64,000 bases of DNA from Naegleria gruberi (taxonomy: Eukaryota), in assembly GCA_000004985.1 (NCBI GenBank), contig GG738888.1; one strand, written 5' to 3'. The position numbers and the translations under genes are program-made. Within the stretch, counting starts at the first letter, position 1. Every line of letters starts with the position of its first letter. This document shows positions 1-64,000 of the stretch, one piece after another. Below the pieces are notes generated by a model that was given only the letters and a program-made list of their open reading frames with translations, was not told the DNA's origin and ran no database searches.

Positions 1-2
1 AA

Positions 3-332
3 TATCCATACTTTAATGGCACTATAATTGATGATGTCACCACTCAATACTATCAAGTTATGTGCACTTCTTTAACATTGGAAAACTCTCTTGTAAAATT
101 GGACTATCTCAACAAGATTGAACAAACAACCACAGCCTTACATCCATTCATACTCAATCAAATCAAATCCCAAATAGAAAACCTTCACTGGTTCATTGCC
201 AACCGAGCTTCATCTCTCGATAACAAATTTATCCGAACTTTACCTCAACCTGTTCAAGAGTTAATCTCTCGCTTCTTCACGCATGATAATTTGGGCATGG
301 CAAGTTTTGAGGAGGTAACTATTGAAGAATAA
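3..332 (+). CDS. 3'-terminal exon of a gene that begins upstream of the window; product unknown
   Basis: The frame of ORF 60..332 stays open back to position 3 with no stop, so the CDS is cut by the window edge. I see no recognisable motif. Confidence 0.3.
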   Translation, partial: YPYFNGTIIDDVTTQYYQVMCTSLTLENSLVKLDYLNKIEQTTTALHPFILNQIKSQIENLHWFIANRASSLDNKFIRTLPQPVQELISRFFTHDNLGMASFEEVTIEE

Positions 333-485
333 TTCAATCATACATAGATATTTATTATTAACTAGTGTATTTCTTCTCTGAGATTGTGAGTAAAATTGTA
401 CAGTATTCTGTTTCATATCTTTACATCAGTTAGGTGTAGAAATGAATTTATTTTACAATTATCAGAAAGAATATATCTATTGGTT

Positions 486-2066
486 TTAGAAAATATTATA
501 AACCTTATCTGATTTCTTTGCCTTTCTAGCGCATTCCAATCTCTTCTCTTCAGTCTTGACAATCTCCTGACAGAATGGTTTGTGAACTTTCCAATTGGAT
601 TTCATACACTCTACAGAACAATATCTTTCAATCTTGCATCCACCACAATAATGATTTGCTTTCTTTCCACAATTGGCACATTTAAAGTCGAATTTCAAAC
701 GACACTTTGCAGGATGAGACAGAATTGGATAGTTTGGCTTGAACAAGATAGCACCCTTAGTATTGAACAATGCATAAATAACTTGTTGAACGGAAACATC
801 GACGAGACCTCTATCTGTTCTGGCTATTTCAAGCTTCTCTAAAGTGTCACGTTTTTCTTCTTCTGAAGTGTCAGGAGAGAAACCAAATTTTACAGGTTTT
901 GGAAAGGTCATGCAACAAATCTTTTCAAAGTAAGCTTGTTGTTCCTTAATCCATTGAGCTGAAATAAATTGGTTGAAAATGATGAATATTTAGAATGTTA
1001 AACGACTTACCTTGAGCTGGGAAACATGGAATTCTTGAATTGATTGGTACATCTTGACACATCTCAGCAATAAGATTTGGAATTTGTGCAAATAACGAAT
1101 CAACAAAAATAAATTGGATCATATTTAACCAATCTTGGAAATTCTCATTCTTGTGCAAAGTTGTTCCAAACTCAAAGGCCAACTTGATACTTTGCATTCG
1201 TGTAAAATTCTCCTTGTATATTTCAACAATTTTCTCTCTAAACACGTATCTCCTTTCTTTGGTTCCTTTCATTAAAGTGCTTTCCAATTGTTCTGGAATG
1301 TCTTCATATTCTGCATTGATCATTTCCCAGCCTTTCTGAACTATTACAAGATTATGCTTGAATAATTCCATTGCAATTTTGTCTTTGGAGTTATTCTCAT
1401 AAGTTTTGGAACGCTTGGCTATTTCTTCTTGAATCATTTCTACTTTCTTTGATGAAATCTTCTTTTTGGCAAGTGATTGACTGGCATTGGCAGTTGTTTT
1501 TTCATGTTCTTTAGGAGAAAAAGCAGCTCTATACGAATCAAAAGTTGGATCCAAACGTTTTCTCATTTCATACGAGCCAGAAAAAATTATTTCATTATCA
1601 ACTTGATGCATGAGAATCTTTTTGAGATAAACGAGAGTGAAAATAGTGCACATCTTGTCCTGAGTTTCGGTTAATCTTGTTCCCTCAATAACTTCTCCCT
1701 CAATTTCATGAAATTGAACTGATAATTGCTTTCTCAATATGAAATTGCTGAGAAGATTACAGACGAAACAAAGCTTGTGTTGAGGAGAAAGATTATCGTA
1801 CATATTTCTGAAAACAGTGTTATGTGAAAAGAAGCCACTATATTCAACAAAGACTATTCACCAAGATGATTTACAACCTTATTCGAAACAAGTTTAAACT
1901 TACCTTCCTTTTCAGGATGAGAAACATTCAAATCTACAAAACGCTCCCAATCTCTAATAATTCGTGGAATCAACAATTTGAATAATTCACAATACTTTTC
2001 ATACATTGGCAATCTCTCCAAAGGAAATGCTATAACTTTACTACACAATTCGTCCCAATCATACAT
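486..2066 (-). CDS. MYND zinc-finger protein, 3 exons: complement(join(486..958,1011..1853,1904..~2066))
   Basis: The last exon carries a MYND-type Cys/His cluster, CANCGKKANHYCGGCKIERYCSVECMKSNWKVHKPFC. ORFs 1854..2135, 946..1803 and 486..911 join into one frame across two introns. One intron (959..1010) runs GTAAGT...TTTCAG. The other (about 1854..1903, 50 nt) runs GTAAGT...AATAG. The first in-frame ATG is at about 2066. Upstream of it the ORF starts with TTG. Confidence 0.6.
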
Positions 2067-2284
2067 TCCAGTCCTTTCGTATTTGGTTGTGTTGACATTT
2101 TTTTTTGGTTGTTTTTTCTTGAAACTAACTCTCAAAGGAGGAACATATTGGGCTAGGCTTGCGCGACAATATTGTAAACTAGGCTATTTTTTTCAAAGCC
2201 TTTGTTTTTCTGGGTTAGTTTCTATACAACAAGTTTAACAAGTTTGGTTGGTGGTTCGATTCCTGGCGCTGTTAACAATATTTT

Positions 2285-4342
2285 TTAATGATGATTTCCC
2301 ATTGTTAATGAATAATTCTTATTGAGTATCTTATTTGTGGTTGTATACATTTCAAAGCTTACCAAAGGGGAAGTAATGAATGGCAATAGATTCCTTCCTG
2401 CCTCTCCCTTCTCCAACACTTTAAATCTCAAATTTTCCATGGCTAGACTTGCCAAAAATGGTTCATTGGTGTTAAATTTTCCCAATCTCAATGTCATGTA
2501 AATGCATTTCATGTTATATCGACAAGATTCCAATAAAAATTCTTCATCTATGAATGGTGCTTTTGCTGCAAGTCCCAATACATTCACGTTAATGTCATGC
2601 AGTTTCAATGTTTCTCTTACAATGTCCTTATCCAATTTGTCAGGACAATCAGGGAGAGTATATCCATCGTATTTGACAACTTGTAACATGAAGCTTTTAT
2701 CAGCTTTCAATTCATCAGCAAGATAGTAGAAACAAAAATGTTTCGTTTTGGAAATTAGTTTGAGCATGAATTCCTTGTCTTTTGCTAGGTGTTTGAATTT
2801 TCTCGACTGTAATAAACTAGGTTGCTTTCTAATCATTAACTCAATGACATCAGGATCATCACTTAAACTACTATACTTGTCTAGGACAGAAATGGAATTA
2901 CTGGCTGCTAGTAAAATTAAATCTCTTTCGTTTTTCAAACCTTTGGACGCGTGGAAAATGGATTGACCATCTTGTTGAACTGCAATTGAAACTACCTCTC
3001 TGTCATTCTTGAGTTCAGCAGAAACATGTTTGAGAATTTCAGGATTGAATTTTAAGGCTTTCATTACAAAAGTTTTGTCAGATTTCAATTCTGAAGTTTT
3101 GATAATGTCAGCACTTTCTCTGATAGCTTGAATCATGATATCTTGATCAGTTTTCAATTCGTTTCGTATGAGAGAGAAAACCTTATTTGGTTTGACAATT
3201 TTTAACAATCTCAAAACGAAACTCTTATTCTGTTTCAACTCGTGTGGAATCTTGTCGAGCATTTTAGGAAATCTAGAAATGGCAGCAATGGAAACATCAT
3301 GATCTCTCTTCACTTCTTCAAAGGCCAATTCATAGGTATTATTGGAGGGATCACATTGTTGAATGGCATCCAGGAAGAACCTCTTATTCTTTTTCAAATC
3401 ATCAGTTAAATATTTGAGAATTGTTGTCTTTTTCTCTGAAATGAGATATTGTAAAATGACTCTTCCATCAGTTTTGAATTTTTCAGGAACCTTTAAATGT
3501 AAATTATTGAGATTATATGCATTTCTGGTAAATTCCAAATCATTTTGCATTGTTTCCTCTATTATTGTTGAATATGGACAGCATCCATGTTTAAATCCTT
3601 CTAATATAATGTAGGGATCCTTCTTTAATTCTGGAGATAATCTATTGAATAGATCTTTTGCACTTTCCAAATTAGGAGACCTCTTTCCCATAATTTTAAA
3701 AGTAAAAAGTGCAAATTCTCTATCATTAAAGAACTGAGATGGTATATGTATGAAAAGTTCAGGTAAATGAGATGAACGTTCGACTGCTTGATAAATTACA
3801 TCTCTATCATTTCTAAAAGTATCAGAAACTGACTCATAGATACAAACATTATTTCGAATACTATCCAAAATGAACTGTTTCTCCTTTAGAAAATGGTCTG
3901 GAATTCCAGCAAATAATTTTCCAAAACGCAACAAATGCAAAACCACATCCCTATCATTCTTCAACTCATCTGACAAGTACGGAAAACACTGTTCATGATG
4001 CACATTAGCAAGTACCAACTCCTTATTTGCTCTCCATTCCAGTGGTACTTTCGATATTGTTAAATCTCCCATGACCAAAGGTATTTTACAACCCCAATAT
4101 TTTCTTCCCTTATTACGTCTGACTAGAATGTTGATGAGATGAGTGTCTTTCAAAATGACATGTCCAAAATGTTCAATCATGATTGAATACTCTTCCGAGC
4201 TGAATGTTTTAAATAGAAAGGAATCGAATTGAAATTTAGTTTTTAACAAATGGGAAGATGGTGTAGAGTCGAGTAGAATTTTCACACAAGCACCGGGAAG
4301 TGAATTTTCAAGTTTTGGCAGCATTATCAAGAGTTGACTCAT
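2285..4342 (-). CDS. Protein of ~685 aa built from tandem ~35-40 aa helical repeats (DUF4116-like repeat protein)
   Basis: Single ORF with an ATG at 4342. It contains more than 12 copies of a repeat with consensus ELKNDR[ED]VVLxAVxxxGxALxxAS, for example ELKNDREVVSIAVQQDGQSIFHAS and ELKADKSFMLQVVKYDGYTL. The same repeat type is fused to a kinase at 16391..18911. Confidence 0.55.
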   Translation of the reverse strand: MSQLLIMLPKLENSLPGACVKILLDSTPSSHLLKTKFQFDSFLFKTFSSEEYSIMIEHFGHVILKDTHLINILVRRNKGRKYWGCKIPLVMGDLTISKVPLEWRANKELVLANVHHEQCFPYLSDELKNDRDVVLHLLRFGKLFAGIPDHFLKEKQFILDSIRNNVCIYESVSDTFRNDRDVIYQAVERSSHLPELFIHIPSQFFNDREFALFTFKIMGKRSPNLESAKDLFNRLSPELKKDPYIILEGFKHGCCPYSTIIEETMQNDLEFTRNAYNLNNLHLKVPEKFKTDGRVILQYLISEKKTTILKYLTDDLKKNKRFFLDAIQQCDPSNNTYELAFEEVKRDHDVSIAAISRFPKMLDKIPHELKQNKSFVLRLLKIVKPNKVFSLIRNELKTDQDIMIQAIRESADIIKTSELKSDKTFVMKALKFNPEILKHVSAELKNDREVVSIAVQQDGQSIFHASKGLKNERDLILLAASNSISVLDKYSSLSDDPDVIELMIRKQPSLLQSRKFKHLAKDKEFMLKLISKTKHFCFYYLADELKADKSFMLQVVKYDGYTLPDCPDKLDKDIVRETLKLHDINVNVLGLAAKAPFIDEEFLLESCRYNMKCIYMTLRLGKFNTNEPFLASLAMENLRFKVLEKGEAGRNLLPFITSPLVSFEMYTTTNKILNKNYSLTMGNHH

Positions 4343-4633
4343 CAGCAGCCAAGCTTCTTTTCATTTTTTTTCTAATATTTTCCAACGAAATTCACTAGAA
4401 CTTGAAAATGTATACAGATAAATGGCGGGAAACTTAAACCACAAACAAATTGAAATTCCTCACCGGACAATTTTAATGTGCTTTTATCCTCATTTAACCT
4501 CCCTCAATTTCTCAACTTTAAAAAAAAATACATCCAACTAACAACCACGAAATCTTTGCCAATTTTTTAAAGAAAACGTGATTCGGAAGTTATTAGATTT
4601 ACCTATTGCGATCATCAATATTAATATTAAAAA

Positions 4634-5463
4634 ATGGATTTTCAAAAGGCTGCAACCAAGTTGAAGGAACGAGGCAATGAACACTTTAAAAAGAATGAAT
4701 TATCGGAGGCTATTAAATGTTATCAACAAGCCTTTGAACATGATGAAGATGCCTTCTTTAAAACAAACTTGGCTCTTTGTTATATTAAATTAAAACAATA
4801 TGAGAAGGCTACGGAGGAGTGTAAATCTGCAATCAAGTTGAATCCAAAGTTTGTAAAGGCTTATTTCTTGTTGGGAGAATGTCATTTGAATTGTTTGAAT
4901 TATGAGCAAGCTGAGAGTGCTTATTTGAAAGCTGAAGTATTGGCTAAGGAATTACATAATACATCCAAATCTATATTGCTGAATATTTATAAAGGAGTCG
5001 ATAGATCGAGAGCAAGGAGATATGAGAAACAAGAACAGGAGAGACAATCAGTAGTTGCAGAATTGAAAAAGTATGTCGAAAAGACGATGGACAATTATGA
5101 AAATATGGAATGGTCAAATCATCAACTGAAAGAGAAGAGTTTAATCTGAAAAAGTTTCAATTAGAGTCCTTCTTTGAACAGAATTTGCATCCACACAAGG
5201 AAACTGAAGTCCCAGATGTTTTGTGTTGTAAAATAACCTATACTATTATGAGAGATCCTGTCATTACAACATCAGGTATAACTTATGAACGATCTGCCAT
5301 TGAGAAACATTTACGAGAGAATGGAACGTTCGATCCTGTAACTAGACAACCTTGTACAATATCACAACTTTATCCAAATTTAGCTGTTAAAGAAATGGTG
5401 GAATCTTGGATTGAGAAACATCCTTACACAATAACAGAAGATCACTACTATATAATGGATTAA
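4634..5463 (+). CDS. CHIP/STUB1-like U-box E3 ubiquitin ligase (TPR repeats + charged linker + U-box), join(4634..5070,5133..5463)
   Basis: Start context is aaaaATGG. The N-terminal part has TPR motifs (KERGNEHFKKNELSEAIKCYQQAF..., KAYFLLGECHLNCLNYEQAE). The second ORF, in another frame, encodes a U-box (VPDVLCCKITYTIMRDPVITTSGITYERSAIEKHL...TRQPC...LAVKEMVESWI). A 62-nt intron from GTATGT at 5071 to AG at 5131-5132 joins the two frames as ...AELKK|KEEFNLKKFQLE.... Confidence 0.8.
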
Positions 5464-5492
5464 AAAAGTATTTATATATTATCAGCTAATAA

Positions 5493-8400
5493 CTATTGAC
5501 CTTCAATAATGAGTCTCGATTTTAGAGAGCTCAAAATGGTGCTTATTATGGTAAATGATGGACGTTGTTTTGGATCAGAATTCCAACATTGTGTCATTAA
5601 CTTGATGAACTCTCCAACAATATTTCTAAATCTTTCCTTGCATTGGTCTCGATCGAGTGGAACATCACTACTAGAAAAATCATACTCTTGCACATAGGAG
5701 CTCAAATAGGAATCCATTTCTGTATCATTGCTGAAGGGAATAACTGGTCGTTCTCCTTTTAGAACTCTTGGTAGCACTGTGAAGGGAGAAACTTCATTCT
5801 GTCTCGCTTGTGTAATCTTGGTGTTTTTTGTGTGAATGTATGGATTCTCCTCAAAGAATAATTCATACATGATGATCGCAAAACTGAAAACATCAATGGA
5901 TGGAGCTAGGGTGGAACTTGTATGAGATAGTTCAGAATCTAAAAGTTCTGGAGCTATATAGAATAAAGTGCCCATTCCTGTTGTGGTGTTTGTTTGGTTA
6001 TTACCATTCATTAGTCTACTCAATCCAAAATCGCAAACTTTTGCAGTATTATTCGAATCTAGAAGAATGTTTCCAGGTTTTAAATCTCTGTGAATAATTG
6101 GTGGTTTCAGACTGTGCAAATATTCCATTCCACATGCAACATCAATCAGAAGTGATAATTTAGAAATCAAGTCTAGAGAAATCTCACCCTTCCTACATTG
6201 ACTTATTAAATTCTCAATACTTCCCTTCTCCAAATACTCAACCACAAGATAGTGTTTTTTCGGAGTGATTGAAATTCCATAAAACATTAAAACGTTTGGA
6301 TGACGTAATTTGCACAATAGAGATGCCTCCTTTTCAATGTCATCTCTCAATGCATAATTTTCCACATCAACTCTTAAACATTTGATTGCAACAGTATTGT
6401 GATCCCAACGACCTTTAAAAACTACTCCAGATCCACCCTCTCCAATCTTCTTTTCTATAAACAGCTTATCCAATGTAATTATAAAAACAGCACCACTCTT
6501 TGAAGAACTATCATCACTATTTCTGAGATCTTCCTGTGCATCCACAATGTCATTTTCCAATAATCTCTTTTCAATGTCCTTTTCAGCACGTTCTCTACCC
6601 CTCCAATATCGAATAATTTTAGCTAATTTGTAAACTCCATATCCAACACCTGATAATATAATTAGCAAGCTACAAAATGCGAAAAAGGAAGCTACCACAG
6701 CAACGATAATGATGGACTCATAATTTGGCTTGACCTTACAGATAAATGATGATTCTGAACCATAAGTTGCTGGTGTTGATTCATAATCAACTGGACAAGG
6801 TATAATCTCCAATGGAATATCACTATTCGCATGAAAGAATGAGAGTGTGAGAGATGCCTTAATTGGTTGTGTGAATTGCCTCTCAGAAACTGTAATGAAA
6901 ATTCCCTCCACCACTTCAGAAACTCGTGTCTGTTTGGGAATGGTTGCAGTGATCGAGTCAGTACTCACTGAATTAGAATACACTTCCCACATGTACTCTA
7001 CTGAATTTCCAAAAGTGTCCTTGGATGTCGGTTTCAATGTAAATCTCTGTCCTGGAAAGAGAGTTACCACTCCATTCATTGGTTCAAAATCTCCACTCAA
7101 TTTTCCATTAATTTCTTTAGAGACTTGCCAAGTGATTTGTCTAATTGAGGATCCTATATTTCCACCATAGTTTAGAGCACTATTTCCAGTAAAGTTGCTC
7201 TGCAGAAATTCTTTCTTGACAATTTTGTGGAAGAAAATTCCTCCACCAGAGTAGTCAGCTTGATTATCCGAAATTTCCACATCTTCCCAAAGGCAAGCTA
7301 GAGTATCATATTTCAGGTTGAATGAAATTGCTCCTCCTCTCAATGCTCTGTTCATATGGAATTTGGAGGAATAAATTGCAAACTTGGTATGGAAACCTGT
7401 TCCCGTAAAACTCAAAGCACCTCCATTTCCAAGACATTTCGTTGAGGAGCACATTAAACTGGATGTGATGTTTTCAGTGAGTACTGAATTATTTACAAAG
7501 AGTGTTTCATAGGATGAGAAATTGCCTGAACAGAGTATAGCACCACCACTATTTTTTGCTGTATTTGATCGAAATACTGATTCTCCAATTGCTATATTCG
7601 AATCTATTCCACTAATGGCTCCTCCTCCTGCTGATGAATAATTTTCAATAAACTCTGAAAGGAATACGATGATATCACTCCCATAGGATGAGAGAGCTCC
7701 ACCAGTCTTACCATTTCTGTTTCTAATAAATTTCGAGGAGGTAACCAGAGTTTTGTGAGAGGAAAGTGAGCTGGACAATATAGCTCCTCCCAAGACAGAT
7801 ACGTTATCTGTGAAAGTAGATTCGACAATATAGGTTGCTACTACATTGCTCAACAGTAAAACTCCAGTAGAACCTCTATTATGGGCAAATATGCATCTTC
7901 TCACAATGACATTCCTCGAATTTCTAACAGTGACAATGCTTCCCTCTGTATTTTGACTTCCAACGAATTGACAATCTTGAAATTGGACCTCAATTGATTC
8001 TCCAATTGTTATAATATTTCCATTTGATTTGCCAAATATTGTGTGAGAAATTCTGACAACATTCGAGAAGAGAATATTCAAACTTCCATCATTAATTGTA
8101 CTCGTTTTCGTATTAACCAAGCAACCAATCATCACAATCTCCTTAACTTCCTCTATAAATACCAATTTGTCAATATTTATAGTCCCATTGAGGAACCACA
8201 TATTTGTGGCAGCCAATGTGAACTGATCTAGAAAGAAAGACAACTCAGACTCTGTAAATATCGAAATCTCTTCATATTTAAACTCAACTACAGGTCTCGA
8301 ATCATCAAAATCATATCTAACCTTCTTAAATAATGAAAGATGAGCGTCAGTTTCAAATTGTCCACTAATTTTCGAATTTTGCACAATGACATAATTTCCA

Positions 8401-9134
8401 AGAAATTTCCCACCTTTTAGTGTGCAATTTTCAATAAATGCATTTCGATTCTGTTGTAATATTTGCAAATTGAAACCCTTGAATATTGTAACTGCCTTAT
8501 CAAAGGTTTCTCCATAATCAATAAAATATGATTCACAATTAATTGTGGAATTGATCTTGCTTTCCAATTCGATGAATAGTTTGATATCACGCAATAAATT
8601 ATTTGTGGTTAATTCTTGAATTTTCAAATTGTTTTGACAATTATTCGAAACTATATCCGATTCCACATTAATTTTCATGTAAATGATGGCACCGGGACGT
8701 TCCACAGATGGAACATTTCCTATTTGATATTCAATTTCATTCGTAAAATAATTAATTAATTCCTTCATTGATGAAAAACTAATTGTTGAATTTAAAGTGG
8801 ACGAAACATTCGAAAAGGTATATTCGAAATCCAAAGATAAACAATTTACACTAAAAATTGATTCCTCCCGTTGTGTTTTACAAATTTCGTATTCCATCAC
8901 TTTCGAATATTGTGCCATATTTAATAATCTCGTAACCTCTACTTCTGCATTCGAATAGCCTTTATCCGCCGATAGAAATGAAGGTAGTTTATAATTGGTA
9001 TCAAATGGTGAAATGTAATCGGAAAGAGAATAATTAGAAATTGAAATTATATTCGAAGGTCCAATAACCACTAAAAGAAGCAAAATAAACACACTAGAAG
9101 GTGTCAGTGTTTCGTTTCTGTATATTGTAGTCAT
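5493..9134 (-). CDS. Single-pass receptor-like Ser/Thr protein kinase with a parallel beta-helix (PbH1/Pmp-like GGA-repeat) ectodomain; intronless, 1213 aa
   Basis: Signal peptide is MTTIYRNETLTPSSVFILLLLVVIGPSNIIS. The ectodomain has many GG[AG][AI] beta-helix repeats (GGAILSSS, GGALSSYG, GGGAISG, GGAILCSG, GGALSF, GGAISF, GGGIFF). A transmembrane helix IIIVAVVASFFAFCSLLIILSGVGYGVY follows. The cytoplasmic kinase has IGEGGSGVVFKG, VAIK, HRDLKPGNILL, DFG and GTLFYIAPE. Confidence 0.85.
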   Translation of the reverse strand: MTTIYRNETLTPSSVFILLLLVVIGPSNIISISNYSLSDYISPFDTNYKLPSFLSADKGYSNAEVEVTRLLNMAQYSKVMEYEICKTQREESIFSVNCLSLDFEYTFSNVSSTLNSTISFSSMKELINYFTNEIEYQIGNVPSVERPGAIIYMKINVESDIVSNNCQNNLKIQELTTNNLLRDIKLFIELESKINSTINCESYFIDYGETFDKAVTIFKGFNLQILQQNRNAFIENCTLKGGKFLGNYVIVQNSKISGQFETDAHLSLFKKVRYDFDDSRPVVEFKYEEISIFTESELSFFLDQFTLAATNMWFLNGTINIDKLVFIEEVKEIVMIGCLVNTKTSTINDGSLNILFSNVVRISHTIFGKSNGNIITIGESIEVQFQDCQFVGSQNTEGSIVTVRNSRNVIVRRCIFAHNRGSTGVLLLSNVVATYIVESTFTDNVSVLGGAILSSSLSSHKTLVTSSKFIRNRNGKTGGALSSYGSDIIVFLSEFIENYSSAGGGAISGIDSNIAIGESVFRSNTAKNSGGAILCSGNFSSYETLFVNNSVLTENITSSLMCSSTKCLGNGGALSFTGTGFHTKFAIYSSKFHMNRALRGGAISFNLKYDTLACLWEDVEISDNQADYSGGGIFFHKIVKKEFLQSNFTGNSALNYGGNIGSSIRQITWQVSKEINGKLSGDFEPMNGVVTLFPGQRFTLKPTSKDTFGNSVEYMWEVYSNSVSTDSITATIPKQTRVSEVVEGIFITVSERQFTQPIKASLTLSFFHANSDIPLEIIPCPVDYESTPATYGSESSFICKVKPNYESIIIVAVVASFFAFCSLLIILSGVGYGVYKLAKIIRYWRGRERAEKDIEKRLLENDIVDAQEDLRNSDDSSSKSGAVFIITLDKLFIEKKIGEGGSGVVFKGRWDHNTVAIKCLRVDVENYALRDDIEKEASLLCKLRHPNVLMFYGISITPKKHYLVVEYLEKGSIENLISQCRKGEISLDLISKLSLLIDVACGMEYLHSLKPPIIHRDLKPGNILLDSNNTAKVCDFGLSRLMNGNNQTNTTTGMGTLFYIAPELLDSELSHTSSTLAPSIDVFSFAIIMYELFFEENPYIHTKNTKITQARQNEVSPFTVLPRVLKGERPVIPFSNDTEMDSYLSSYVQEYDFSSSDVPLDRDQCKERFRNIVGEFIKLMTQCWNSDPKQRPSFTIISTILSSLKSRLIIEGQ

Positions 9135-9252
9135 GATGACGGTATTTTTTTAGTCTATTCCTCTTCAAATGTCTGTTGATATTGGTATTTAATGACAGGT
9201 GTTGTGAGCTTTCTAATATTTTGCTATGATTTTTAATTATTAAAAAATTTAT

Positions 9253-12200
9253 TTACAATTTGAAGGCAGCAGTCATGATGGATTCAATTTCCTTCAAATG
9301 GTCATACTTCAAACCAGTAGCTGGAGCAGAGGCAGCATTTCTACCAATATATTTGATAAGGTTATATCTGTTATCACCGTGGACAACAGTATTGATTGCC
9401 TTATTAAGTCTTGGAGCAACATAGGTCTTTGAAGAATATTAATAAAAACAAAATACTATGGAAATTATATACTTACATAGGCACCCATGTTTTCATGTTC
9501 TTCTTGAATCCAAGTCCAGTTAACAGTCTTCATCCATTCCTTGTCCCATTTGTCCATAACTTGATATAATTGTTCGAATGGGAATGGACTCAATTGTTCC
9601 AATCTGATAATCATAACTTCATTTTCCATATTCTTCTTGGCTCTTTCTTCAAACAAGTCATAGTAAATCTTACCACTACAGAAAAGAACCTTCTTAACCT
9701 TTGTGATATTAGCATGTTTGTAATCATCAGTCAAAACTCTTTGGAAGATGGTTCCTTCATCGAATTCAGACAAATTGCTGACACATTCCTTCTTCTTCAA
9801 GAGAGTCTTTGGTGAGAAGACAACGAGTGGTTTTCTGAACTTTCTCTTCATTTGTCTTCTGAGAACGTGGAAGTAATTAGCAGGTGTAGTACAATTGACA
9901 ACACACATATTAACTCTCTTTTGAACAAGTTCGTCAGTGTTAATATCACTGTCACATAATTGGAGGAATCTTTCAATTCTACCACTTGAATGTTCTGGAC
10001 CAGCTCCATCATAACCATGTGGTAAGAGAAGAGTCATACCACTGCATAAACACCATTTGTCTTCACCAGAATTGATGAAAGTATCAATGATGATTTGAGC
10101 ACCATTAAAAAAGTCACCAAATTGCATTTCATTGACAGAGAAATTGTTTGGATTATCAATAGTATAACCATATTCAAAGCCCATAACAGCAAATTCAGAA
10201 AGTGGAGATTGAGCCAATTCAAATCTTCCTCTAGCACCTGGAATGGCATCCAAAAGTGGGAGAACTCTCTTTTCTGATTCTTGATCTACAAATTCCAAGT
10301 GTCTTTGATTGAAAGTACCTCTGATAACATCTTGACCACTCAATCTGACAGTATAACCTTCATCCAAGAGGGAACCAAAGGCCATAACTTCAGCAGTTGC
10401 CCAATCAACATTAACATCCTTATTATCCTTTTGGAGAGCTTGTAATCTTGAACCAATGTGATGCTTTTCCAAATGCTTGTGAACATTAAATCCTTCAGGA
10501 ATCTTGACACTGAAAATGGCAATTTCCTTCAGTCTATCAATATTGTAACCAGTCATTGGAAGAGAAAGCTTTGAAAAGTCAGAAGCTTGAATAATATTAT
10601 GCCAATCTCCGAGGAAATAACGCTTTTCTGGCTTGTATCCTTCAACTGCCTTGAATTCAGCATCCAAATATTGATTACATTTATCCTTGATTTGTTGAAC
10701 TTCTTCAGTAGTGACAATATTCTTACCAATCAAATCTTCAGTGTAGGTAGCTGGGAATGTTGGCTTCTTTCTAATAACTTGGTACATCTTTGGTTGAGTG
10801 AATGCAGGTTCATCCAATTCATTGTGACCATGTCTTCTATAACCAACCAATTCAACAATAATATCCTTAGCGAACTTATTTCTGTATTTAGCAGAAATGC
10901 TCATAACCTTCTTAACAGCTTCAACATCTTCAGCATTGACAGCAAGAATTGGACAACCAACCATTTTACCAACATCTCCTGAATATCTTGTACTTCTGGA
11001 AAGAGTTGGAGAGGTTGTGAAACCAATTTGATTGTTCAAAATAATGTGAATAGTACCACCAGTTCTGAAAAGTGGCAATCTAGATAAGGTAAATGTTTCA
11101 GCAACGATACCTTGACCAGCAAATGAAGCATCACCATGCATTAAGATACAAGCAGCATTAGAACCATGACTTTGCTTGGCACGAGTCTTACCAAGAGCAA
11201 CAGGATTGATAGCTTCAAGGTGAGATGGATTATTCAAGAGATGGAGTTGCACCTTCTTATTATGATAATCAAGTTCAGTACTAACACCAAGGTGAGACAA
11301 GACATCACCAGTGGCAACCAATTCCTCAGGGAATTCACTATATCCCTTAACCTTATGGAAGAGAGCTCTAGTTGGGAAATTCAATAAACCAGTCAAGAGA
11401 TTTAATCTACCTCTGTGTGGCATACCCAAAATAATATCGGAAATATCACTATTGGCCAATTCTTCAAAAACAACATCCATAGCATAAATCATTGATTCAC
11501 AACCTTCCAAACCATATCTCTTAACAGATGGGAACTTTTTAGCCATGAAATGATCAAAAGCTTCACTTTCAACCATTAAAGACATGGCTCTCTTTTGTTC
11601 TTCATTGGTCATGTGATCGGCTTGCAATGATTCCAATTGTTTAGATAACCACATTTGTTCCTTTGTAGTTTCCAAGTGAGAGAATTGAGCAGCAATATTT
11701 CCACAATAAACATCTCTCAAGTGATCAACAATTTCAGGAATGGTTGCTTGTTTCTTTGGTATGGTCTTTTCACCAATATGAACAATACCATCAATATCAA
11801 CTGGTGTAGTTCCCAATGATTCTATATCCTTTAAATGATAAACTCCGGGATTTAATTCAATAGTTGTTCCTCTTTTTTGTTATCAGTATGATGATGATGA
11901 TGATTTTTAATATTAAATAATAATAATAATATTAAACAATAGTAATATTATTGTAAATATTAATATTTTGATCAAAATAATTGTCATCAAATATGATTAA
12001 ATAATATCAAAACAACCTACTTTTTAGGAACATTCAATCCGAGAGGATCAATATTAGCTTCCAAATGTCCATAATTTCTATAGGCTCTCACCATTGAATG
12101 AACTCTACACAACAATTCATCCTTACTCACAGCAGAGGAGGAAGCATAACATCTCATGGCAGTTGCAATAAATTCCTGTTGGAGAAGTTGATGAGAAGTT

Positions 12201-12301
12201 GAGTGTTGGAAAGTAGAAGAGGAGGAAAACTTCAAGCCGCTACCTGTTGTTGCTTGCTTAACAGCTTTCGAGGTGGTGCTGCGGGCAGCGTGTCTGTACA
12301 T
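9253..12301 (-). CDS. OGDH: 2-oxoglutarate dehydrogenase E1 component, mitochondrial; complement(join(9253..9426,9477..11828,12020..12301))
   Basis: Exon 1 (ATG at 12301) encodes a Ser/Thr/Arg-rich presequence plus RVHSMVRAYRNYGHLEANIDPLGL. Exon 2 carries the thiamine-diphosphate E1 core (GMPHRGRLNLL, ILMHGDASFAGQGIV, HNELDEP). Exon 3 gives the conserved C-terminus TYVAPRLNKAINTVVHGDNRYNLIKYIGRNAASAPATGLKYDHLKEIESIMTAAFKL. One intron is GTAGGT...AAAG (about 12019..11829, roughly 190 nt, AT-rich with an (ATG)n tract). The other is GTAAGT...AAAG (9476..9427, 50 nt). Confidence 0.9.
11886..11975. repeat. (ATG)5-6 microsatellite followed by an AAT/ATT-rich low-complexity tract inside OGDH intron 1
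   Basis: The sequence reads gtatgatgatgatgatgatt, then aataataataataatattaaacaatagtaatattattg. Confidence 0.6.
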
Positions 12302-12802
12302 TTTTTTTCTTGTTGTGTGCTGGATAATTATCTCAACGATCTCGTTGTGTGAGCGGAGATGTTTTGTTCGGACCTTGAGTTTACAAAATAATTGTCATGA
12401 GCATAAAAAGTATTCACAGTGAATGTGTAACGGTAAAGTGAAAGGTCCTTTTTTAAAGTTGAGGATATCGGAGCAAAATATTTTACTGTGTTGTTAAAAA
12501 GTTGTTGAATCCTCAAGTCGGGTAAGTTTGTGATGAGAAGAAAATTTTAATGGCAAGGTTGAGTATGTACCAATTCAATCAATTTCATGTGGGTGCTAAT
12601 CTTCAATGCACTCCATCAAGAAAGTATCCTCTTCTCAAATTGCTTGTGGTTTAGGGAAGGGAGTATTTCAACTTGATCTGCAGGATATTGTTATACCATT
12701 CGACGTATAGAGAAATGCAATATGTTCCTTTGGTGAGTCTTCTTCTAACATTATTGATTTCATTCTTTAATTTAGCATTGTATATTAAGGAATAAATATA
12801 TC

Positions 12803-14425
12803 TCAATCCAGATCATCAATAGTAGGTCCAATACTATTGGTTCCCATAATTGGAATTGTATCTGAAGCCATTTGAAGCAATAATTCTTCAATTTCCTCAG
12901 GTTTGAGTGGTACTGGTCGAGAGGGAATGAAAGAATCCTCTGTGCCATAAGTTGGACTTCTGGCAGACACTGTCATATTCAAATTCAGGGAAAAGAAGAG
13001 TTCGAAAATGAGTTCAACCTCAAAATGAGCATCTTGATAATTGTCGGGAATGTCCAATCTTAAAGTCCCAATCTTTTCACAATCTTTCACGAATTTTCTG
13101 TTCCCCTCATAAATGTCAATGCTTATAAATTTCTCATTTCCGGTTAATGGTATTGAAATAGTTTGAGTTTTCGAATAAGGCACTGATGTTCTAGGAACAA
13201 TAACTATCATTTCACCATTTTCGTTTGAAATTCCATAATTACAGCATGTATTATCGTTCATTAGTATATTTGGGTCATTACTAATATAGCTTTCAATACA
13301 GCCACCAAGTTCAATAGGACATTCTATCCAATCGCATATTTCTGCTTCTGGTTGTTCTGTAGAAATCAATTTTCTAATCATTTCTTTTAACTTGGGAATT
13401 CTAGTTGATTTCCCACACACGATAATGTATTCAAAAGTCTCCTTATTCATGAATTCAAGTATTTCTACAATAAGTCTATTGATAACGTCTAGAGTCAATT
13501 CTTCAAATAAGCTTTTGCTAAATTCTGGAATATTTAAATCAATGTTATTGTAAAATTTAGGAATATGTAAATGCCAGGAATCATGATCTGATAACTTGGC
13601 TTTAACTTCTTCGCAAGCTCTTCTCAATTTGATCATGGAGAGTGGATTTTCCTGGATTGAATATTTGCTTTCCCGTTTAAATAGGTCATCACAATATTCC
13701 ATCATTTTCAAAGTGATGGCTTCTCCTCCCAATTCATCATTCCTATAAAATCGTTCCTTAAATATTTGCCCTTCATCAATAGAAAATGCACCTATTTTCA
13801 AAGATTGACCTACATCCAAATACAGAGCTTTCTTGTCATTCATTGATGGAAAGAAAAGATTATAAGCAATTAATGAAAGTCTTGATTCTGAATAAACATT
13901 CATTACATTATAGCCCCATTCACTAACTTTCTTTCTAATTAATTGATAAACTGCATAGGGAAAGTAATCTGGAACTGCTATTGCCAATCGATTTTTCATA
14001 TTTGCACAATTTCGTTCCAACATTGTTTTCATAATTTTCAAATATAAATCTAGAGGTGAAACAGTGATGCCATTGCCTATTTCAATTTCAATTTCTTCTT
14101 CTCTACTGTTCATGAACTGCAAAGCACGATATGGGGAATATATGTGGTTATCATCTCGTTGCTGCTTTCCATTAATTATTAAATTTGCAATATTGGTTAC
14201 TAGTCGATGAGGATTCAAATCATCATCACTTGGTTGAATTTCTCTTCCAATTTTTTCATCATCAAATTCATCCGACAACGACAACGATAGCAAGATTATT
14301 GCTTCATCTTCTTCGAGCAATTTATAATCAAAGAGTCGGAATCTGTTCCGAGATGATTCCTTCAAAGTAGAACTGACCAGTGTTGCATGTGAATTGCCAA
14401 CATGCAAACAGCATGGTGCATTCAT
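12803..14425 (-). CDS. Highly divergent Hsp70-superfamily (actin-like ATPase) protein, 540 aa
   Basis: ATG at 14425. Hsp70 signature positions are recognisable but degenerate. LYLDVGQS corresponds to DLGTT, ELGGEAITLKMMEY to DLGGGTFD, and LRRACEEVKAKLS to VERAKRTLSS. IIVCGKSTRIPKLKEMI corresponds to VLVGGSTRIPKVQ, and YEGNRKFVKDCEKIGTLRL to YEGER...N.LLG.F.L. No EEVD tail is present. Confidence 0.6.
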   Translation of the reverse strand: MNAPCCLHVGNSHATLVSSTLKESSRNRFRLFDYKLLEEDEAIILLSLSLSDEFDDEKIGREIQPSDDDLNPHRLVTNIANLIINGKQQRDDNHIYSPYRALQFMNSREEEIEIEIGNGITVSPLDLYLKIMKTMLERNCANMKNRLAIAVPDYFPYAVYQLIRKKVSEWGYNVMNVYSESRLSLIAYNLFFPSMNDKKALYLDVGQSLKIGAFSIDEGQIFKERFYRNDELGGEAITLKMMEYCDDLFKRESKYSIQENPLSMIKLRRACEEVKAKLSDHDSWHLHIPKFYNNIDLNIPEFSKSLFEELTLDVINRLIVEILEFMNKETFEYIIVCGKSTRIPKLKEMIRKLISTEQPEAEICDWIECPIELGGCIESYISNDPNILMNDNTCCNYGISNENGEMIVIVPRTSVPYSKTQTISIPLTGNEKFISIDIYEGNRKFVKDCEKIGTLRLDIPDNYQDAHFEVELIFELFFSLNLNMTVSARSPTYGTEDSFIPSRPVPLKPEEIEELLLQMASDTIPIMGTNSIGPTIDDLD

Positions 14426-14510
14426 TTTTTTGTTTAATGTTTACAAAATATTGACCAATATTAAAGGTAAAAATGAAATATTTAATTTGATTAGTTCACA
14501 CAGTAATACT

Positions 14511-16229
14511 TTACCGCACCACTAGAAAATGAATACATTGAATAAGTTTCCCAAGTTGTTTCTTGAGCATTGTATCAAAATTTGGGGAATCACTAATTTT
14601 AAGTTCAGAAATGCTTCTGTTTTGAGCATAGCTTATCAATGCCTGTAATGTCATATTGCTCAACTTGTTAGATTTAATGTGGAGAGTTGAAATTTTTGGT
14701 TCAAAGTTCAAATAATCAATTATTCCTGAATCAGAAACACCACAATTATTAGCTTCCAATTTAATTATGGATAGAGGGCTCAATAAAGATAAACCAGTAT
14801 CTCCAATACTTGGATTGTTAGAAATATTCAATTCTTTCAACTGATTCATCTTTGAAATGACATCACAACATTTATACGAAACATAATTATGACTAATGTC
14901 TAGATGGATAAGATTCCTAAATTCACTTCTGAATAATTCAATAACTGATTCATCTCCAATATCATTTGATCCAACGTGTAAATATTCCAACTCATTACAA
15001 TTACTCAAATATTTCAATCCATTTCCAATTTTGTTATTATTTAACATTAAATATTTCAGTAATTTTAAATTTCCAAAGTTTCTCAAACCCTCTTCACCAA
15101 TTAAACTTTCTTTCAAAGATAAATTTTCAAGTTTGACATTTTCTGATAGATAATTAGCTCCAACATCTCCAACTTGATTACTTGACAAGTTTAATATTTT
15201 GAGTTGAGAAAGTTTATAAAAATATTTCAAACCTTGCCCACCAATTAAATTATTCGAAAGATTAAGTTCTGTTAAATTAGAAAGTGAGCACAAATTAATT
15301 GCTCCTTCATTTCCAATCCTATTATTCTGTAAATTCAAACTTTTCATATTTTCCAAATATGGAAAATTACAAGCAGTTATTAAATTGTTATCCAAATGGA
15401 GCTCCTCAAGCTTCTTCAATGTTGAAAGGTCTTTAACTGCTTCCTCTTTAATTCTTCCCTTGGAAATGAAATGAAATTTCTTTAAATTTCCAAGTGGAGA
15501 AATAAATTTCATCTCTTCTTCAAATAAATTGTTTCTAAATGTTAAACAAAATAGATCAGTAATGGATTCCAATTTCCGAATATGTTCAAAAATTGATTTC
15601 TCTATAAAAGTGTTACAAATTCCAAAGTTCTTTAACTTGTTGGCGAATTTGCTTTCGAATATTGAAATGTATGATTTTGAATTCAATTGACCATGCAGAA
15701 ATAACCTCTCCAATGGCCAATCCAATTGATCAAATAATAAATCTTCAACTTGTACATTTACGCGCTCTGGTGACCATGTTTTAATGAAGAGCGTTTTAAT
15801 CTTGGACTTGGTTTCGAATAGTAATCGAATACTATTAATATTCATTTTCACTAATTGCACATTTTCCAATGTCTTCAATTTGGAAAATTCAACAATTACA
15901 TCATTACTGCAATTAGACAGTTTCAATGACTTTAAATTGGTCAACTTGGAAATAAACTCTATATTCGAATCTAAATATTCGCTCGGATGGCATTCTAAAT
16001 GAGTTATTTTGTGTAATTCATCGGAATGTTTCGTTAAAATAATTTCTAAATGTTTACTTTCTTCAGAAAATTGCATTGGAAAGTAAAATGTTGGAGTTGA
16101 TTTGTAATTTTCATTCCAATTTTTACAAACTAATCTTACAGTATTTAAAATCCATGTATATTCGAAATTGGAAAGAATTTGATCGAATATTATTTCGGAG
16201 GGAATTACACCAAACTCTCCTTTCATCAT
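14511..16229 (-). CDS. F-box-like / leucine-rich-repeat (RI-type LRR) protein
   Basis: The probable ATG is at about 16229 (aaaaATGATGAAAGGAG). The track ORF starts upstream at ATT. The N-terminus IPSEIIFDQILSNFEYTWILNTVRLVCKNWN is F-box-like. More than 12 LRRs of the LxxLxLxxNxIG type follow (LNLQNNRIGNEGAINLCSLSNLTELNLSNNLIGGQG...). Confidence 0.55.
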   Translation of the reverse strand: MMKGEFGVIPSEIIFDQILSNFEYTWILNTVRLVCKNWNENYKSTPTFYFPMQFSEESKHLEIILTKHSDELHKITHLECHPSEYLDSNIEFISKLTNLKSLKLSNCSNDVIVEFSKLKTLENVQLVKMNINSIRLLFETKSKIKTLFIKTWSPERVNVQVEDLLFDQLDWPLERLFLHGQLNSKSYISIFESKFANKLKNFGICNTFIEKSIFEHIRKLESITDLFCLTFRNNLFEEEMKFISPLGNLKKFHFISKGRIKEEAVKDLSTLKKLEELHLDNNLITACNFPYLENMKSLNLQNNRIGNEGAINLCSLSNLTELNLSNNLIGGQGLKYFYKLSQLKILNLSSNQVGDVGANYLSENVKLENLSLKESLIGEEGLRNFGNLKLLKYLMLNNNKIGNGLKYLSNCNELEYLHVGSNDIGDESVIELFRSEFRNLIHLDISHNYVSYKCCDVISKMNQLKELNISNNPSIGDTGLSLLSPLSIIKLEANNCGVSDSGIIDYLNFEPKISTLHIKSNKLSNMTLQALISYAQNRSISELKISDSPNFDTMLKKQLGKLIQCIHFLVVR

Positions 16230-16390
16230 TTTTTTAACTCGAATATTTTGCAACTTTCTGTTTTGCTCTCTTCCGTATTACTGTTATTAGATTGAATATT
16301 CCTCTGAATTAATTGATGATTTTCAAAATCTTGTCTGTTTCGTTTTTGCTCATTTTTACATCTTGAACATTGATGATTTAATTATGATGT

Positions 16391-18911
16391 TTATACAACT
16401 TGATTTGCTTGTTTGAGTTTTTCAATTTCTTGTTTGAGAAGTTCATTTTCATTTCTGAGTGTGGATATTTCATTACTCAAGAGTAAGTTTTCTTGTTTTA
16501 GGGTTGTGTTTTGTTGAATAATATCATAATAGTTGATTAATTGTTGAATATTGAGAAGATCATCCAGTTCCTTGTGAATATTTTCAGAATAATCATTAAT
16601 TTCACCACGGAGATATTTTGTTAAATTGTCGATAATAATCTTGTAAGTAAAGCAGTCCAATCTTTTACGAGGATCTCTTTGAATCATGGTGATGAGACAT
16701 CTGGTAAGTATTTCATTCACACCCCAAGATTTGTTAATCTGCTTATCAATGGTCATTCTTATGGCATGGTGCACTCTCATTTCTCCCTCAGCTGTTACAA
16801 CAGCGCTGTGAAAATATAATCCCTCCTCTGAACTAAAATATGTGAAATTCGAATCAAATTGTGAAATGTCAGTACCTCCAATAAATTGTTTGCTTACTTT
16901 CAACAAACAATCAGTCAATAATTCCAAAAATATACATCCTAATGAAAAGATATCTGATGCTGTTGAAATCTCCCTCTTGTTTTGAATTAATTTCTCCTGA
17001 TATTCATGAACTAAATGTTGTTCGTTGGATTTTTCATAGGTTGAATCTGAAACCTCTGGAGCCATATAAGTATACTTTCCCACATTGATTGTAATTGATT
17101 TTCCTACTTCAATAACTCTCGATTGATCAAAATCAATAATCTTAAACTTGTCACCAATTTTTAAAATATTATTAGGATCCAAATCTCTATTATAATTATA
17201 ATAATAATAAATATTAAAATAATTACCTATGTGCAATGTTTTGATTGTGAACTGATTGGACTGCCTGAAGGATTTTTGCAAACATTTCCAGTACCTCAAT
17301 CATTTTATCCTTTTCCAAGGATGTTCCAACTCCGCTGCTATGGTTTCTTTCTATAATATTTCTTAAAGTTTCTTCACCCAACTCCATGATGGAAAATAAA
17401 TGTTTCGTCTTAATCTTATCTTGACCATATTCCAGAATACCACATTCAAAACAATTAATCTTTCCATCAATTTGTCTCTTTAAGAATTCAATTTTAGCAT
17501 CCATCTTTTTCATGTCATACTCTGGTTGGAATTTAATCTTTACAGCAACAAAAACTTCTCTACGTTTATCAAAAGCTTTGAATACTACACCCTCACCTCC
17601 AAATCCTAAAGAAGAAATCAACTCGTAATTTTTAACTTTCTTCTGCGTAGTAAAAATTTGGAACGACGAAATGACCTTCTTACTGTCACCTGTTGTTTTC
17701 ATATACTCGCTTATCAGCATTTTCCAATCCCAGTTTGGATTTTCATGTTTCAAAATTCGCTTAATAAGAAATACAATTCCAGGGTGTTCCTTTTTCGAAT
17801 AGTGGTGATAGGGAAAATCGTCGACTATCGTCTTTAGAGCTTCCTTAAAGTGTTTTTTACCAACAGGATGTTTAGGTGACTTGGATTCTATATGTTGTTC
17901 CAACTTTATGCAAAATAAGTGGTAATCCAAATCCGCAATTGTTTCAGTTTCAATTTTCAAACTACTTTCGTTCAGTTTCTTCAAAATCATCAGCATGGCA
18001 AATGTTTGCACAAATTTCACACTATAGGTAAATGAAGAAAATATTCCTTTTGAAATAATTTCAGGTTTCTTATCTTGAAAAAGAAAAGGAATCAATCCAC
18101 TCTCATCCAAAGTCTCCTCCTTAAATGCATTCATTACTGTTTTTAAATTTCCGTGGAATATAATCAATTTATCTGCCTTACAAGGATTTCCCTTTGGCAA
18201 ATATTTGAAAACTCTATAATTCAAAGCTACAGCCTCCAACACAACTTGTCGATCAGTCTTTAATTCCTCAGAAGCAAACATGAATGAGAAAGGCTCATGT
18301 TGAATGGCCATAAACACAACTTCCTTATCCCTTCTCAATTCTTCAGAGGCACTTTTGAAAGCAATTCTATCACTCTTCAAAGCTAACATGACAATTTCCC
18401 TATCATTTCGAAATTCATCTGAAATGTCCTGAATAGCACCAGGAGCACTCTGAATGGCTGCCATGACAACTTCCCTGTCCTTCTTCAATTCATCCCCGAC
18501 CAAAAACAACTCCGAAGCTGCTGCATTATTTTGATTATCCTCTTTTTCATGATTTTGTTGTGAATGATGATGCTGATGATTTTTAAAAGCAGGTGCCGAT
18601 GAAGAATTCTCATCAATTCGTTTTTTAGTCAAAGCCGCCAAAACTACTTGTTTATCGTGGCGCCATTTTTCTGAAATTAATTTCAATGAAAAATCAAATT
18701 TTACAGCTGCGTATTGTAGTATGAAATTTCTATCCAATTCTTCCCGCGCTTTTTCAGAGCTTATCTGCAAGACTTGAGCTGATTTACTCTTTTCCAAGGC
18801 TTGGAGAAGAAAGTCACGATCATTCCGAAGTTCGTCTGGTAGTTTGGCATAATTATATGAGGTTGGATTTTGGATAATATCTTTCAGGTAGCGTTCTCTA
18901 CCTGGAGCCAT
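16391..18911 (-). CDS. Protein kinase with N-terminal DUF4116-like tandem repeats; complement(join(16391..17186,17227..18911))
   Basis: ATG at 18911. N-terminal repeats include ELRNDRDFLLQALEKS, ELKKDREVVMAAIQSAPGAIQDIS, EFRNDREIVMLALKSD, ELRRDKEVVFMAIQ and ELKTDRQVVLEAV. The kinase has a G-loop LGFGGEGVVF and VAVK. The catalytic loop HR|DLDPNNIL is split by a 40-nt intron (GTAATT...AATAG) between the R codon's AG and A. DFD replaces DFG (IIDFDQS). APE is MAPE. The C-terminus is a coiled coil (LKQENLLLSNEISTLRNENELLKQEIEKLKQ). Confidence 0.8.
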
Positions 18912-19125
18912 TTTTTTTAAAGTGAAATTTGACAGTAATGATGCTATTCAAATCTGAATTAGGTCAGAATTTAATGTATTATTTAATTTCTTTTTAGTAA
19001 ACAAAATGAAATTAGATCCAATACACGTTTTTCAATCTTGCCATCACTCAAATCACTTGGGCTATCGAAATGAGTGAGATTTTCCAATACTTGAGGAATG
19101 AATTTGGTCTCTGTTAAAATAATCT

Positions 19126-19371
19126 TTACAAATTCTTATAGTTATCATTTGGAATATTGTAATCGGTTGGTGTGTTCAATGAGCAAACAAATGGAAGAGA
19201 GTTGCTTGTTAACAATTCATTTCGCATTGTTTGGAAGGATGAATATTCAAAACATTCTGGAAATTGGGGAAGACAGCATCCTCTCTTATCGTTGGTCAAT
19301 ACAACCATTCCTTTTTTAGCCAATTCAATACCAATCTCATAGAAAGGGTTACAGTAATTCAATTTATACAC
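19126..19371 (-). other. Small ORF of 81 aa with no ATG at its 5' end (it starts at GTG); possibly a 3' UTR, a terminal exon or a small gene
   Basis: The first in-frame ATG is internal (GMVVLTNDKRGCC...). I see no recognisable motif and cannot splice it to the RCC1-like gene upstream. Confidence 0.15.
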
Positions 19372-19448
19372 TTTCTGTTTAGTATTTGGAAAGGCTAAAA
19401 AGGTTCATTTGTTTCCTTCCTTCCCGTGTTCACTGCTGTTGGATGGTT

Positions 19449-20948
19449 TTAATGTAATATTTCAATATCAAAGAGGGGATGGCCTGCCACAATGTCCTTG
19501 TTTTGAATCAGTCTTTTCATGTTTTGTCGCATCCATTGAGTTCTCTTACTGTTTTCCAATCGTACCATAAAGAAAATATTGGAGGAGAAGGAGCTGGTGA
19601 AGATTCGCCATACCATTTGAGAAGTTGTAATTGGTGGTTTTGGTAATTGGAGAGGCGTAAATTTGTTAATTGCGCTGATATTGCTGATAGAGCACAATTC
19701 TCCAGCACTGTTGGAACCAGCTCCTAAGAATTCTCCATCAACTGTTTGGAGAATCGAAAAGTGCCATCCACAAAAGATGTCCTTGATCTTCTTTGGCAAT
19801 TCGATCAAGACTGGTAATGGATGATGGTCTACCTCACTCTCACTTCCACATTGTCTATAGGAATTGTATCCAAATGCCCAACAATTTCCGCTTTCGCAAA
19901 GACAAATAGTATGAAGAGCTCCCAAAGCTACCTTAATAACCTTTTCTCCAGTCTTGGCCATTGGTTCATGTAGGGTAAATGCCAAAATATTATCGGCATG
20001 TCCAATACCTTGTTGACAAAAAACTCCCCAACCAGTGACATATAATTTACCAAATTTGGTAACCACCAGAGTTCTGTAATAAGCTGCATAGACATCCAGA
20101 ATTGAATCTCCTCTTTCTAATGGAATATGTGGTTGGTAGGTTTCAAAAGTAGCAGTTGAGGCCATATTTCCACTCCCACAAGCCCCATAAGTATCGTATT
20201 GACTTGCTGCAAATAATTCCCCATCCTCTGAAAGAGCCATCAAATGGCTGAGACCACTAGTTATATATTTAATTCTAGCCAATTCATTCTTTTTCTTAAA
20301 TTCCAATAGTGTCCAATTATCTGAGGATGATAACTTGAAAACTAATCCCATTTTAGTTAATATACATAAATGAGTTGAGAGAACACAGACTTGTTGAATA
20401 CCAAACACATATCCCTCCTGTTGACTCATGAGGTCTTCCTCTCCTTTTTTCACTTCTTCCAAATTCAATTCCACAACCATTCCATCATTAGTATTCACCT
20501 TTGTATCAGAATATGACAAACATATAAAAGTTGGTACTTTTGAAGCGTCATGAGTTTCAGAATTTGCTGAAGTAAAAACCCTTCCTTTTGAAGTGAGAAA
20601 ACAACTTGATGATTCACCACACGATATATCCTGAATAAATTCATCATCATAATCCATTGTGGCACCATAAACATTTTCATAATCATTATAACGTTGTGGT
20701 TTTACACCTCTCATCTTGTAGATCAAACATGAACATGGAAGAACCCTCTTTACATAGCCTCCATATTCCTGTGATCCAGATCCACTACTACTTGTTACTT
20801 CTTCCATCGGAATTCCAAGAGAAATATTTTTATTTCCTGATCCATATAATAATGTTGTTCTACATGGTCGATAAATAGATTCGCGATCAGTTTCATTCAA
20901 CAGGGTTTTAATATGATGCTGATAAAAATTGGTGTGATAGTTGGACAT
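19449..20948 (-). CDS. RCC1-like repeat (beta-propeller) protein
   Basis: Degenerate RCC1 blades carry GxG...G motifs: YGACGSGN, WGVFCQQGIGH, FGYNSYRQCGSESEV and LGAGSNSAGELCS. The first real ATG is at about 20948 (MSNYHTNFYQ...). The track ORF begins upstream at TTG. Confidence 0.55.
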   Translation of the reverse strand: MSNYHTNFYQHHIKTLLNETDRESIYRPCRTTLLYGSGNKNISLGIPMEEVTSSSGSGSQEYGGYVKRVLPCSCLIYKMRGVKPQRYNDYENVYGATMDYDDEFIQDISCGESSSCFLTSKGRVFTSANSETHDASKVPTFICLSYSDTKVNTNDGMVVELNLEEVKKGEEDLMSQQEGYVFGIQQVCVLSTHLCILTKMGLVFKLSSSDNWTLLEFKKKNELARIKYITSGLSHLMALSEDGELFAASQYDTYGACGSGNMASTATFETYQPHIPLERGDSILDVYAAYYRTLVVTKFGKLYVTGWGVFCQQGIGHADNILAFTLHEPMAKTGEKVIKVALGALHTICLCESGNCWAFGYNSYRQCGSESEVDHHPLPVLIELPKKIKDIFCGWHFSILQTVDGEFLGAGSNSAGELCSISNISAINKFTPLQLPKPPITTSQMVWRIFTSSFSSNIFFMVRLENSKRTQWMRQNMKRLIQNKDIVAGHPLFDIEILH

Positions 20949-21037
20949 TTTTTTAAAATGAAAAAAAGTAACTTTGGCGGATTTTGTAAGGAAAATAATT
21001 GGCGCCAAAATAAATCGCTCAACTGGATTTATAAAAA
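20949..21037. promoter_or_regulatory. Roughly 90-bp divergent (bidirectional) promoter region between the RCC1-like gene (minus strand) and the F-box/LRR gene (plus strand)
   Basis: The two ATGs face away from each other and are about 90 bp apart. The tract between them is A-rich. Confidence 0.4.
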
Positions 21038-22762
21038 ATGAAAAGAACAACTACACAGGAATCTTCGGAAGAAGCACTCTCAGAGCAATCATCATCCAAA
21101 AAGCTAAAACTTGATCAAAATTGTCAGCTTGGTCTTTATTCCTTGCACTCAGATATCAAACTTTACATTTTAGAATTTATTCAATTTTTTCTTTCTCGTC
21201 ACTTGATAGTTTCTGAATTTGATGAGCATTCGTTAGAGCTTGAACATGTTGATGTTTCATCGAAGGAGAAATTGTGGGAACATACCAAGGTGATGGCTAG
21301 GAGACAATTGTTAAAGTTAATGTTTGGTTATTTCGTGGATGAAAGTAGACGAATTCATCTCCTATTCAAGCATGTGAATTTTTGTGCAAGTGGTATTTTT
21401 CATCAACATGAGTTGTTCACAGAGTTGAGATTTAGAGATTTGAAATCAATTGAGTATTCGAGAAATTACTTGTTTTCAAGTAAATATTTTGATTTTAAAG
21501 AGTATTTGCCGAGATTGGAAGCTGTTTGGGGATTAAATATTGAAGTAGAAGAGGATGCAAAGAGTTTTCTTGCTCATGATTTGAGTAGAATGAAATCTGT
21601 TTCTTTTGGTTACCTCGAGAAAGATGTTTGTGTACCAGAATCTATTGGATTTGAAACTTTCTTTTCCAAATTGACCAATCTTACCACTCTCGAACTGTCT
21701 TGTGGTTATATTGATGAAGAGTTTGTTTTTGCCCTGATGAAAAGCGTAAAACATTTGAGAAAGGCCACATTCACAGAGGCCACCTTGAACAATGATGCCT
21801 TACAAATGTTATTGGAACAAGCAGAGTTTTTGGAGGAGTTGGATGTTAGCATGCCAAATGATTCCTTCGATCTTGATTATATATTTGATAGAGTCAAGAG
21901 GCCACTCAAGCTTACTAAACTTTTTGCTGAGAGTAATGATGTTACAGAAAAATTCTTTGTAAATATTGTAAAGGCAGCAAAATACCTTGGTAATTTGAAA
22001 GTTTTATCAATCTCACCTTATATGATCAATGATGAAGAACTTTGGAAAAATTTATTTAATAGCTTCCCTCAATTGACTGAGCTGGAACTAAGCGATCAAA
22101 CTTTAACAGAGTCAATCATGTCACATATTCATGTATTGAAAGAATTACGCTCTCTGAAATCGAATTTAGAAACCACCAAAGGTCTTGAACTTCTTCTCCA
22201 TTTCAAGTCACTCACTCTCTCATGCTTGACTAGAGAAACTAATTTGGATTTCTCCAAGCTGAACCATTTGGAATTTCTTGCCATTGATGCCTTGTACAAT
22301 ACCATATTGGACAATTTCGATAAGGATGAAAGCTTACCAAAGTTAAAGAGAGTCAAACTTTACCTTATTAATGATGTTGAACGCACTATTGATGAAGTTA
22401 AACAAATTGCAGAAAAAAGGCCTGAAATTAGATTTTCCTTGATATTGCATGAAGGTGTAACTCCAGTCGATATCTTTGAGAGAATTCTTTCCTGTAAAGG
22501 AATTGATGAATTGGATAGTTTTAATGCAAAAATTCCAGATGCCATTGAAACTAACTCCACCCTTAAATCCTTAACTATACTTAACGCGAAATCATTAGCT
22601 AATTTGGAACTTTTACAAAACAACAAGACTTTGGAAGTATTGAATCTCTATTCAGCGGATATTTTTGAAGGTGAATATGTGAGTGAAATTTGTAATTTAT
22701 TCCGTAACTCACAAGCTGAGCATATTTCACTTATTGATCCATCTATTGTTGGTGAACCATAA
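21038..22762 (+). CDS. F-box-like / leucine-rich repeat protein, 574 aa
   Basis: Start context is aaaaATGAAAAG. The N-terminus has YSLHSDIKLYILEFIQFFLSRHL, which is F-box-like. Repeated L-rich segments follow (LTTLELSCGY, LKVLSISPYMINDEELWKNL, LTELELSDQTL, LEFLAIDAL). Confidence 0.5.
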   Translation: MKRTTTQESSEEALSEQSSSKKLKLDQNCQLGLYSLHSDIKLYILEFIQFFLSRHLIVSEFDEHSLELEHVDVSSKEKLWEHTKVMARRQLLKLMFGYFVDESRRIHLLFKHVNFCASGIFHQHELFTELRFRDLKSIEYSRNYLFSSKYFDFKEYLPRLEAVWGLNIEVEEDAKSFLAHDLSRMKSVSFGYLEKDVCVPESIGFETFFSKLTNLTTLELSCGYIDEEFVFALMKSVKHLRKATFTEATLNNDALQMLLEQAEFLEELDVSMPNDSFDLDYIFDRVKRPLKLTKLFAESNDVTEKFFVNIVKAAKYLGNLKVLSISPYMINDEELWKNLFNSFPQLTELELSDQTLTESIMSHIHVLKELRSLKSNLETTKGLELLLHFKSLTLSCLTRETNLDFSKLNHLEFLAIDALYNTILDNFDKDESLPKLKRVKLYLINDVERTIDEVKQIAEKRPEIRFSLILHEGVTPVDIFERILSCKGIDELDSFNAKIPDAIETNSTLKSLTILNAKSLANLELLQNNKTLEVLNLYSADIFEGEYVSEICNLFRNSQAEHISLIDPSIVGEP

Positions 22763-22990
22763 ATTAATCAAATCCTATTGTTTAGAACTTTCGCCAACTT
22801 TATTCAAAACCTTAATTACTCTAATAATGAAAATAACTAACTTCAATATTTCCAATGGGAAATGGATGGTCAACTCGAATATCCACCAAACCCCTATTCC
22901 GATAATTATCGGAACTGCTCATCACATTTCATTGTCCGAAAAGTCCATTAATGCAATTTTGTAACAAACTTGTCCAATTAATCAAAAAAA

Positions 22991-24376
22991 ATGAAAGAAA
23001 ACCACAGCAACTTGATCCTCACACTGCTGTTCATATGTTGTGTGTGTATTGTTGCCTCTCATCAACAAGAAAAAGAGCAATCAACCTCCGATGAATATTC
23101 ATCAAAAATTAGAAAATTCACAATTCCCTACGATGAGAAAGAATGGCACGATTTAAAACAAACACTGAACAAATCAATTGCCAAATTAAAATCCCATCCA
23201 GATTCTATGGTTCCTTTCTATTCCGAAACTGATCGTGCTTGGAAAATGGGAAGTCAAATTAATCAAGTTTTGGAATTGGCTGAATATTGGAAGAATGAAT
23301 TTGATTGGAAGAAACAAGTTGATTTAATGAATGAATTGTTTCCACATTACGAATCCCAAGTTGATGATCATGTTACTGTTAGATTTGGTTGGAGACAAGC
23401 TAAGAGTCAAATTGAAAAACCATTGAAAGAGAGAAAGGTATTGATGATTGTTCATGGTTGGCCAGGATCAATTATTGAATTCCATAGAATTATTAACACA
23501 TTGGTAGATGTTCATGGTTTTGATGTTGTGGTCCCTTCAATTCCAGGTTATGGATATAGCTCTATTCCAAGAAAGGAAGGTTATCATATTGGCAAGGTTG
23601 GCCAAATTTTCGCTCAACTCATGAAAAACATTGGCTATGGCAAATATATTGTACAAGGTGGTGATTGGGGATCAATGATCACAATGTACGTTGCCAGAGC
23701 AGATCCAGAGAATTGCATTGGATACCATTCCAATATGTGTCTCGTTATTCCTAATTGGAGAGATTGGATTGATGTTGCCAAAGATTTAATTACCCAACTC
23801 GTGAGTGGAACTCCATACAGTTCAAATACCAACAGTTTCTCATCATTCCTCTCGGGTTGTTTAACTTACATCACTGAGGAAATTGGTTATCAAGCTATGC
23901 AAAGCTCAAAACCAGATAGTATTGGAGTAGCTCTCTTAGATTCACCTCTTGGATTGATGAATTACATTTTGGAAAAGTTTGTTTCTTGGACAGATATTGA
24001 GCCACGTGATACAACTGGTCTTTTCAAGGTGATTACCAGAGATGAATTCTTAACCAATGTCATGATTTACTATACTACCAATACTATTGATTCTAGTATG
24101 AGAAAATATTACAATGTTGCTAAAGGAGCTGAAGAACACAAGTTGGGTACCAAGAATTATTTGCAAACTCCAACTGCTTGTGCTGTTTTCAAAGATTTAT
24201 TTAGAGCTCCAAAGTCAACTGCTGCCCGAAACTTTAATCTCATTCAATATAATAGGTATGAAAAGGGAGGACACTTTGCTGCTTTGGAAAATGGTCAAAC
24301 TCTTGTGGATGATTTGATTTCATTCACTGAAAAGGTCTATAACCTTCAAAAAACCAACACTAAGAATGAATTGTAA
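22991..24376 (+). CDS. Microsomal epoxide hydrolase (EPHX1-like alpha/beta hydrolase with N-terminal membrane anchor)
   Basis: The hydrophobic N-terminus LILTLLFICCVCIVASH is followed by an epoxide-hydrolase N-domain. The oxyanion motif HGWPGS and the nucleophile motif GGDWGS are present, as is a C-terminal EKGGHFAALE. Confidence 0.85.
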   Translation: MKENHSNLILTLLFICCVCIVASHQQEKEQSTSDEYSSKIRKFTIPYDEKEWHDLKQTLNKSIAKLKSHPDSMVPFYSETDRAWKMGSQINQVLELAEYWKNEFDWKKQVDLMNELFPHYESQVDDHVTVRFGWRQAKSQIEKPLKERKVLMIVHGWPGSIIEFHRIINTLVDVHGFDVVVPSIPGYGYSSIPRKEGYHIGKVGQIFAQLMKNIGYGKYIVQGGDWGSMITMYVARADPENCIGYHSNMCLVIPNWRDWIDVAKDLITQLVSGTPYSSNTNSFSSFLSGCLTYITEEIGYQAMQSSKPDSIGVALLDSPLGLMNYILEKFVSWTDIEPRDTTGLFKVITRDEFLTNVMIYYTTNTIDSSMRKYYNVAKGAEEHKLGTKNYLQTPTACAVFKDLFRAPKSTAARNFNLIQYNRYEKGGHFAALENGQTLVDDLISFTEKVYNLQKTNTKNEL

Positions 24377-24441
24377 ATATTAAGCAAATAATTCACTGAT
24401 TTGGTTACTTCTTTGAGTTTCACATTCTCTATCGGTAACCA

Positions 24442-25413
24442 TTACTGGATAATACATTTCTTTTTCTTAGATACAGTTTCAACACTTTCTTTCTCCATTC
24501 TATCCATTTCTTGTTGACTATAATAGTATAACCTTATTAGGGAAGATCCAAAATTATCGAAACCATAAGAAACCTCCTTCAGTGGACACGCTGTTTCAAA
24601 AAAGGACAAACAGTTCAACTCCTTGGCTAAATTCGATCCTTCCTCATAGCTCACAAAAGTTTCATTCATCAACTCCAGTTCAGTTTGTACCTCCTTGTCA
24701 TTTCTCAAATCAATTTGGCTTGCTACCAAAACACGAGGAGTATACGGTGCTTTTAACACTGCCTCTTGATTGAATTTAGTTTTCACACATTCGACTATAT
24801 CTATTATTGACTGAATAACAGATAAAAATGATATCTTTCTGTTTGTATTGTAATTGTCTAAATTTTTCATATCTATATCAAATTATACATTATCCTATTT
24901 GTAAACTAATCGTTGAACAACTTACTCTTCCTTACCAATAATTGGCAAACTATAAAAATCCCTCTCTCTATACCATCTTGAATTAACAAAATCTTCCATT
25001 TTCCCTTCTCCCAAACATTTCAAAATCATGCAAGTTGTTCCAACATATCCATTTCCAACAAAAAGAACATTAACACTCAATTTTTGATTTTTCTCCATGA
25101 ACAGATAATCATCCAACAACTCTATTTGTTCAATCTCCTCTCGGGAGAGAAAATTGAATGGTCTGTTATATTTTCTATTGTGTCTGTGATTAGTCCTTGC
25201 ATTTTCAATACACATTCGATTCATGAATTTATTCACAAGCATGAATGAGTGAAAATCAGAAATTTTCATAAATTTGAAAATTATTCGGAACAAGTCATCA
25301 TATAAATCATAAATATTAGCAGCCTCAGCAACAGTAGCATAAGCATTTTGATTCATTTTTTTTGATAGACTAGCTGAATATTGCCACCGATTCAGGTTTT
25401 GCAACTTACACAT
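24442..25413 (-). CDS. F-box-like N-terminus + Ras/Rho-like pseudoGTPase; complement(join(24442..24872,24936..25413))
   Basis: ATG at 25413. YDLYDDLFRIIFKFMKISDFHSFMLVNKFMNRMC is F-box-like. The GTPase-like core has a degenerate P-loop VLFVGNGYVGTTCM, with GK[ST] replaced by GTT. Its G3 is IIDMKNLDNY instead of DTAGQE. G4-like RVLVASQIDL and G5-like FFETACP are retained. A 63-nt intron, with donor GTAAGG at about 24935 and acceptor ...GATATAG, joins the two parts. Confidence 0.65.
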
Positions 25414-25618
25414 TCCATCCCCAAATAATCAATTCATCCAAAAAAAGCATCTTTCCAATCGTCAAACAATCTGTGCTGCCCAGATTCTAAATTTACAGTT
25501 TCATATAAGGTAATTTCCAAGCTTTCCAAGCTTATCTCAAGTGGGGCATCTCCAACATCATCCTTGATAGAAAAAAAAAGAGATTTGAATTTGTGTTCAA
25601 AAAGCCTGCGCAATCTTT

Positions 25619-27850
25619 ATGATGATTTCTTCCAAGACGAACGGAACACGGAATGGTGATATTCATCAGCTGCAAAATCATCATCATACCAATGAGACAA
25701 TTACGGAATTTCCATCACACACTAATGAACATGAGTATTATGATCTTAAAAAGGAGGCTCCTCTTCAATTTTTTGATGAGAATGATAAGGATTTGTGGGA
25801 AAATAAGGAAAAACAACAAGTTGGATTGAAATCAGAGGAAAAGATTGGAGTGGCTGATCCAAGAACTGGATTCGCCAATACAGAAAAGACAAATACCTCT
25901 TCCGATGGAGAGGGTCATTGGGAAGCAACAATTGGAAGGTTTCTATTAAGATTAACAACTGCTAGGAGAATTGTTTCTCTAGTTCTTCTCTGTCAATATT
26001 TTCTTCTACTATTGGGTGCCTACCAACAGGGAACAACAATGTTTTGTATAATGTTATTCACCTGTATTCTTGGAGTAATTAATAATAGCAAATATGTTAG
26101 ATTATCCTTCACCCATAGTGATGATAATGTGGGACATTCGGAGGAGAGAAATAGAGTCTTGATAAGTTTGGCCATCTTCTCTTTTAGATATTGTTTGTTT
26201 CCAGAGCTTCGGATTGTGTTGGTACCATTGTATTTGCTAATTGTCATGTCCTCAAATGTTTTGAGTATCAATTCGTGGTTTTACACATTGGCTCCTATTT
26301 ACTTTACTTTGGCACATTTTGGATGCTCTGGTGTTTATGGATTTATCCAGCATGGAATTTCAAAAGAGTTCTATGATAACTGGGCCTTATTCCTCTCAAT
26401 ATTGATTTTCAGTTATTATGTGATTTCTACTTCAGTGCATTTGAGATCGAAATTGGACAAGTTGGAGCAGACAACAGCTCAGTTGGAGAATGCTCTCTCT
26501 GCAAAAAGTGTATTTCTGAGGCATATTTCACATGAATTTAGGTTTGTATTGAAATTTATGTTTCTATTTTAAAAAACGTTTTGTTTTGTAGATCACCATG
26601 TTTGAGTAGTTTGGGAAGTGTTGAATTATTGAGGGAAACCACCTTGACCGATTATCAGAGAGATTTAGTGGAGACAATTGCATCATCGGATGGAATTTTA
26701 TTGAACCTTATTGAGGATGTTCTCACACTAGTGAAAATTGAACATGAGGAAAGAATTGCTGAAAAGGAGGAAATTACTGAAAAAACAAAATTCTTGACAG
26801 TTTTCAGTTTGGATAATTGTGTGAAAATGATTGGAAATATTATTAAGAGTTACTCTACTCAATTCGAAGTGAATGTTTGCGTTTCAGTTGAGGCTCTGGC
26901 AAAGAACGTTTACGTGAGAGCCAATCAAACAAGAATTCATCAAATTATTTCCAATTTGATGACCAATAGTGTGAAAGCGTCTAAAAAGGGTGATTCAGTT
27001 GAGTTGAGGTGCTATTTGGATGGAATAGAATCTGTTTCGAATGGTGTCACCGAACAAAATGTTGTTTTTAAAGTTATAGATCATGGCATTGGTATTCCAA
27101 AAGAGAAACAGGAAAGAATCTTTGAGCCATTCTCTCAACTTCACAATTTGAATGAATCTGTTTATCCAGGAACAGGATTGGGTTTGTCAACGGTATGTTT
27201 CTATGTATTCTTGCTAATTTCAAATATCATTTAGGTTCTTCATAATGTGAGAGCAATGAAAGGAAATATCATTCTCAAATCGGATCTACATCAAGGAGCC
27301 GAATTCACAGTTACCTTACCGCTAGAAGTTGTAAAACCTGATGAAAAAGATCTGTCGACAGAACAGCACGATATTGACCCTTCCATTAAGAGACAATTGA
27401 AAATTCAAGAAAATTACATTAAACTCTTCTCAACCTTTGATAGATCGGGAGAATGTAAAGGGGAGGCCAGTATTTTGGTAGCTGATGATAATGCCATCAA
27501 CAGAAAAGTCATTCTCAAGCTGATTGAAAGTCTAGGATATAAAGCAGATGCTGTTTGTGACGGGAAACAATTGGTCGAACAGTATGATCCAAAGAGGCAC
27601 AAATTGATCATTACAGATTTTGTAAGTTTTCACGCAATCTTAAATTTCAATAACCATTTATTAGAATATGCCTGTTATGGATGGATTGGAAGCGTCAAAG
27701 GAGATTAGAAAGATACACGGCACTGCAAGGATTGTTGCCCTCACAGGTGACGTCATGGCTGAGACACCAAGCTCTGTATTTGATAAGGTTCTTGTAAAGC
27801 CCATCCACAAGGGTACATTGAAGAAGTGTATTGAGGAAAGTTTGGTCTAG
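25619..27850 (+). CDS. Hybrid sensor histidine kinase with multi-TM N-terminal sensor, HisKA, HATPase_c and a C-terminal receiver; join(25619..26541,26592..27192,27235..27621,27665..27850)
   Basis: About five hydrophobic helices sit in residues 100-270. The H-box HEFR|SPC is split by a 50-nt intron (GTTTGT...TTGTAG). The N-box is HQIISNLMTNSVKAS, with G1 VIDHGIGIP and G2 GTGLGLST. A 42-nt intron begins with GTATGT. The receiver has ILVADDNAINRKV...ITDF|NMPVMDG, split by a 43-nt GTAAGT intron, then ...KVLVKPI. Confidence 0.85.
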
Positions 27851-28480
27851 TTTAAAAGTTTGCCAACAAAATCGGAATTTATTACAAATCCTTAATAATG
27901 GACGATTCTTCGTCATATGGAGATTTATTAAGATTCTTTGTAAAGAACCAATATTCCATTTTGCTAGCGGTTTCTATCATCAAACATGTTAGACCTATTC
28001 CAAAAACATCCAGAACCAACATGATCTTGTTCTTAGAAATATCTCTAAACGTGAGCACGAAATTTCCCTCCTTATTTGCTTAACTCTCCTAAATAATCAC
28101 CAACTCGGAAACCTTATTGAGATGAAGTCCTTAGAGAGTTCCACAACCTCCAAAACTCTCCACTACTCGGGCTATTATATATAATTTGTTAATCACTTGC
28201 ACACACAAACCCTCATGGTCTAACCAAATAATGTGAAGATAATGGGAATTTCTCTGTAGTTGATTCTCAATTGGATTGAATTATCTCGAAGGCAACACCT
28301 TCGTTGTGTCTGTTATCAAACTGTCCGCAAGCTTCACCTTTTTGAAATTTTTGGTTGTGGAGTTTTTTGAAAGAAAAAAAAGCACGACAATTATTTCTTG
28401 CATCCTCACACAACATATCATCGATCATCTGCATCGTTGATACCTATTTTTGCGATTGACCCATATTTCCACCTCCGCGA

Positions 28481-29203
28481 ATGTCTATTGAAATGATGAT
28501 GGATACTAGTAGTGCTGCCTCTGCTGAATTGAATAATATGCAACAACAACAAGAACAACAACTTGATAGAAATTATTATATTCAATTCTATACGCAAAAG
28601 CTGTCAGCAATGGCCATTGAGAGACAAATTTCCTCTCTTTCTCATATTGAACAACTTTTAAATTATCAGACCGAGTTGGTGCCACAATTAATTCATACAG
28701 AATTAATTTCATCATCATCAATTTCATCACTCTTGACGGAACCTTGTCTAAAGTGCTTGAAATCACTTTTATTCATATTGACCACAACCCATATTCTTAT
28801 TCAACAACAAGAAAAGAAGGATTTGCAAATTGTTGAACAAGGAATGATTCATAACGAACAAGCCATTCTTGCCTATTTTCTTGAAGCTGGATGTAAAACA
28901 AATACAGACATGATTAATTGGTTGAGAAAGATTCAAGAAAAGTCACAAATGGCTCAGCTCGCACCAGAACAACAACAAGAGGAAGCTAAGAGATGGTACC
29001 AAGTTTTGGAAAGGTATTTTGAACCTGTTTTATTCCCTGAACTTTCCGAAACTTTTGTGAATGCTCACACTAGACCATCCATGAATACATGTTCAATTGC
29101 TGAAGGTAAAGCAGTGGATTTTAATGTGGATAAGAAGGCTTTTATTTTCATGTTGTACGAATTTGTTGATGCCATTCACACAATTTTGAAGATTAGAAAA
29201 TAA
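28481..29203 (+). CDS. Hypothetical protein, 240 aa, Q-rich N-terminus, no recognisable domain
   Basis: Clean ATG ORF sitting in the expected gene-spacing gap. Its composition is like the neighbouring genes. Confidence 0.35.
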   Translation: MSIEMMMDTSSAASAELNNMQQQQEQQLDRNYYIQFYTQKLSAMAIERQISSLSHIEQLLNYQTELVPQLIHTELISSSSISSLLTEPCLKCLKSLLFILTTTHILIQQQEKKDLQIVEQGMIHNEQAILAYFLEAGCKTNTDMINWLRKIQEKSQMAQLAPEQQQEEAKRWYQVLERYFEPVLFPELSETFVNAHTRPSMNTCSIAEGKAVDFNVDKKAFIFMLYEFVDAIHTILKIRK

Positions 29204-29357
29204 TTTATTAGAATTTGATGACATGGCATGAATCAATTTTTCGAAGTTTTAGCTAAGATTTTATAACACATTGTAGAGTATTATTGTTCTGTTGATAGAT
29301 ACAATAAAGTTTTGTAACCATTTATTTAAAAGAACAAGAAACTTCTTTCCTTGATTC

Positions 29358-31787
29358 TCATCTTTGGTTCCTCCTTTTCTTTGAGCTTTTTCTTGCACTG
29401 CTTTTCATACTTTTGTTGAATGGAAATTCTTGTTTGTTCGGGTATTGTTTCAGTAAATGAGGAAGTTGTGATAGGGATTGAAAATTGTCAACCATAAAGT
29501 TTTCACATGCATTTTGCAACGCTTTATCGTTGTGAAAAGTAGCCACCTCGAAAATGGAGCAAACATTCGATTTATCCAATAAAGAAGCTACCAAGGTTCT
29601 GCAACATGAGGCAAGCTCATCCATATCAAATAAGAGTGAATATATCAGTAAACCAAGGGCATTATTTGGATTCAATTGTAATCGATCAGTGTACAAGTAT
29701 TTCAACATGTCAATCATTACTTCCTTATAATAATCTTTCAAATGGACTGTCTTTTCTATTGTTTCAAGCATTCCACTACTGACAAGCATTTTGGAGAAGA
29801 ATGGTGATCTTGATAGGAATAATCTATGAGCGTGAATGATAACTTCTTCATTTGTACCTTGGTTGGCTGTTTCATTGTTATTATCCAAGACGAGAGTAAG
29901 ATCACTATCGACTGAATCACCCAATAAGGTATTGAAATCATTTTGTATCGTGTTGAGAATTTCCATTGTAGTTTCAATATTCTTTGATTCTGCTGAAGAG
30001 TAAATCTTTTGAATGATAGGATAATGCTTTTGTTCAGATGTTGCTTGAACGAAGGAAAGAAATGGAAGAGATTCACTAGCTTTCAAGTGAATAGTACCAG
30101 TATATAGATATTTGAGGTATTTCATCAGAGTATTCGAATCACATTCTGCTATATCAACTATTATCATTTCCTTTTCCAAAAATACTCCCTCCAATTGATT
30201 GGTATTAATCCATTGTTTGCTTGATTGTATCTTTTGGTACAGTATTGGACACCTGGCTTTGATAATACATTTGTGAGCCAAAATATAAGGAGAGCTGCTA
30301 CTGGGGGCTAGGTCATTAACTTGGAATGATACATCGCAAAGATAACCTTCCTCTCTCTTTTGATTCAGATATTGAAGTACAGAAACTGACTTGAAAGAAT
30401 CTCCTACATTCAATAATTTCGAGAATGATCGGTGATTCTTTTCCTTTTGCGAGGATCCAATAGCAAATACTTCCCCTTTCAATGTTGTCAAACACTTGTA
30501 ACCAGAAATATTTTGCTTCATTTCATCAGAAACAATTTCAATAAAATTCCACTTATTATCAATAATATCATATCCATAGAAGCAGTCAGATATTCCTTCT
30601 GATTTGTTTCCTCCATAAATAAAAAAGGATCGTTCATTAACACTAAATGAACAATGCTTGAAAAGTGGAGGTGGAATAATTGATTGCACAATTATTTCAG
30701 TCCAAGTTTTGCTAGAAATATCAAGCATGAATAAATCATTGAGTATTTTGTCGCCAGTAGTTACTCCTCCATAAATAAATATTGAATTGGATACTTTGCA
30801 TGCAGAATGTCCATATCTAGCTGATGGCCATCTTCTTAGCTCTTTAAATTGTTTAGGGGGTGAATATGTTGTACAAGTAAAGGGATTATAACTCGCTCCA
30901 TTAAAATATATCATATAGAGATTTTCATCTAATACACCCTTATCAGATTTACCTCCAAATACATACAGATACAATTTGTTTTCAATTAATACCTTTGTCA
31001 TTGTAAAGTGGATTCTATTGGGCAAAGCAGACCTTTCCACTTGAGTTAAATAGGATAGATTTAAGGGATCAGTAACCTTTTCAATTCTGTGAATTTCCCC
31101 TTTTCCAAATATGAAAATTAGTTGGTCAAGTTCTATCATTTCATATCCAATTAAACCAATTGGCAAGCGAATATTTTTGTAAAAAGGGCCATGACATGCC
31201 AAATATAAATTCTTATAGACATATAACACATTTGATGCAATATCATAGCTAATGAAATCGTCATGCATGACATTTCCAGTTCTACCTCCATAAACAAACA
31301 GAAATTTGCAATCACTAGACATGCAACTCAAATACTCAGTTCTACTTAGAAGCTGCTGTACAAAGCTAAATGATTTTGCCCTTGGATAGTGCTCAACTTC
31401 AAATCTTGGATATTCCAATTTCTTTTCGAGCATCTCCTGCTTTGACTTATAGTTATACCAAGTAAATTCGTTTTTCATCAAATATTTGTAGTTTTCATCA
31501 TATTTTGCTGTTCCAGATAGAATAATCACTTGAGGATCCAGTGCATCAAAAAACAAGGATAATGGCTGAGAAACATCCAAATCCAAATTAATTTCCAATT
31601 CCTTGTTTGAAACTTTTTCATCGACAACAACATTTAAATCATCATTATTCAATTCCTGCTCCTGATCAATTAATATTATTGTTTCTCTATTTTCCTTCTT
31701 ATTTGATGGAAGAATTTTCCTTGTTGTTTTCTTCTTATTTTGTTTCTTTTCCGAAAGCTTTTTAAAAACCAATCCATCAAATGACAT
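29358..31787 (-). CDS. LZTR1-like protein: N-terminal Kelch beta-propeller followed by two BTB/POZ domains
   Basis: Kelch motifs include YGHSACKVSNSIFIYGGVTTGDKILNDLFMLDISSKTWTEI and FIYGGNKSEGISDCFYGYDIIDNKWNFIE. Two BTB-like segments follow: CDVSFQVNDL...YILAHKCIIKARCPILYQKI and DLTLVLDNNNETANQGTNEEVIIHAHRLFLSRSPFFSKMLVSS. The N-terminus is basic (KKQNKKKTTRK). Confidence 0.65.
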   Translation of the reverse strand: MSFDGLVFKKLSEKKQNKKKTTRKILPSNKKENRETIILIDQEQELNNDDLNVVVDEKVSNKELEINLDLDVSQPLSLFFDALDPQVIILSGTAKYDENYKYLMKNEFTWYNYKSKQEMLEKKLEYPRFEVEHYPRAKSFSFVQQLLSRTEYLSCMSSDCKFLFVYGGRTGNVMHDDFISYDIASNVLYVYKNLYLACHGPFYKNIRLPIGLIGYEMIELDQLIFIFGKGEIHRIEKVTDPLNLSYLTQVERSALPNRIHFTMTKVLIENKLYLYVFGGKSDKGVLDENLYMIYFNGASYNPFTCTTYSPPKQFKELRRWPSARYGHSACKVSNSIFIYGGVTTGDKILNDLFMLDISSKTWTEIIVQSIIPPPLFKHCSFSVNERSFFIYGGNKSEGISDCFYGYDIIDNKWNFIEIVSDEMKQNISGYKCLTTLKGEVFAIGSSQKEKNHRSFSKLLNVGDSFKSVSVLQYLNQKREEGYLCDVSFQVNDLAPSSSSPYILAHKCIIKARCPILYQKIQSSKQWINTNQLEGVFLEKEMIIVDIAECDSNTLMKYLKYLYTGTIHLKASESLPFLSFVQATSEQKHYPIIQKIYSSAESKNIETTMEILNTIQNDFNTLLGDSVDSDLTLVLDNNNETANQGTNEEVIIHAHRLFLSRSPFFSKMLVSSGMLETIEKTVHLKDYYKEVMIDMLKYLYTDRLQLNPNNALGLLIYSLLFDMDELASCCRTLVASLLDKSNVCSIFEVATFHNDKALQNACENFMVDNFQSLSQLPHLLKQYPNKQEFPFNKSMKSSARKSSKKRRNQR

Positions 31788-32206
31788 TTTTTCTTCTCAA
31801 GTAAATCTGTTAGTTGAAACATCATCTTTCTTCATCATCATTTAAAATAGTTAACTTTAGAGTTTCGGAAAAGCATTCTAGATTTGATATCATTTTCAAG
31901 CTTGCTTTTTGGCGCCATTTTTTATTTTAAAAAATATTAAAAAAAATACAAAACATTCAAAGCCTTAATTTTTTTTCATTTTTCATTTAAGGTGCAAAGA
32001 AGAAGAAGTTTTCTCTCTCGGGATGGAGACAGTATTAATTCTGTTTTTATTAGATAAATTTAATTGTTGTCAATGGTTAAAATAGTTGAATCAGGTGTGG
32101 AAGGAAAAATATCCTTGAACGGGCTTGCTTTGGAAAAACAATTTCAAATGTCAGTTCTAACAGCGAACAATAGGAGATGTCATTTCAAAAAAATTAATTA
32201 GATTTG

Positions 32207-34549
32207 ATGAAGTTGGTACAACGGGAGACTTATTGGTTTGCAGTGATGCAATTGATTCTACTAACATTTCTGTTAAAAATTGTTATTGCAGATTCGAATA
32301 TTATTACTACAGTTTCGGATATTAACCAATTTAAAAAGTTACCATCCTCTATTACTATTGTGAACATTCCCTCTTATTATCATGTATTCATAAACATGAT
32401 GGCATCTCTTGCCTCTGTTAATGGAACGAACCCTAGGCCGAAAGATATTATCAATAGATGGCAAGAATCAGGTTCATATTGTGTTTTAACACGCGATTTC
32501 AATAATTTAGAGCCGAGCAAATCGTCCTTCAACTTACCTGATTCCCTATCGAACAGTACAACATTTAAGCAAGTTGGGGTAGACAATATTCCTGTGGAAA
32601 TTGCACATTACTCTTACTCAATTCTTGAAAATGCTCCTTCTCTTGTGATAACACCTCCAGAAGTTTTGAGTAGATGGTTGTTGATTTTGAAAAATTCAGT
32701 GTTTGAAAAGCAAGTAAGGTTGTCCTTATGGAATAGTACATTTAGTGATTCATTTACAATATTCCCCTTGTATGAAAGTCCGTCTTCCATTAGCTATGTG
32801 CAATTGGATGAGGTAGTAAATGCAAAGGATATAATAGTGAGCGAACTAGAAGAATTAATATCAAACGATTTGGAAAAATTCAAGAAATATTATGAAATTA
32901 ATATTGAGGAAGGAAAGGGATTGGGATATTCACCTATTCTTCAATATCAAACTTGTAATTCTTCATTTTCTAATTCTACACAAGTATTGGAGTATCACTT
33001 AGCTCTATTTAGGATTGATTTTTATTTGAATTTGATTTTAAGGAATAAGGATGTGATTAGTGTTGGAGCATTTACACAAGATGGGAAATACAAAACACAA
33101 ATCAAATTCATGGATGAAAGTGTCAGAAGCATTGATTATGCCTACTTAATTCAAGCCATTAGAAACATGCTTATTATTGGAAAGTTTGACTTGTATCTAT
33201 CCTTTTCTAATAATACAGCAACATTCTCTTTGGAGTACTACCAAAATTTAGAAAAGAAGGATTTGAAATCTATTTATCTGTTAATGGTCCACCCTGTTTG
33301 CTTTAGTTTTTACTTTGACTATGCAGATATTTACTATTTTAAAGATGGGCTATTCTTTCCAATTATTGTAAATGATGTTATTTACTTTGGCATTGCACTT
33401 TTTGGAATAATTCTATATCTTGCCAATATTGTGAGTTATCTGTTCAACTTTTTGCTGTTCATTAAGAAGAGAATTCTCTTGCCAATTATTGGACCTCCTT
33501 CTCTGATTGTTTTGAGCTTGTTTTTCACAATCTTAATCAGATCTAAACTTGCATCCGCTGGTTATTGGATTCAAATGATTATTGTTTTCTTCCCAGCTCC
33601 AGTATTAATTGGTAGTTATTTGGTGTGCCTGTATAGATTTGCCTACTTGAAGAATATTGATCTGTGCCACAAATATTGTTGTGAATCACTTAGGTTACAC
33701 AGATGTTTGACTTCTTCTCCACTTGCTGTTTTGTTTTCATTGATTTCAACTGTAGTTTGTTTCATAATTTGTCTCGTGCCAATAATTGCTGCAAGCGTTG
33801 CTCTAGCCTACTCATTCCTCAACCTCCCCCAGGAGATATTCATTACCATGTTTGCTATTGAAGTGATTTTCATATTGGTATGTGCTGGAATATTCTTCGT
33901 TGCTGATTTGGTTAGTAGTGGATTCAAAACCATTCGTAAGAAGGGAATTTCGTACTACCTCTTCTTTGACGATCCCATGGGATATAGAATTGATTTAATA
34001 TTGATGGTTGTTATGTTGATTTCAGTAATTCCAATAATTGCTGGCTCAGTTCAAGATACGACTTCATTCTTTGTGGTGAGAAAGATTGTCTCAATTATAT
34101 ATTTTGCCTTGTTTTATTTTGTTATTGGAGGAACTGTGACATTATCTTATTGGATTAATAGATTGAGAAATTTCAATGTGAAATCAGATTCAACCCAATT
34201 GGAAATTTACTTACGAGATGATGAATTCAGAAAGATCTTTAGAACGTATTGTGCTAATGAATATTCCACAGAAAATTTTATAATTTATGAAGATTTGGAA
34301 AACTTGGATGTGAAAGGAAAATGTACCGAGGAAGAAGTGAAAGAATTTCATCTCAAATACATGACCTCAACTTCTCAATTCGAAGTGAACTTTCCCTCCT
34401 TTGTGAAAAAACGATTTGAGGAAATTTTAGAACAATTAGAATCTCAAACCATCTCCAAACCAACGTCTCCATCAACAGCAAGTGTCAGCACCAACAATTT
34501 ATTGGAATCAGAATCAGTTTTTCTCACTACCAGTGCCATGGTACACTAA
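32207..34549 (+). CDS. 7-8 TM membrane protein with a large N-terminal ectodomain and a C-terminal RGS domain (receptor-RGS fusion)
   Basis: ATG at 32207 (the track ORF starts 3 nt earlier at TTG). Signal peptide is MKLVQRETYWFAVMQLILLTFLLKIVIADS. The ectodomain is about 380 aa with many N-x-S/T sites. Seven or eight hydrophobic helices occupy residues about 390-650. The C-terminus is an RGS fold (EFRKIFRTYCANEYSTENFIIYEDLENLD...KEFHLKYM). Confidence 0.65.
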   Translation: MKLVQRETYWFAVMQLILLTFLLKIVIADSNIITTVSDINQFKKLPSSITIVNIPSYYHVFINMMASLASVNGTNPRPKDIINRWQESGSYCVLTRDFNNLEPSKSSFNLPDSLSNSTTFKQVGVDNIPVEIAHYSYSILENAPSLVITPPEVLSRWLLILKNSVFEKQVRLSLWNSTFSDSFTIFPLYESPSSISYVQLDEVVNAKDIIVSELEELISNDLEKFKKYYEINIEEGKGLGYSPILQYQTCNSSFSNSTQVLEYHLALFRIDFYLNLILRNKDVISVGAFTQDGKYKTQIKFMDESVRSIDYAYLIQAIRNMLIIGKFDLYLSFSNNTATFSLEYYQNLEKKDLKSIYLLMVHPVCFSFYFDYADIYYFKDGLFFPIIVNDVIYFGIALFGIILYLANIVSYLFNFLLFIKKRILLPIIGPPSLIVLSLFFTILIRSKLASAGYWIQMIIVFFPAPVLIGSYLVCLYRFAYLKNIDLCHKYCCESLRLHRCLTSSPLAVLFSLISTVVCFIICLVPIIAASVALAYSFLNLPQEIFITMFAIEVIFILVCAGIFFVADLVSSGFKTIRKKGISYYLFFDDPMGYRIDLILMVVMLISVIPIIAGSVQDTTSFFVVRKIVSIIYFALFYFVIGGTVTLSYWINRLRNFNVKSDSTQLEIYLRDDEFRKIFRTYCANEYSTENFIIYEDLENLDVKGKCTEEEVKEFHLKYMTSTSQFEVNFPSFVKKRFEEILEQLESQTISKPTSPSTASVSTNNLLESESVFLTTSAMVH

Positions 34550-35010
34550 CTCGCCAACAGAGCTTTATCAAAAAAACGATATCTTCAAAGGAGATTACGA
34601 CTCTCCTTCTTCCAGAAGTACTAAGAAACCTCATCGACACCTTCTCTCGAATGGAGCACACTCACGAATTTAAACAGTGGAAAGCATTACAGAATTTTAA
34701 AGCAAAGCAAATGGGACTGATTGGAAAGGTTATGCAATAGTTTTAGGTACATGGAGAGCTCAATAACAAATGAATAATTGCATTATAACATTATAACTGA
34801 AAGATTCATAACCGCGCTTTACAGGACATGCTAAATTCCACAAACAGACCTAATCTCGTGTCTAAAATTCCAAAAACGTTGCCATAATCAACAACAGATT
34901 TCTTTTCCAAATTTTAATTTTAAAAATGTCATCTTTTTAAAGATTAGATCTAACCATTTTAGAAAAAGAAGATTTGAGAGATTCACAACAAAAGCAAATC
35001 ATAATAAAAT

Positions 35011-35406
35011 ATGCAAGCTCAGATAACTAAACCAGAGGAAACCGTTAGAAACACATCAAAACTAAGTAAATATTGCACTTTTGACAAGGTAGAATTTGCT
35101 GGCATGAATATGTTTGGTGTAATAAAGAACAGAAAGAGAAGCACACTTGCTTATGAACAAGTCTTCTTGTTGGATACTAATGCTCACTCTGTAGCAAGCG
35201 ATCCACAATATGTCAAAAGAAAAGAAACTAAACCTTTCAAAACAAAAGCTAAAGTAGTAAATTATTCACCCTCTATCAATTACTCTGTAACTCACTCAAA
35301 TGAATTGAAACAAACTAAAATCCAAGAGATTAATGTTGTACCAGTTTCTAACCAGCAGCCAAAAAAGGAGAGAAGAATGTTGTCTTTTCAAGAATTACTA
35401 AACTAA
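35011..35406 (+). CDS. Small basic hypothetical protein, 131 aa
   Basis: ATG ORF in aaaatATG context. It is K/R-rich, has no recognisable motif and could be spurious. Confidence 0.25.
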   Translation: MQAQITKPEETVRNTSKLSKYCTFDKVEFAGMNMFGVIKNRKRSTLAYEQVFLLDTNAHSVASDPQYVKRKETKPFKTKAKVVNYSPSINYSVTHSNELKQTKIQEINVVPVSNQQPKKERRMLSFQELLN

Positions 35407-35423
35407 ATTGCTTTATGAACTGT

Positions 35424-37523
35424 TTATTTTCTCAACCGTTTCATGAATGCTGCCTTGATCTTTGATAACTTTTTAGAGGTTGATGAATGTGCATGTGAAG
35501 GGCTCGATTCATCTCCATAAAGACTTTTCGTCGACATTCGGTTACTTGGAGAAACTGAATCATCGATTGAAATATTTAGAGAATCAGTGTTTGGTGGAGG
35601 ATTACTGAAGAGATTGTGAGTGGAACGTTGGCTCTTTCTCCAAGAGAAGGATCCTGACTTGGTAATTTGTTTTGGTTTGGTCTTCTTTCTTTCAATTGTT
35701 TTGATATTCTTCAAACCATTTTGTAAGGTATTTGAGAAGGTTTGCATTATTTGTTGCATGTGTTGTTGAGGAAGCTGATATTCCTTCAGGATTGCCTTGC
35801 AGGAATCTTCTGGAATATTTCCAAGTTTATCCTTAGCGTAGTAGAGAGTCCCTAATGCTGTGCTGGTGTGGCCTGAGAGTGATTCAACAAAATCAATTGT
35901 TGATTCCAGGCATGAAATATATCTTTGATGTGTAATAAATGTCTCAATTTCAACATTTGAAATGACTGATCTCGAACTAAACATTGAAGAAACAGAGTTT
36001 CTATCAACAGGTCGATCCGACATGGTATCCAATTGAATCAAGTGTCTCGAAATCCATGAGGCAGCTTGTTTGGCACATCCTTCGATTGCTAAGTGTATTA
36101 AATTTCTCTGTTGTTGATCAGTTTCTGTGACAAGGAGGTTGACAAACCTGTCTGTTCCTGTTGTGGCGCAATAATCCTTTAGGAATTGAGATAAAGTGGA
36201 GAAGGCCTTCATATCATTTAGAACAACACATTCCATAATGATATTTCTTCCGAATGAGTTCTTTTGGAGGAAACTCTTCTCGAATGTATCCACACCAAAA
36301 ATTAAAGTTCCTTTGAAAAGGAAGGTTGCAAAAAACATCTTTTCTTCTTCCACAATCTCATTGTTTGCATTAACATTTTGTTGACTCGAATAATTGCTAT
36401 TTCCCAAACTTCCTACAGAAAATGATCCTCCAGAGCTGACGCTACCATTCAGGTAGCTTTCGTTATCTGAAACTAAGGATCCTAACATGAACTTGTCAGT
36501 TGAGTCAGCAAACTCTAAATCAGAAATTGTGTCAGTTCTCTTCTTTCTTCTTCTTCCACCTCTACTGTCGCTGAGTAAGGAGAAAAGTGGATTTTCTTCC
36601 CTTTGGTTTTTCCTTAACAATAAATTAGGTTTAATTTTTGCCAAGTATTCAACCATTTGAATGTCCTTTTCTCTGACAGCATAGTGAAGTAATGTCTCAC
36701 TATTTCCAACAAGAACGTCCACTTTAGCTCCAAATAATTGAAGAAGGTCGCAAAGGTCGTAATCTTTTCTTTTAAGAGCAATATAGAGAGGGAGGTATCC
36801 ATACTTGTCATGTTGAGTGTTCAATTGATCTTGAACACATTTAAAACTACACAAATAAACACAAGCATCTTGTGCTCCGGATTGACAAGCATAGAAAATT
36901 GGGGTAGCGTCATGATTATCGGTTGCTAAAAGTAATTGATTTACAAGTGGGGATCTAGGGGAGGATGATTCAGTAAAATTGGATTCTTCGAATGGTGATT
37001 GTTGTGCATCAATGTGGTGAGCAACTTCTCCAGTTAACAGCCATTGCAAAATATCAACTTGATTCGATTTTGCAGCAATATGGACCAAGTTACAATCTTG
37101 ATGTTCTGGGAATGTAGTATAGAGCAACATGTACCTGACATCTGCTGTCAAATCAGTTGCTGTCTGATTGAGAACACTATTCGCCAGCAATGAAGATGAT
37201 GAAGATAGCGAACCACAAGTACTCTTTCTATTCGATTGATATTCTTTAGCCATATTCTGTAAACTTTCTTGAATGAATTTCAAATCTCCTCTCAGACATG
37301 CATCATAGAGCATGGCCTTGACAAAATCCTCTTCAGTTGTCATGCCATTAGCTCCAGCAATTGTAGGAGGCGATGAAGAATTAGGTTCAGATAAGTAATT
37401 ATTCGGCGAAGACAATGTTCTATGATGAATAGTACCACTACTATCTTGTCTTTCTAAACTAATTTCAGGGACTGGAATGATACCAACAAATGAGTTGGCA
37501 TCGAAAGTTTCAAATTCAGTCAT
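35424..37523 (-). CDS. Ankyrin-repeat protein, 699 aa
   Basis: ATG at 37523. Ankyrin repeats include NLVHIAAKSNQVDILQWLL, TPIFYACQSGAQDACVYL, YLPLYIALKRKDYDLCDLLQLFGAKVD, TLLHYAVREKDIQMVEYL and NLIHLAIEGCAKQAASWI. Confidence 0.7.
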   Translation of the reverse strand: MTEFETFDANSFVGIIPVPEISLERQDSSGTIHHRTLSSPNNYLSEPNSSSPPTIAGANGMTTEEDFVKAMLYDACLRGDLKFIQESLQNMAKEYQSNRKSTCGSLSSSSSLLANSVLNQTATDLTADVRYMLLYTTFPEHQDCNLVHIAAKSNQVDILQWLLTGEVAHHIDAQQSPFEESNFTESSSPRSPLVNQLLLATDNHDATPIFYACQSGAQDACVYLCSFKCVQDQLNTQHDKYGYLPLYIALKRKDYDLCDLLQLFGAKVDVLVGNSETLLHYAVREKDIQMVEYLAKIKPNLLLRKNQREENPLFSLLSDSRGGRRRKKRTDTISDLEFADSTDKFMLGSLVSDNESYLNGSVSSGGSFSVGSLGNSNYSSQQNVNANNEIVEEEKMFFATFLFKGTLIFGVDTFEKSFLQKNSFGRNIIMECVVLNDMKAFSTLSQFLKDYCATTGTDRFVNLLVTETDQQQRNLIHLAIEGCAKQAASWISRHLIQLDTMSDRPVDRNSVSSMFSSRSVISNVEIETFITHQRYISCLESTIDFVESLSGHTSTALGTLYYAKDKLGNIPEDSCKAILKEYQLPQQHMQQIMQTFSNTLQNGLKNIKTIERKKTKPKQITKSGSFSWRKSQRSTHNLFSNPPPNTDSLNISIDDSVSPSNRMSTKSLYGDESSPSHAHSSTSKKLSKIKAAFMKRLRK

Positions 37524-38855
37524 TTTCTGTTTGTTATTTGTTTTGATTATGAATTTAAATTATATATATATTAATATAATAGATGATGATGAAGAAGACA
37601 GTTATCTACAGGATTAATCTAGAAAGTCCCGACGGGTCAGTGAATGAGACTAAATGGTTAATGAATTTACAAGAGTCAGAGTCGATAATGTCTTTGACAC
37701 AACTTTAGGTTCCTAGGGAAAGTTAGAGTCTATTTTTCTATATATATTGCCAATGATGAAATAAATACTACAAAGTTGAGAGAGTCAGCTTCAGCTTTGG
37801 TTTAAGTCTTTTTAGAGTTTGTTTTTCAGTTACTTTTTTCGAGTTGTTGGAAATTTTTTCAAAAGTGGAAATCCTCAAAAATGGAGTAAAAAAAAGTAGC
37901 GACAAGGACAATGTGATTTAAAGCTTCCTGAACGGGTTGATGATTAATGCTCTGCAGCTTCTTGATTAGCGGATGATATTATGATAACCTATAGAGCGCG
38001 TATATTTGGATGTTGTTGTTAGATTGTTTTTTTTCTAATATTCAAAGATTGTATGTTGTGACCAATTCGATGAAAACATGTTTAAAATTTGCAATAATTG
38101 ATGACTATTTGGTAAATTAATTTCGGAGACTCGAATCATTGATGTGATGAAAGATGATCAGTTTGAACCAACAGATCGAAAACATTGCCTACTTTGCTGA
38201 AACGATCGAGTTGCTTGATTCAGGTCGCTCATCAAGCTGTGCACAAATTTATTCCAATCAACATCTTTTGCAGGTTTATTAAAACGCTTTTGGGATGAAG
38301 GTTGAGAGCACAATGCTATGTAAGAGCAATGGAATTTTGTTTATTGTTGGTATATTCGGTTGACTTGTTAATATTCGGTTGGTTTCACTTCAATACATTA
38401 CAAGTGGTCAACTGGTAGTAGTGGGCGTTGTCCATCTATTTGGTTGGAAGGTGGTGTTCATTTAGAGTTTAGATTCTTAAGAGGATTTGAGGTTACCTTA
38501 TAAAACAGATCCAAGATAATATTTGTTTAAAAGGAAGATTGGCGTTTCCTATTTCTCTCTCAACCCAATTTCACATTCTTTAAGAAAGTTAGACCTTTAA
38601 TTGCTGTCAACTACAATTAGAGCTCTAACTTGTTGAACTATCAATTGAGCTTTGTCAAAACCCTTATTATTATCTGAACATTATTATAATAACCACAGAT
38701 TTCTCCTCATTCCTTAGTAAAATAGGTTGGGACCACAACACTCATGGTGTGATGATTATTGTCCGTACTCCCTAGTAATACCTCCACACTCTCTACTAGA
38801 TGTTGAAAACAACAAATATACTCACAGAAGAAGTGAACGAGAAAAACACAAAAAA

Positions 38856-40897
38856 ATGGATAATAACCCTACACTGCAGAATAGTGATGAGGAATTCTCA
38901 AGGAAGAACACAACCCCATGGAGTTGATGAAGAAAATAATGAAATATTGCCTTCTTCTCATCAAGAGAGGGAAGAAGAGCAGGAGAATGAGAAGGTTGTT
39001 ACACCACTGCCCAAGCTACCAATGATTATGATTTCTATGATTATTATATCGGAAGCTGTTGGGTATGCATTGTTGTATCCTGTGGTTCCATTCATGGTGA
39101 GGGACTTTCTTGTGTATGAACATCAGAATGTGGTGGCACAGAATCAGTCAATTAGTTCTTCAATGGTTGGGTTTTTACCTAATTTTGGATTGAATAGATT
39201 GTATCCGATTGCAACATTTGGAAATGATTTTAGAAATGATTTTGTGGAGAGATTTTCAGTGTTGAATAATGGAAATTTTACATTTAATTCTACATTTAAT
39301 TCAACATTAAATGGAACAGAGCCAATTTTTGAGATACCTGAAGAAACTGTTGGATTAATGATTGGAGCACTTTCGTCTGCATTTTCAGCTGCACAACTCC
39401 TTTCTAATTGGTTCATAGCTAGAGCTAGTGATCATGTTGGGAGAAAACCACTCCTATTGCTGGGTTTAGTGTTTAATATTATATTCATGAGTATATTTTC
39501 AGTTTCTAGGAGTTTTTGGTTTGCATTGGCGATTAGAATTTCACATGGTTTATTGAATGCCAATATTCCAATTTACAAATCCTTCTTGATGGATATTAGT
39601 GATTCTACTAATCAGGAAAAGGCATTTGTTATTATTTCAATTTTGGTAAGTTGATACTGATATAATATTTAATTTCTAAATGCTTAATTCTTCAAACATG
39701 TAATTACTTTATTGAATATTCAAACAGTGGAGTTGTAGTAATATTGTAACTCCAGGTATAGGAGGTTTTTTGGTAAATTTTGCAGAGAAATTTCCAGTTC
39801 TTTTCGGTGGAGAGCAATCATCTCTTTACAAATTCTTTAGTGAAAATCCTTTCATTCTTCCATTCTCAATTCCTGTATTGATGAATGTTGTTACACTTGT
39901 ACTTTCAGTTTTCCTTTTGAAAGAGTCCCTTGCCAAACGATTTGATTTTGTAAATTGGTTCAAAACCAAGTTGGGAAAAAAGAAGGAAAACATGGTGGTT
40001 GAATTGGTGGAAACTGCTGATAATCACACGATTGTGGACGATTCAAAGGATAATCTGATTAAATTATCAGAACATGAAACACAAGAAACTGGTGGTGGTA
40101 GCAAACCTAGCTCACAAAATAGTATGCTCATGCTTTTGAAAGATTCTACAGTTGTGAAAGTTGTTTCCCTCTATCTCTTCTTGGGTATTTTTACTAATTT
40201 GGCGGATGAGCTTGTTCCAAGTAAGTATTTTCAATTAATCACTGGATCTTATGCTAACCTATTTCAAGTTTTCTTCAGTAATTCAGTTAAAAAGAGAGGT
40301 TTAGGATTGGATTCACTCATAATTGGATTAATTCTTTCAGTTGGTGGTGTCACTTCACTAGTCATGCTAATTATCTATCCATTGCTTTCTAAAAAGTTTG
40401 GCTTTTTGTGGCTCTATAGAATCGGGTTAGTGATCTATGGTATCTCCATGTTGATCCTTCCGTTCTCCACTGAAATGATTCGATTTGATTTCATTTTCTG
40501 GGTGGTTTTGGTATTTGTAACATTCTTTATATTTATCAAGAGCTGCTCTCACTCAATGGTTTATACTTCTCAATTCCTGATGATTAATAATGCCTCTCCA
40601 TCACCAGAACATATTGGATCTATGAACGGATTGGGACATATTTGTGCATCGATTGGATGGGCTATTGGACCTTTCTTGTGTGGAGTATTAGTGGATGTTG
40701 GATTGAAATTTTCAAGAGATATCGAGACAGCAGATCCAGATTCATTCTTTGCTAAAGTTCCATTTGTTGACAAGTTGAGCTTTATTGTTTGTTCATTGAT
40801 TTGCTTTTTCAATTTAGGACTTTCGTTTACAGTACCCAAGTCGAGTGTCACAACAAGAAGATATGAAAATCCATCTAAAAAGATTGAGCAAGCTTAA
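38856..40897 (+). CDS. Major facilitator superfamily transporter; at least 2 exons (... ..39654, ~39738..40897); start codon ambiguous between 38856 and 38887
   Basis: MFS features include TM1 MIMISMIIISEAVGYALLYPVVPF. A long N-glycosylated loop follows (NGNFTFNSTFNSTLNGT). GALSSAFSAAQLLSNWFIARASDHVGRKPLLL is also present. The motif ...ISIL|WSCSNIVTPGIGGFL is split by an intron of about 83 nt (GTAAGT...AAACAG). A possible additional in-frame 48-nt intron lies near 40223..40270 (GTAAGT...TTTCAAG). An aaaaaaATG at 38856 is in a different frame from the ATG at 38887. Confidence 0.65.
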
Positions 40898-40955
40898 GGA
40901 ATGACAATATATTTAAACAGTATAGTTATCAAAAGGAACTAAATTTAATAGTAAT

Positions 40956-43900
40956 TTATTCGAAACGTTCCAACATTAATTCCAACTTGGTCAAAATTTC
41001 ATCAATGGTTGGTCTTTCTTTTGGATCTTTTCTCCATGCCCGTTTAATTAATTCTGTAATTTCATAAATTATTTCATAACAGTTAACATGTGAATTATTC
41101 GTTTCAGACAGGAATTCCCCACACCACTCTCTACATTCACCAATATCTGAGAATGGAATTATTGGTCTCAGATCTCCCTCACAGATACTCTTATGGAAAT
41201 GGTAAGTACTATTAAATGTATTTGCTTTTGATAACTTTAACTTTTTTAGAACTTTTGAATCGGTACTTTGATAAGGTTCCATAATTTCGAATAAAAGTTG
41301 CCACATAATTATGGACAAACTATAGATATCTATTGATCTAGCATCATCTCTTCCAATTTCACCTGAAAATAGCTCAGGACTCATGTAATTAAAAGTTCCA
41401 ATTTGTGAAGTAACTGCTGACATGGTATGAGAAGAGAATGCTCTTCCTAAACCAAAATCAGCCAATTTGGCAGTTCCATTTTTATCCAACAGAATATTTG
41501 CAGGTTTCAAATCTCTAAATAAAATTAAATTATGTTAATCCTCTTCTTAGAAAACTTACCTGTGAACAATATAATTTGGTTCCAAATGATGAAGATAATT
41601 AATACCACTTGCGACATTGACCAAAATCTCAAGTTTTTGTTTCAACGAACACTTTAAATAACCTCTTTGCAAAGAAGCAATTAAATTTTCCAAACTCTTA
41701 TCCATACATTCCATACATATAAATCTCTTTGTTGGGGTGGATGAAACTCCGTAAAATGAAATAATATTGGGATTTCTTAAATTGCTTAATAGAATTGCCT
41801 CATTCTTGAAATCATTTTCTGAAATATCCATATTATTCAAATCGAATACTTTGACAGCAACTAACATGCCATGGTATCTGGTTTGGAAAACACATCCAAT
41901 TCCTCCTTCTCCCAGTCTCTGAATAGGTTGATAATATTCAGCAATATTTGAAAACTTACTCTTATTGGTTTATCCATATTTAATTGCTCAATTGGAATTA
42001 TAAACTTATTCTCCTCATCAGAGCTATGATGTGAATCAATATTTGTAGAATCGTACAATTCAGTTTGTGTCAGTAATCTTTCGTCCAATTTGAGATCAGT
42101 ATTAATAATCCTTTTGTATTTTTTGAAAATGAAAATCAAGATGATTGAAATAATTGAGATAATTACTGTAAAGAATCCAACCAATCCAAGTACTACTCCT
42201 AACACTATAATATTACTTTCACAATTCTCTCCATTGAATCCTTCTTTACATTGACAAGTATTGTATTTAACACATTTTCCATTTTCACTACATGCCTTTG
42301 ATCCAGATTCTCCAAAACAAATTGGAATTTCACAATTAGATCCCTTGTATCCATTCTTACATTCACAAACATTTGGTGAAATACATGAACCATTCGAAGA
42401 ACAAACACTTGATTGATCACTTGAGATGCCAAAACATATTGGTACTTTACATTCCATTCCACTATATGCTGAGCTACATTCACACTTGTTAAAATTAATA
42501 CATGTTCCATTTCCATAATTGCAAGAGTGACTCTCATTGGCAGCTTTTCCAAAACACACTGGAATGCACTCGACCATATTCGTACTGAGAATGAAACCTT
42601 CCTGACAATAGGGCTTCATCTTTTGTATAATGTTAAGTTTGGAATCTGCAACATAAATTTCTCCCTTTCCATCATTCGAGAATGAAATTCCTTCTGGAAT
42701 TCCCAATGAAACATCATTTGCTGGTGATTCCTTTAATGAATAAGAAGATCCTTTTCCACCTCCAGCTATTGTTGAAATTATTCCATTTCGAATTCGTCTA
42801 ATACGATAGTTTTTAGAATCTGAAAAGACAATGTCTTCGTATGGAGAAATAATTTTCAAATAAGTGGGTGAATTAATTTGTGCCTTAATTGCCAAATCCT
42901 CATCTCCAGAAAAGCCTGCAATTCCATTTCCCGCCAAGGTTGATATAGTGCCATTTTTGTGAATAACTCTGATTCTGTGATTATTTGTATCTGAAAATAT
43001 GAGATTTCCTGTCGATTCTGAATAAACAATGCCTGAAGGATATGCTAAGGATGCTTGTGTAGCATAAATATTATCCAAGTTAAACCCATAGCCTCCATTT
43101 CCAGCTATTGTCGAAATAATTCCATTTCTAATTAATCTTATTAAATTGTTTTTCACATCTGTCAAGTAAATATCATTATTTGGAGCAACAGAGATACCAA
43201 GACAGTTTCCAATAGCATTTTCTGAAGGACCAAAGTCGCCAATTCCTCCTGCTAATGAATGAATGACATTGTTACCTGGATAATAAACTCTTAATCTATC
43301 ATTTCTATTGTCAGAAATTAGTACACGTTCTATTCCTCCTTCATCAACATACGAATGTACAAACACTGGCCCATTTAGTTTTGCCACAAGCGCATTTCCT
43401 CCATCTCCCTCTAAACCTGGAAACCCTGTTTGGCCTACCACAGTTCTAATAGTGAAATCACTTATTGAAATTGCTCTAATTTTGTTATTGAAAGTATCTA
43501 AAGTTCGATAATTATTAGAACACAAAGTCAAAGACAAAACCTACCTGCAATATAGATGGCTGTAACTCCAAAACTAATACTGTGAGGATAGAATAACTCA
43601 CTGTTAATTGCTGGTCCCTCATCACCTCCACTTCCATCAACACTTGATCCTGCAATAGTTTTCACAATGAAATTGGGAATTAATAATCTTATTCTATGGT
43701 TGAACGTATCTGCAACTAATATTCCCATTGTAACCGTAAAAACCACGTCCATTGGTGAGTTGAGTTGGGTTTCCAGTAGTAATTTACCATCACCATTAAA
43801 ACCTGGTATGCCTGTACCAGCAAAAGTTTTAACAGATTTGGTAGTTATTGAAATGGACCTTATCATGTGATTTCCTGAATCGGCAACATAGACATGTCCA

Positions 43901-45720
43901 TCTCCAAAGGATAGTCCTGTTGGACGATTAAAAGTACTATTCAATGCATGATCATTAATAGATCCCACAGTTCCTGGTTGACCAGCAAAAACAGAAACTG
44001 AAAAGTCTTGTAAATTAATAGCTCTAACACAATGATTATTAGAATCTGAAAATAGTATATATATATCCCTATTATCAATATCTACTACAGTGGTTATCCC
44101 ATATGGTCCATCAATACCATGCTTTTCTTTACTCGCAATAGTCGAAATAGTTCCATTCACTGTACTAATCATCAATACTCTATTATTATTTGTATCTGAA
44201 ATGAAAATTAACATATCACCCTTTTGTTGTAAGCTAGTTACTCCTGAGGGTCTGTTTAATACTGATGCCTTAACATTTGTCTTGATATCATTCAAAGATG
44301 ACAACTTATTTCCAAACAAAATGGAATGACTATTCATATTACTATTGTTGAATTTCACTAGAAAATTACTGGACCAATGGCTGATATCATTTGATACAAG
44401 TAAATTAGAATCCCTATCTAAAGCAATTGAATATGGATTTGAAATTACAGGTGTTGCCTTATAGAGTTCATTAGGAGATAATGGAATCAAGTCATTTTCA
44501 ATATTCTCTACTTTTCCACTCACTAGAGAATATCTGAGAATAGACGATGACCCAGATTCTGATATTAAAAGAGATGGATTTCCCTGATTATAAGAATAAA
44601 TTACATCTCTTGGAGATCTCAGAAGGAATGGTGCCTCCAATTCATTTGTGTTAAATACTCTCATTCCATAACTTGTCAATAGGGACGAAATAATTCCAGT
44701 TTTCAAATCAATTTGTCTTATTATACTATAGCCTATTAGCCACAATTTTCCTCTAATGAGTGAGATCGAAATATAATAACTCAATTGAGCATCAATTGCT
44801 AACCCAGAATCTCCCCTAGATCCCACAGTTGCATAAACTCCACTTATTACCTCAGAATTTACCTTGTTATTACCCTGAGAATCAATGGTAATTGTGGTTT
44901 TAAATAATTGATTATCTGGATATTGAGCGTGGTAGAATATTTCAATATTATTGTTCTGTGGGGTTAAATCCAATTCAAATCCCTGAATAAAACTTAAATC
45001 ACTTCTGCTCTGATAAAGAGTAGTAGTATTTCCATTCGAAAGTAACTTTCCAATACTATTATAACCAACAAGAAACAACTCATCGTTTGAATTGACATGC
45101 AAAGAGCTTATATCTGATTGTAGTGTTATCACTCGTGTTGTTCGTTGCCTTTCATCAATCATGTAAACTTTCTCTTTACCAAATATCGAATAGTAAATGT
45201 GAACATTCTCATTTGGACTACTCATATGAACAGCAAGTAAACAATTGGCAGCAAATTTCAATTCACTAAATGAATTAAATCCCTGTGAGGTAAAATCACA
45301 TGAATCTCCTGCTATTCTCTCTATCAAGTTGCTTGTCACATTAAATTTTGATAAAACACATTGTTTATCATTCCTACTTTCAACAACGTAGAAAATGTCA
45401 TGATGAATATTATTAATACTTGGTTGAGCAATGCATATGATATTTTCCAACAGTTTATCCACTCGTCCATTCGAAATATTCAATCTCATCAATGAAGAAA
45501 GTAAATCGGCTGAATGAAGTAAGTAAACGATATCTTCGGAATGTTGGAAGGATGGATAAACCTTTCGTATATCATAATCTAACCATGATGTGTTTTTCTG
45601 GCCGAATAGAGGTTGGATGGTGTATTTAACAGGTGTGTAGCCTGTTGATGATGCTGTCACAGTTGTCAAATAGATATTGATCAAAAAGCAGAGAAAAATC
45701 CAAGAGACGTATCTTTCCAT
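40956..45720 (-). CDS. Receptor-like Ser/Thr kinase with NHL-repeat beta-propeller(s) + EGF-like Cys-rich modules + TM + kinase; complement(join(40956..41514,41560..41918,41960..43497,43545..45720)), ~1540 aa
   Basis: ATG at 45720 with signal peptide MERYVSWIFLCFLINIYLTTVTAS. More than 20 NHL-type repeats (...FSDSNNHCVRAI..., ...VADTFNHRIRLL..., ...SDTNNHRIRVI..., ...SDSKNYRIRRI...) cover about 1000 residues. A 47-nt intron GTAGGT...TTTAG links ...IYIAG|DTFNNKIRA. Three or four EGF-like modules follow (C..C..NG.C....C.C..G..G..C). The TM helix is IIVLGVVLGLVGFFTVIISIISIILIFIF. A 41-nt intron splits KPIR|RLGEGGIGCVF. The kinase then has VAVK and HR|DLKPANILL (45-nt intron GTAAGT...TTTAG), followed by DFG and GTFNYMSPE. 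Confidence 0.8.
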
Positions 45721-45958
45721 TTTTTTGCTCTTTTTTTGGTCAACTCCGGCGAATTAGTGGATCAGAAACAGTGAGCACAAGATCTGATGGAATGTGAACT
45801 TTCATTACAAGAATTATTATTTTCACAAATTAACATCCAAAAAACATATTCTACATCTACTGATTGTATCATAGTTGGACTGCATTTTACGTGATTGAAC
45901 AGAATTAATTTTGATTCATCTCCTCTTCAAATCATTCTCAACCAATTAAGTATTATGA

Positions 45959-47155
45959 TTAATTCAAGATGCATTTCTTTTCTTTTTTTAAACTATTTAA
46001 ATATTTAATATCTTTTTCAATCACTTGTTGTAATATTGAATTTAAATTTGTTTGATTACCAAACCTAATTAACTTAACACCTTCTAGAAATGCATTTTCT
46101 ATACCCTCACCAGTTTTAGCACTACAAATAACTATATTTGTATTTGTTAGTTGATACTCATTAATAATATTAATAATTTCATTTTTCAATTTATCAATTT
46201 CATTGTTATCAGTAATTAAATCCATCTTATTTAATGCAAATATAATTGGAATATCTTCTGAATCTCTGATTCTAATTAATTGTTCAACTAAGGTCTTACA
46301 GAATTCAGCTGAGGAAAAATTAAATAAATCGCAAACATTGATAAAACAATCACCAGTTCTCATATATTGATCTATTCATATTAAATTATTGAGATATTCA
46401 AATCAACTTACCCCTATCAAATTAAATGATAAACAATCACATTTCACAACTTACCTCATAGCTGAGTATTCCTCTTGTCCATCTAATTAAATTAATTAGG
46501 ATTATCAAGTTTAATAATTCAATAAATGAAAATACTAACATGTATCTAATATATCAAGTTCAAACACCCTTCCATCAAATTCAATATTTCTTCTATAATC
46601 ATCATAATAACTTGGATCATATTGATCTGTATATCTATTCTGAATAAATCTAACCACAATCGATGATTTGCCTTATATCAAATATAATTACAATAAAAAT
46701 TAGATGAATAACATACCAACACCACCATCACCTATCATTACAAATTTAAGGTAATTGTCAGTAAAATCTAAATATTTAAATTGTTTATATTTAATATATA
46801 AAGTTAACAAAACAATCCTTTTTAAATTTGTTTTTTTAATTATTTGTTCCTTAATTATTTCATTATTCACTTTTATTGGTAAATAATTTTTCAATAACTC
46901 AAAATAAAATTCATTAAAATAATCACATTGATCATCATCGTACATTAATTTTTTACAACTTGTTTGAAAATTTAATAATTGTTTAATTTTAGTTGTATAT
47001 TTAATATTATAAGAATAACTAGTATCAAGAACATATGATAATATATTTAAATGTATTTCCAAGGGTAAATTAACGAACGTATTTTCATTATTGAATGATC
47101 GCATTTTTTTTAATTTAATTAATAATAACAAAAGTTCATCAAAGTAATCTTGCAA
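45959..47155 (-). CDS. F-box-like N-terminus + canonical Ras-family small GTPase; >=4 introns (exons ~46717..47155, 46540..46671, 46455..46482, [46412..46413?], 45959..46371)
   Basis: The N-terminus NLPLEIHLNILSYVLDTSYSYNIKYTTKIKQLLNFQTSCKKL is F-box-like. G1 GDGGVG|KSS is split by a 45-nt GTATGT intron. The G2/G3 region is [37 protein letters not shown]. The last exon has DQYMRTGDCF..., then G4 FALNKMDL and G5 CSAKTGEG. Confidence 0.7.
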
Positions 47156-47540
47156 ATCAAATAAAGCTATGGAAAGTCATCACAATAACAATGTCTAGTG
47201 GTGAAATAAAGAAGATATAAAGACACTCAGCAGTAAGAAACTAAAAGAAGACAATTGATGAAAAAGAGCTTATCGGAATAAGAGGAGTAAATTGCAATTA
47301 TTCTTCCCTGTCCGTCTTTTTGCACTGATGAGGCAAAAATACATTAAATTCATCATCAACACCCTCTCTTATTGAGGAGATATTAATGATGATTATTCAA
47401 CGACAATCAAATAAGAAAAAAATAAGAACAAGAATATTATCCTTCTTCCTTTTAAAATTGACAGACTCTTATGAAAAATGATGAACCACTTGAGAAGAAA
47501 ACATGCCCTGCCAACGGCTTCTACAACAGAGACTGTGAAT

Positions 47541-49449
47541 ATGGCTAATATTACCATCTTGATGGTGAATGATGTTTATGAATTGTTGGCGTAGGTAGTA
47601 GTAATTTAATTTCATTCCGAATGATGATGACAATGATGATGAATTTATTCATGAAGTGATGATAAAGGAGTTGGTGGATTGGCAGAATTGGCAACCATGA
47701 TTGATCAAGAGAAGAATAAATCGAGGTTTTCGATTTCTACTTTGAATGGTGATTTTATGAGTGCTTCGACTTTGGCAGAACAATTTAAAGGAGCTCACAT
47801 GATTGACGTATTGAATAATATGCCAATGTAAGTATGGTGGATGTTTGAATTTCAATGTTAATGTAATATTAGTGATTTTGTTTGTCCTGGAAATCATGTA
47901 AGTTTAGTTTTGGATTAAATTTTGGAATTAATTATTGGAAATTAGGAAGTAAGTGTTAAAATTTGAATAATGTTTGTGAATTTAAATGAAAATAGTTTGA
48001 TTTTGGATCAGAAATTTTGGAGGAACGCATTAAAGAATCTAATTTCAAGTGGATTTGTTCAAATGTTGTGTACAATAATGAGGAAACCAATGATAAAACA
48101 TTCAATAATTCTGAATCGAATATTTTGAAGGGAGTTTACAGAAAGTTTATTATTACTGACCCTGCTTTGGATGGTTTAAAGATTGGATTGTTTGGAGTTT
48201 GTACAAAATATTCGGAATATCTCAGTAAGCCTGGAAAATTAATCAAATTCCAACCAAGTATTCCTATTGCTAGAAGAATGGTCAATGAGCTTAGAAATGT
48301 AGATAAATGTGACGTTGTTATTGCCATTAACCATTTGAATATTGCCGATGATAAGGAACTGGTCAAAAGGGTGCCTGGAATAGATGTAGTAAGTATTATT
48401 TCTTGCAAACTCTTGCTAATTGACACAAATTCAAATACAGGTTTTGTCAGGTCACGATCATGAAGTATACACTGTCATCAAAGATAATTGCCTTATTCAC
48501 AAGGCAGGTCAGGATGCCAGATACCTCACAAGAATTGATTTAATTATAGAAAAGAATCAAACAACTGTAAATACTGGTAATCAATTCCATACTGTAAAGG
48601 TCTATCCATCATGTAACATGATGATTAATCACGGATACAAACCAAAAAAGAAAGTTTCAGATGTCATTCAAAAGTATATGGAAATGTTGCCACCAGGAAT
48701 TTTCGATCAAATTGGTGTCACTGAAACACCACTCTATTCCAGCACTGAAAGCTGTCGTTCTAAGGAAACCACTTATGGAAATCTTGTGGCTGATATTGTA
48801 AGAGAGGTTTGTTTTGAGAATTGTTTTTCAATATTTATTCTTTTTTGTTGTTCTTAAGATGTTTGATGCTGAAATAGCACTTTTCAATGGAGGTGGAATT
48901 AGAGGAGATCGTTTCTACGATCAAGGTAAAAAGATTACCAAATATGACATTCTCAAAGAATTCCCATTCCCTAATGAAATAGTTCTTTCACAAATTAAGG
49001 GAGTTGATTTATTAGCTGCTGTAGAGGAAGGAGTTCAGAAAGCAGAAAGTGTTGTTGGTGCCTTCCCACACTTCTCCAAAGGTATTTCGATCATTTATGA
49101 CAGTAGGAAACCTCCACTCAAACGTATCATTGAAATGACATTCAATGGCGAGAAAATTGATGAAAATCGCGTCTATTCATTTGCCACTGTTAAATATTTA
49201 CTTAAGGGAGGAGATGGTTTCTTCTCCTTGAAGAATGCAACCATTGTCGATCATCCAAGAAATGATCACAAAATTTTTGATATTGTTGTGGAATGGATTG
49301 AAAAATATCACATTTTGAAAGCTCACATTGAGGGAAGAATTATTGATATTGCCAGAGAACGTATCACTAATCAATGGAGTGGAACTAAGGGTGGAAGTGA
49401 TGACGATTTTGCAGGAGACTACGTTGAAGGAGACAATTTGAAATTCTAA
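47541..49449 (+). CDS. 5'-nucleotidase / UDP-sugar hydrolase family (calcineurin-like phosphoesterase + 5'-NT C-terminal domain), 6 exons: join(47541..47590,47657..47827,47873..47897,47996..48388,48441..48806,48859..49449)
   Basis: Metallophosphoesterase motifs are MANITILMVNDVYE (DxH-type motif with Y), STLNGDFMSAS and a GNH...FDFG motif that spans a 25-nt micro-exon (IDFVCPGNH). NFKWICSNVV matches the family's FPxLSANI. The C-terminal domain has FNGGGIRGD and GGDGF. Introns run 45-98 nt, all GT...AG. Confidence 0.75.
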
Positions 49450-49613
49450 CAAATTCTACAATGAATCTTTTTATTATTTTTGTAGTATATAGGAGCATCA
49501 TCCGTTTCATCATTAAATTATTAGCTTGTCATCTCAAGATTCGTCTGCTTTTGCCTTTTATAGTTTTCAAATATTTTATATTTATTATTTGTTTTACAAT
49601 TTTATTAAAAAAA

Positions 49614-51411
49614 ATGAAAGCACTGAAAGCTGCCAAAAGCAAATCATCAGCTGAATCAGTGTCGTTATTTTCAAAACGATTGCTGCTCTGTGTTGGATAT
49701 TCCGGAAATGGACTGAGTGGTTCTCAGTATCAGAGAAATGTTCCGGTAGAGAAGAGTATGTGATCATCATGATGATTATTAATTATTATATTAAACATAT
49801 TACAAAATTTATATTATTGGATGGGATAATACTGGATTGCAATTTCTGTGAATAATATTATTGGAAATATTGGAAAATTATAATAATAATTGATGAATTT
49901 ATAAAGCAATCGAAGGAAAATTAATGAAGTACATGATGGAGGCTGGATTATTGACTAATATTAAACCATTACCGAAACAACATGAAAATGATCATACCAA
50001 GAAACAAGAATATTTTACAAATCTCCGATCGAACATGGATTGGAATGCATCGAGTAGGACAGATAAGGGAGTTCACTCAATTGCCAATATATTTTCATGT
50101 AAAGTTCCCGAGAGTGTTAAGGAGAATGTAGATTGGATTTCAGAATTGACTAATAGATTTTCAAATGTTGAGGATTCTTTACGAGTTTTTCATTTGGAAA
50201 CAATTAAGGAGGATGCAGAGAATTTCAATAGCAGGAAATTTGGATTGTGGAGAACATATGAATATTTCATTCCACAATATTGTCTGAAAGGAATGATTAG
50301 CGAGAGTAAAATGACACTCTATCAAAAATTGGCAAAAAAGCCAACCGTCACGTTGCCAGACGTTAACTTGGAAGCTGTTTGCAAACAGCTCAATAATGTA
50401 TTTTCTAGGATGGAAGGATTCAAGAATTTCCAAAATTTTACCTCAAACACTACATCAAATGGATCTTCAGAGGGAGGTCAAGAGGATGATTTGGATACCT
50501 TTCAAAATTCTGACACTGTTGGAAATCAGTACCATAGAACTGTATTTCAATGCTTTGCTAAGCCTTATACAATTGGAGTTCCAAACTCCAAGTTACAACA
50601 AGCATCTGGTTTAGCACCCATTTCATCATCAGACGCATTGAGAGGAGTACTAATCAAGGTGACAGCCAGTGGTTTCCTCTATCATCAAATCAGAAAAATG
50701 GTTGGATTGGCAATTTCACATTTAATCTTTCCAAAGGAAATTAACGATGAATTTATCGACATTGCCATCAACTCAAAAGAAACAATGTTCATTCCGACAG
50801 CCCCTGGCGACTCTCTCATTCTTCTTCATACTGCACTCAGAGACTCTTCCATGGAGAATAGAATTTATGGAAATTCCAACAGCTCAAAGAGGTCTGAATT
50901 CTACGATGGTTGTACCAACAAGGAAATGGAACAATTCAGAATTCACCATCTCTATCCTGAAATATTGACAGAAACTCCAGCCTCCTTCATTCATGTCCAA
51001 TCCTATCTAAACAGTGAGAAGAAACAAGAGGAAAAGAAGAATCAAAAATCCTCATGGATTCAACTCGCCCAAGAATTGAAATTCTACCTCAAAGACCTCA
51101 TCGAACAGAAAGAACATGTCAAGGCACGAGCCAAGAAGCAAATAGAAGAATCGAAAAGGAGAGACGAATGGAAGAAGAAGGAAGAGCGAGAACGTCGAAT
51201 GAGGACAACCATTGGAGAAAATACAGAGCTTCTCCCATCAGGTTACAAACTCCACTTTTACATCAAATTTAAATGTCTCCCAAATGAGGAGAAGAGCACC
51301 AAGGCATTGAATATTTTGGAACAACTCTATCGATCAAAGGAAATACCAATTGAGGAAACCAATTTTGAAACTCTAGATCAAATACTAATTTCAAAACTTA
51401 ATTTATCATGA
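49614..51411 (+). CDS. tRNA pseudouridine synthase, TruA/Pus1 family, with long K/E-rich C-terminal extension; join(49614..49755,49907..51411)
   Basis: Exon 1 (aaaaaaaATG) has RLLLCVGYSGNGLSGSQYQRN, the TruA N-terminal motif. A 151-nt intron (GTATGT...AAAG) follows. Exon 2 continues TIEGKLMKYMMEAGLL and carries the catalytic-Asp motif RTDKGVHS and then LYHQIRKMVG. The C-terminal 120 aa are charged coiled coil (KKQEEKKNQ...RRDEWKKKEERERRMR). Confidence 0.75.
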
Positions 51412-51571
51412 ATTTTCACAAACACAATTCTATATTCTTAAATTCTAGAGTGTCATCTTGTGAATGTTGCATTGTAAAGTAACTCAAATCCAGACATGAA
51501 ACTCTAAAAATAAATTTTAAAATCAAAAAAAAATAGCTCCAATAACACAATTAATTCATCAATTTTTAAAA

Positions 51572-53413
51572 ATGTTTCCTGTTATTAAATTCCATTCCGA
51601 TATAGAATCTGCCATCAAGGGAAGAAAAGAATTTGTAACGCAGGTCGATGAAGGCTTCCGATTCATCAAATATAAATCCATCGTAGAGAATACATTTGCC
51701 GATCAATCGACCATGAAGGATATGACCGATCGGGAAAGGCTTGATCAATTAATTAGACGCGAATGTAGAGGAATTATCTTTGAAGAGAAGAGTAAGAAAA
51801 TTGTGTGCAGAAAATTCCACAAATTTTTCAATATTAATGAAAGAGTTGAGAGTAATATTGAAAAGATTAATTGGAAACGACCATTTGTGGTTGTGGAAAA
51901 GATGGATGGAAGTTTGGTTTCTCCAATTTTTGTTTCTTCAAAGAGGGATATTTCAGATATTCGATTTACAACCATGTTGGGATTTACTGCTATGGCCAAG
52001 AATATGGTTGCTGGATATATTGATAAGAATTTAGCGCAGAAGAATTTGAGAAAACCATTCTTGGAATTTTGTAAATATTGTTTGGATCAGGGTTGGAGTT
52101 GTAGTTTCGAATATACTGGACCACAGAATATTGTCGTGATTAAATATTTGGAAGAGAAATTGACTCTACTTGCCATTCGTCATACAGAGAGTGGTGAATA
52201 TTTGACCTACCAGGAAATGAAAGATATTCTCGATAAGAATCCAAATTGGCAAAAGGCAGTCAATTTGGTGAGCTTGTGGAAAGATTTCCCACAAGGAACT
52301 GAAGAACCTCAAAAACTCTTATCAGAAATTTATGAACAGAAAGGATTGGAAGGATACGTCATTCGATTCAATGATGGTGATTTCTACAAGGCCAAAACTA
52401 AATATTATATGTGTTTCCATGGAATTGCAGATAATTCTTCAGAACCTAACAAACAGGGATCTTCATCCATGTTCAGTGCTGAGAAAATTAGAGAACGACA
52501 CATTGTTAAGGCAATTTTAAGTGATGTGATTGATGATGTAATCAGTGGAGTGTTCTGGACTACTGAAATGAAACAAGTAGTTTCAAAATATCGAATTGAA
52601 TTGGAAACTAAAATTTTGGCCAAATTTGAAGAGGAAATCTGGCCAATCCTTAAAAAGGCAATTTCATTCTCAAAGAAGGGTGTTCCAAATGAGTCGATCA
52701 CTTCGAGAGTTATTTCTGGGAAATTAGCCACTACATTTACTGGTGATTTTATTAAGGATATGATTTCGAAACTTTCCAAAGAAGAAAGTTCAAAGAATTC
52801 GAATTACAAAAATCAAGAAAGTGACGAAGAAGAGGAAGAATTTGATTCGAAACCAAGTCAACAATCAAGAGGAAATATGTGGAGCGTTCTCCAAGAGGAA
52901 GAAATTGAAGATGCCGAGCAAGATGCCAAACTCGACAATGAATCAGATGGAGAAAAGGAGGAGAAAAAATTGGAAGAAACTATTCAGCAAACTTCCAATC
53001 TAGTAATAATTGAGGAAGAGCAACCAACCCAAAGTATTTCATTCGACATTTCAGGAATGAAATTTGCACCAATTAAGCCTACTGAGAAACCACAATCAGA
53101 GCAAGAACAAATCGAATCTCAAAAGAATGTTGCCTACGAATGTTACAAAATTTTCTTACAAACCAAGATTTTCCAAGTGAGCGAGCCAAAAGCATTCGAA
53201 ACTAAAAAGTCCAAAGTCTACGATTGGTTAAACGTCGATTTGAAATCTGGAATTATGGGAAACTATGCATTCGATAGTAAAACTGGATCCCTTGTCAAGA
53301 ATTCCACAAGAAAAGTATTGACCAAACCATCAGCCTCTTCATCTAAACATATTGAAGAGGATGATCACGATTTCTCCAACAGCAAGAATAAGAAGAATAA
53401 AAAACGAAAGTAA
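51572..53413 (+). CDS. Phage T4 Rnl1-family ATP-dependent RNA ligase homolog with ~250-aa charged C-terminal tail, intronless, 613 aa
   Basis: Start context is aaaaATG. The protein is collinear with T4 RNA ligase 1. ECRGIIFEE matches T4 ECRGIMFEM, and KFFNINE matches KFFNLNE. The adenylation motif VVEKMDGSLVS matches TKEDGSLVS. CSFEYTGPQNIVVIKY matches ANFEFVAPTNRIVLAY, and ESGEYLTYQEM matches ETGEYISYDDI. Motif IV/V EGYVIRFNDGDFYKAKTKYY matches [20 protein letters not shown]. The tail is D/E/K-rich and ends KNKKNKKRK. Confidence 0.75.
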   Translation: MFPVIKFHSDIESAIKGRKEFVTQVDEGFRFIKYKSIVENTFADQSTMKDMTDRERLDQLIRRECRGIIFEEKSKKIVCRKFHKFFNINERVESNIEKINWKRPFVVVEKMDGSLVSPIFVSSKRDISDIRFTTMLGFTAMAKNMVAGYIDKNLAQKNLRKPFLEFCKYCLDQGWSCSFEYTGPQNIVVIKYLEEKLTLLAIRHTESGEYLTYQEMKDILDKNPNWQKAVNLVSLWKDFPQGTEEPQKLLSEIYEQKGLEGYVIRFNDGDFYKAKTKYYMCFHGIADNSSEPNKQGSSSMFSAEKIRERHIVKAILSDVIDDVISGVFWTTEMKQVVSKYRIELETKILAKFEEEIWPILKKAISFSKKGVPNESITSRVISGKLATTFTGDFIKDMISKLSKEESSKNSNYKNQESDEEEEEFDSKPSQQSRGNMWSVLQEEEIEDAEQDAKLDNESDGEKEEKKLEETIQQTSNLVIIEEEQPTQSISFDISGMKFAPIKPTEKPQSEQEQIESQKNVAYECYKIFLQTKIFQVSEPKAFETKKSKVYDWLNVDLKSGIMGNYAFDSKTGSLVKNSTRKVLTKPSASSSKHIEEDDHDFSNSKNKKNKKRK

Positions 53414-53418
53414 ACGAT

Positions 53419-54708
53419 TTATGTCTCACTAAGTATTTCTGAATATTCACAATAATTACATATGTCTCTTTCATCCTCAAATACATCCCTAATATTTCTT
53501 CCATGTACGAGTTTTTCAATCACTTTCTTTCGAACAGAATCAAATTGGTTAATTCTATAGTAGACAAAAACTGCCAAATTATGAAATGAATAAAGGGGAA
53601 GCAATAATGGCAAATCGGTGATCAATAATTCCACCTTCTCAACTATTTCTTTCATAGCATGGACTTGCAAGTTTAAGTATTTAAATGTGGAATAAATACC
53701 GTAAAGGTGCATCAGTTCAATACTGGCATGTTTGATATGTTTTTGGTGGTTAGTGAGGCTCTTATTAGAAATCATGTTGTAGAGTAATTCTCTAACTGAA
53801 CATATTAGAGATATTGTAATTGGAGCATTTTCTAACGAAACACCATTGTTGATTGATTGTAAATCATACTTGTTGTCGTTTACGTAAACATCATAAAACT
53901 TGGTAAAGAGTTTCCATACTATTTTCAAGCTCTCCACATCATCATCTCCAGCTGAGATGTGGGACTCAATTTTGGAGGCAAGCATTTCAAATTTCATTTT
54001 TTTAACATTATCCAAAAGTGGATCATTTTGAAATTCCTTAATATATTGTAAATAACGAGAAGCCAATTCAACCTGCCCTTCACCAACTGCATATAAAGCA
54101 ATAAGTGATTTGGAAACTTTGGTACAAAGGTCTATGGGATGAGCCAATGATGAATAGTGTACAGACTCTCTAAAAGAAACAATAGAAAGCGCAGGTTGAC
54201 TCATTGATTGTTCACATAAACTTTGAACAACCAGAAGCAATGCCCTAACCGAATACTCCCTCTCCAACAAATCCACATTCAAGACAATTTCTTCCATCTG
54301 TTCCTTACTCAAAAAGTCAATTGTGACATCCACATAATCGTAGAAATAATTAATGATGGCACTTTGAATATTTCCTCTCACCAAACTTCTCTCCCTCTTC
54401 ATGAAAACTGTTTGTTGTACATGTGATTTTGGGAGATAGGGGCGGAATGTTTTTGTTGTTACTTCTATTTGTACTTGCATTGTTGAAGGAGCAATATTGG
54501 CCAATGTCTTATTCTTTGGACCTCTCTTAACTCGTCTCTTCTTTGGAGGTACATAGAGACATGATCTTCCTCTCATACTACATTCAGAACATGAGGGTTT
54601 TAAACGATCGCATGCAAGATGTGATTTTCTACAAGCTAAACAATTAATTTGTTTCGTAGATACAACTTGACTATCATTTTCCAATTCTACATCATATTCA
54701 TCATTCAT
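53419..54708 (-). CDS. Zn(II)2Cys6 binuclear-cluster (GAL4-type) transcription factor-like protein
   Basis: An N-terminal CLACRKSHLACDRLKPSCSECSMRGRSC motif (C-x2-C-x6-C-x5-C-x2-C-x6-C) is followed by a basic stretch PPKKRRVKRGPKNK. The first ATG is at about 54708; the track ORF starts at GTG. Confidence 0.6.
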   Translation of the reverse strand: MNDEYDVELENDSQVVSTKQINCLACRKSHLACDRLKPSCSECSMRGRSCLYVPPKKRRVKRGPKNKTLANIAPSTMQVQIEVTTKTFRPYLPKSHVQQTVFMKRERSLVRGNIQSAIINYFYDYVDVTIDFLSKEQMEEIVLNVDLLEREYSVRALLLVVQSLCEQSMSQPALSIVSFRESVHYSSLAHPIDLCTKVSKSLIALYAVGEGQVELASRYLQYIKEFQNDPLLDNVKKMKFEMLASKIESHISAGDDDVESLKIVWKLFTKFYDVYVNDNKYDLQSINNGVSLENAPITISLICSVRELLYNMISNKSLTNHQKHIKHASIELMHLYGIYSTFKYLNLQVHAMKEIVEKVELLITDLPLLLPLYSFHNLAVFVYYRINQFDSVRKKVIEKLVHGRNIRDVFEDERDICNYCEYSEILSET

Positions 54709-55009
54709 TCCTGCATGCAACACGAAAGAGATTCAAATCGAGTCTTTTTATTAATTATTTTCTTAAATTGCTAAAATAAACCGAACCTCATCATGTGCGA
54801 GGGTACCATGACGTTCGTTGAAAAGGCTTTTTTTTGTGTGAGATTTGTGCTAGCGATTTATCAACCAACCAAAAACATTGGCGCCAAATTTTGTTACAGG
54901 ACCTCGTACGCACAAAATGTGTGTGCTTTAAATTTTGAGCCTCGCAATTATCATTACTTCCAAACAATATAAAAAAACAATTAAACAATTCACTTAGATA
55001 ATCATCATC

Positions 55010-56188
55010 ATGTCCAAGCAACTTATGAAGCCAATCACAGTTAAAGGTTACGCAGTAGCTGAACCAACAGAAACTCAAAAATTTCTCTTGAAACCAATTG
55101 AGCAACAAGTAAATAGCTTGGGTGAAAATGATATTTTTGTTGACATTATTGCCAGTAGTATCTGTTATGGAGGTAAGTGAATATGCAATCTTTCAATTTT
55201 TGGCAATGACTCTCGTATCAGATTTTCTAGCATTCCATCATGTTGGAAATATTCCTGGTCATGAAATTGTGGGAATTGTAAGACATGTTGGTGAGCGAGT
55301 TGAAAAGGATGGAAAGATAGCCGTGGGCATGAGAGTTGGCATGGGTTGGAATTATTCCTCTTGCTTAGAGTGTGGATCTTGCAAGCATCATTTTGAAAAT
55401 TTGTGTGATTCCTCCAAGCCATTCATGAATGCACCAATTGGTGGTGGTTTCCAGAATGGAGTCGTTTGGGATTCGAGATTTGTTTATCCAATTCCTGAGA
55501 AATTGAAGTCAGTTGATGCTGCTCCATTGTTTTGTGCAGGAGCTGCCGTTTTCTCGCCTTTAAAACTTTATCGTGAAAGCCCTTATTCTAAACCAAACGA
55601 ATTCAAAGTTGCTGTTCTTGGATTGGGTGGTTTAGGCCATTTAGCTCTTCAATTTGCTTCCAAAATGGGTTTCCATGTTACTGCTCTTTCCACAAGTGCT
55701 AACAAGGAAGAAGAATGTAGATTATTTGGAGCCAATGATTTTCATGTCCACACCAATGAAAATTCTGTAAAACAATTGAACAGCAATTTTGATTTGATTC
55801 TCAATTGTGTCAGCACCGACATTGATACTGACAAATTTGTGAAAATGTTGAAGCCATTCGGCAAGTTGGCAATAATTGGAGTTCGTAAGTTTTAACAATT
55901 TATTCCAATTATTCAAAATTGAAATTTCAAGCATCCTCTGGAAGTATCAAAGCAGGTGCTTTTGCCATGATTATGAAGAATCGTTCAATTGTTGGTTCTG
56001 GAGGTGCCTCCAACGATCAAATTAGAGAAATGTTGAATTTTGCTGCTGAGCACAATATCAAACCTCAAATTGAATTGAGTTCCTTGGAGAAAGTCAACGA
56101 AGCAATGGAGAAGGTTGTTAAAAATCAAGCACGTTACAGAATTGTTATGGTTGTAGATAAAGAAATAGTTGATAAGGAAAATCAATAA
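55010..56188 (+). CDS. Zinc-dependent alcohol dehydrogenase (cinnamyl/mannitol dehydrogenase-like MDR family), join(55010..55172,55222..55884,55932..56188)
   Basis: Catalytic zinc motifs are SICYG|DFLAFHH (a 49-nt GTAAGT...ATCAG intron lies between CYG and D) and GHEIVGIV. The structural zinc site is CLECGSCKHHFENLC. The Rossmann motif is VLGLGGLGHLALQFA. The C-terminus SIVGSGGASNDQIREMLNFAAEHNI is reached across a 47-nt GTAAGT...TTTCAAG intron. Confidence 0.8.
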
Positions 56189-56584
56189 TGCAATGATAAA
56201 GGACTTCTATGGATTTGAAATTAACAAAGAATAAAGTAAACTATTCCAAGTTAAACCGAATCAGCTTACTGTTTTCAATCCATTGTCCATTAATTCTGTC
56301 ACTGCAAACCTCAAGTGTCGGTCTTTTCACAAACTCCTCTTCACTGTCGCATTCAACTTTCGTCCACTTTCAAAAATCAATTTTTTAACGTCTCAAAAAA
56401 AAATCCTCCACTTCTAACCTCTCCCGCCAATTTTTACATTTTCAAAAAACGCTCATCAAATTTTTCCCTCCGAAATTTTTCAATTTTTTTCATCATTAAG
56501 AAATTTTCAATCAAACGACTTTCAATATAAAAATTTAAATATTTAATTGATAATAATTGATAAGATTGATAGTTAATATTCGAT

Positions 56585-56715
56585 TTTATATTTCATTTTG
56601 GAAAGAAGGAAAGAAAATTTTAATATATAATATTTAAATATATTTAATAATAATAATACTCATAATAATATTATTGGAAATATACAAATAATAATAATAA
56701 TATATAAATAATAAT
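56585..56715. repeat. AT-rich (AAT)n/(ATA)n low-complexity tract in the promoter region of the gene at 56716
   Basis: The sequence includes aataataataatactcataataatattattgg and aataataataataatatataaataataat. Confidence 0.5.
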
Positions 56716-57654
56716 ATGGTTTGCCAGAAAAGCAATGGAGTTTCTCCTAAACTAGTTTCTCAAATAGAAGACAAGGTCGAACAATTGAGGGAAATTTACA
56801 AGAATCAACAATTCAAGACTGTGATCATGTCCAATCAGACGAATGCCATCTTTTATCATGATCCGAAAATATTACTCTCCAATAATGCGATTCCGAATAA
56901 TTCACCACTCACCATTTACAATAGTTCGAGCAATTCGAATAATAATAACAATACGATAACCTCATCAAATTCATCAGGAATTAACAATACAATAACCAGC
57001 AATAATACTACGAGTACTACTACTCAACCCATTACGATTATTACGACAGTGAGTCATTCGAATAATAATAATACAGCAACTTCTTCGCCGCCTACTTCAA
57101 TTACACCTCCTTTGAAAAATACTTTTAAGAATCAATCACCCAAAGAAATATCAGCAACTAATTTGACAGCTCAACTTGGAATGTCAGTTTCACAAATTTC
57201 TCAATCTCAATCACCACATTCTCCAACAACTCATTCACCAGTTTTTGAAAGTCAATCGATTGGATTTGTTGTTGGTTCTATTGAAGATCTTTCGCAACGT
57301 TTGAGACAATATTTGGAAAGTGTTGACAATTTTGTAAAATTATTTGCCGAAGACGAAACTCAGCAATTTATTAGTCAAGGAATTTATCATATACGTGGAT
57401 GTAGTGGATTAATGAATGGATCTTCGAGCTCGTCACTCAATTCCAATGCCAACCATAACAGTTCGACCTTAACTTGTAGTATTTTTGTAAAAACTGATAT
57501 CACTTGTGCAATTTTCACAGATGTTTATGAACAAGGAGCTTTGAGTATGTCAGAAGATATGGATAAGGAAATTCTGGACATTGTAGATCAATTACAATTG
57601 CTTTTGAAAGGAGCCATTGAAAAGGAAAAGCAAATGTTAAAAAATAAAAAATAG
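56716..57654 (+). CDS. Hypothetical S/T/N-rich protein, 312 aa
   Basis: ATG ORF. The central region is low complexity (NSSSNSNNNNNTITSSNSSGINNTITSNNTTSTTTQP). I see no recognisable domain. Confidence 0.35.
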   Translation: MVCQKSNGVSPKLVSQIEDKVEQLREIYKNQQFKTVIMSNQTNAIFYHDPKILLSNNAIPNNSPLTIYNSSSNSNNNNNTITSSNSSGINNTITSNNTTSTTTQPITIITTVSHSNNNNTATSSPPTSITPPLKNTFKNQSPKEISATNLTAQLGMSVSQISQSQSPHSPTTHSPVFESQSIGFVVGSIEDLSQRLRQYLESVDNFVKLFAEDETQQFISQGIYHIRGCSGLMNGSSSSSLNSNANHNSSTLTCSIFVKTDITCAIFTDVYEQGALSMSEDMDKEILDIVDQLQLLLKGAIEKEKQMLKNKK

Positions 57655-57984
57655 TAAAATAACATAAACTCTTATTCGAATGTCTTGTTATTCGAATAAA
57701 AGGTTAAATAAGAAGAAGATGAGGAGGATTGTAAGATTGTGGAATGAGCTCTGATTGAATTTCATAAGATCCAAATTAAAAGTGAAATTTTACAAACTGT
57801 AGAGCCGTCAACAATCAGTGACATCAAAAATCACTACTTAAAAAAAATACAATTAACCATCAGCCCTTCTTTGATTGTTGAACAAGCGATATTGCAAATA
57901 ACAACATCAACAATCAAGAAAACAGCCTCTGAGATCCAAACATTCGTTTAATTTCCAATAACAACAAAAATCTAGACGAAAATA

Positions 57985-59064
57985 ATGGACGAAGAAAATA
58001 CACAACAACCAGCAACAACTTTCGGCAACACCCGAACCATTCACGATGAAACCAAGAAGCGTTGGTACGATCACATCCATTCCAATCATATTTGCTTTTC
58101 CTTCTTCATGTTAGCAACAGTTGCCCTGTTAGCAATTGTCATTGGTTATTTGGTTCCAGTTTGGATCTATGGACCAACTTCTACTCAGTGCACATTAATT
58201 ACCAAAGCAATGAATTCATCATTCATTGGTGAGGATTTGAAAGCAACTTATAGAAAGTTCAGAACTGAATTTAATGTGAAATATCAAGCGTATATTCCAC
58301 AACAAGGAAAAGATATGATAATTCAATCGACAATGTATGGACCAAGTGTTGAACGATGGGATAATCCTAGAGAGGCAGGTTATGTTCTGTCATATGCCAT
58401 TAGAAATGAATTTTATAATAATTATCAAGTTGGACAAGTTTTTGATTGTTTTTATTCAAGTTCAGATCCATATACAGTTGTTATTGAATATGATCCAAGA
58501 TATTATTCATTGATTGCATTACCAATTATTTCATTCTTGCTTGGTTTGTGGGTTTTGTGTTATCCACCAATTGAAAAGTATATTAGAGCTCAATTTGATC
58601 AACGCCAACAATTTAAGCAATATATGGAAATTTCACAAATGGAAGAAACATATGATAAGGAAATGGAAGCACGTGTTGCTTCTGATTTATTCTTTGATGA
58701 TACTGTTGGTGCTTATCGTAGAATTGGAACTGGTGAAATTGTTCAACCAAGTGCCGAAGGTGAAGATTTGGATGATGAATTTGAATTGATTGAGGAAGAA
58801 ATTGAAGTGATTGGTAAATTCTTTGGTAAAAGTGTTGAAGAACATGGTACATTTGTGCAAAAGCCAATTTCTGAACTCGATAGAAATGAAACTAGCAATA
58901 TCAAGATTGTTTCTCAATCTCAACAAGATGAAGAGGAGGATCCAACTCCAACACTTGAAATTAAACCAGCTGTCACCCAACCAACCATAACACCTCAATA
59001 TACTCTCCTCGTTTTGGATGATGATAGTGAAGATGAGGAAGATGATGACGATTATGATGATTAA
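57985..59064 (+). CDS. Hypothetical two-TM membrane protein with acidic C-terminal tail, 359 aa
   Basis: Start context is aaaataATGG. Hydrophobic helices are ICFSFFMLATVALLAIVIGYLVPVWIY and LIALPIISFLLGLWVLCY. The C-terminus is DDDSEDEEDDDDYDD. Confidence 0.4.
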   Translation: MDEENTQQPATTFGNTRTIHDETKKRWYDHIHSNHICFSFFMLATVALLAIVIGYLVPVWIYGPTSTQCTLITKAMNSSFIGEDLKATYRKFRTEFNVKYQAYIPQQGKDMIIQSTMYGPSVERWDNPREAGYVLSYAIRNEFYNNYQVGQVFDCFYSSSDPYTVVIEYDPRYYSLIALPIISFLLGLWVLCYPPIEKYIRAQFDQRQQFKQYMEISQMEETYDKEMEARVASDLFFDDTVGAYRRIGTGEIVQPSAEGEDLDDEFELIEEEIEVIGKFFGKSVEEHGTFVQKPISELDRNETSNIKIVSQSQQDEEEDPTPTLEIKPAVTQPTITPQYTLLVLDDDSEDEEDDDDYDD

Positions 59065-59108
59065 TTTGTGTGATAAAGTTTATTTTATAATTCATGTTGG
59101 TTAGCTCT

Positions 59109-62100
59109 TTATTCCTCATCCTCTTCAACCTCAACAGATTCTTCATCGCTATTGTATTCGATTTTACCATCCTTACCTTCCTTTCTGGAACTGTAATCAA
59201 CTAGAGAAGGTACACTGGCACGAGCATAGCCAAAATTAAATACTTGGAAGCTTCCAACACCATGCAACAACATTTGAGTTTTCTCACCAATATCACAACA
59301 AGTCCAACCTCTTTCCAATGCCGATTTGACAACTTTTGCTTTGGCCCTCTTCTTTTCATTCTTCTTTGCTGATTTGTTCTTGGTTCCAATATTTCTGATT
59401 TCAGTAAGTGTTTTCTTTCTCTCCTCATTGTTCGGTTCTTTCCAAAAGTCTTCCAGACCTATTGGATAAATTCCCTCCATAGATGGAATAAAATAAGTAT
59501 GAACTGAAGAAGTAATATACGAGACAAGGTGAGTAGGTTTGCTCAAATTATGAACTCTATTCTTGAGCTCTTGTTTTGTTTGATTATTCCATAAACTGAC
59601 ACGTCCAATATGTTTCTTATCGTTAAATTCTTCCTCAATCAATTCAATTAGAATTTCAGCAACCTTAATCTTGTGTGTGGTAGACAATTCTCGGAGTGTA
59701 CTAAGGAATTCCTGTGGATTTTTAGAAAGTGTAACTAAGGCAGTATCTTTCGACTCTTGGTTTGAGAAGGATGTAATAATATCTGTATACTTTTGTCTGC
59801 TCTTTTTTGGAAGATTTTCCACTAATATTCTTAACACCTGTAAAATGCCTAATTTGCCATCATCCACAGATTTTATATCTTCTTCATCCTCCTCTTGTTC
59901 TTTCATTATAGAAACAACTTCCTTTTTAGTGTTATCTGGTATCTCGTCAAATAAAATATGCTCCAAGCTTTCCCTTCTTTCATCTGCTTTTTGAGGGTTG
60001 AACAACTCATATTCCAATACTTTTTCCATATATATTAATGCTCTGAGCATTGCAGAGTCATGTGGAGAGTAGACCTTATGTTCATATGAATATTCATAAA
60101 ATTGTCTAATATCATCATGAACAATATGGATTGATTCAATGTGAAGATAATTTGCAACAGCTAATATTGAAGAATGTACAATTCCATACCCAAGGGCAAC
60201 ATCAGAGTCTAATATCAAAAAGAAATAATCAGAAGGATTACCTTCGTTTTCTTCAATAGATTTCTTGTATCTTGCAACATACTTGCTCTCTGTTACAATT
60301 ACGAACATGTGGTGGAGATTGTTTGTCTTGGCATATCTTCTATCTGATTCATATATTTGAAGTTTGTAATTCTTTCCTCTAGGTCTTGTCAAAATAAACA
60401 ATGGTTTCAAGCCATTACTATTCAACTTTCTGATTGGACTTGAAACCTCTTCAACTGTTTTTGTGTTATAAGAGAGCAATAATTGCTTACTCGTTCTGTC
60501 AAACTTCACTAACAACTCATTGGCTTCTCCTTCGTGATCAACTTTTTTGATTGCTATTTGTTCCCTATTACTTTTTTTCAAATCAAAATCCATCAACTTA
60601 TCATTTGGAGCACAGTAATGTTTTTCTGCAATATCTTTCACATCACTACTCTCAGACTTTGGCATTGACAATATCTCTACATATTTACAAGGTTGAGGAT
60701 ATTTAGAGTTCAATTCTGTTGGAACTTGTGCATACTTGGCTGATTTACGCTTGTATTTTTCAAACAGCAATTTTACATTGTTATCCATTCCAGAACTGAT
60801 TTCTTTTAGTGATTCCTTGATTGCTTCAAAGTATGTCCTAATGTGCTCATGAAAATTACATAGACCAGAGTGTATTGTTTCAAGAAAATCGTCCACTTTG
60901 CTGTTGTCATTAATATCCAGTATTTTTACCAACTCTTTTACAACATTCGTATCTAACATATCACTGTAAGAAACACAGGTACTAATAATTGACTGTTTGA
61001 AAGAATTAGCTGTATGAGTCAGGAAGAGAGTGAAACTTTCCACAGTTTCTAAAAAATTCTCCATAAAAGTATTGAAATGATTGGACCAGTCCACTTGTTT
61101 TTCCTCAGATTTTAATCTTCTTCTGTAACTAGCACCAAATTTTTGGAGTCTTGCTGATATATCCCTCTTGTCGAACAAAAGAGCTATTGGAGATTCATAG
61201 AATGATATCAAACTATTAATAAGAGATGAAAGATCTCCTCCATATAGATAGTCAGCATCTGGTGAATAGCTAATTGTCAATTCTAAATTTTCAGCAAACA
61301 TTTCACATAATTGCCTTCTTACTTTGTTGAATTGTTTACAGAACTGTGCTGGGGCCTGATTTTCTTTAGGAACCTTAATGTTGGATAAAATTACAACTGC
61401 CATATCTCTTATCATACTGGCATTATATTCAATGACTTTCTTTCTATTCTTTTCAATGATATATCTGAATTTTTCAATAAATGAATCAGTTTTAGCGTTC
61501 TGAGGAGGGAAAAATGTTACTCCAAAATTATCCTCCAATGATTTTACAAAATTGATTTTGTCATCAAATTCAACTGGTGTTGAGTTTACCACATCCCTTT
61601 CTGACAACACAACACCTTCCAACAATATATCATAATGTAGAGCTAGCTGTTTTCTAAAAGATTTTTTCATACCCTCAATAAGCTCATAGTTATCCAATAA
61701 ATCATAGTATGTAGACTCAACTATATTTGGATTGTTACAGAGAATGGCTATGGAAGGTCTTATTACCTGACTAGGTTGATGAATTCCATATTCCCAAGCT
61801 TTTCTTACAATACCATCATCTAAGATATTTCTGTTATTTTCAATGCCCGATACAATTATGCAAGTATCTAGGAAGCTTTCTCTAATAAATTGCTTGTATA
61901 GTTCTCCCTCTGTCAATTCATCATAACCTGGCATATCCCTTAGAATTACTCTACTCTCTTTAAGGAATGGGCTAGGAACTTTTAGTACAAGTTTCTTTAC
62001 AGTCAAAGAGTCAAAAGTTGTTTTCTCCTTCTCATATTTTTCAATCACTTGTCTTGCTCTTGCAAGAATGCAAGAAAGTCTTTCAGTATCAGTATTGCCA

Positions 62101-63257
62101 CTCAATATTATATTTGATTGAGAGTCAATTTCAATATTTTCCAATTGTTTCTCATAGCTTAACTTTTTTCCTTCATTTTTTACATTCTTTTCGCGTAAAT
62201 TATACTCTTGTACGGTACACATTTCCTTAGTGAGACTGTAAAATTCATCATACATGATATCAATAACTGTACTAGTGATACCCTTTCCAAGTAAATAAGT
62301 GCCTGATGGAAGAGGATAATTATCACATTGGAAACCTGAAACCAATCTATTAATCATATATGATTTACCATAACCTGGCTTTGCAAAAAAAGAAACAACC
62401 ACTCTTTCATCAATTTTCTTAAGTATTTCCTGAATTCTTTCAATGTGCTCAGAACACATATTAGTGATTGCATTCTTTTGTTTGCAGAAATTGTCAAAAT
62501 ACTTTTTCACCCTTTCATAATCCTCCCTTTCTTCCTTGATAAGATTTGCATTCGATTCAAGTATTTCATCAAGTGGAGATTTAACCAAAAAGTTCAAATT
62601 AGTAGTAGAAGCTTTTCTGTGTTGTGAAGAAAGAGTAGGAGAATGAGAGGAAGGAATTGGTAATTGTTCAAGTTGAGAACTGGCACTTACTGCAACTGTT
62701 GGAAGTGGTAATAATGTGCTAGCAGCTGTTGTTGCATTAGAGGATGATTCTCCAGTCATCACCACATCATTATCTTCATCATTTACGTGATGATCTTGTG
62801 GTGATGGCAATGGTTTTACAGGTTTTTCCTTCTTTCTCTTCTTACTGGCAGATGATGACTCGGAACCCTTCTTCTTTGATGAAGAAGCAGCATCACTCTT
62901 TCTCTTCTTATCTGCCTTCTTGGCAGATTCTAATTGGTTGAGGAAGGAATGTCTCATACTCGATGGACCAAACATGAGTAAATTATCAAGAGTAACCAAG
63001 GCTTGTTTTCTTCCCTTTCCTTCTCCATTGATGAAATTCTTGATTAATCGTAAGCCAATAACCAAGTGAAGGGTCGATGATACTTGACTGTTCTTATCCT
63101 GAATGCTCACACGGAAGGGAAGTAATATGAGAGAAACAAAGTTCTTTCCAGCAGCTTTTCCATAAGAATCGAGACGAATTAAATGTTGTTGACTACCTGC
63201 AATGTTGTTATAGCTTGTTTCAGAGTGCTTGTGGCTCTTCAAACCGAGATGATGCAA
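59109..63257 (-). CDS. Large (>1300 aa) protein with dynamin/IRG-like GTPase domain (G1 GYGKS, G3 DMPG) and long uncharacterised C-terminal region; 5' end unresolved
   Basis: The N-terminal region is basic (KKRKSDAASSSKKKGSESSSASKKRKKEKP). The GTPase elements are FFAKPGYGKSYMINRLVSGF (P-loop) ... LLGKGITSTV ... VILRDMPGYDE (DxPG). The remaining ~800 aa have no motif I recognise. The track ORF starts at TTG, and the first in-frame ATG is about 95 codons in. Confidence 0.5.
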   Translation of the reverse strand: MHHLGLKSHKHSETSYNNIAGSQQHLIRLDSYGKAAGKNFVSLILLPFRVSIQDKNSQVSSTLHLVIGLRLIKNFINGEGKGRKQALVTLDNLLMFGPSSMRHSFLNQLESAKKADKKRKSDAASSSKKKGSESSSASKKRKKEKPVKPLPSPQDHHVNDEDNDVVMTGESSSNATTAASTLLPLPTVAVSASSQLEQLPIPSSHSPTLSSQHRKASTTNLNFLVKSPLDEILESNANLIKEEREDYERVKKYFDNFCKQKNAITNMCSEHIERIQEILKKIDERVVVSFFAKPGYGKSYMINRLVSGFQCDNYPLPSGTYLLGKGITSTVIDIMYDEFYSLTKEMCTVQEYNLREKNVKNEGKKLSYEKQLENIEIDSQSNIILSGNTDTERLSCILARARQVIEKYEKEKTTFDSLTVKKLVLKVPSPFLKESRVILRDMPGYDELTEGELYKQFIRESFLDTCIIVSGIENNRNILDDGIVRKAWEYGIHQPSQVIRPSIAILCNNPNIVESTYYDLLDNYELIEGMKKSFRKQLALHYDILLEGVVLSERDVVNSTPVEFDDKINFVKSLEDNFGVTFFPPQNAKTDSFIEKFRYIIEKNRKKVIEYNASMIRDMAVVILSNIKVPKENQAPAQFCKQFNKVRRQLCEMFAENLELTISYSPDADYLYGGDLSSLINSLISFYESPIALLFDKRDISARLQKFGASYRRRLKSEEKQVDWSNHFNTFMENFLETVESFTLFLTHTANSFKQSIISTCVSYSDMLDTNVVKELVKILDINDNSKVDDFLETIHSGLCNFHEHIRTYFEAIKESLKEISSGMDNNVKLLFEKYKRKSAKYAQVPTELNSKYPQPCKYVEILSMPKSESSDVKDIAEKHYCAPNDKLMDFDLKKSNREQIAIKKVDHEGEANELLVKFDRTSKQLLLSYNTKTVEEVSSPIRKLNSNGLKPLFILTRPRGKNYKLQIYESDRRYAKTNNLHHMFVIVTESKYVARYKKSIEENEGNPSDYFFLILDSDVALGYGIVHSSILAVANYLHIESIHIVHDDIRQFYEYSYEHKVYSPHDSAMLRALIYMEKVLEYELFNPQKADERRESLEHILFDEIPDNTKKEVVSIMKEQEEDEEDIKSVDDGKLGILQVLRILVENLPKKSRQKYTDIITSFSNQESKDTALVTLSKNPQEFLSTLRELSTTHKIKVAEILIELIEEEFNDKKHIGRVSLWNNQTKQELKNRVHNLSKPTHLVSYITSSVHTYFIPSMEGIYPIGLEDFWKEPNNEERKKTLTEIRNIGTKNKSAKKNEKKRAKAKVVKSALERGWTCCDIGEKTQMLLHGVGSFQVFNFGYARASVPSLVDYSSRKEGKDGKIEYNSDEESVEVEEDEE

Positions 63258-63861
63258 TTGCTGATTGGTTTCGTGGTAGTTGATGTTGTTTTACCAAGAG
63301 AAGAAAAATCAAAATTTAATTCTCTTTGAATAATTTCTTCATCTGTCTTTGCAGTGGTGGATGTTCTTTCAACGTAACAACAGATAAAATCCTCTTCTAA
63401 TTCGGTGGATAATATTGTTATTGGTGTAGTGTTGCTTGTTGGATGGAAAATAACGTGAAGATCGGCGTATCTTGGATCATGATTTTTGTTTGCTTGGATT
63501 GTGAGTTGGAGAGAAGGTGAGTTGTTAACGTTGATAGAAAAGTTTGCCTTGACACGATTTATGGTGGGCTCACTTTCCGTTGATGATGTACTCAACATTT
63601 TTTTGTGGGTTGAAAAATATTAAACCTGTCATCACAACATTATTCAACAAACAAAGTTTTATTATTGCCTCGCAAAAATTAAAGATCGTAGTTGTATTCG
63701 TGTTGTGTGGATGCAAAGTATTTATCAAGGTCAAAAGGTAATGTTTGAGGGTGTTCCGGTTCATTAGAAGCAACAGGAAGTAAGATGTAAGACAGGAGGT
63801 CCTCTTCGAGTGTAGAAGCTTCAACGGGCAAGGTAGAGAGTAAGTACTCTGAGGAAGACAT
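63239..63861 (-). other. Possible 5' exons or 5' region of the large GTPase gene, or a separate small gene; unresolved
   Basis: Three overlapping minus-strand ORFs lie here in different frames (63239..63598, 63570..63824, 63679..63861). The most upstream one begins with a true ATG (MSSSEYLL...). I could not find frame-consistent GT..AG junctions to the 59109..63257 ORF. Confidence 0.2.
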
Positions 63862-64000
63862 TTGAAATTCTATGATTTTTTTTAATTTTGTGAGCGAATA
63901 ATAATAGCGGGAAAGCTACGCTCATAAAAATGAAGGAGGTTTTTATCTAAAAACACAAACGACTCACAAAAAGTATATTTCGACTGTCATTTTATCCTAT

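What the first reader, a model, noticed from the sequence alone, without database searches (positions are those of the whole stretch)
59109..63861. Giant dynamin/IRG-like GTPase with ~800 aa of uncharacterised C-terminal sequence and an unresolved 5' end
The gene runs on the minus strand. It has a G1 GYGKS and a G3 DMPG (DxPG, as in dynamin-superfamily and IRG GTPases), preceded by a Lys/Ser-rich basic region. Most of the protein has no motif I recognise. The longest ORF starts at a TTG. Upstream there are three overlapping ORFs in other frames, one with a genuine ATG, which I could not splice in. The gene model is therefore incomplete. Large dynamin-like GTPases with novel appended domains are candidates for membrane-remodelling or innate-defence roles.
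Basis: seen in the sequence. Interest (0 to 1): 0.5.

Follow-up and report, generated by a model that had tools for sequence, protein, structure and literature searches.

The report
Dynamin-like GTPase fused to glycosyltransferase
This Naegleria gruberi gene, annotated only as "hypothetical", encodes one large protein that joins a dynamin-type molecular switch to a sugar-transferring enzyme related to the phage enzymes that glucosylate DNA, a domain combination I found described nowhere in the literature available to me.

Summary
The minus-strand ORF 59109..63257, the GYGKS and DMPG motifs and the Lys/Ser-rich region are all present. The window is Naegleria gruberi, and the ORF is 100% identical to hypothetical protein NAEGRDRAFT_80834.

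The "dynamin-like" reading is supported. Two homologues pass Pfam Dynamin_N, and an AlphaFold model of the G domain plus stalk matches only dynamin-superfamily structures (BDLP, Campylobacter DLP1/2, mitofusins; E down to 1e-8). The "IRG-like" reading is not supported.

The "uncharacterised" C-terminal part resolves into three pieces:
- a helical stalk;
- a small beta subdomain;

The closest relatives of that domain are TET-associated glycosyltransferases (TAGT, the family of the Pfam TAGT model, which the literature links to GREB1 and base-J glucosyltransferase). The link to TAGT is transitive and below Pfam's cut-off.

The whole architecture recurs in at least four N. gruberi paralogues, in Willaertia, in a partial N. 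fowleri homologue and in one fungus.

The 5' end can probably be extended. An ATG exon (63598..63295) joins the big ORF in frame across a 98-nt GT-AG intron, giving 1463 aa against the annotated 1288. This rests on ORF statistics only. The 60-codon ORF at 63861 remains unplaced.

The sugar acceptor (DNA base or protein) is inferred, not shown.

The parts
63682..63861 (-). Upstream 60-codon ATG ORF (MSSSEYLLSTLP...). It may be a first exon, a uORF or part of the 5' UTR. It is not placed in the gene model.
   Evidence: Listed. Its codon-usage log-odds is mildly positive, +0.118 per codon. Its first 18 residues share 9 identities, in register, with the N-terminus of paralogue NAEGRDRAFT_74876 (P0024); shuffle tests give p 3e-4 and 9e-3. 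BLASTP does not find this match significant. Eighteen in-frame GT-AG joins to the next exon exist, and none has a strong donor.
63295..63598 (-). Proposed coding exon with an ATG start (MLSTSSTESEPTINRVK...). It would be the first part of an N-terminal domain of about 190 aa with unknown fold.
   Evidence: The ORF stays open for 119 codons. By my own calculation, that has a chance of about 1.5e-4 per frame at this base composition. Codon-usage log-odds is +0.137 per codon, against -0.096 for the overlapping frame-2 ORF. It joins the large ORF in frame. No homologue supports it: BLASTP against the N-terminus of P0023 gives E >= 28, and Pfam gives nothing meaningful, the only listed match being DUF6702 at E 0.013, below its cut-off.
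63197..63294 (-). Proposed 98-nt GT-AG intron (GTAAAAC...ATTGCAG), phase 1.
   Evidence: Read directly from the sequence. Removing it gives an uninterrupted 1463-codon reading frame. Other in-frame GT-AG pairs are possible, so transcript data are needed.
59109..63196 (-). Main coding exon, stop codon included. It contains the annotated NAEGRDRAFT_80834 CDS, which starts at 62975.
   Evidence: The 73 codons between the acceptor and the annotated Met score +0.195 per codon.
62814..62924 (-). Lys/Ser-rich basic linker with two KKRK motifs that look like nuclear localisation signals.
   Evidence: Similar short basic motifs sit at the N-termini of P0002 (RKRK), P0023 (KKRK), P0021 (KRK) and P0024 (KRRR). 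That this is a nuclear localisation signal is an inference.
61695..62579 (-). Dynamin-type G domain with two preceding helices. It carries P-loop AKPGYGKS (62361..62384), the switch-I Thr in GITSTV (62265..62282), G3 DMPG (61926..61937) and, in the G4 position, NNPN (61725..61736).
   Evidence: The motif residues are invariant in alignment A1. The AlphaFold model has pLDDT 78.5. All Foldseek PDB matches at E <= 1e-3 are dynamin superfamily. Pfam Dynamin_N passes its cut-off in homologues P0021 (51.3 bits) and P0006 (43.4 bits). The family consensus has Dynamin_N as its best hit, at E 0.0042.
60720..61694 (-). Long helical stalk or bundle following the G domain.
   Evidence: AlphaFold secondary structure shows helices H298 to H617 of the 727-aa segment. 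Foldseek alignments to BDLP, DLP1/2, SynDLP and dynamin span 600 to 800 columns.
60420..60602 (-). Small three-stranded beta subdomain plus one helix, linking stalk and glycosyltransferase. Fold not assigned.
   Evidence: AlphaFold elements E676-679, E689-694, E699-704 and H706-717, with pLDDT only 54 to 76. The region is conserved in the family alignment.
59202..60416 (-). GT-A fold glycosyltransferase domain of the TAGT type. HDD (DxD-type) motif at 60111..60119. A helical insertion of about 130 aa at 59613..59996.
59112..59201 (-). Acidic C-terminal tail (..EYNSDEESVEVEEDEE). A related [FY]-[DN]-S-D-acidic motif (FDSDEE and variants) recurs at the C-termini of the closer family members.
   Evidence: Alignment A1, columns 2000 to 2040.

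Best explanation
Positions 59109..63598 (possibly up to 63861) hold one Naegleria gruberi gene. It encodes a multidomain enzyme of about 1460 aa.

The domains, in order:
1. an N-terminal domain of about 190 aa with unknown fold;
2. a basic linker that looks like a nuclear localisation signal;
3. a dynamin-superfamily P-loop NTPase: a G domain plus a helical stalk, closest to the BDLP/mitofusin type;
4. a small beta subdomain;
5. a C-terminal GT-A glycosyltransferase of the TET-associated (TAGT) type, with its metal- and nucleotide-sugar-binding DxD motif intact (HDD).

Shown here: the single continuous ORF, the two folds, the conserved catalytic motifs, and the recurrence of the whole architecture in homologues.

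Inferred mechanism: nucleotide-dependent dimerisation or self-assembly of the dynamin module, as in other dynamin-superfamily proteins, positions or gates the glycosyltransferase on a polymeric substrate. The enzyme then transfers a sugar from a UDP-sugar.

I think the most likely setting is the nucleus. I think the most likely acceptor is a hydroxymethylated DNA base (5hmC or 5hmU, made by Naegleria's TET-like dioxygenases). The next most likely is Ser/Thr of nuclear proteins, as reported for GREB1. The acceptor assignment is the weakest step.
For: Identity and family:
- The ORF is 100% identical to NAEGRDRAFT_80834.
- HMMER against 1.84 billion representatives finds 22 relatives. Full-length ones are at E 1.7e-228 (NAEGRDRAFT_49157), 8e-187 and 2e-138. 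Willaertia magna is at 4.7e-46 and Paraphysoderma at 2e-6.
- In alignment A1 both the NTPase motifs and the glycosyltransferase motifs line up across all 11 proteins.

Dynamin module:
- Pfam Dynamin_N passes its cut-off in P0021 and P0006.
- With the AlphaFold model (pLDDT 78.5), all 41 Foldseek PDB matches at E <= 1e-3 are dynamin-superfamily proteins. The best are Campylobacter DLP1/2 at 1.3e-8, BDLP at 9.5e-8 and MFN2 at 5e-7.

Glycosyltransferase module:
- AlphaFold pLDDT 87.5, pTM 0.84.
- In the model HDD directly follows strand E95-100, where I would expect a GT-A DxD motif from general knowledge of the fold.
- Most of the best BFVD matches that carry a name are phage TET-associated glycosyltransferases, aligned over about 400 columns.
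- hhalign to the stand-alone clade gives E 1.3e-43. Members of that clade hit Pfam TAGT at 3.6e-5 to 2e-3 and phrog_842 (beta-glucosyl-HMC-alpha-glucosyltransferase) at 1.8e-5.
- P0018, a full-length family member, scores 27.0 bits on TAGT against a cut-off of 27.5.
- TAGT is the best Pfam hit of the family consensus, at E 0.0013.

Localisation and context:
- No hydrophobic segment, and two KKRK motifs.
- Shin et al. 2021 (PMC7968844) state that GREB1-like glycosyltransferase proteins occur in "Naegleria-like Heterolobosea".
- PMC4738411 notes that Naegleria has systems able to generate 5mC, oxidised 5mC and perhaps oxidised thymines.
Against: - The window protein itself hits neither Pfam Dynamin_N nor TAGT. 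Both family assignments are transitive or structural.
- TAGT scores in relatives stay just below the gathering cut-off.
- The G4 motif is NNPN, and its Asp is not conserved in the family, so GTP specificity is unproven.
- There is no evidence here for any acceptor substrate, for nuclear localisation, for oligomerisation or for expression.
- GREB1, the only eukaryotic relative with published biochemistry that I could read (PMC7968844), is reported as a cytoplasmic protein O-GlcNAc transferase, not a DNA-modifying enzyme.
- No TET/JBP gene is linked in the part of the window I scanned (neighbouring ORFs from 41861 to 59064).
- The 5' extension has no support from homologues.
Confidence: 0.6

Rival explanations
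1. It is a protein glycosyltransferase of the GREB1 type. The TAGT-like domain would O-glycosylate Ser/Thr of nuclear or cytoplasmic proteins, for example by O-GlcNAc. The dynamin-like NTPase would act as a regulatory or scaffolding module, playing the role of the large N-terminal region of GREB1.
For: - GREB1's TAGT-related domain is reported to O-GlcNAcylate ER-alpha, and GREB1-like proteins are reported in Naegleria-like Heterolobosea (PMC7968844).
- The same GT-A fold, DxD motif and TAGT relationship apply.
- The stand-alone relatives sit on contigs that look eukaryotic, with intron-split neighbouring genes. Some carry a B-box zinc finger.
Against: - I found no direct sequence link to GREB1: none of the Pfam scans returned any GREB1-named family.
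- The nearest annotated matches are DNA-modifying phage enzymes.
- GREB1 could not be compared structurally because the AlphaFold-database library was unavailable.
Confidence: 0.25
2. It is a membrane-remodelling dynamin. The dynamin module would tubulate, fuse or cut membranes. The glycosyltransferase would act on membrane-associated glycans or polysaccharide, for example cyst-wall or glycolipid synthesis.
For: - The closest structures (BDLP, bacterial DLPs, mitofusins, OPA1, dynamin) are all membrane-active.
Against: - There is no transmembrane helix or strongly hydrophobic paddle-like segment. The highest 19-residue Kyte-Doolittle mean is 1.41, and it lies inside the glycosyltransferase core.
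- Pfam finds no PH or other lipid-binding domain.
- The basic KKRK motifs and the acidic tail look nuclear rather than membrane-bound.
Confidence: 0.08
3. It is an innate-defence or genetic-conflict GTPase, analogous to Mx, GBP or IRG. This family, which has multiplied within Naegleria, would use a dynamin-like sensor and oligomeriser to deliver a glycosyltransferase effector against invading viral or foreign DNA, or against its proteins.
For: - N. gruberi has at least five divergent paralogues, 19 to 39% identical to the window protein over alignment A1.
- The N. fowleri homologue is annotated only as fragments split over several gene models, and one paralogue (P0021) has a degenerate glycosyltransferase motif.
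- Mx and GBP appear among the structural matches.
- The glycosyltransferase domain is of phage-related type.
Against: - There are no expression or infection data.
- Mx and GBP rank far below BDLP and mitofusin.
- A multiplied gene family is only circumstantial evidence.
- The architecture also exists in Willaertia and in a fungus, with well conserved catalytic motifs, which fits a housekeeping role equally well.
Confidence: 0.07

Closest known systems
Bacterial dynamin-like proteins and mitofusins (Nostoc BDLP 2j69, Campylobacter DLP1/2 5owv and 5oxf, MFN1/2, SynDLP): the dynamin superfamily
   Same: - Large G domain with G1 (GxxxxGKS), a switch-I Thr and G3 (DxPG).
- About 140 residues between G1 and G3.
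- N-terminal helices before the G domain and a long helical stalk after it.
- These are the best structural matches, E 1e-8 to 1e-6, aligned over 600 to 700 columns.
   Different: - No membrane paddle or transmembrane region.
- G4 [NT]KxD is replaced by NNPN.
- TM-scores are low (0.2 to 0.3 over the whole chain), as expected if the hinge angles differ.
- The window protein itself scores below Pfam Dynamin_N.
- It carries a C-terminal glycosyltransferase that, to my knowledge, no characterised dynamin has.
TET/JBP-associated glycosyltransferases (Pfam PF20691 TAGT) of phages, and T-even phage beta-glucosyl-HMC-alpha-glucosyltransferase (phrog_842)
   Same: - GT-A fold with a DxD motif after beta-4.
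- Most of the best matches in the viral structure library that carry a name are annotated TAGT proteins, aligned across both halves of the domain.
- Relatives give TAGT or phrog_842 as their top HMM hits.
   Different: - HMM scores are sub-threshold, 27.0 bits at best against a cut-off of 27.5.
- The Naegleria domain has a helical insertion of about 130 aa.
- It also has its own conserved C-terminal motifs (HIGRVSLWN, PTH..S, GI.P.S, QMLLHGVG.FQV).
- It is fused to a dynamin-like NTPase rather than encoded next to a TET/JBP gene.
GREB1 / GREB1L (animal TAGT-related glycosyltransferase, reported O-GlcNAc transferase)
   Same: It is a large eukaryotic protein whose C-terminal domain is a TAGT-related glycosyltransferase, preceded by a large non-glycosyltransferase region. 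GREB1-like proteins are reported from Naegleria-like Heterolobosea (PMC7968844).
   Different: - None of the Pfam scans of the family returned a GREB1-named family.
- The N-terminal module here is a dynamin-like G domain with a stalk. From memory, GREB1 instead has a zinc ribbon and a circularly permuted helicase-like domain; I did not check this.
Kinetoplastid base-J glucosyltransferase (JGT)
   Same: From the literature (PMC7968844), it is a eukaryotic TAGT-family enzyme acting on hydroxymethylated DNA bases. It occurs in Euglenozoa, a lineage that, from my own knowledge, is related to Heterolobosea.
   Different: I have no sequence or structure comparison with JGT. JGT is not known to be fused to an NTPase. 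I know of no report of base J in Naegleria.

Membership tests
Dynamin superfamily (large GTPases) | G1 P-loop GxxxxGK[ST] following a beta strand | tested here: met
   VVVSFF-AKPGYGKS. G376, G378 and K379 are invariant in 11 homologues. The motif lies on beta1/loop/alpha1 in the model.
Dynamin superfamily (large GTPases) | G2 switch-I Thr and G3 DxxG | tested here: met
   T409, D522, P524 and G525 are invariant. DMPG follows the strand VILRD.
Dynamin superfamily (large GTPases) | G4 [NT]KxD, which confers guanine specificity | tested here: not met
   The equivalent position after strand SIAILC reads NNPN. Across the family only the first Asn is common, and the Asp is not conserved. GTP rather than ATP is therefore open.
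Dynamin superfamily (large GTPases) | Enlarged G domain followed by a helical stalk or bundle, with overall fold similarity | tested here: met
   All 41 Foldseek PDB matches at E <= 1e-3 are dynamin-superfamily proteins. The best is 1.3e-8, at probability 1.00.
Dynamin superfamily (large GTPases) | Pfam Dynamin_N (PF00350) at or above the gathering score | tested here: inconclusive
   The window protein gives no hit. The family consensus gives E 0.0042, 17.6 bits. Homologues P0021 (51.3 bits) and P0006 (43.4 bits) pass the 27-bit cut-off.
Dynamin superfamily (large GTPases) | Membrane-binding element (PH domain, paddle or transmembrane segment) | tested here: not met
   The highest 19-residue hydropathy mean is 1.41, and it lies inside the glycosyltransferase core. 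Pfam finds no lipid-binding domain.
Dynamin superfamily (large GTPases) | Assembly-stimulated GTP hydrolysis | not testable with these tools
   This needs biochemistry.
IRG (p47 immunity-related) GTPases | Sequence or fold closest to IIGP1-type GTPases | tested here: not met
   An IRG chain appears only at E 0.15 in the profile-versus-PDB search. No IRG structure is in the top 50 Foldseek matches, and there is no Pfam IIGP hit.
TAGT (TET/JBP-associated glycosyltransferase, PF20691) | GT-A (nucleotide-diphospho-sugar transferase) fold | tested here: met
TAGT (TET/JBP-associated glycosyltransferase, PF20691) | DxD-type acidic motif at the end of the central strand | tested here: met
   HDD lies at ORF residues 1047 to 1049, directly after strand E95-100 of the model. 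D101 is invariant in the close clade (A5), and D100/D101 are invariant or nearly so in the stand-alone clade (A4).
TAGT (TET/JBP-associated glycosyltransferase, PF20691) | Pfam TAGT at or above the gathering score (27.5 bits) | tested here: not met
   The window protein gives no hit. The best family member, P0018, scores 27.0 bits (E 5e-6). Relatives P0025, P0056, P0065, P0016, P0029, P0048 and P0019 score 18.6 to 24.2 bits. The consensus scores 19.1 bits. TAGT is always the top glycosyltransferase hit, but always below the cut-off.
TAGT (TET/JBP-associated glycosyltransferase, PF20691) | Closer in structure to annotated TAGT proteins than to other viral glycosyltransferases | tested here: met
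   In BFVD, ranks 2, 5, 6, 9, 10 and 15 are annotated as TET-Associated Glycosyltransferase proteins. E values are 9e-5 to 4e-3. About 400 aligned columns span both halves of the domain.
TAGT (TET/JBP-associated glycosyltransferase, PF20691) | Genomic or functional association with a TET/JBP dioxygenase, and activity on hydroxymethylated bases | not testable with these tools
   None of the eight neighbouring ORFs scanned (41861..59064) hit a TET/JBP family. Linkage is not expected in a eukaryote. Activity needs an experiment.
GREB1 proper | GREB1-specific N-terminal and helicase-like regions preceding the glycosyltransferase domain | tested here: not met
   No Pfam scan of the family returned a GREB1-named family. 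The upstream module is dynamin-like instead.

The most novel reading that the evidence does not exclude
Naegleria, and heteroloboseans more widely, may carry glycosylated hydroxymethyl bases in nuclear DNA, in the manner of base J or of phage glucosyl-hmC. These would be written by a family of dynamin-like, NTP-driven glycosyltransferases acting after the organism's TET-like dioxygenases. That would be a new type of eukaryotic DNA-modification writer, one in which a dynamin-superfamily motor works on chromatin rather than on membranes.
Probability: 0.15. Interest if true: 0.85.

Novelty: new variant of a known kind. Interest (0 to 1): 0.6.

Why it matters
Both modules belong to known superfamilies, but I found the fusion described nowhere in the literature I could search. 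The founding TAGT paper (Iyer et al. 2013, PMC3763556) is not in the library, so prior mention there cannot be excluded.

If the fusion works as one enzyme, it would matter in three ways:
- It would extend the dynamin superfamily beyond membrane remodelling and pathogen restriction, to the delivery or gating of a covalent-modification enzyme.
- It would give a concrete candidate for the step after TET oxidation in Naegleria. That organism's TET enzyme is a standard structural and biotechnological model, yet I know of no enzyme identified for a step after oxidation.
- It would offer a simple, intron-poor, single-polypeptide system for asking what TAGT/GREB1-type glycosyltransferases really modify, DNA or protein.

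On the practical side, the public gene model NAEGRDRAFT_80834 probably lacks about 175 N-terminal residues.

Tried and rejected
**Searches that found nothing**
- Direct Pfam, PDB-sequence, PADLOC, PHROGs and NCBIfam scans of the window protein gave nothing usable.
  - The PADLOC ZorA hit (E 1.2e-4, residues 611-754) falls in the helical stalk. I regard it as helical-composition noise.
- The word-indexed protein search failed three times on this family. Low-complexity words probably swamp the candidate list. Only the exhaustive HMMER search worked.
- tblastn of stand-alone relative P0016 against phage genomes found no match.
- The paper defining TAGT (Iyer et al. 2013, PMC3763556) is not held. 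I could not check whether the dynamin fusion was already noted there.
- A search for the locus tag in papers found nothing.
- A profile of the C-terminal domain against PDB sequences returned only helical noise.
- The AlphaFold-database Foldseek library was unavailable, so GREB1 and JGT models could not be compared.

**Ideas tested and dropped**
- Homology of the proposed N-terminal extension to the N-terminal domain of P0023. It looked plausible by eye and in MAFFT, but BLASTP gives E >= 28.
- A ubiquitin-like domain in the N-terminal region. A 20-residue match to ubiquitin residues 55-74 (11/20 identical, pairwise E 1e-4) is real, but Pfam ubiquitin does not hit. I keep it only as a hint.
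- Joining the 63861 ORF to the gene. Eighteen in-frame GT-AG solutions exist, none with a convincing donor.
- Learning the splice consensus from other ORF pairs in the window. The result was too noisy to use.
- "Several independent genes". The 1382-codon uninterrupted ORF and the co-linear architecture in more than ten homologues argue against it.


Full report
**1. What is there**

The window has 26 to 37% G+C. Its largest terminal ORF, 59109..63257 on the minus strand (1382 codons), is 100% identical to NCBI "hypothetical protein NAEGRDRAFT_80834 [Naegleria gruberi]". That annotation is 1288 aa and starts at the internal Met at window 62975.

AKPGYGKS lies at 62361..62384, DMPG at 61926..61937, and a Lys/Ser-rich segment with two KKRK motifs at 62814..62924. 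The "TTG start" only reflects how ORFs are listed.

**2. Gene model**

Upstream, the ATG ORF 63598..63239 stays open for 119 codons. The large ORF stays open for 94 codons before the annotated Met. By my own calculation from base composition, each has a chance of about 1e-3 or less.

Codon-usage log-odds, trained on 17 other long ORFs of the window, support coding in both stretches. The values are +0.137 and +0.195 per codon, against -0.096 for an overlapping alternative frame.

A GT-AG intron at 63294..63197 (GTAAAAC...ATTGCAG, 98 nt, phase 1) joins the two stretches into one 1463-codon frame. This is my preferred model. It rests only on ORF statistics and splice dinucleotides:
- other in-frame GT-AG pairs exist;
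- no homologue supports the N-terminal ~190 aa.

The 60-codon ATG ORF at 63861..63682 could not be placed. Eighteen in-frame joins are possible, none with a good donor. Its first 18 residues share 9 identities, in register, with the N-terminus of paralogue NAEGRDRAFT_74876. Shuffle tests give p 3e-4 and 9e-3, which is suggestive only. BLASTP does not see the match.

**3. Family**

The protein has no direct hit in Pfam, PDB sequences, PADLOC, PHROGs or NCBIfam. An exhaustive HMMER search of 1.84 billion cluster representatives found 22 relatives. Cluster look-ups give these sources:

| Protein | Source |
|---|---|
| P0002, P0024, P0014, P0021 | N. gruberi paralogues NAEGRDRAFT_49157, _74876, _47587, _75306 |
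| P0006 | Willaertia magna |
| P0009, P0051, P0052 | N. fowleri, fragmentary gene models |
| P0018 | Paraphysoderma sedebokerense (fungus) |
| P0004, P0007, P0013, P0023 | unnamed, from environmental or run assemblies |
| P0015, P0016, P0019, P0020, P0022, P0025 and others | shorter proteins with the C-terminal domain only |

In the 11-protein alignment A1 the P-loop Gly, Gly and Lys, a switch-I Thr and D-x-P-G are invariant. The C-terminal motifs are co-linear in all members.

**4. The NTPase module**

Pfam Dynamin_N passes its cut-off in two homologues: P0021 at 51.3 bits and P0006 at 43.4 bits, against a cut-off of 27. It is also the best hit of the family consensus, at E 0.0042.

An AlphaFold2 model of window residues 60399..62579 (727 aa, 16-sequence alignment) has pLDDT 78.5. 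It shows two N-terminal helices, a Rossmann-type G domain with the motifs on canonical elements, and then about 320 residues of long helices.

Foldseek against the PDB returns only dynamin-superfamily proteins among its 41 matches at E <= 1e-3:
- Campylobacter DLP1/2 at 1.3e-8;
- BDLP at 9.5e-8;
- mitofusin-2 at 5e-7;
- then SynDLP, dynamin, IniA, Drp1, OPA1 and Mgm1.

EHD, atlastin, MxA and GBP1 follow at weaker E values, 1.2e-3 to 7.9e-3. No IRG structure appears in the top 50.

Two things differ from textbook dynamins. The G4 position reads NNPN and its Asp is not conserved, so nucleotide specificity is open. There is also no hydrophobic paddle or transmembrane segment; the highest 19-residue hydropathy mean is 1.41.

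**5. The C-terminal module**

A model of the last structured 405 residues (window 59202..60416, 18-sequence alignment) is confident, with pLDDT 87.5 and pTM 0.84.

- **Catalytic motif.** HDD sits immediately after the central strand, where I would expect a GT-A DxD motif.
- **Insertion.** A helical insertion of about 130 residues splits the domain.
- **Viral structures.** In the viral structure library, most of the best matches that carry a name are phage "TET-Associated Glycosyltransferase domain-containing" proteins. E values are 9e-5 to 1e-3, with about 400 aligned columns spanning both halves.
- **Sequence, step one.** A profile of the window's clade matches a profile of the stand-alone clade at probability 100%, E 1.3e-43, over 351 columns.
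- **Sequence, step two.** Members of the stand-alone clade give Pfam TAGT (PF20691) as their top hit, at E 3.6e-5 to 2e-3. P0016 hits phrog_842, "beta-glucosyl-HMC-alpha-glucosyltransferase", at 1.8e-5.
- **Full-length member.** The fungal protein P0018 scores 27.0 bits on TAGT, against a cut-off of 27.5.

The domain is therefore a GT-A enzyme whose nearest recognisable kin are the TAGT DNA glycosyltransferases. No member formally passes the Pfam threshold.

**6. Literature**

Shin et al. 2021 (PMC7968844) relate the glycosyltransferase domain of GREB1 to J-base glucosyltransferase and to phage TAGT. They show O-GlcNAcylation of ER-alpha by GREB1. They also state that GREB1-like proteins occur in "Naegleria-like Heterolobosea".

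I could not read the paper that first defined TAGT (PMC3763556 is not held). I therefore cannot exclude that the dynamin fusion was noted there. Searches combining dynamin with TAGT or GREB1 found nothing relevant. PMC4738411 notes that Naegleria has systems able to generate 5mC, oxidised 5mC and perhaps oxidised thymines.

**7. How it most likely works**

Shown: one polypeptide carries an apparently intact dynamin-type NTPase and an apparently intact TAGT-type glycosyltransferase. The architecture is conserved in Heterolobosea and in one fungus.

Inferred:
- Nucleotide-driven dimerisation or assembly of the dynamin module, the general property of the superfamily, positions or gates the transferase on a polymeric substrate.
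- The KKRK motifs, the acidic Ser/Asp/Glu tail and the lack of membrane-binding elements point to the nucleus.
- The acceptor is either a hydroxymethylated DNA base or protein Ser/Thr. The first follows from the TAGT and phrog_842 kinship and from Naegleria's TET enzymes. The second follows the GREB1 precedent.

I favour DNA slightly, but nothing here tests it. The membrane-remodelling and immune-GTPase readings remain possible and have less support.

**8. Verdict**

The "unknown 800 aa" are now explained. The 5' end is improved but not settled. I rate the finding as a new variant of known kinds: a dynamin-superfamily NTPase fused to a TAGT-like glycosyltransferase. Interest is moderate to high because it yields a directly testable hypothesis about glycosylation after TET oxidation in Naegleria.

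Noticed in passing
N. fowleri proteins P0052 (CAG4707742.1), P0051 and P0009 (FDP41_003142 and FDP41_003141); not in the window: One N. fowleri gene model merges an AlkB-like 2OG-Fe(II) oxygenase domain (PF13532, E 1.5e-12) with a fragment of the dynamin-TAGT homologue. The two genes are therefore probably adjacent on the same strand. A 2OG-Fe(II) dioxygenase next to a TAGT-type gene recalls the TET/JBP-TAGT pairing. The N. gruberi window ends at 64000, so the equivalent neighbour could not be checked. The N. fowleri homologue is also split over several gene models and may be mis-annotated or decaying.
   Followed up: partly
window 63100..63160 (model residues 132-151, SIQDKNSQVSSTLHLVIGLR): A 20-residue stretch of the proposed N-terminal domain matches ubiquitin residues 55-74 (11/20 identical, pairwise BLASTP E 1e-4; polyubiquitin chains are top in the PDB sequence search). 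By eye, a QQHLIRL just after the proposed splice junction resembles ubiquitin's QQRLIF. Pfam ubiquitin does not hit. It may be a divergent beta-grasp domain, or it may be chance.
   Followed up: partly
stand-alone relatives P0015 and P0025 (metagenome assemblies): Some stand-alone TAGT-like proteins carry a B-box zinc finger (ANCHR-like_BBOX, E 1.3e-4) in the region that, in alignment A2, corresponds to the helical insertion of the Naegleria domain. The insertion site may therefore be a hotspot for adaptor modules.
   Followed up: no
paralogue P0014 (NAEGRDRAFT_47587, 1662 aa); not in the window: This paralogue has about 480 extra N-terminal residues with Cys-rich, EGF-like repeats (DUF7949, E 4e-4). 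It is either a real extracellular-type extension or a merged gene model. It also lacks part of the stalk in the alignment.
   Followed up: no
window 51572..53413 (+): A 613-aa ORF with a strong T4-type RNA ligase 1 domain (PF09511, E 1.1e-35), next to a pseudouridine synthase ORF at 49924..51411 (+).
   Followed up: no
window 41861..43537 and 43528..45720 (-): Two long ORFs overlap by 10 nt in different frames. Both carry NHL repeats, and the downstream one carries teneurin-like EGF domains. They are probably one gene interrupted by a short intron, or by a frameshift.
   Followed up: no
window 53419..54723 (-): An ORF with a fungal-type Zn(2)-Cys(6) binuclear cluster domain (PF00172, 22.7 bits against a cut-off of 21) in a heterolobosean genome.
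   Followed up: no
window 46001..48000: This is the lowest G+C stretch of the window (0.259, against about 0.33 to 0.36 elsewhere), and it contains no ORF of 200 aa or more.
   Followed up: no
window 59065..59108: The gene converges on the plus-strand ORF 57985..59064 (359 aa, no Pfam hit, acidic tail). Only 44 nt separate the two stop codons, so the 3' UTRs must overlap or be very short.
   Followed up: no
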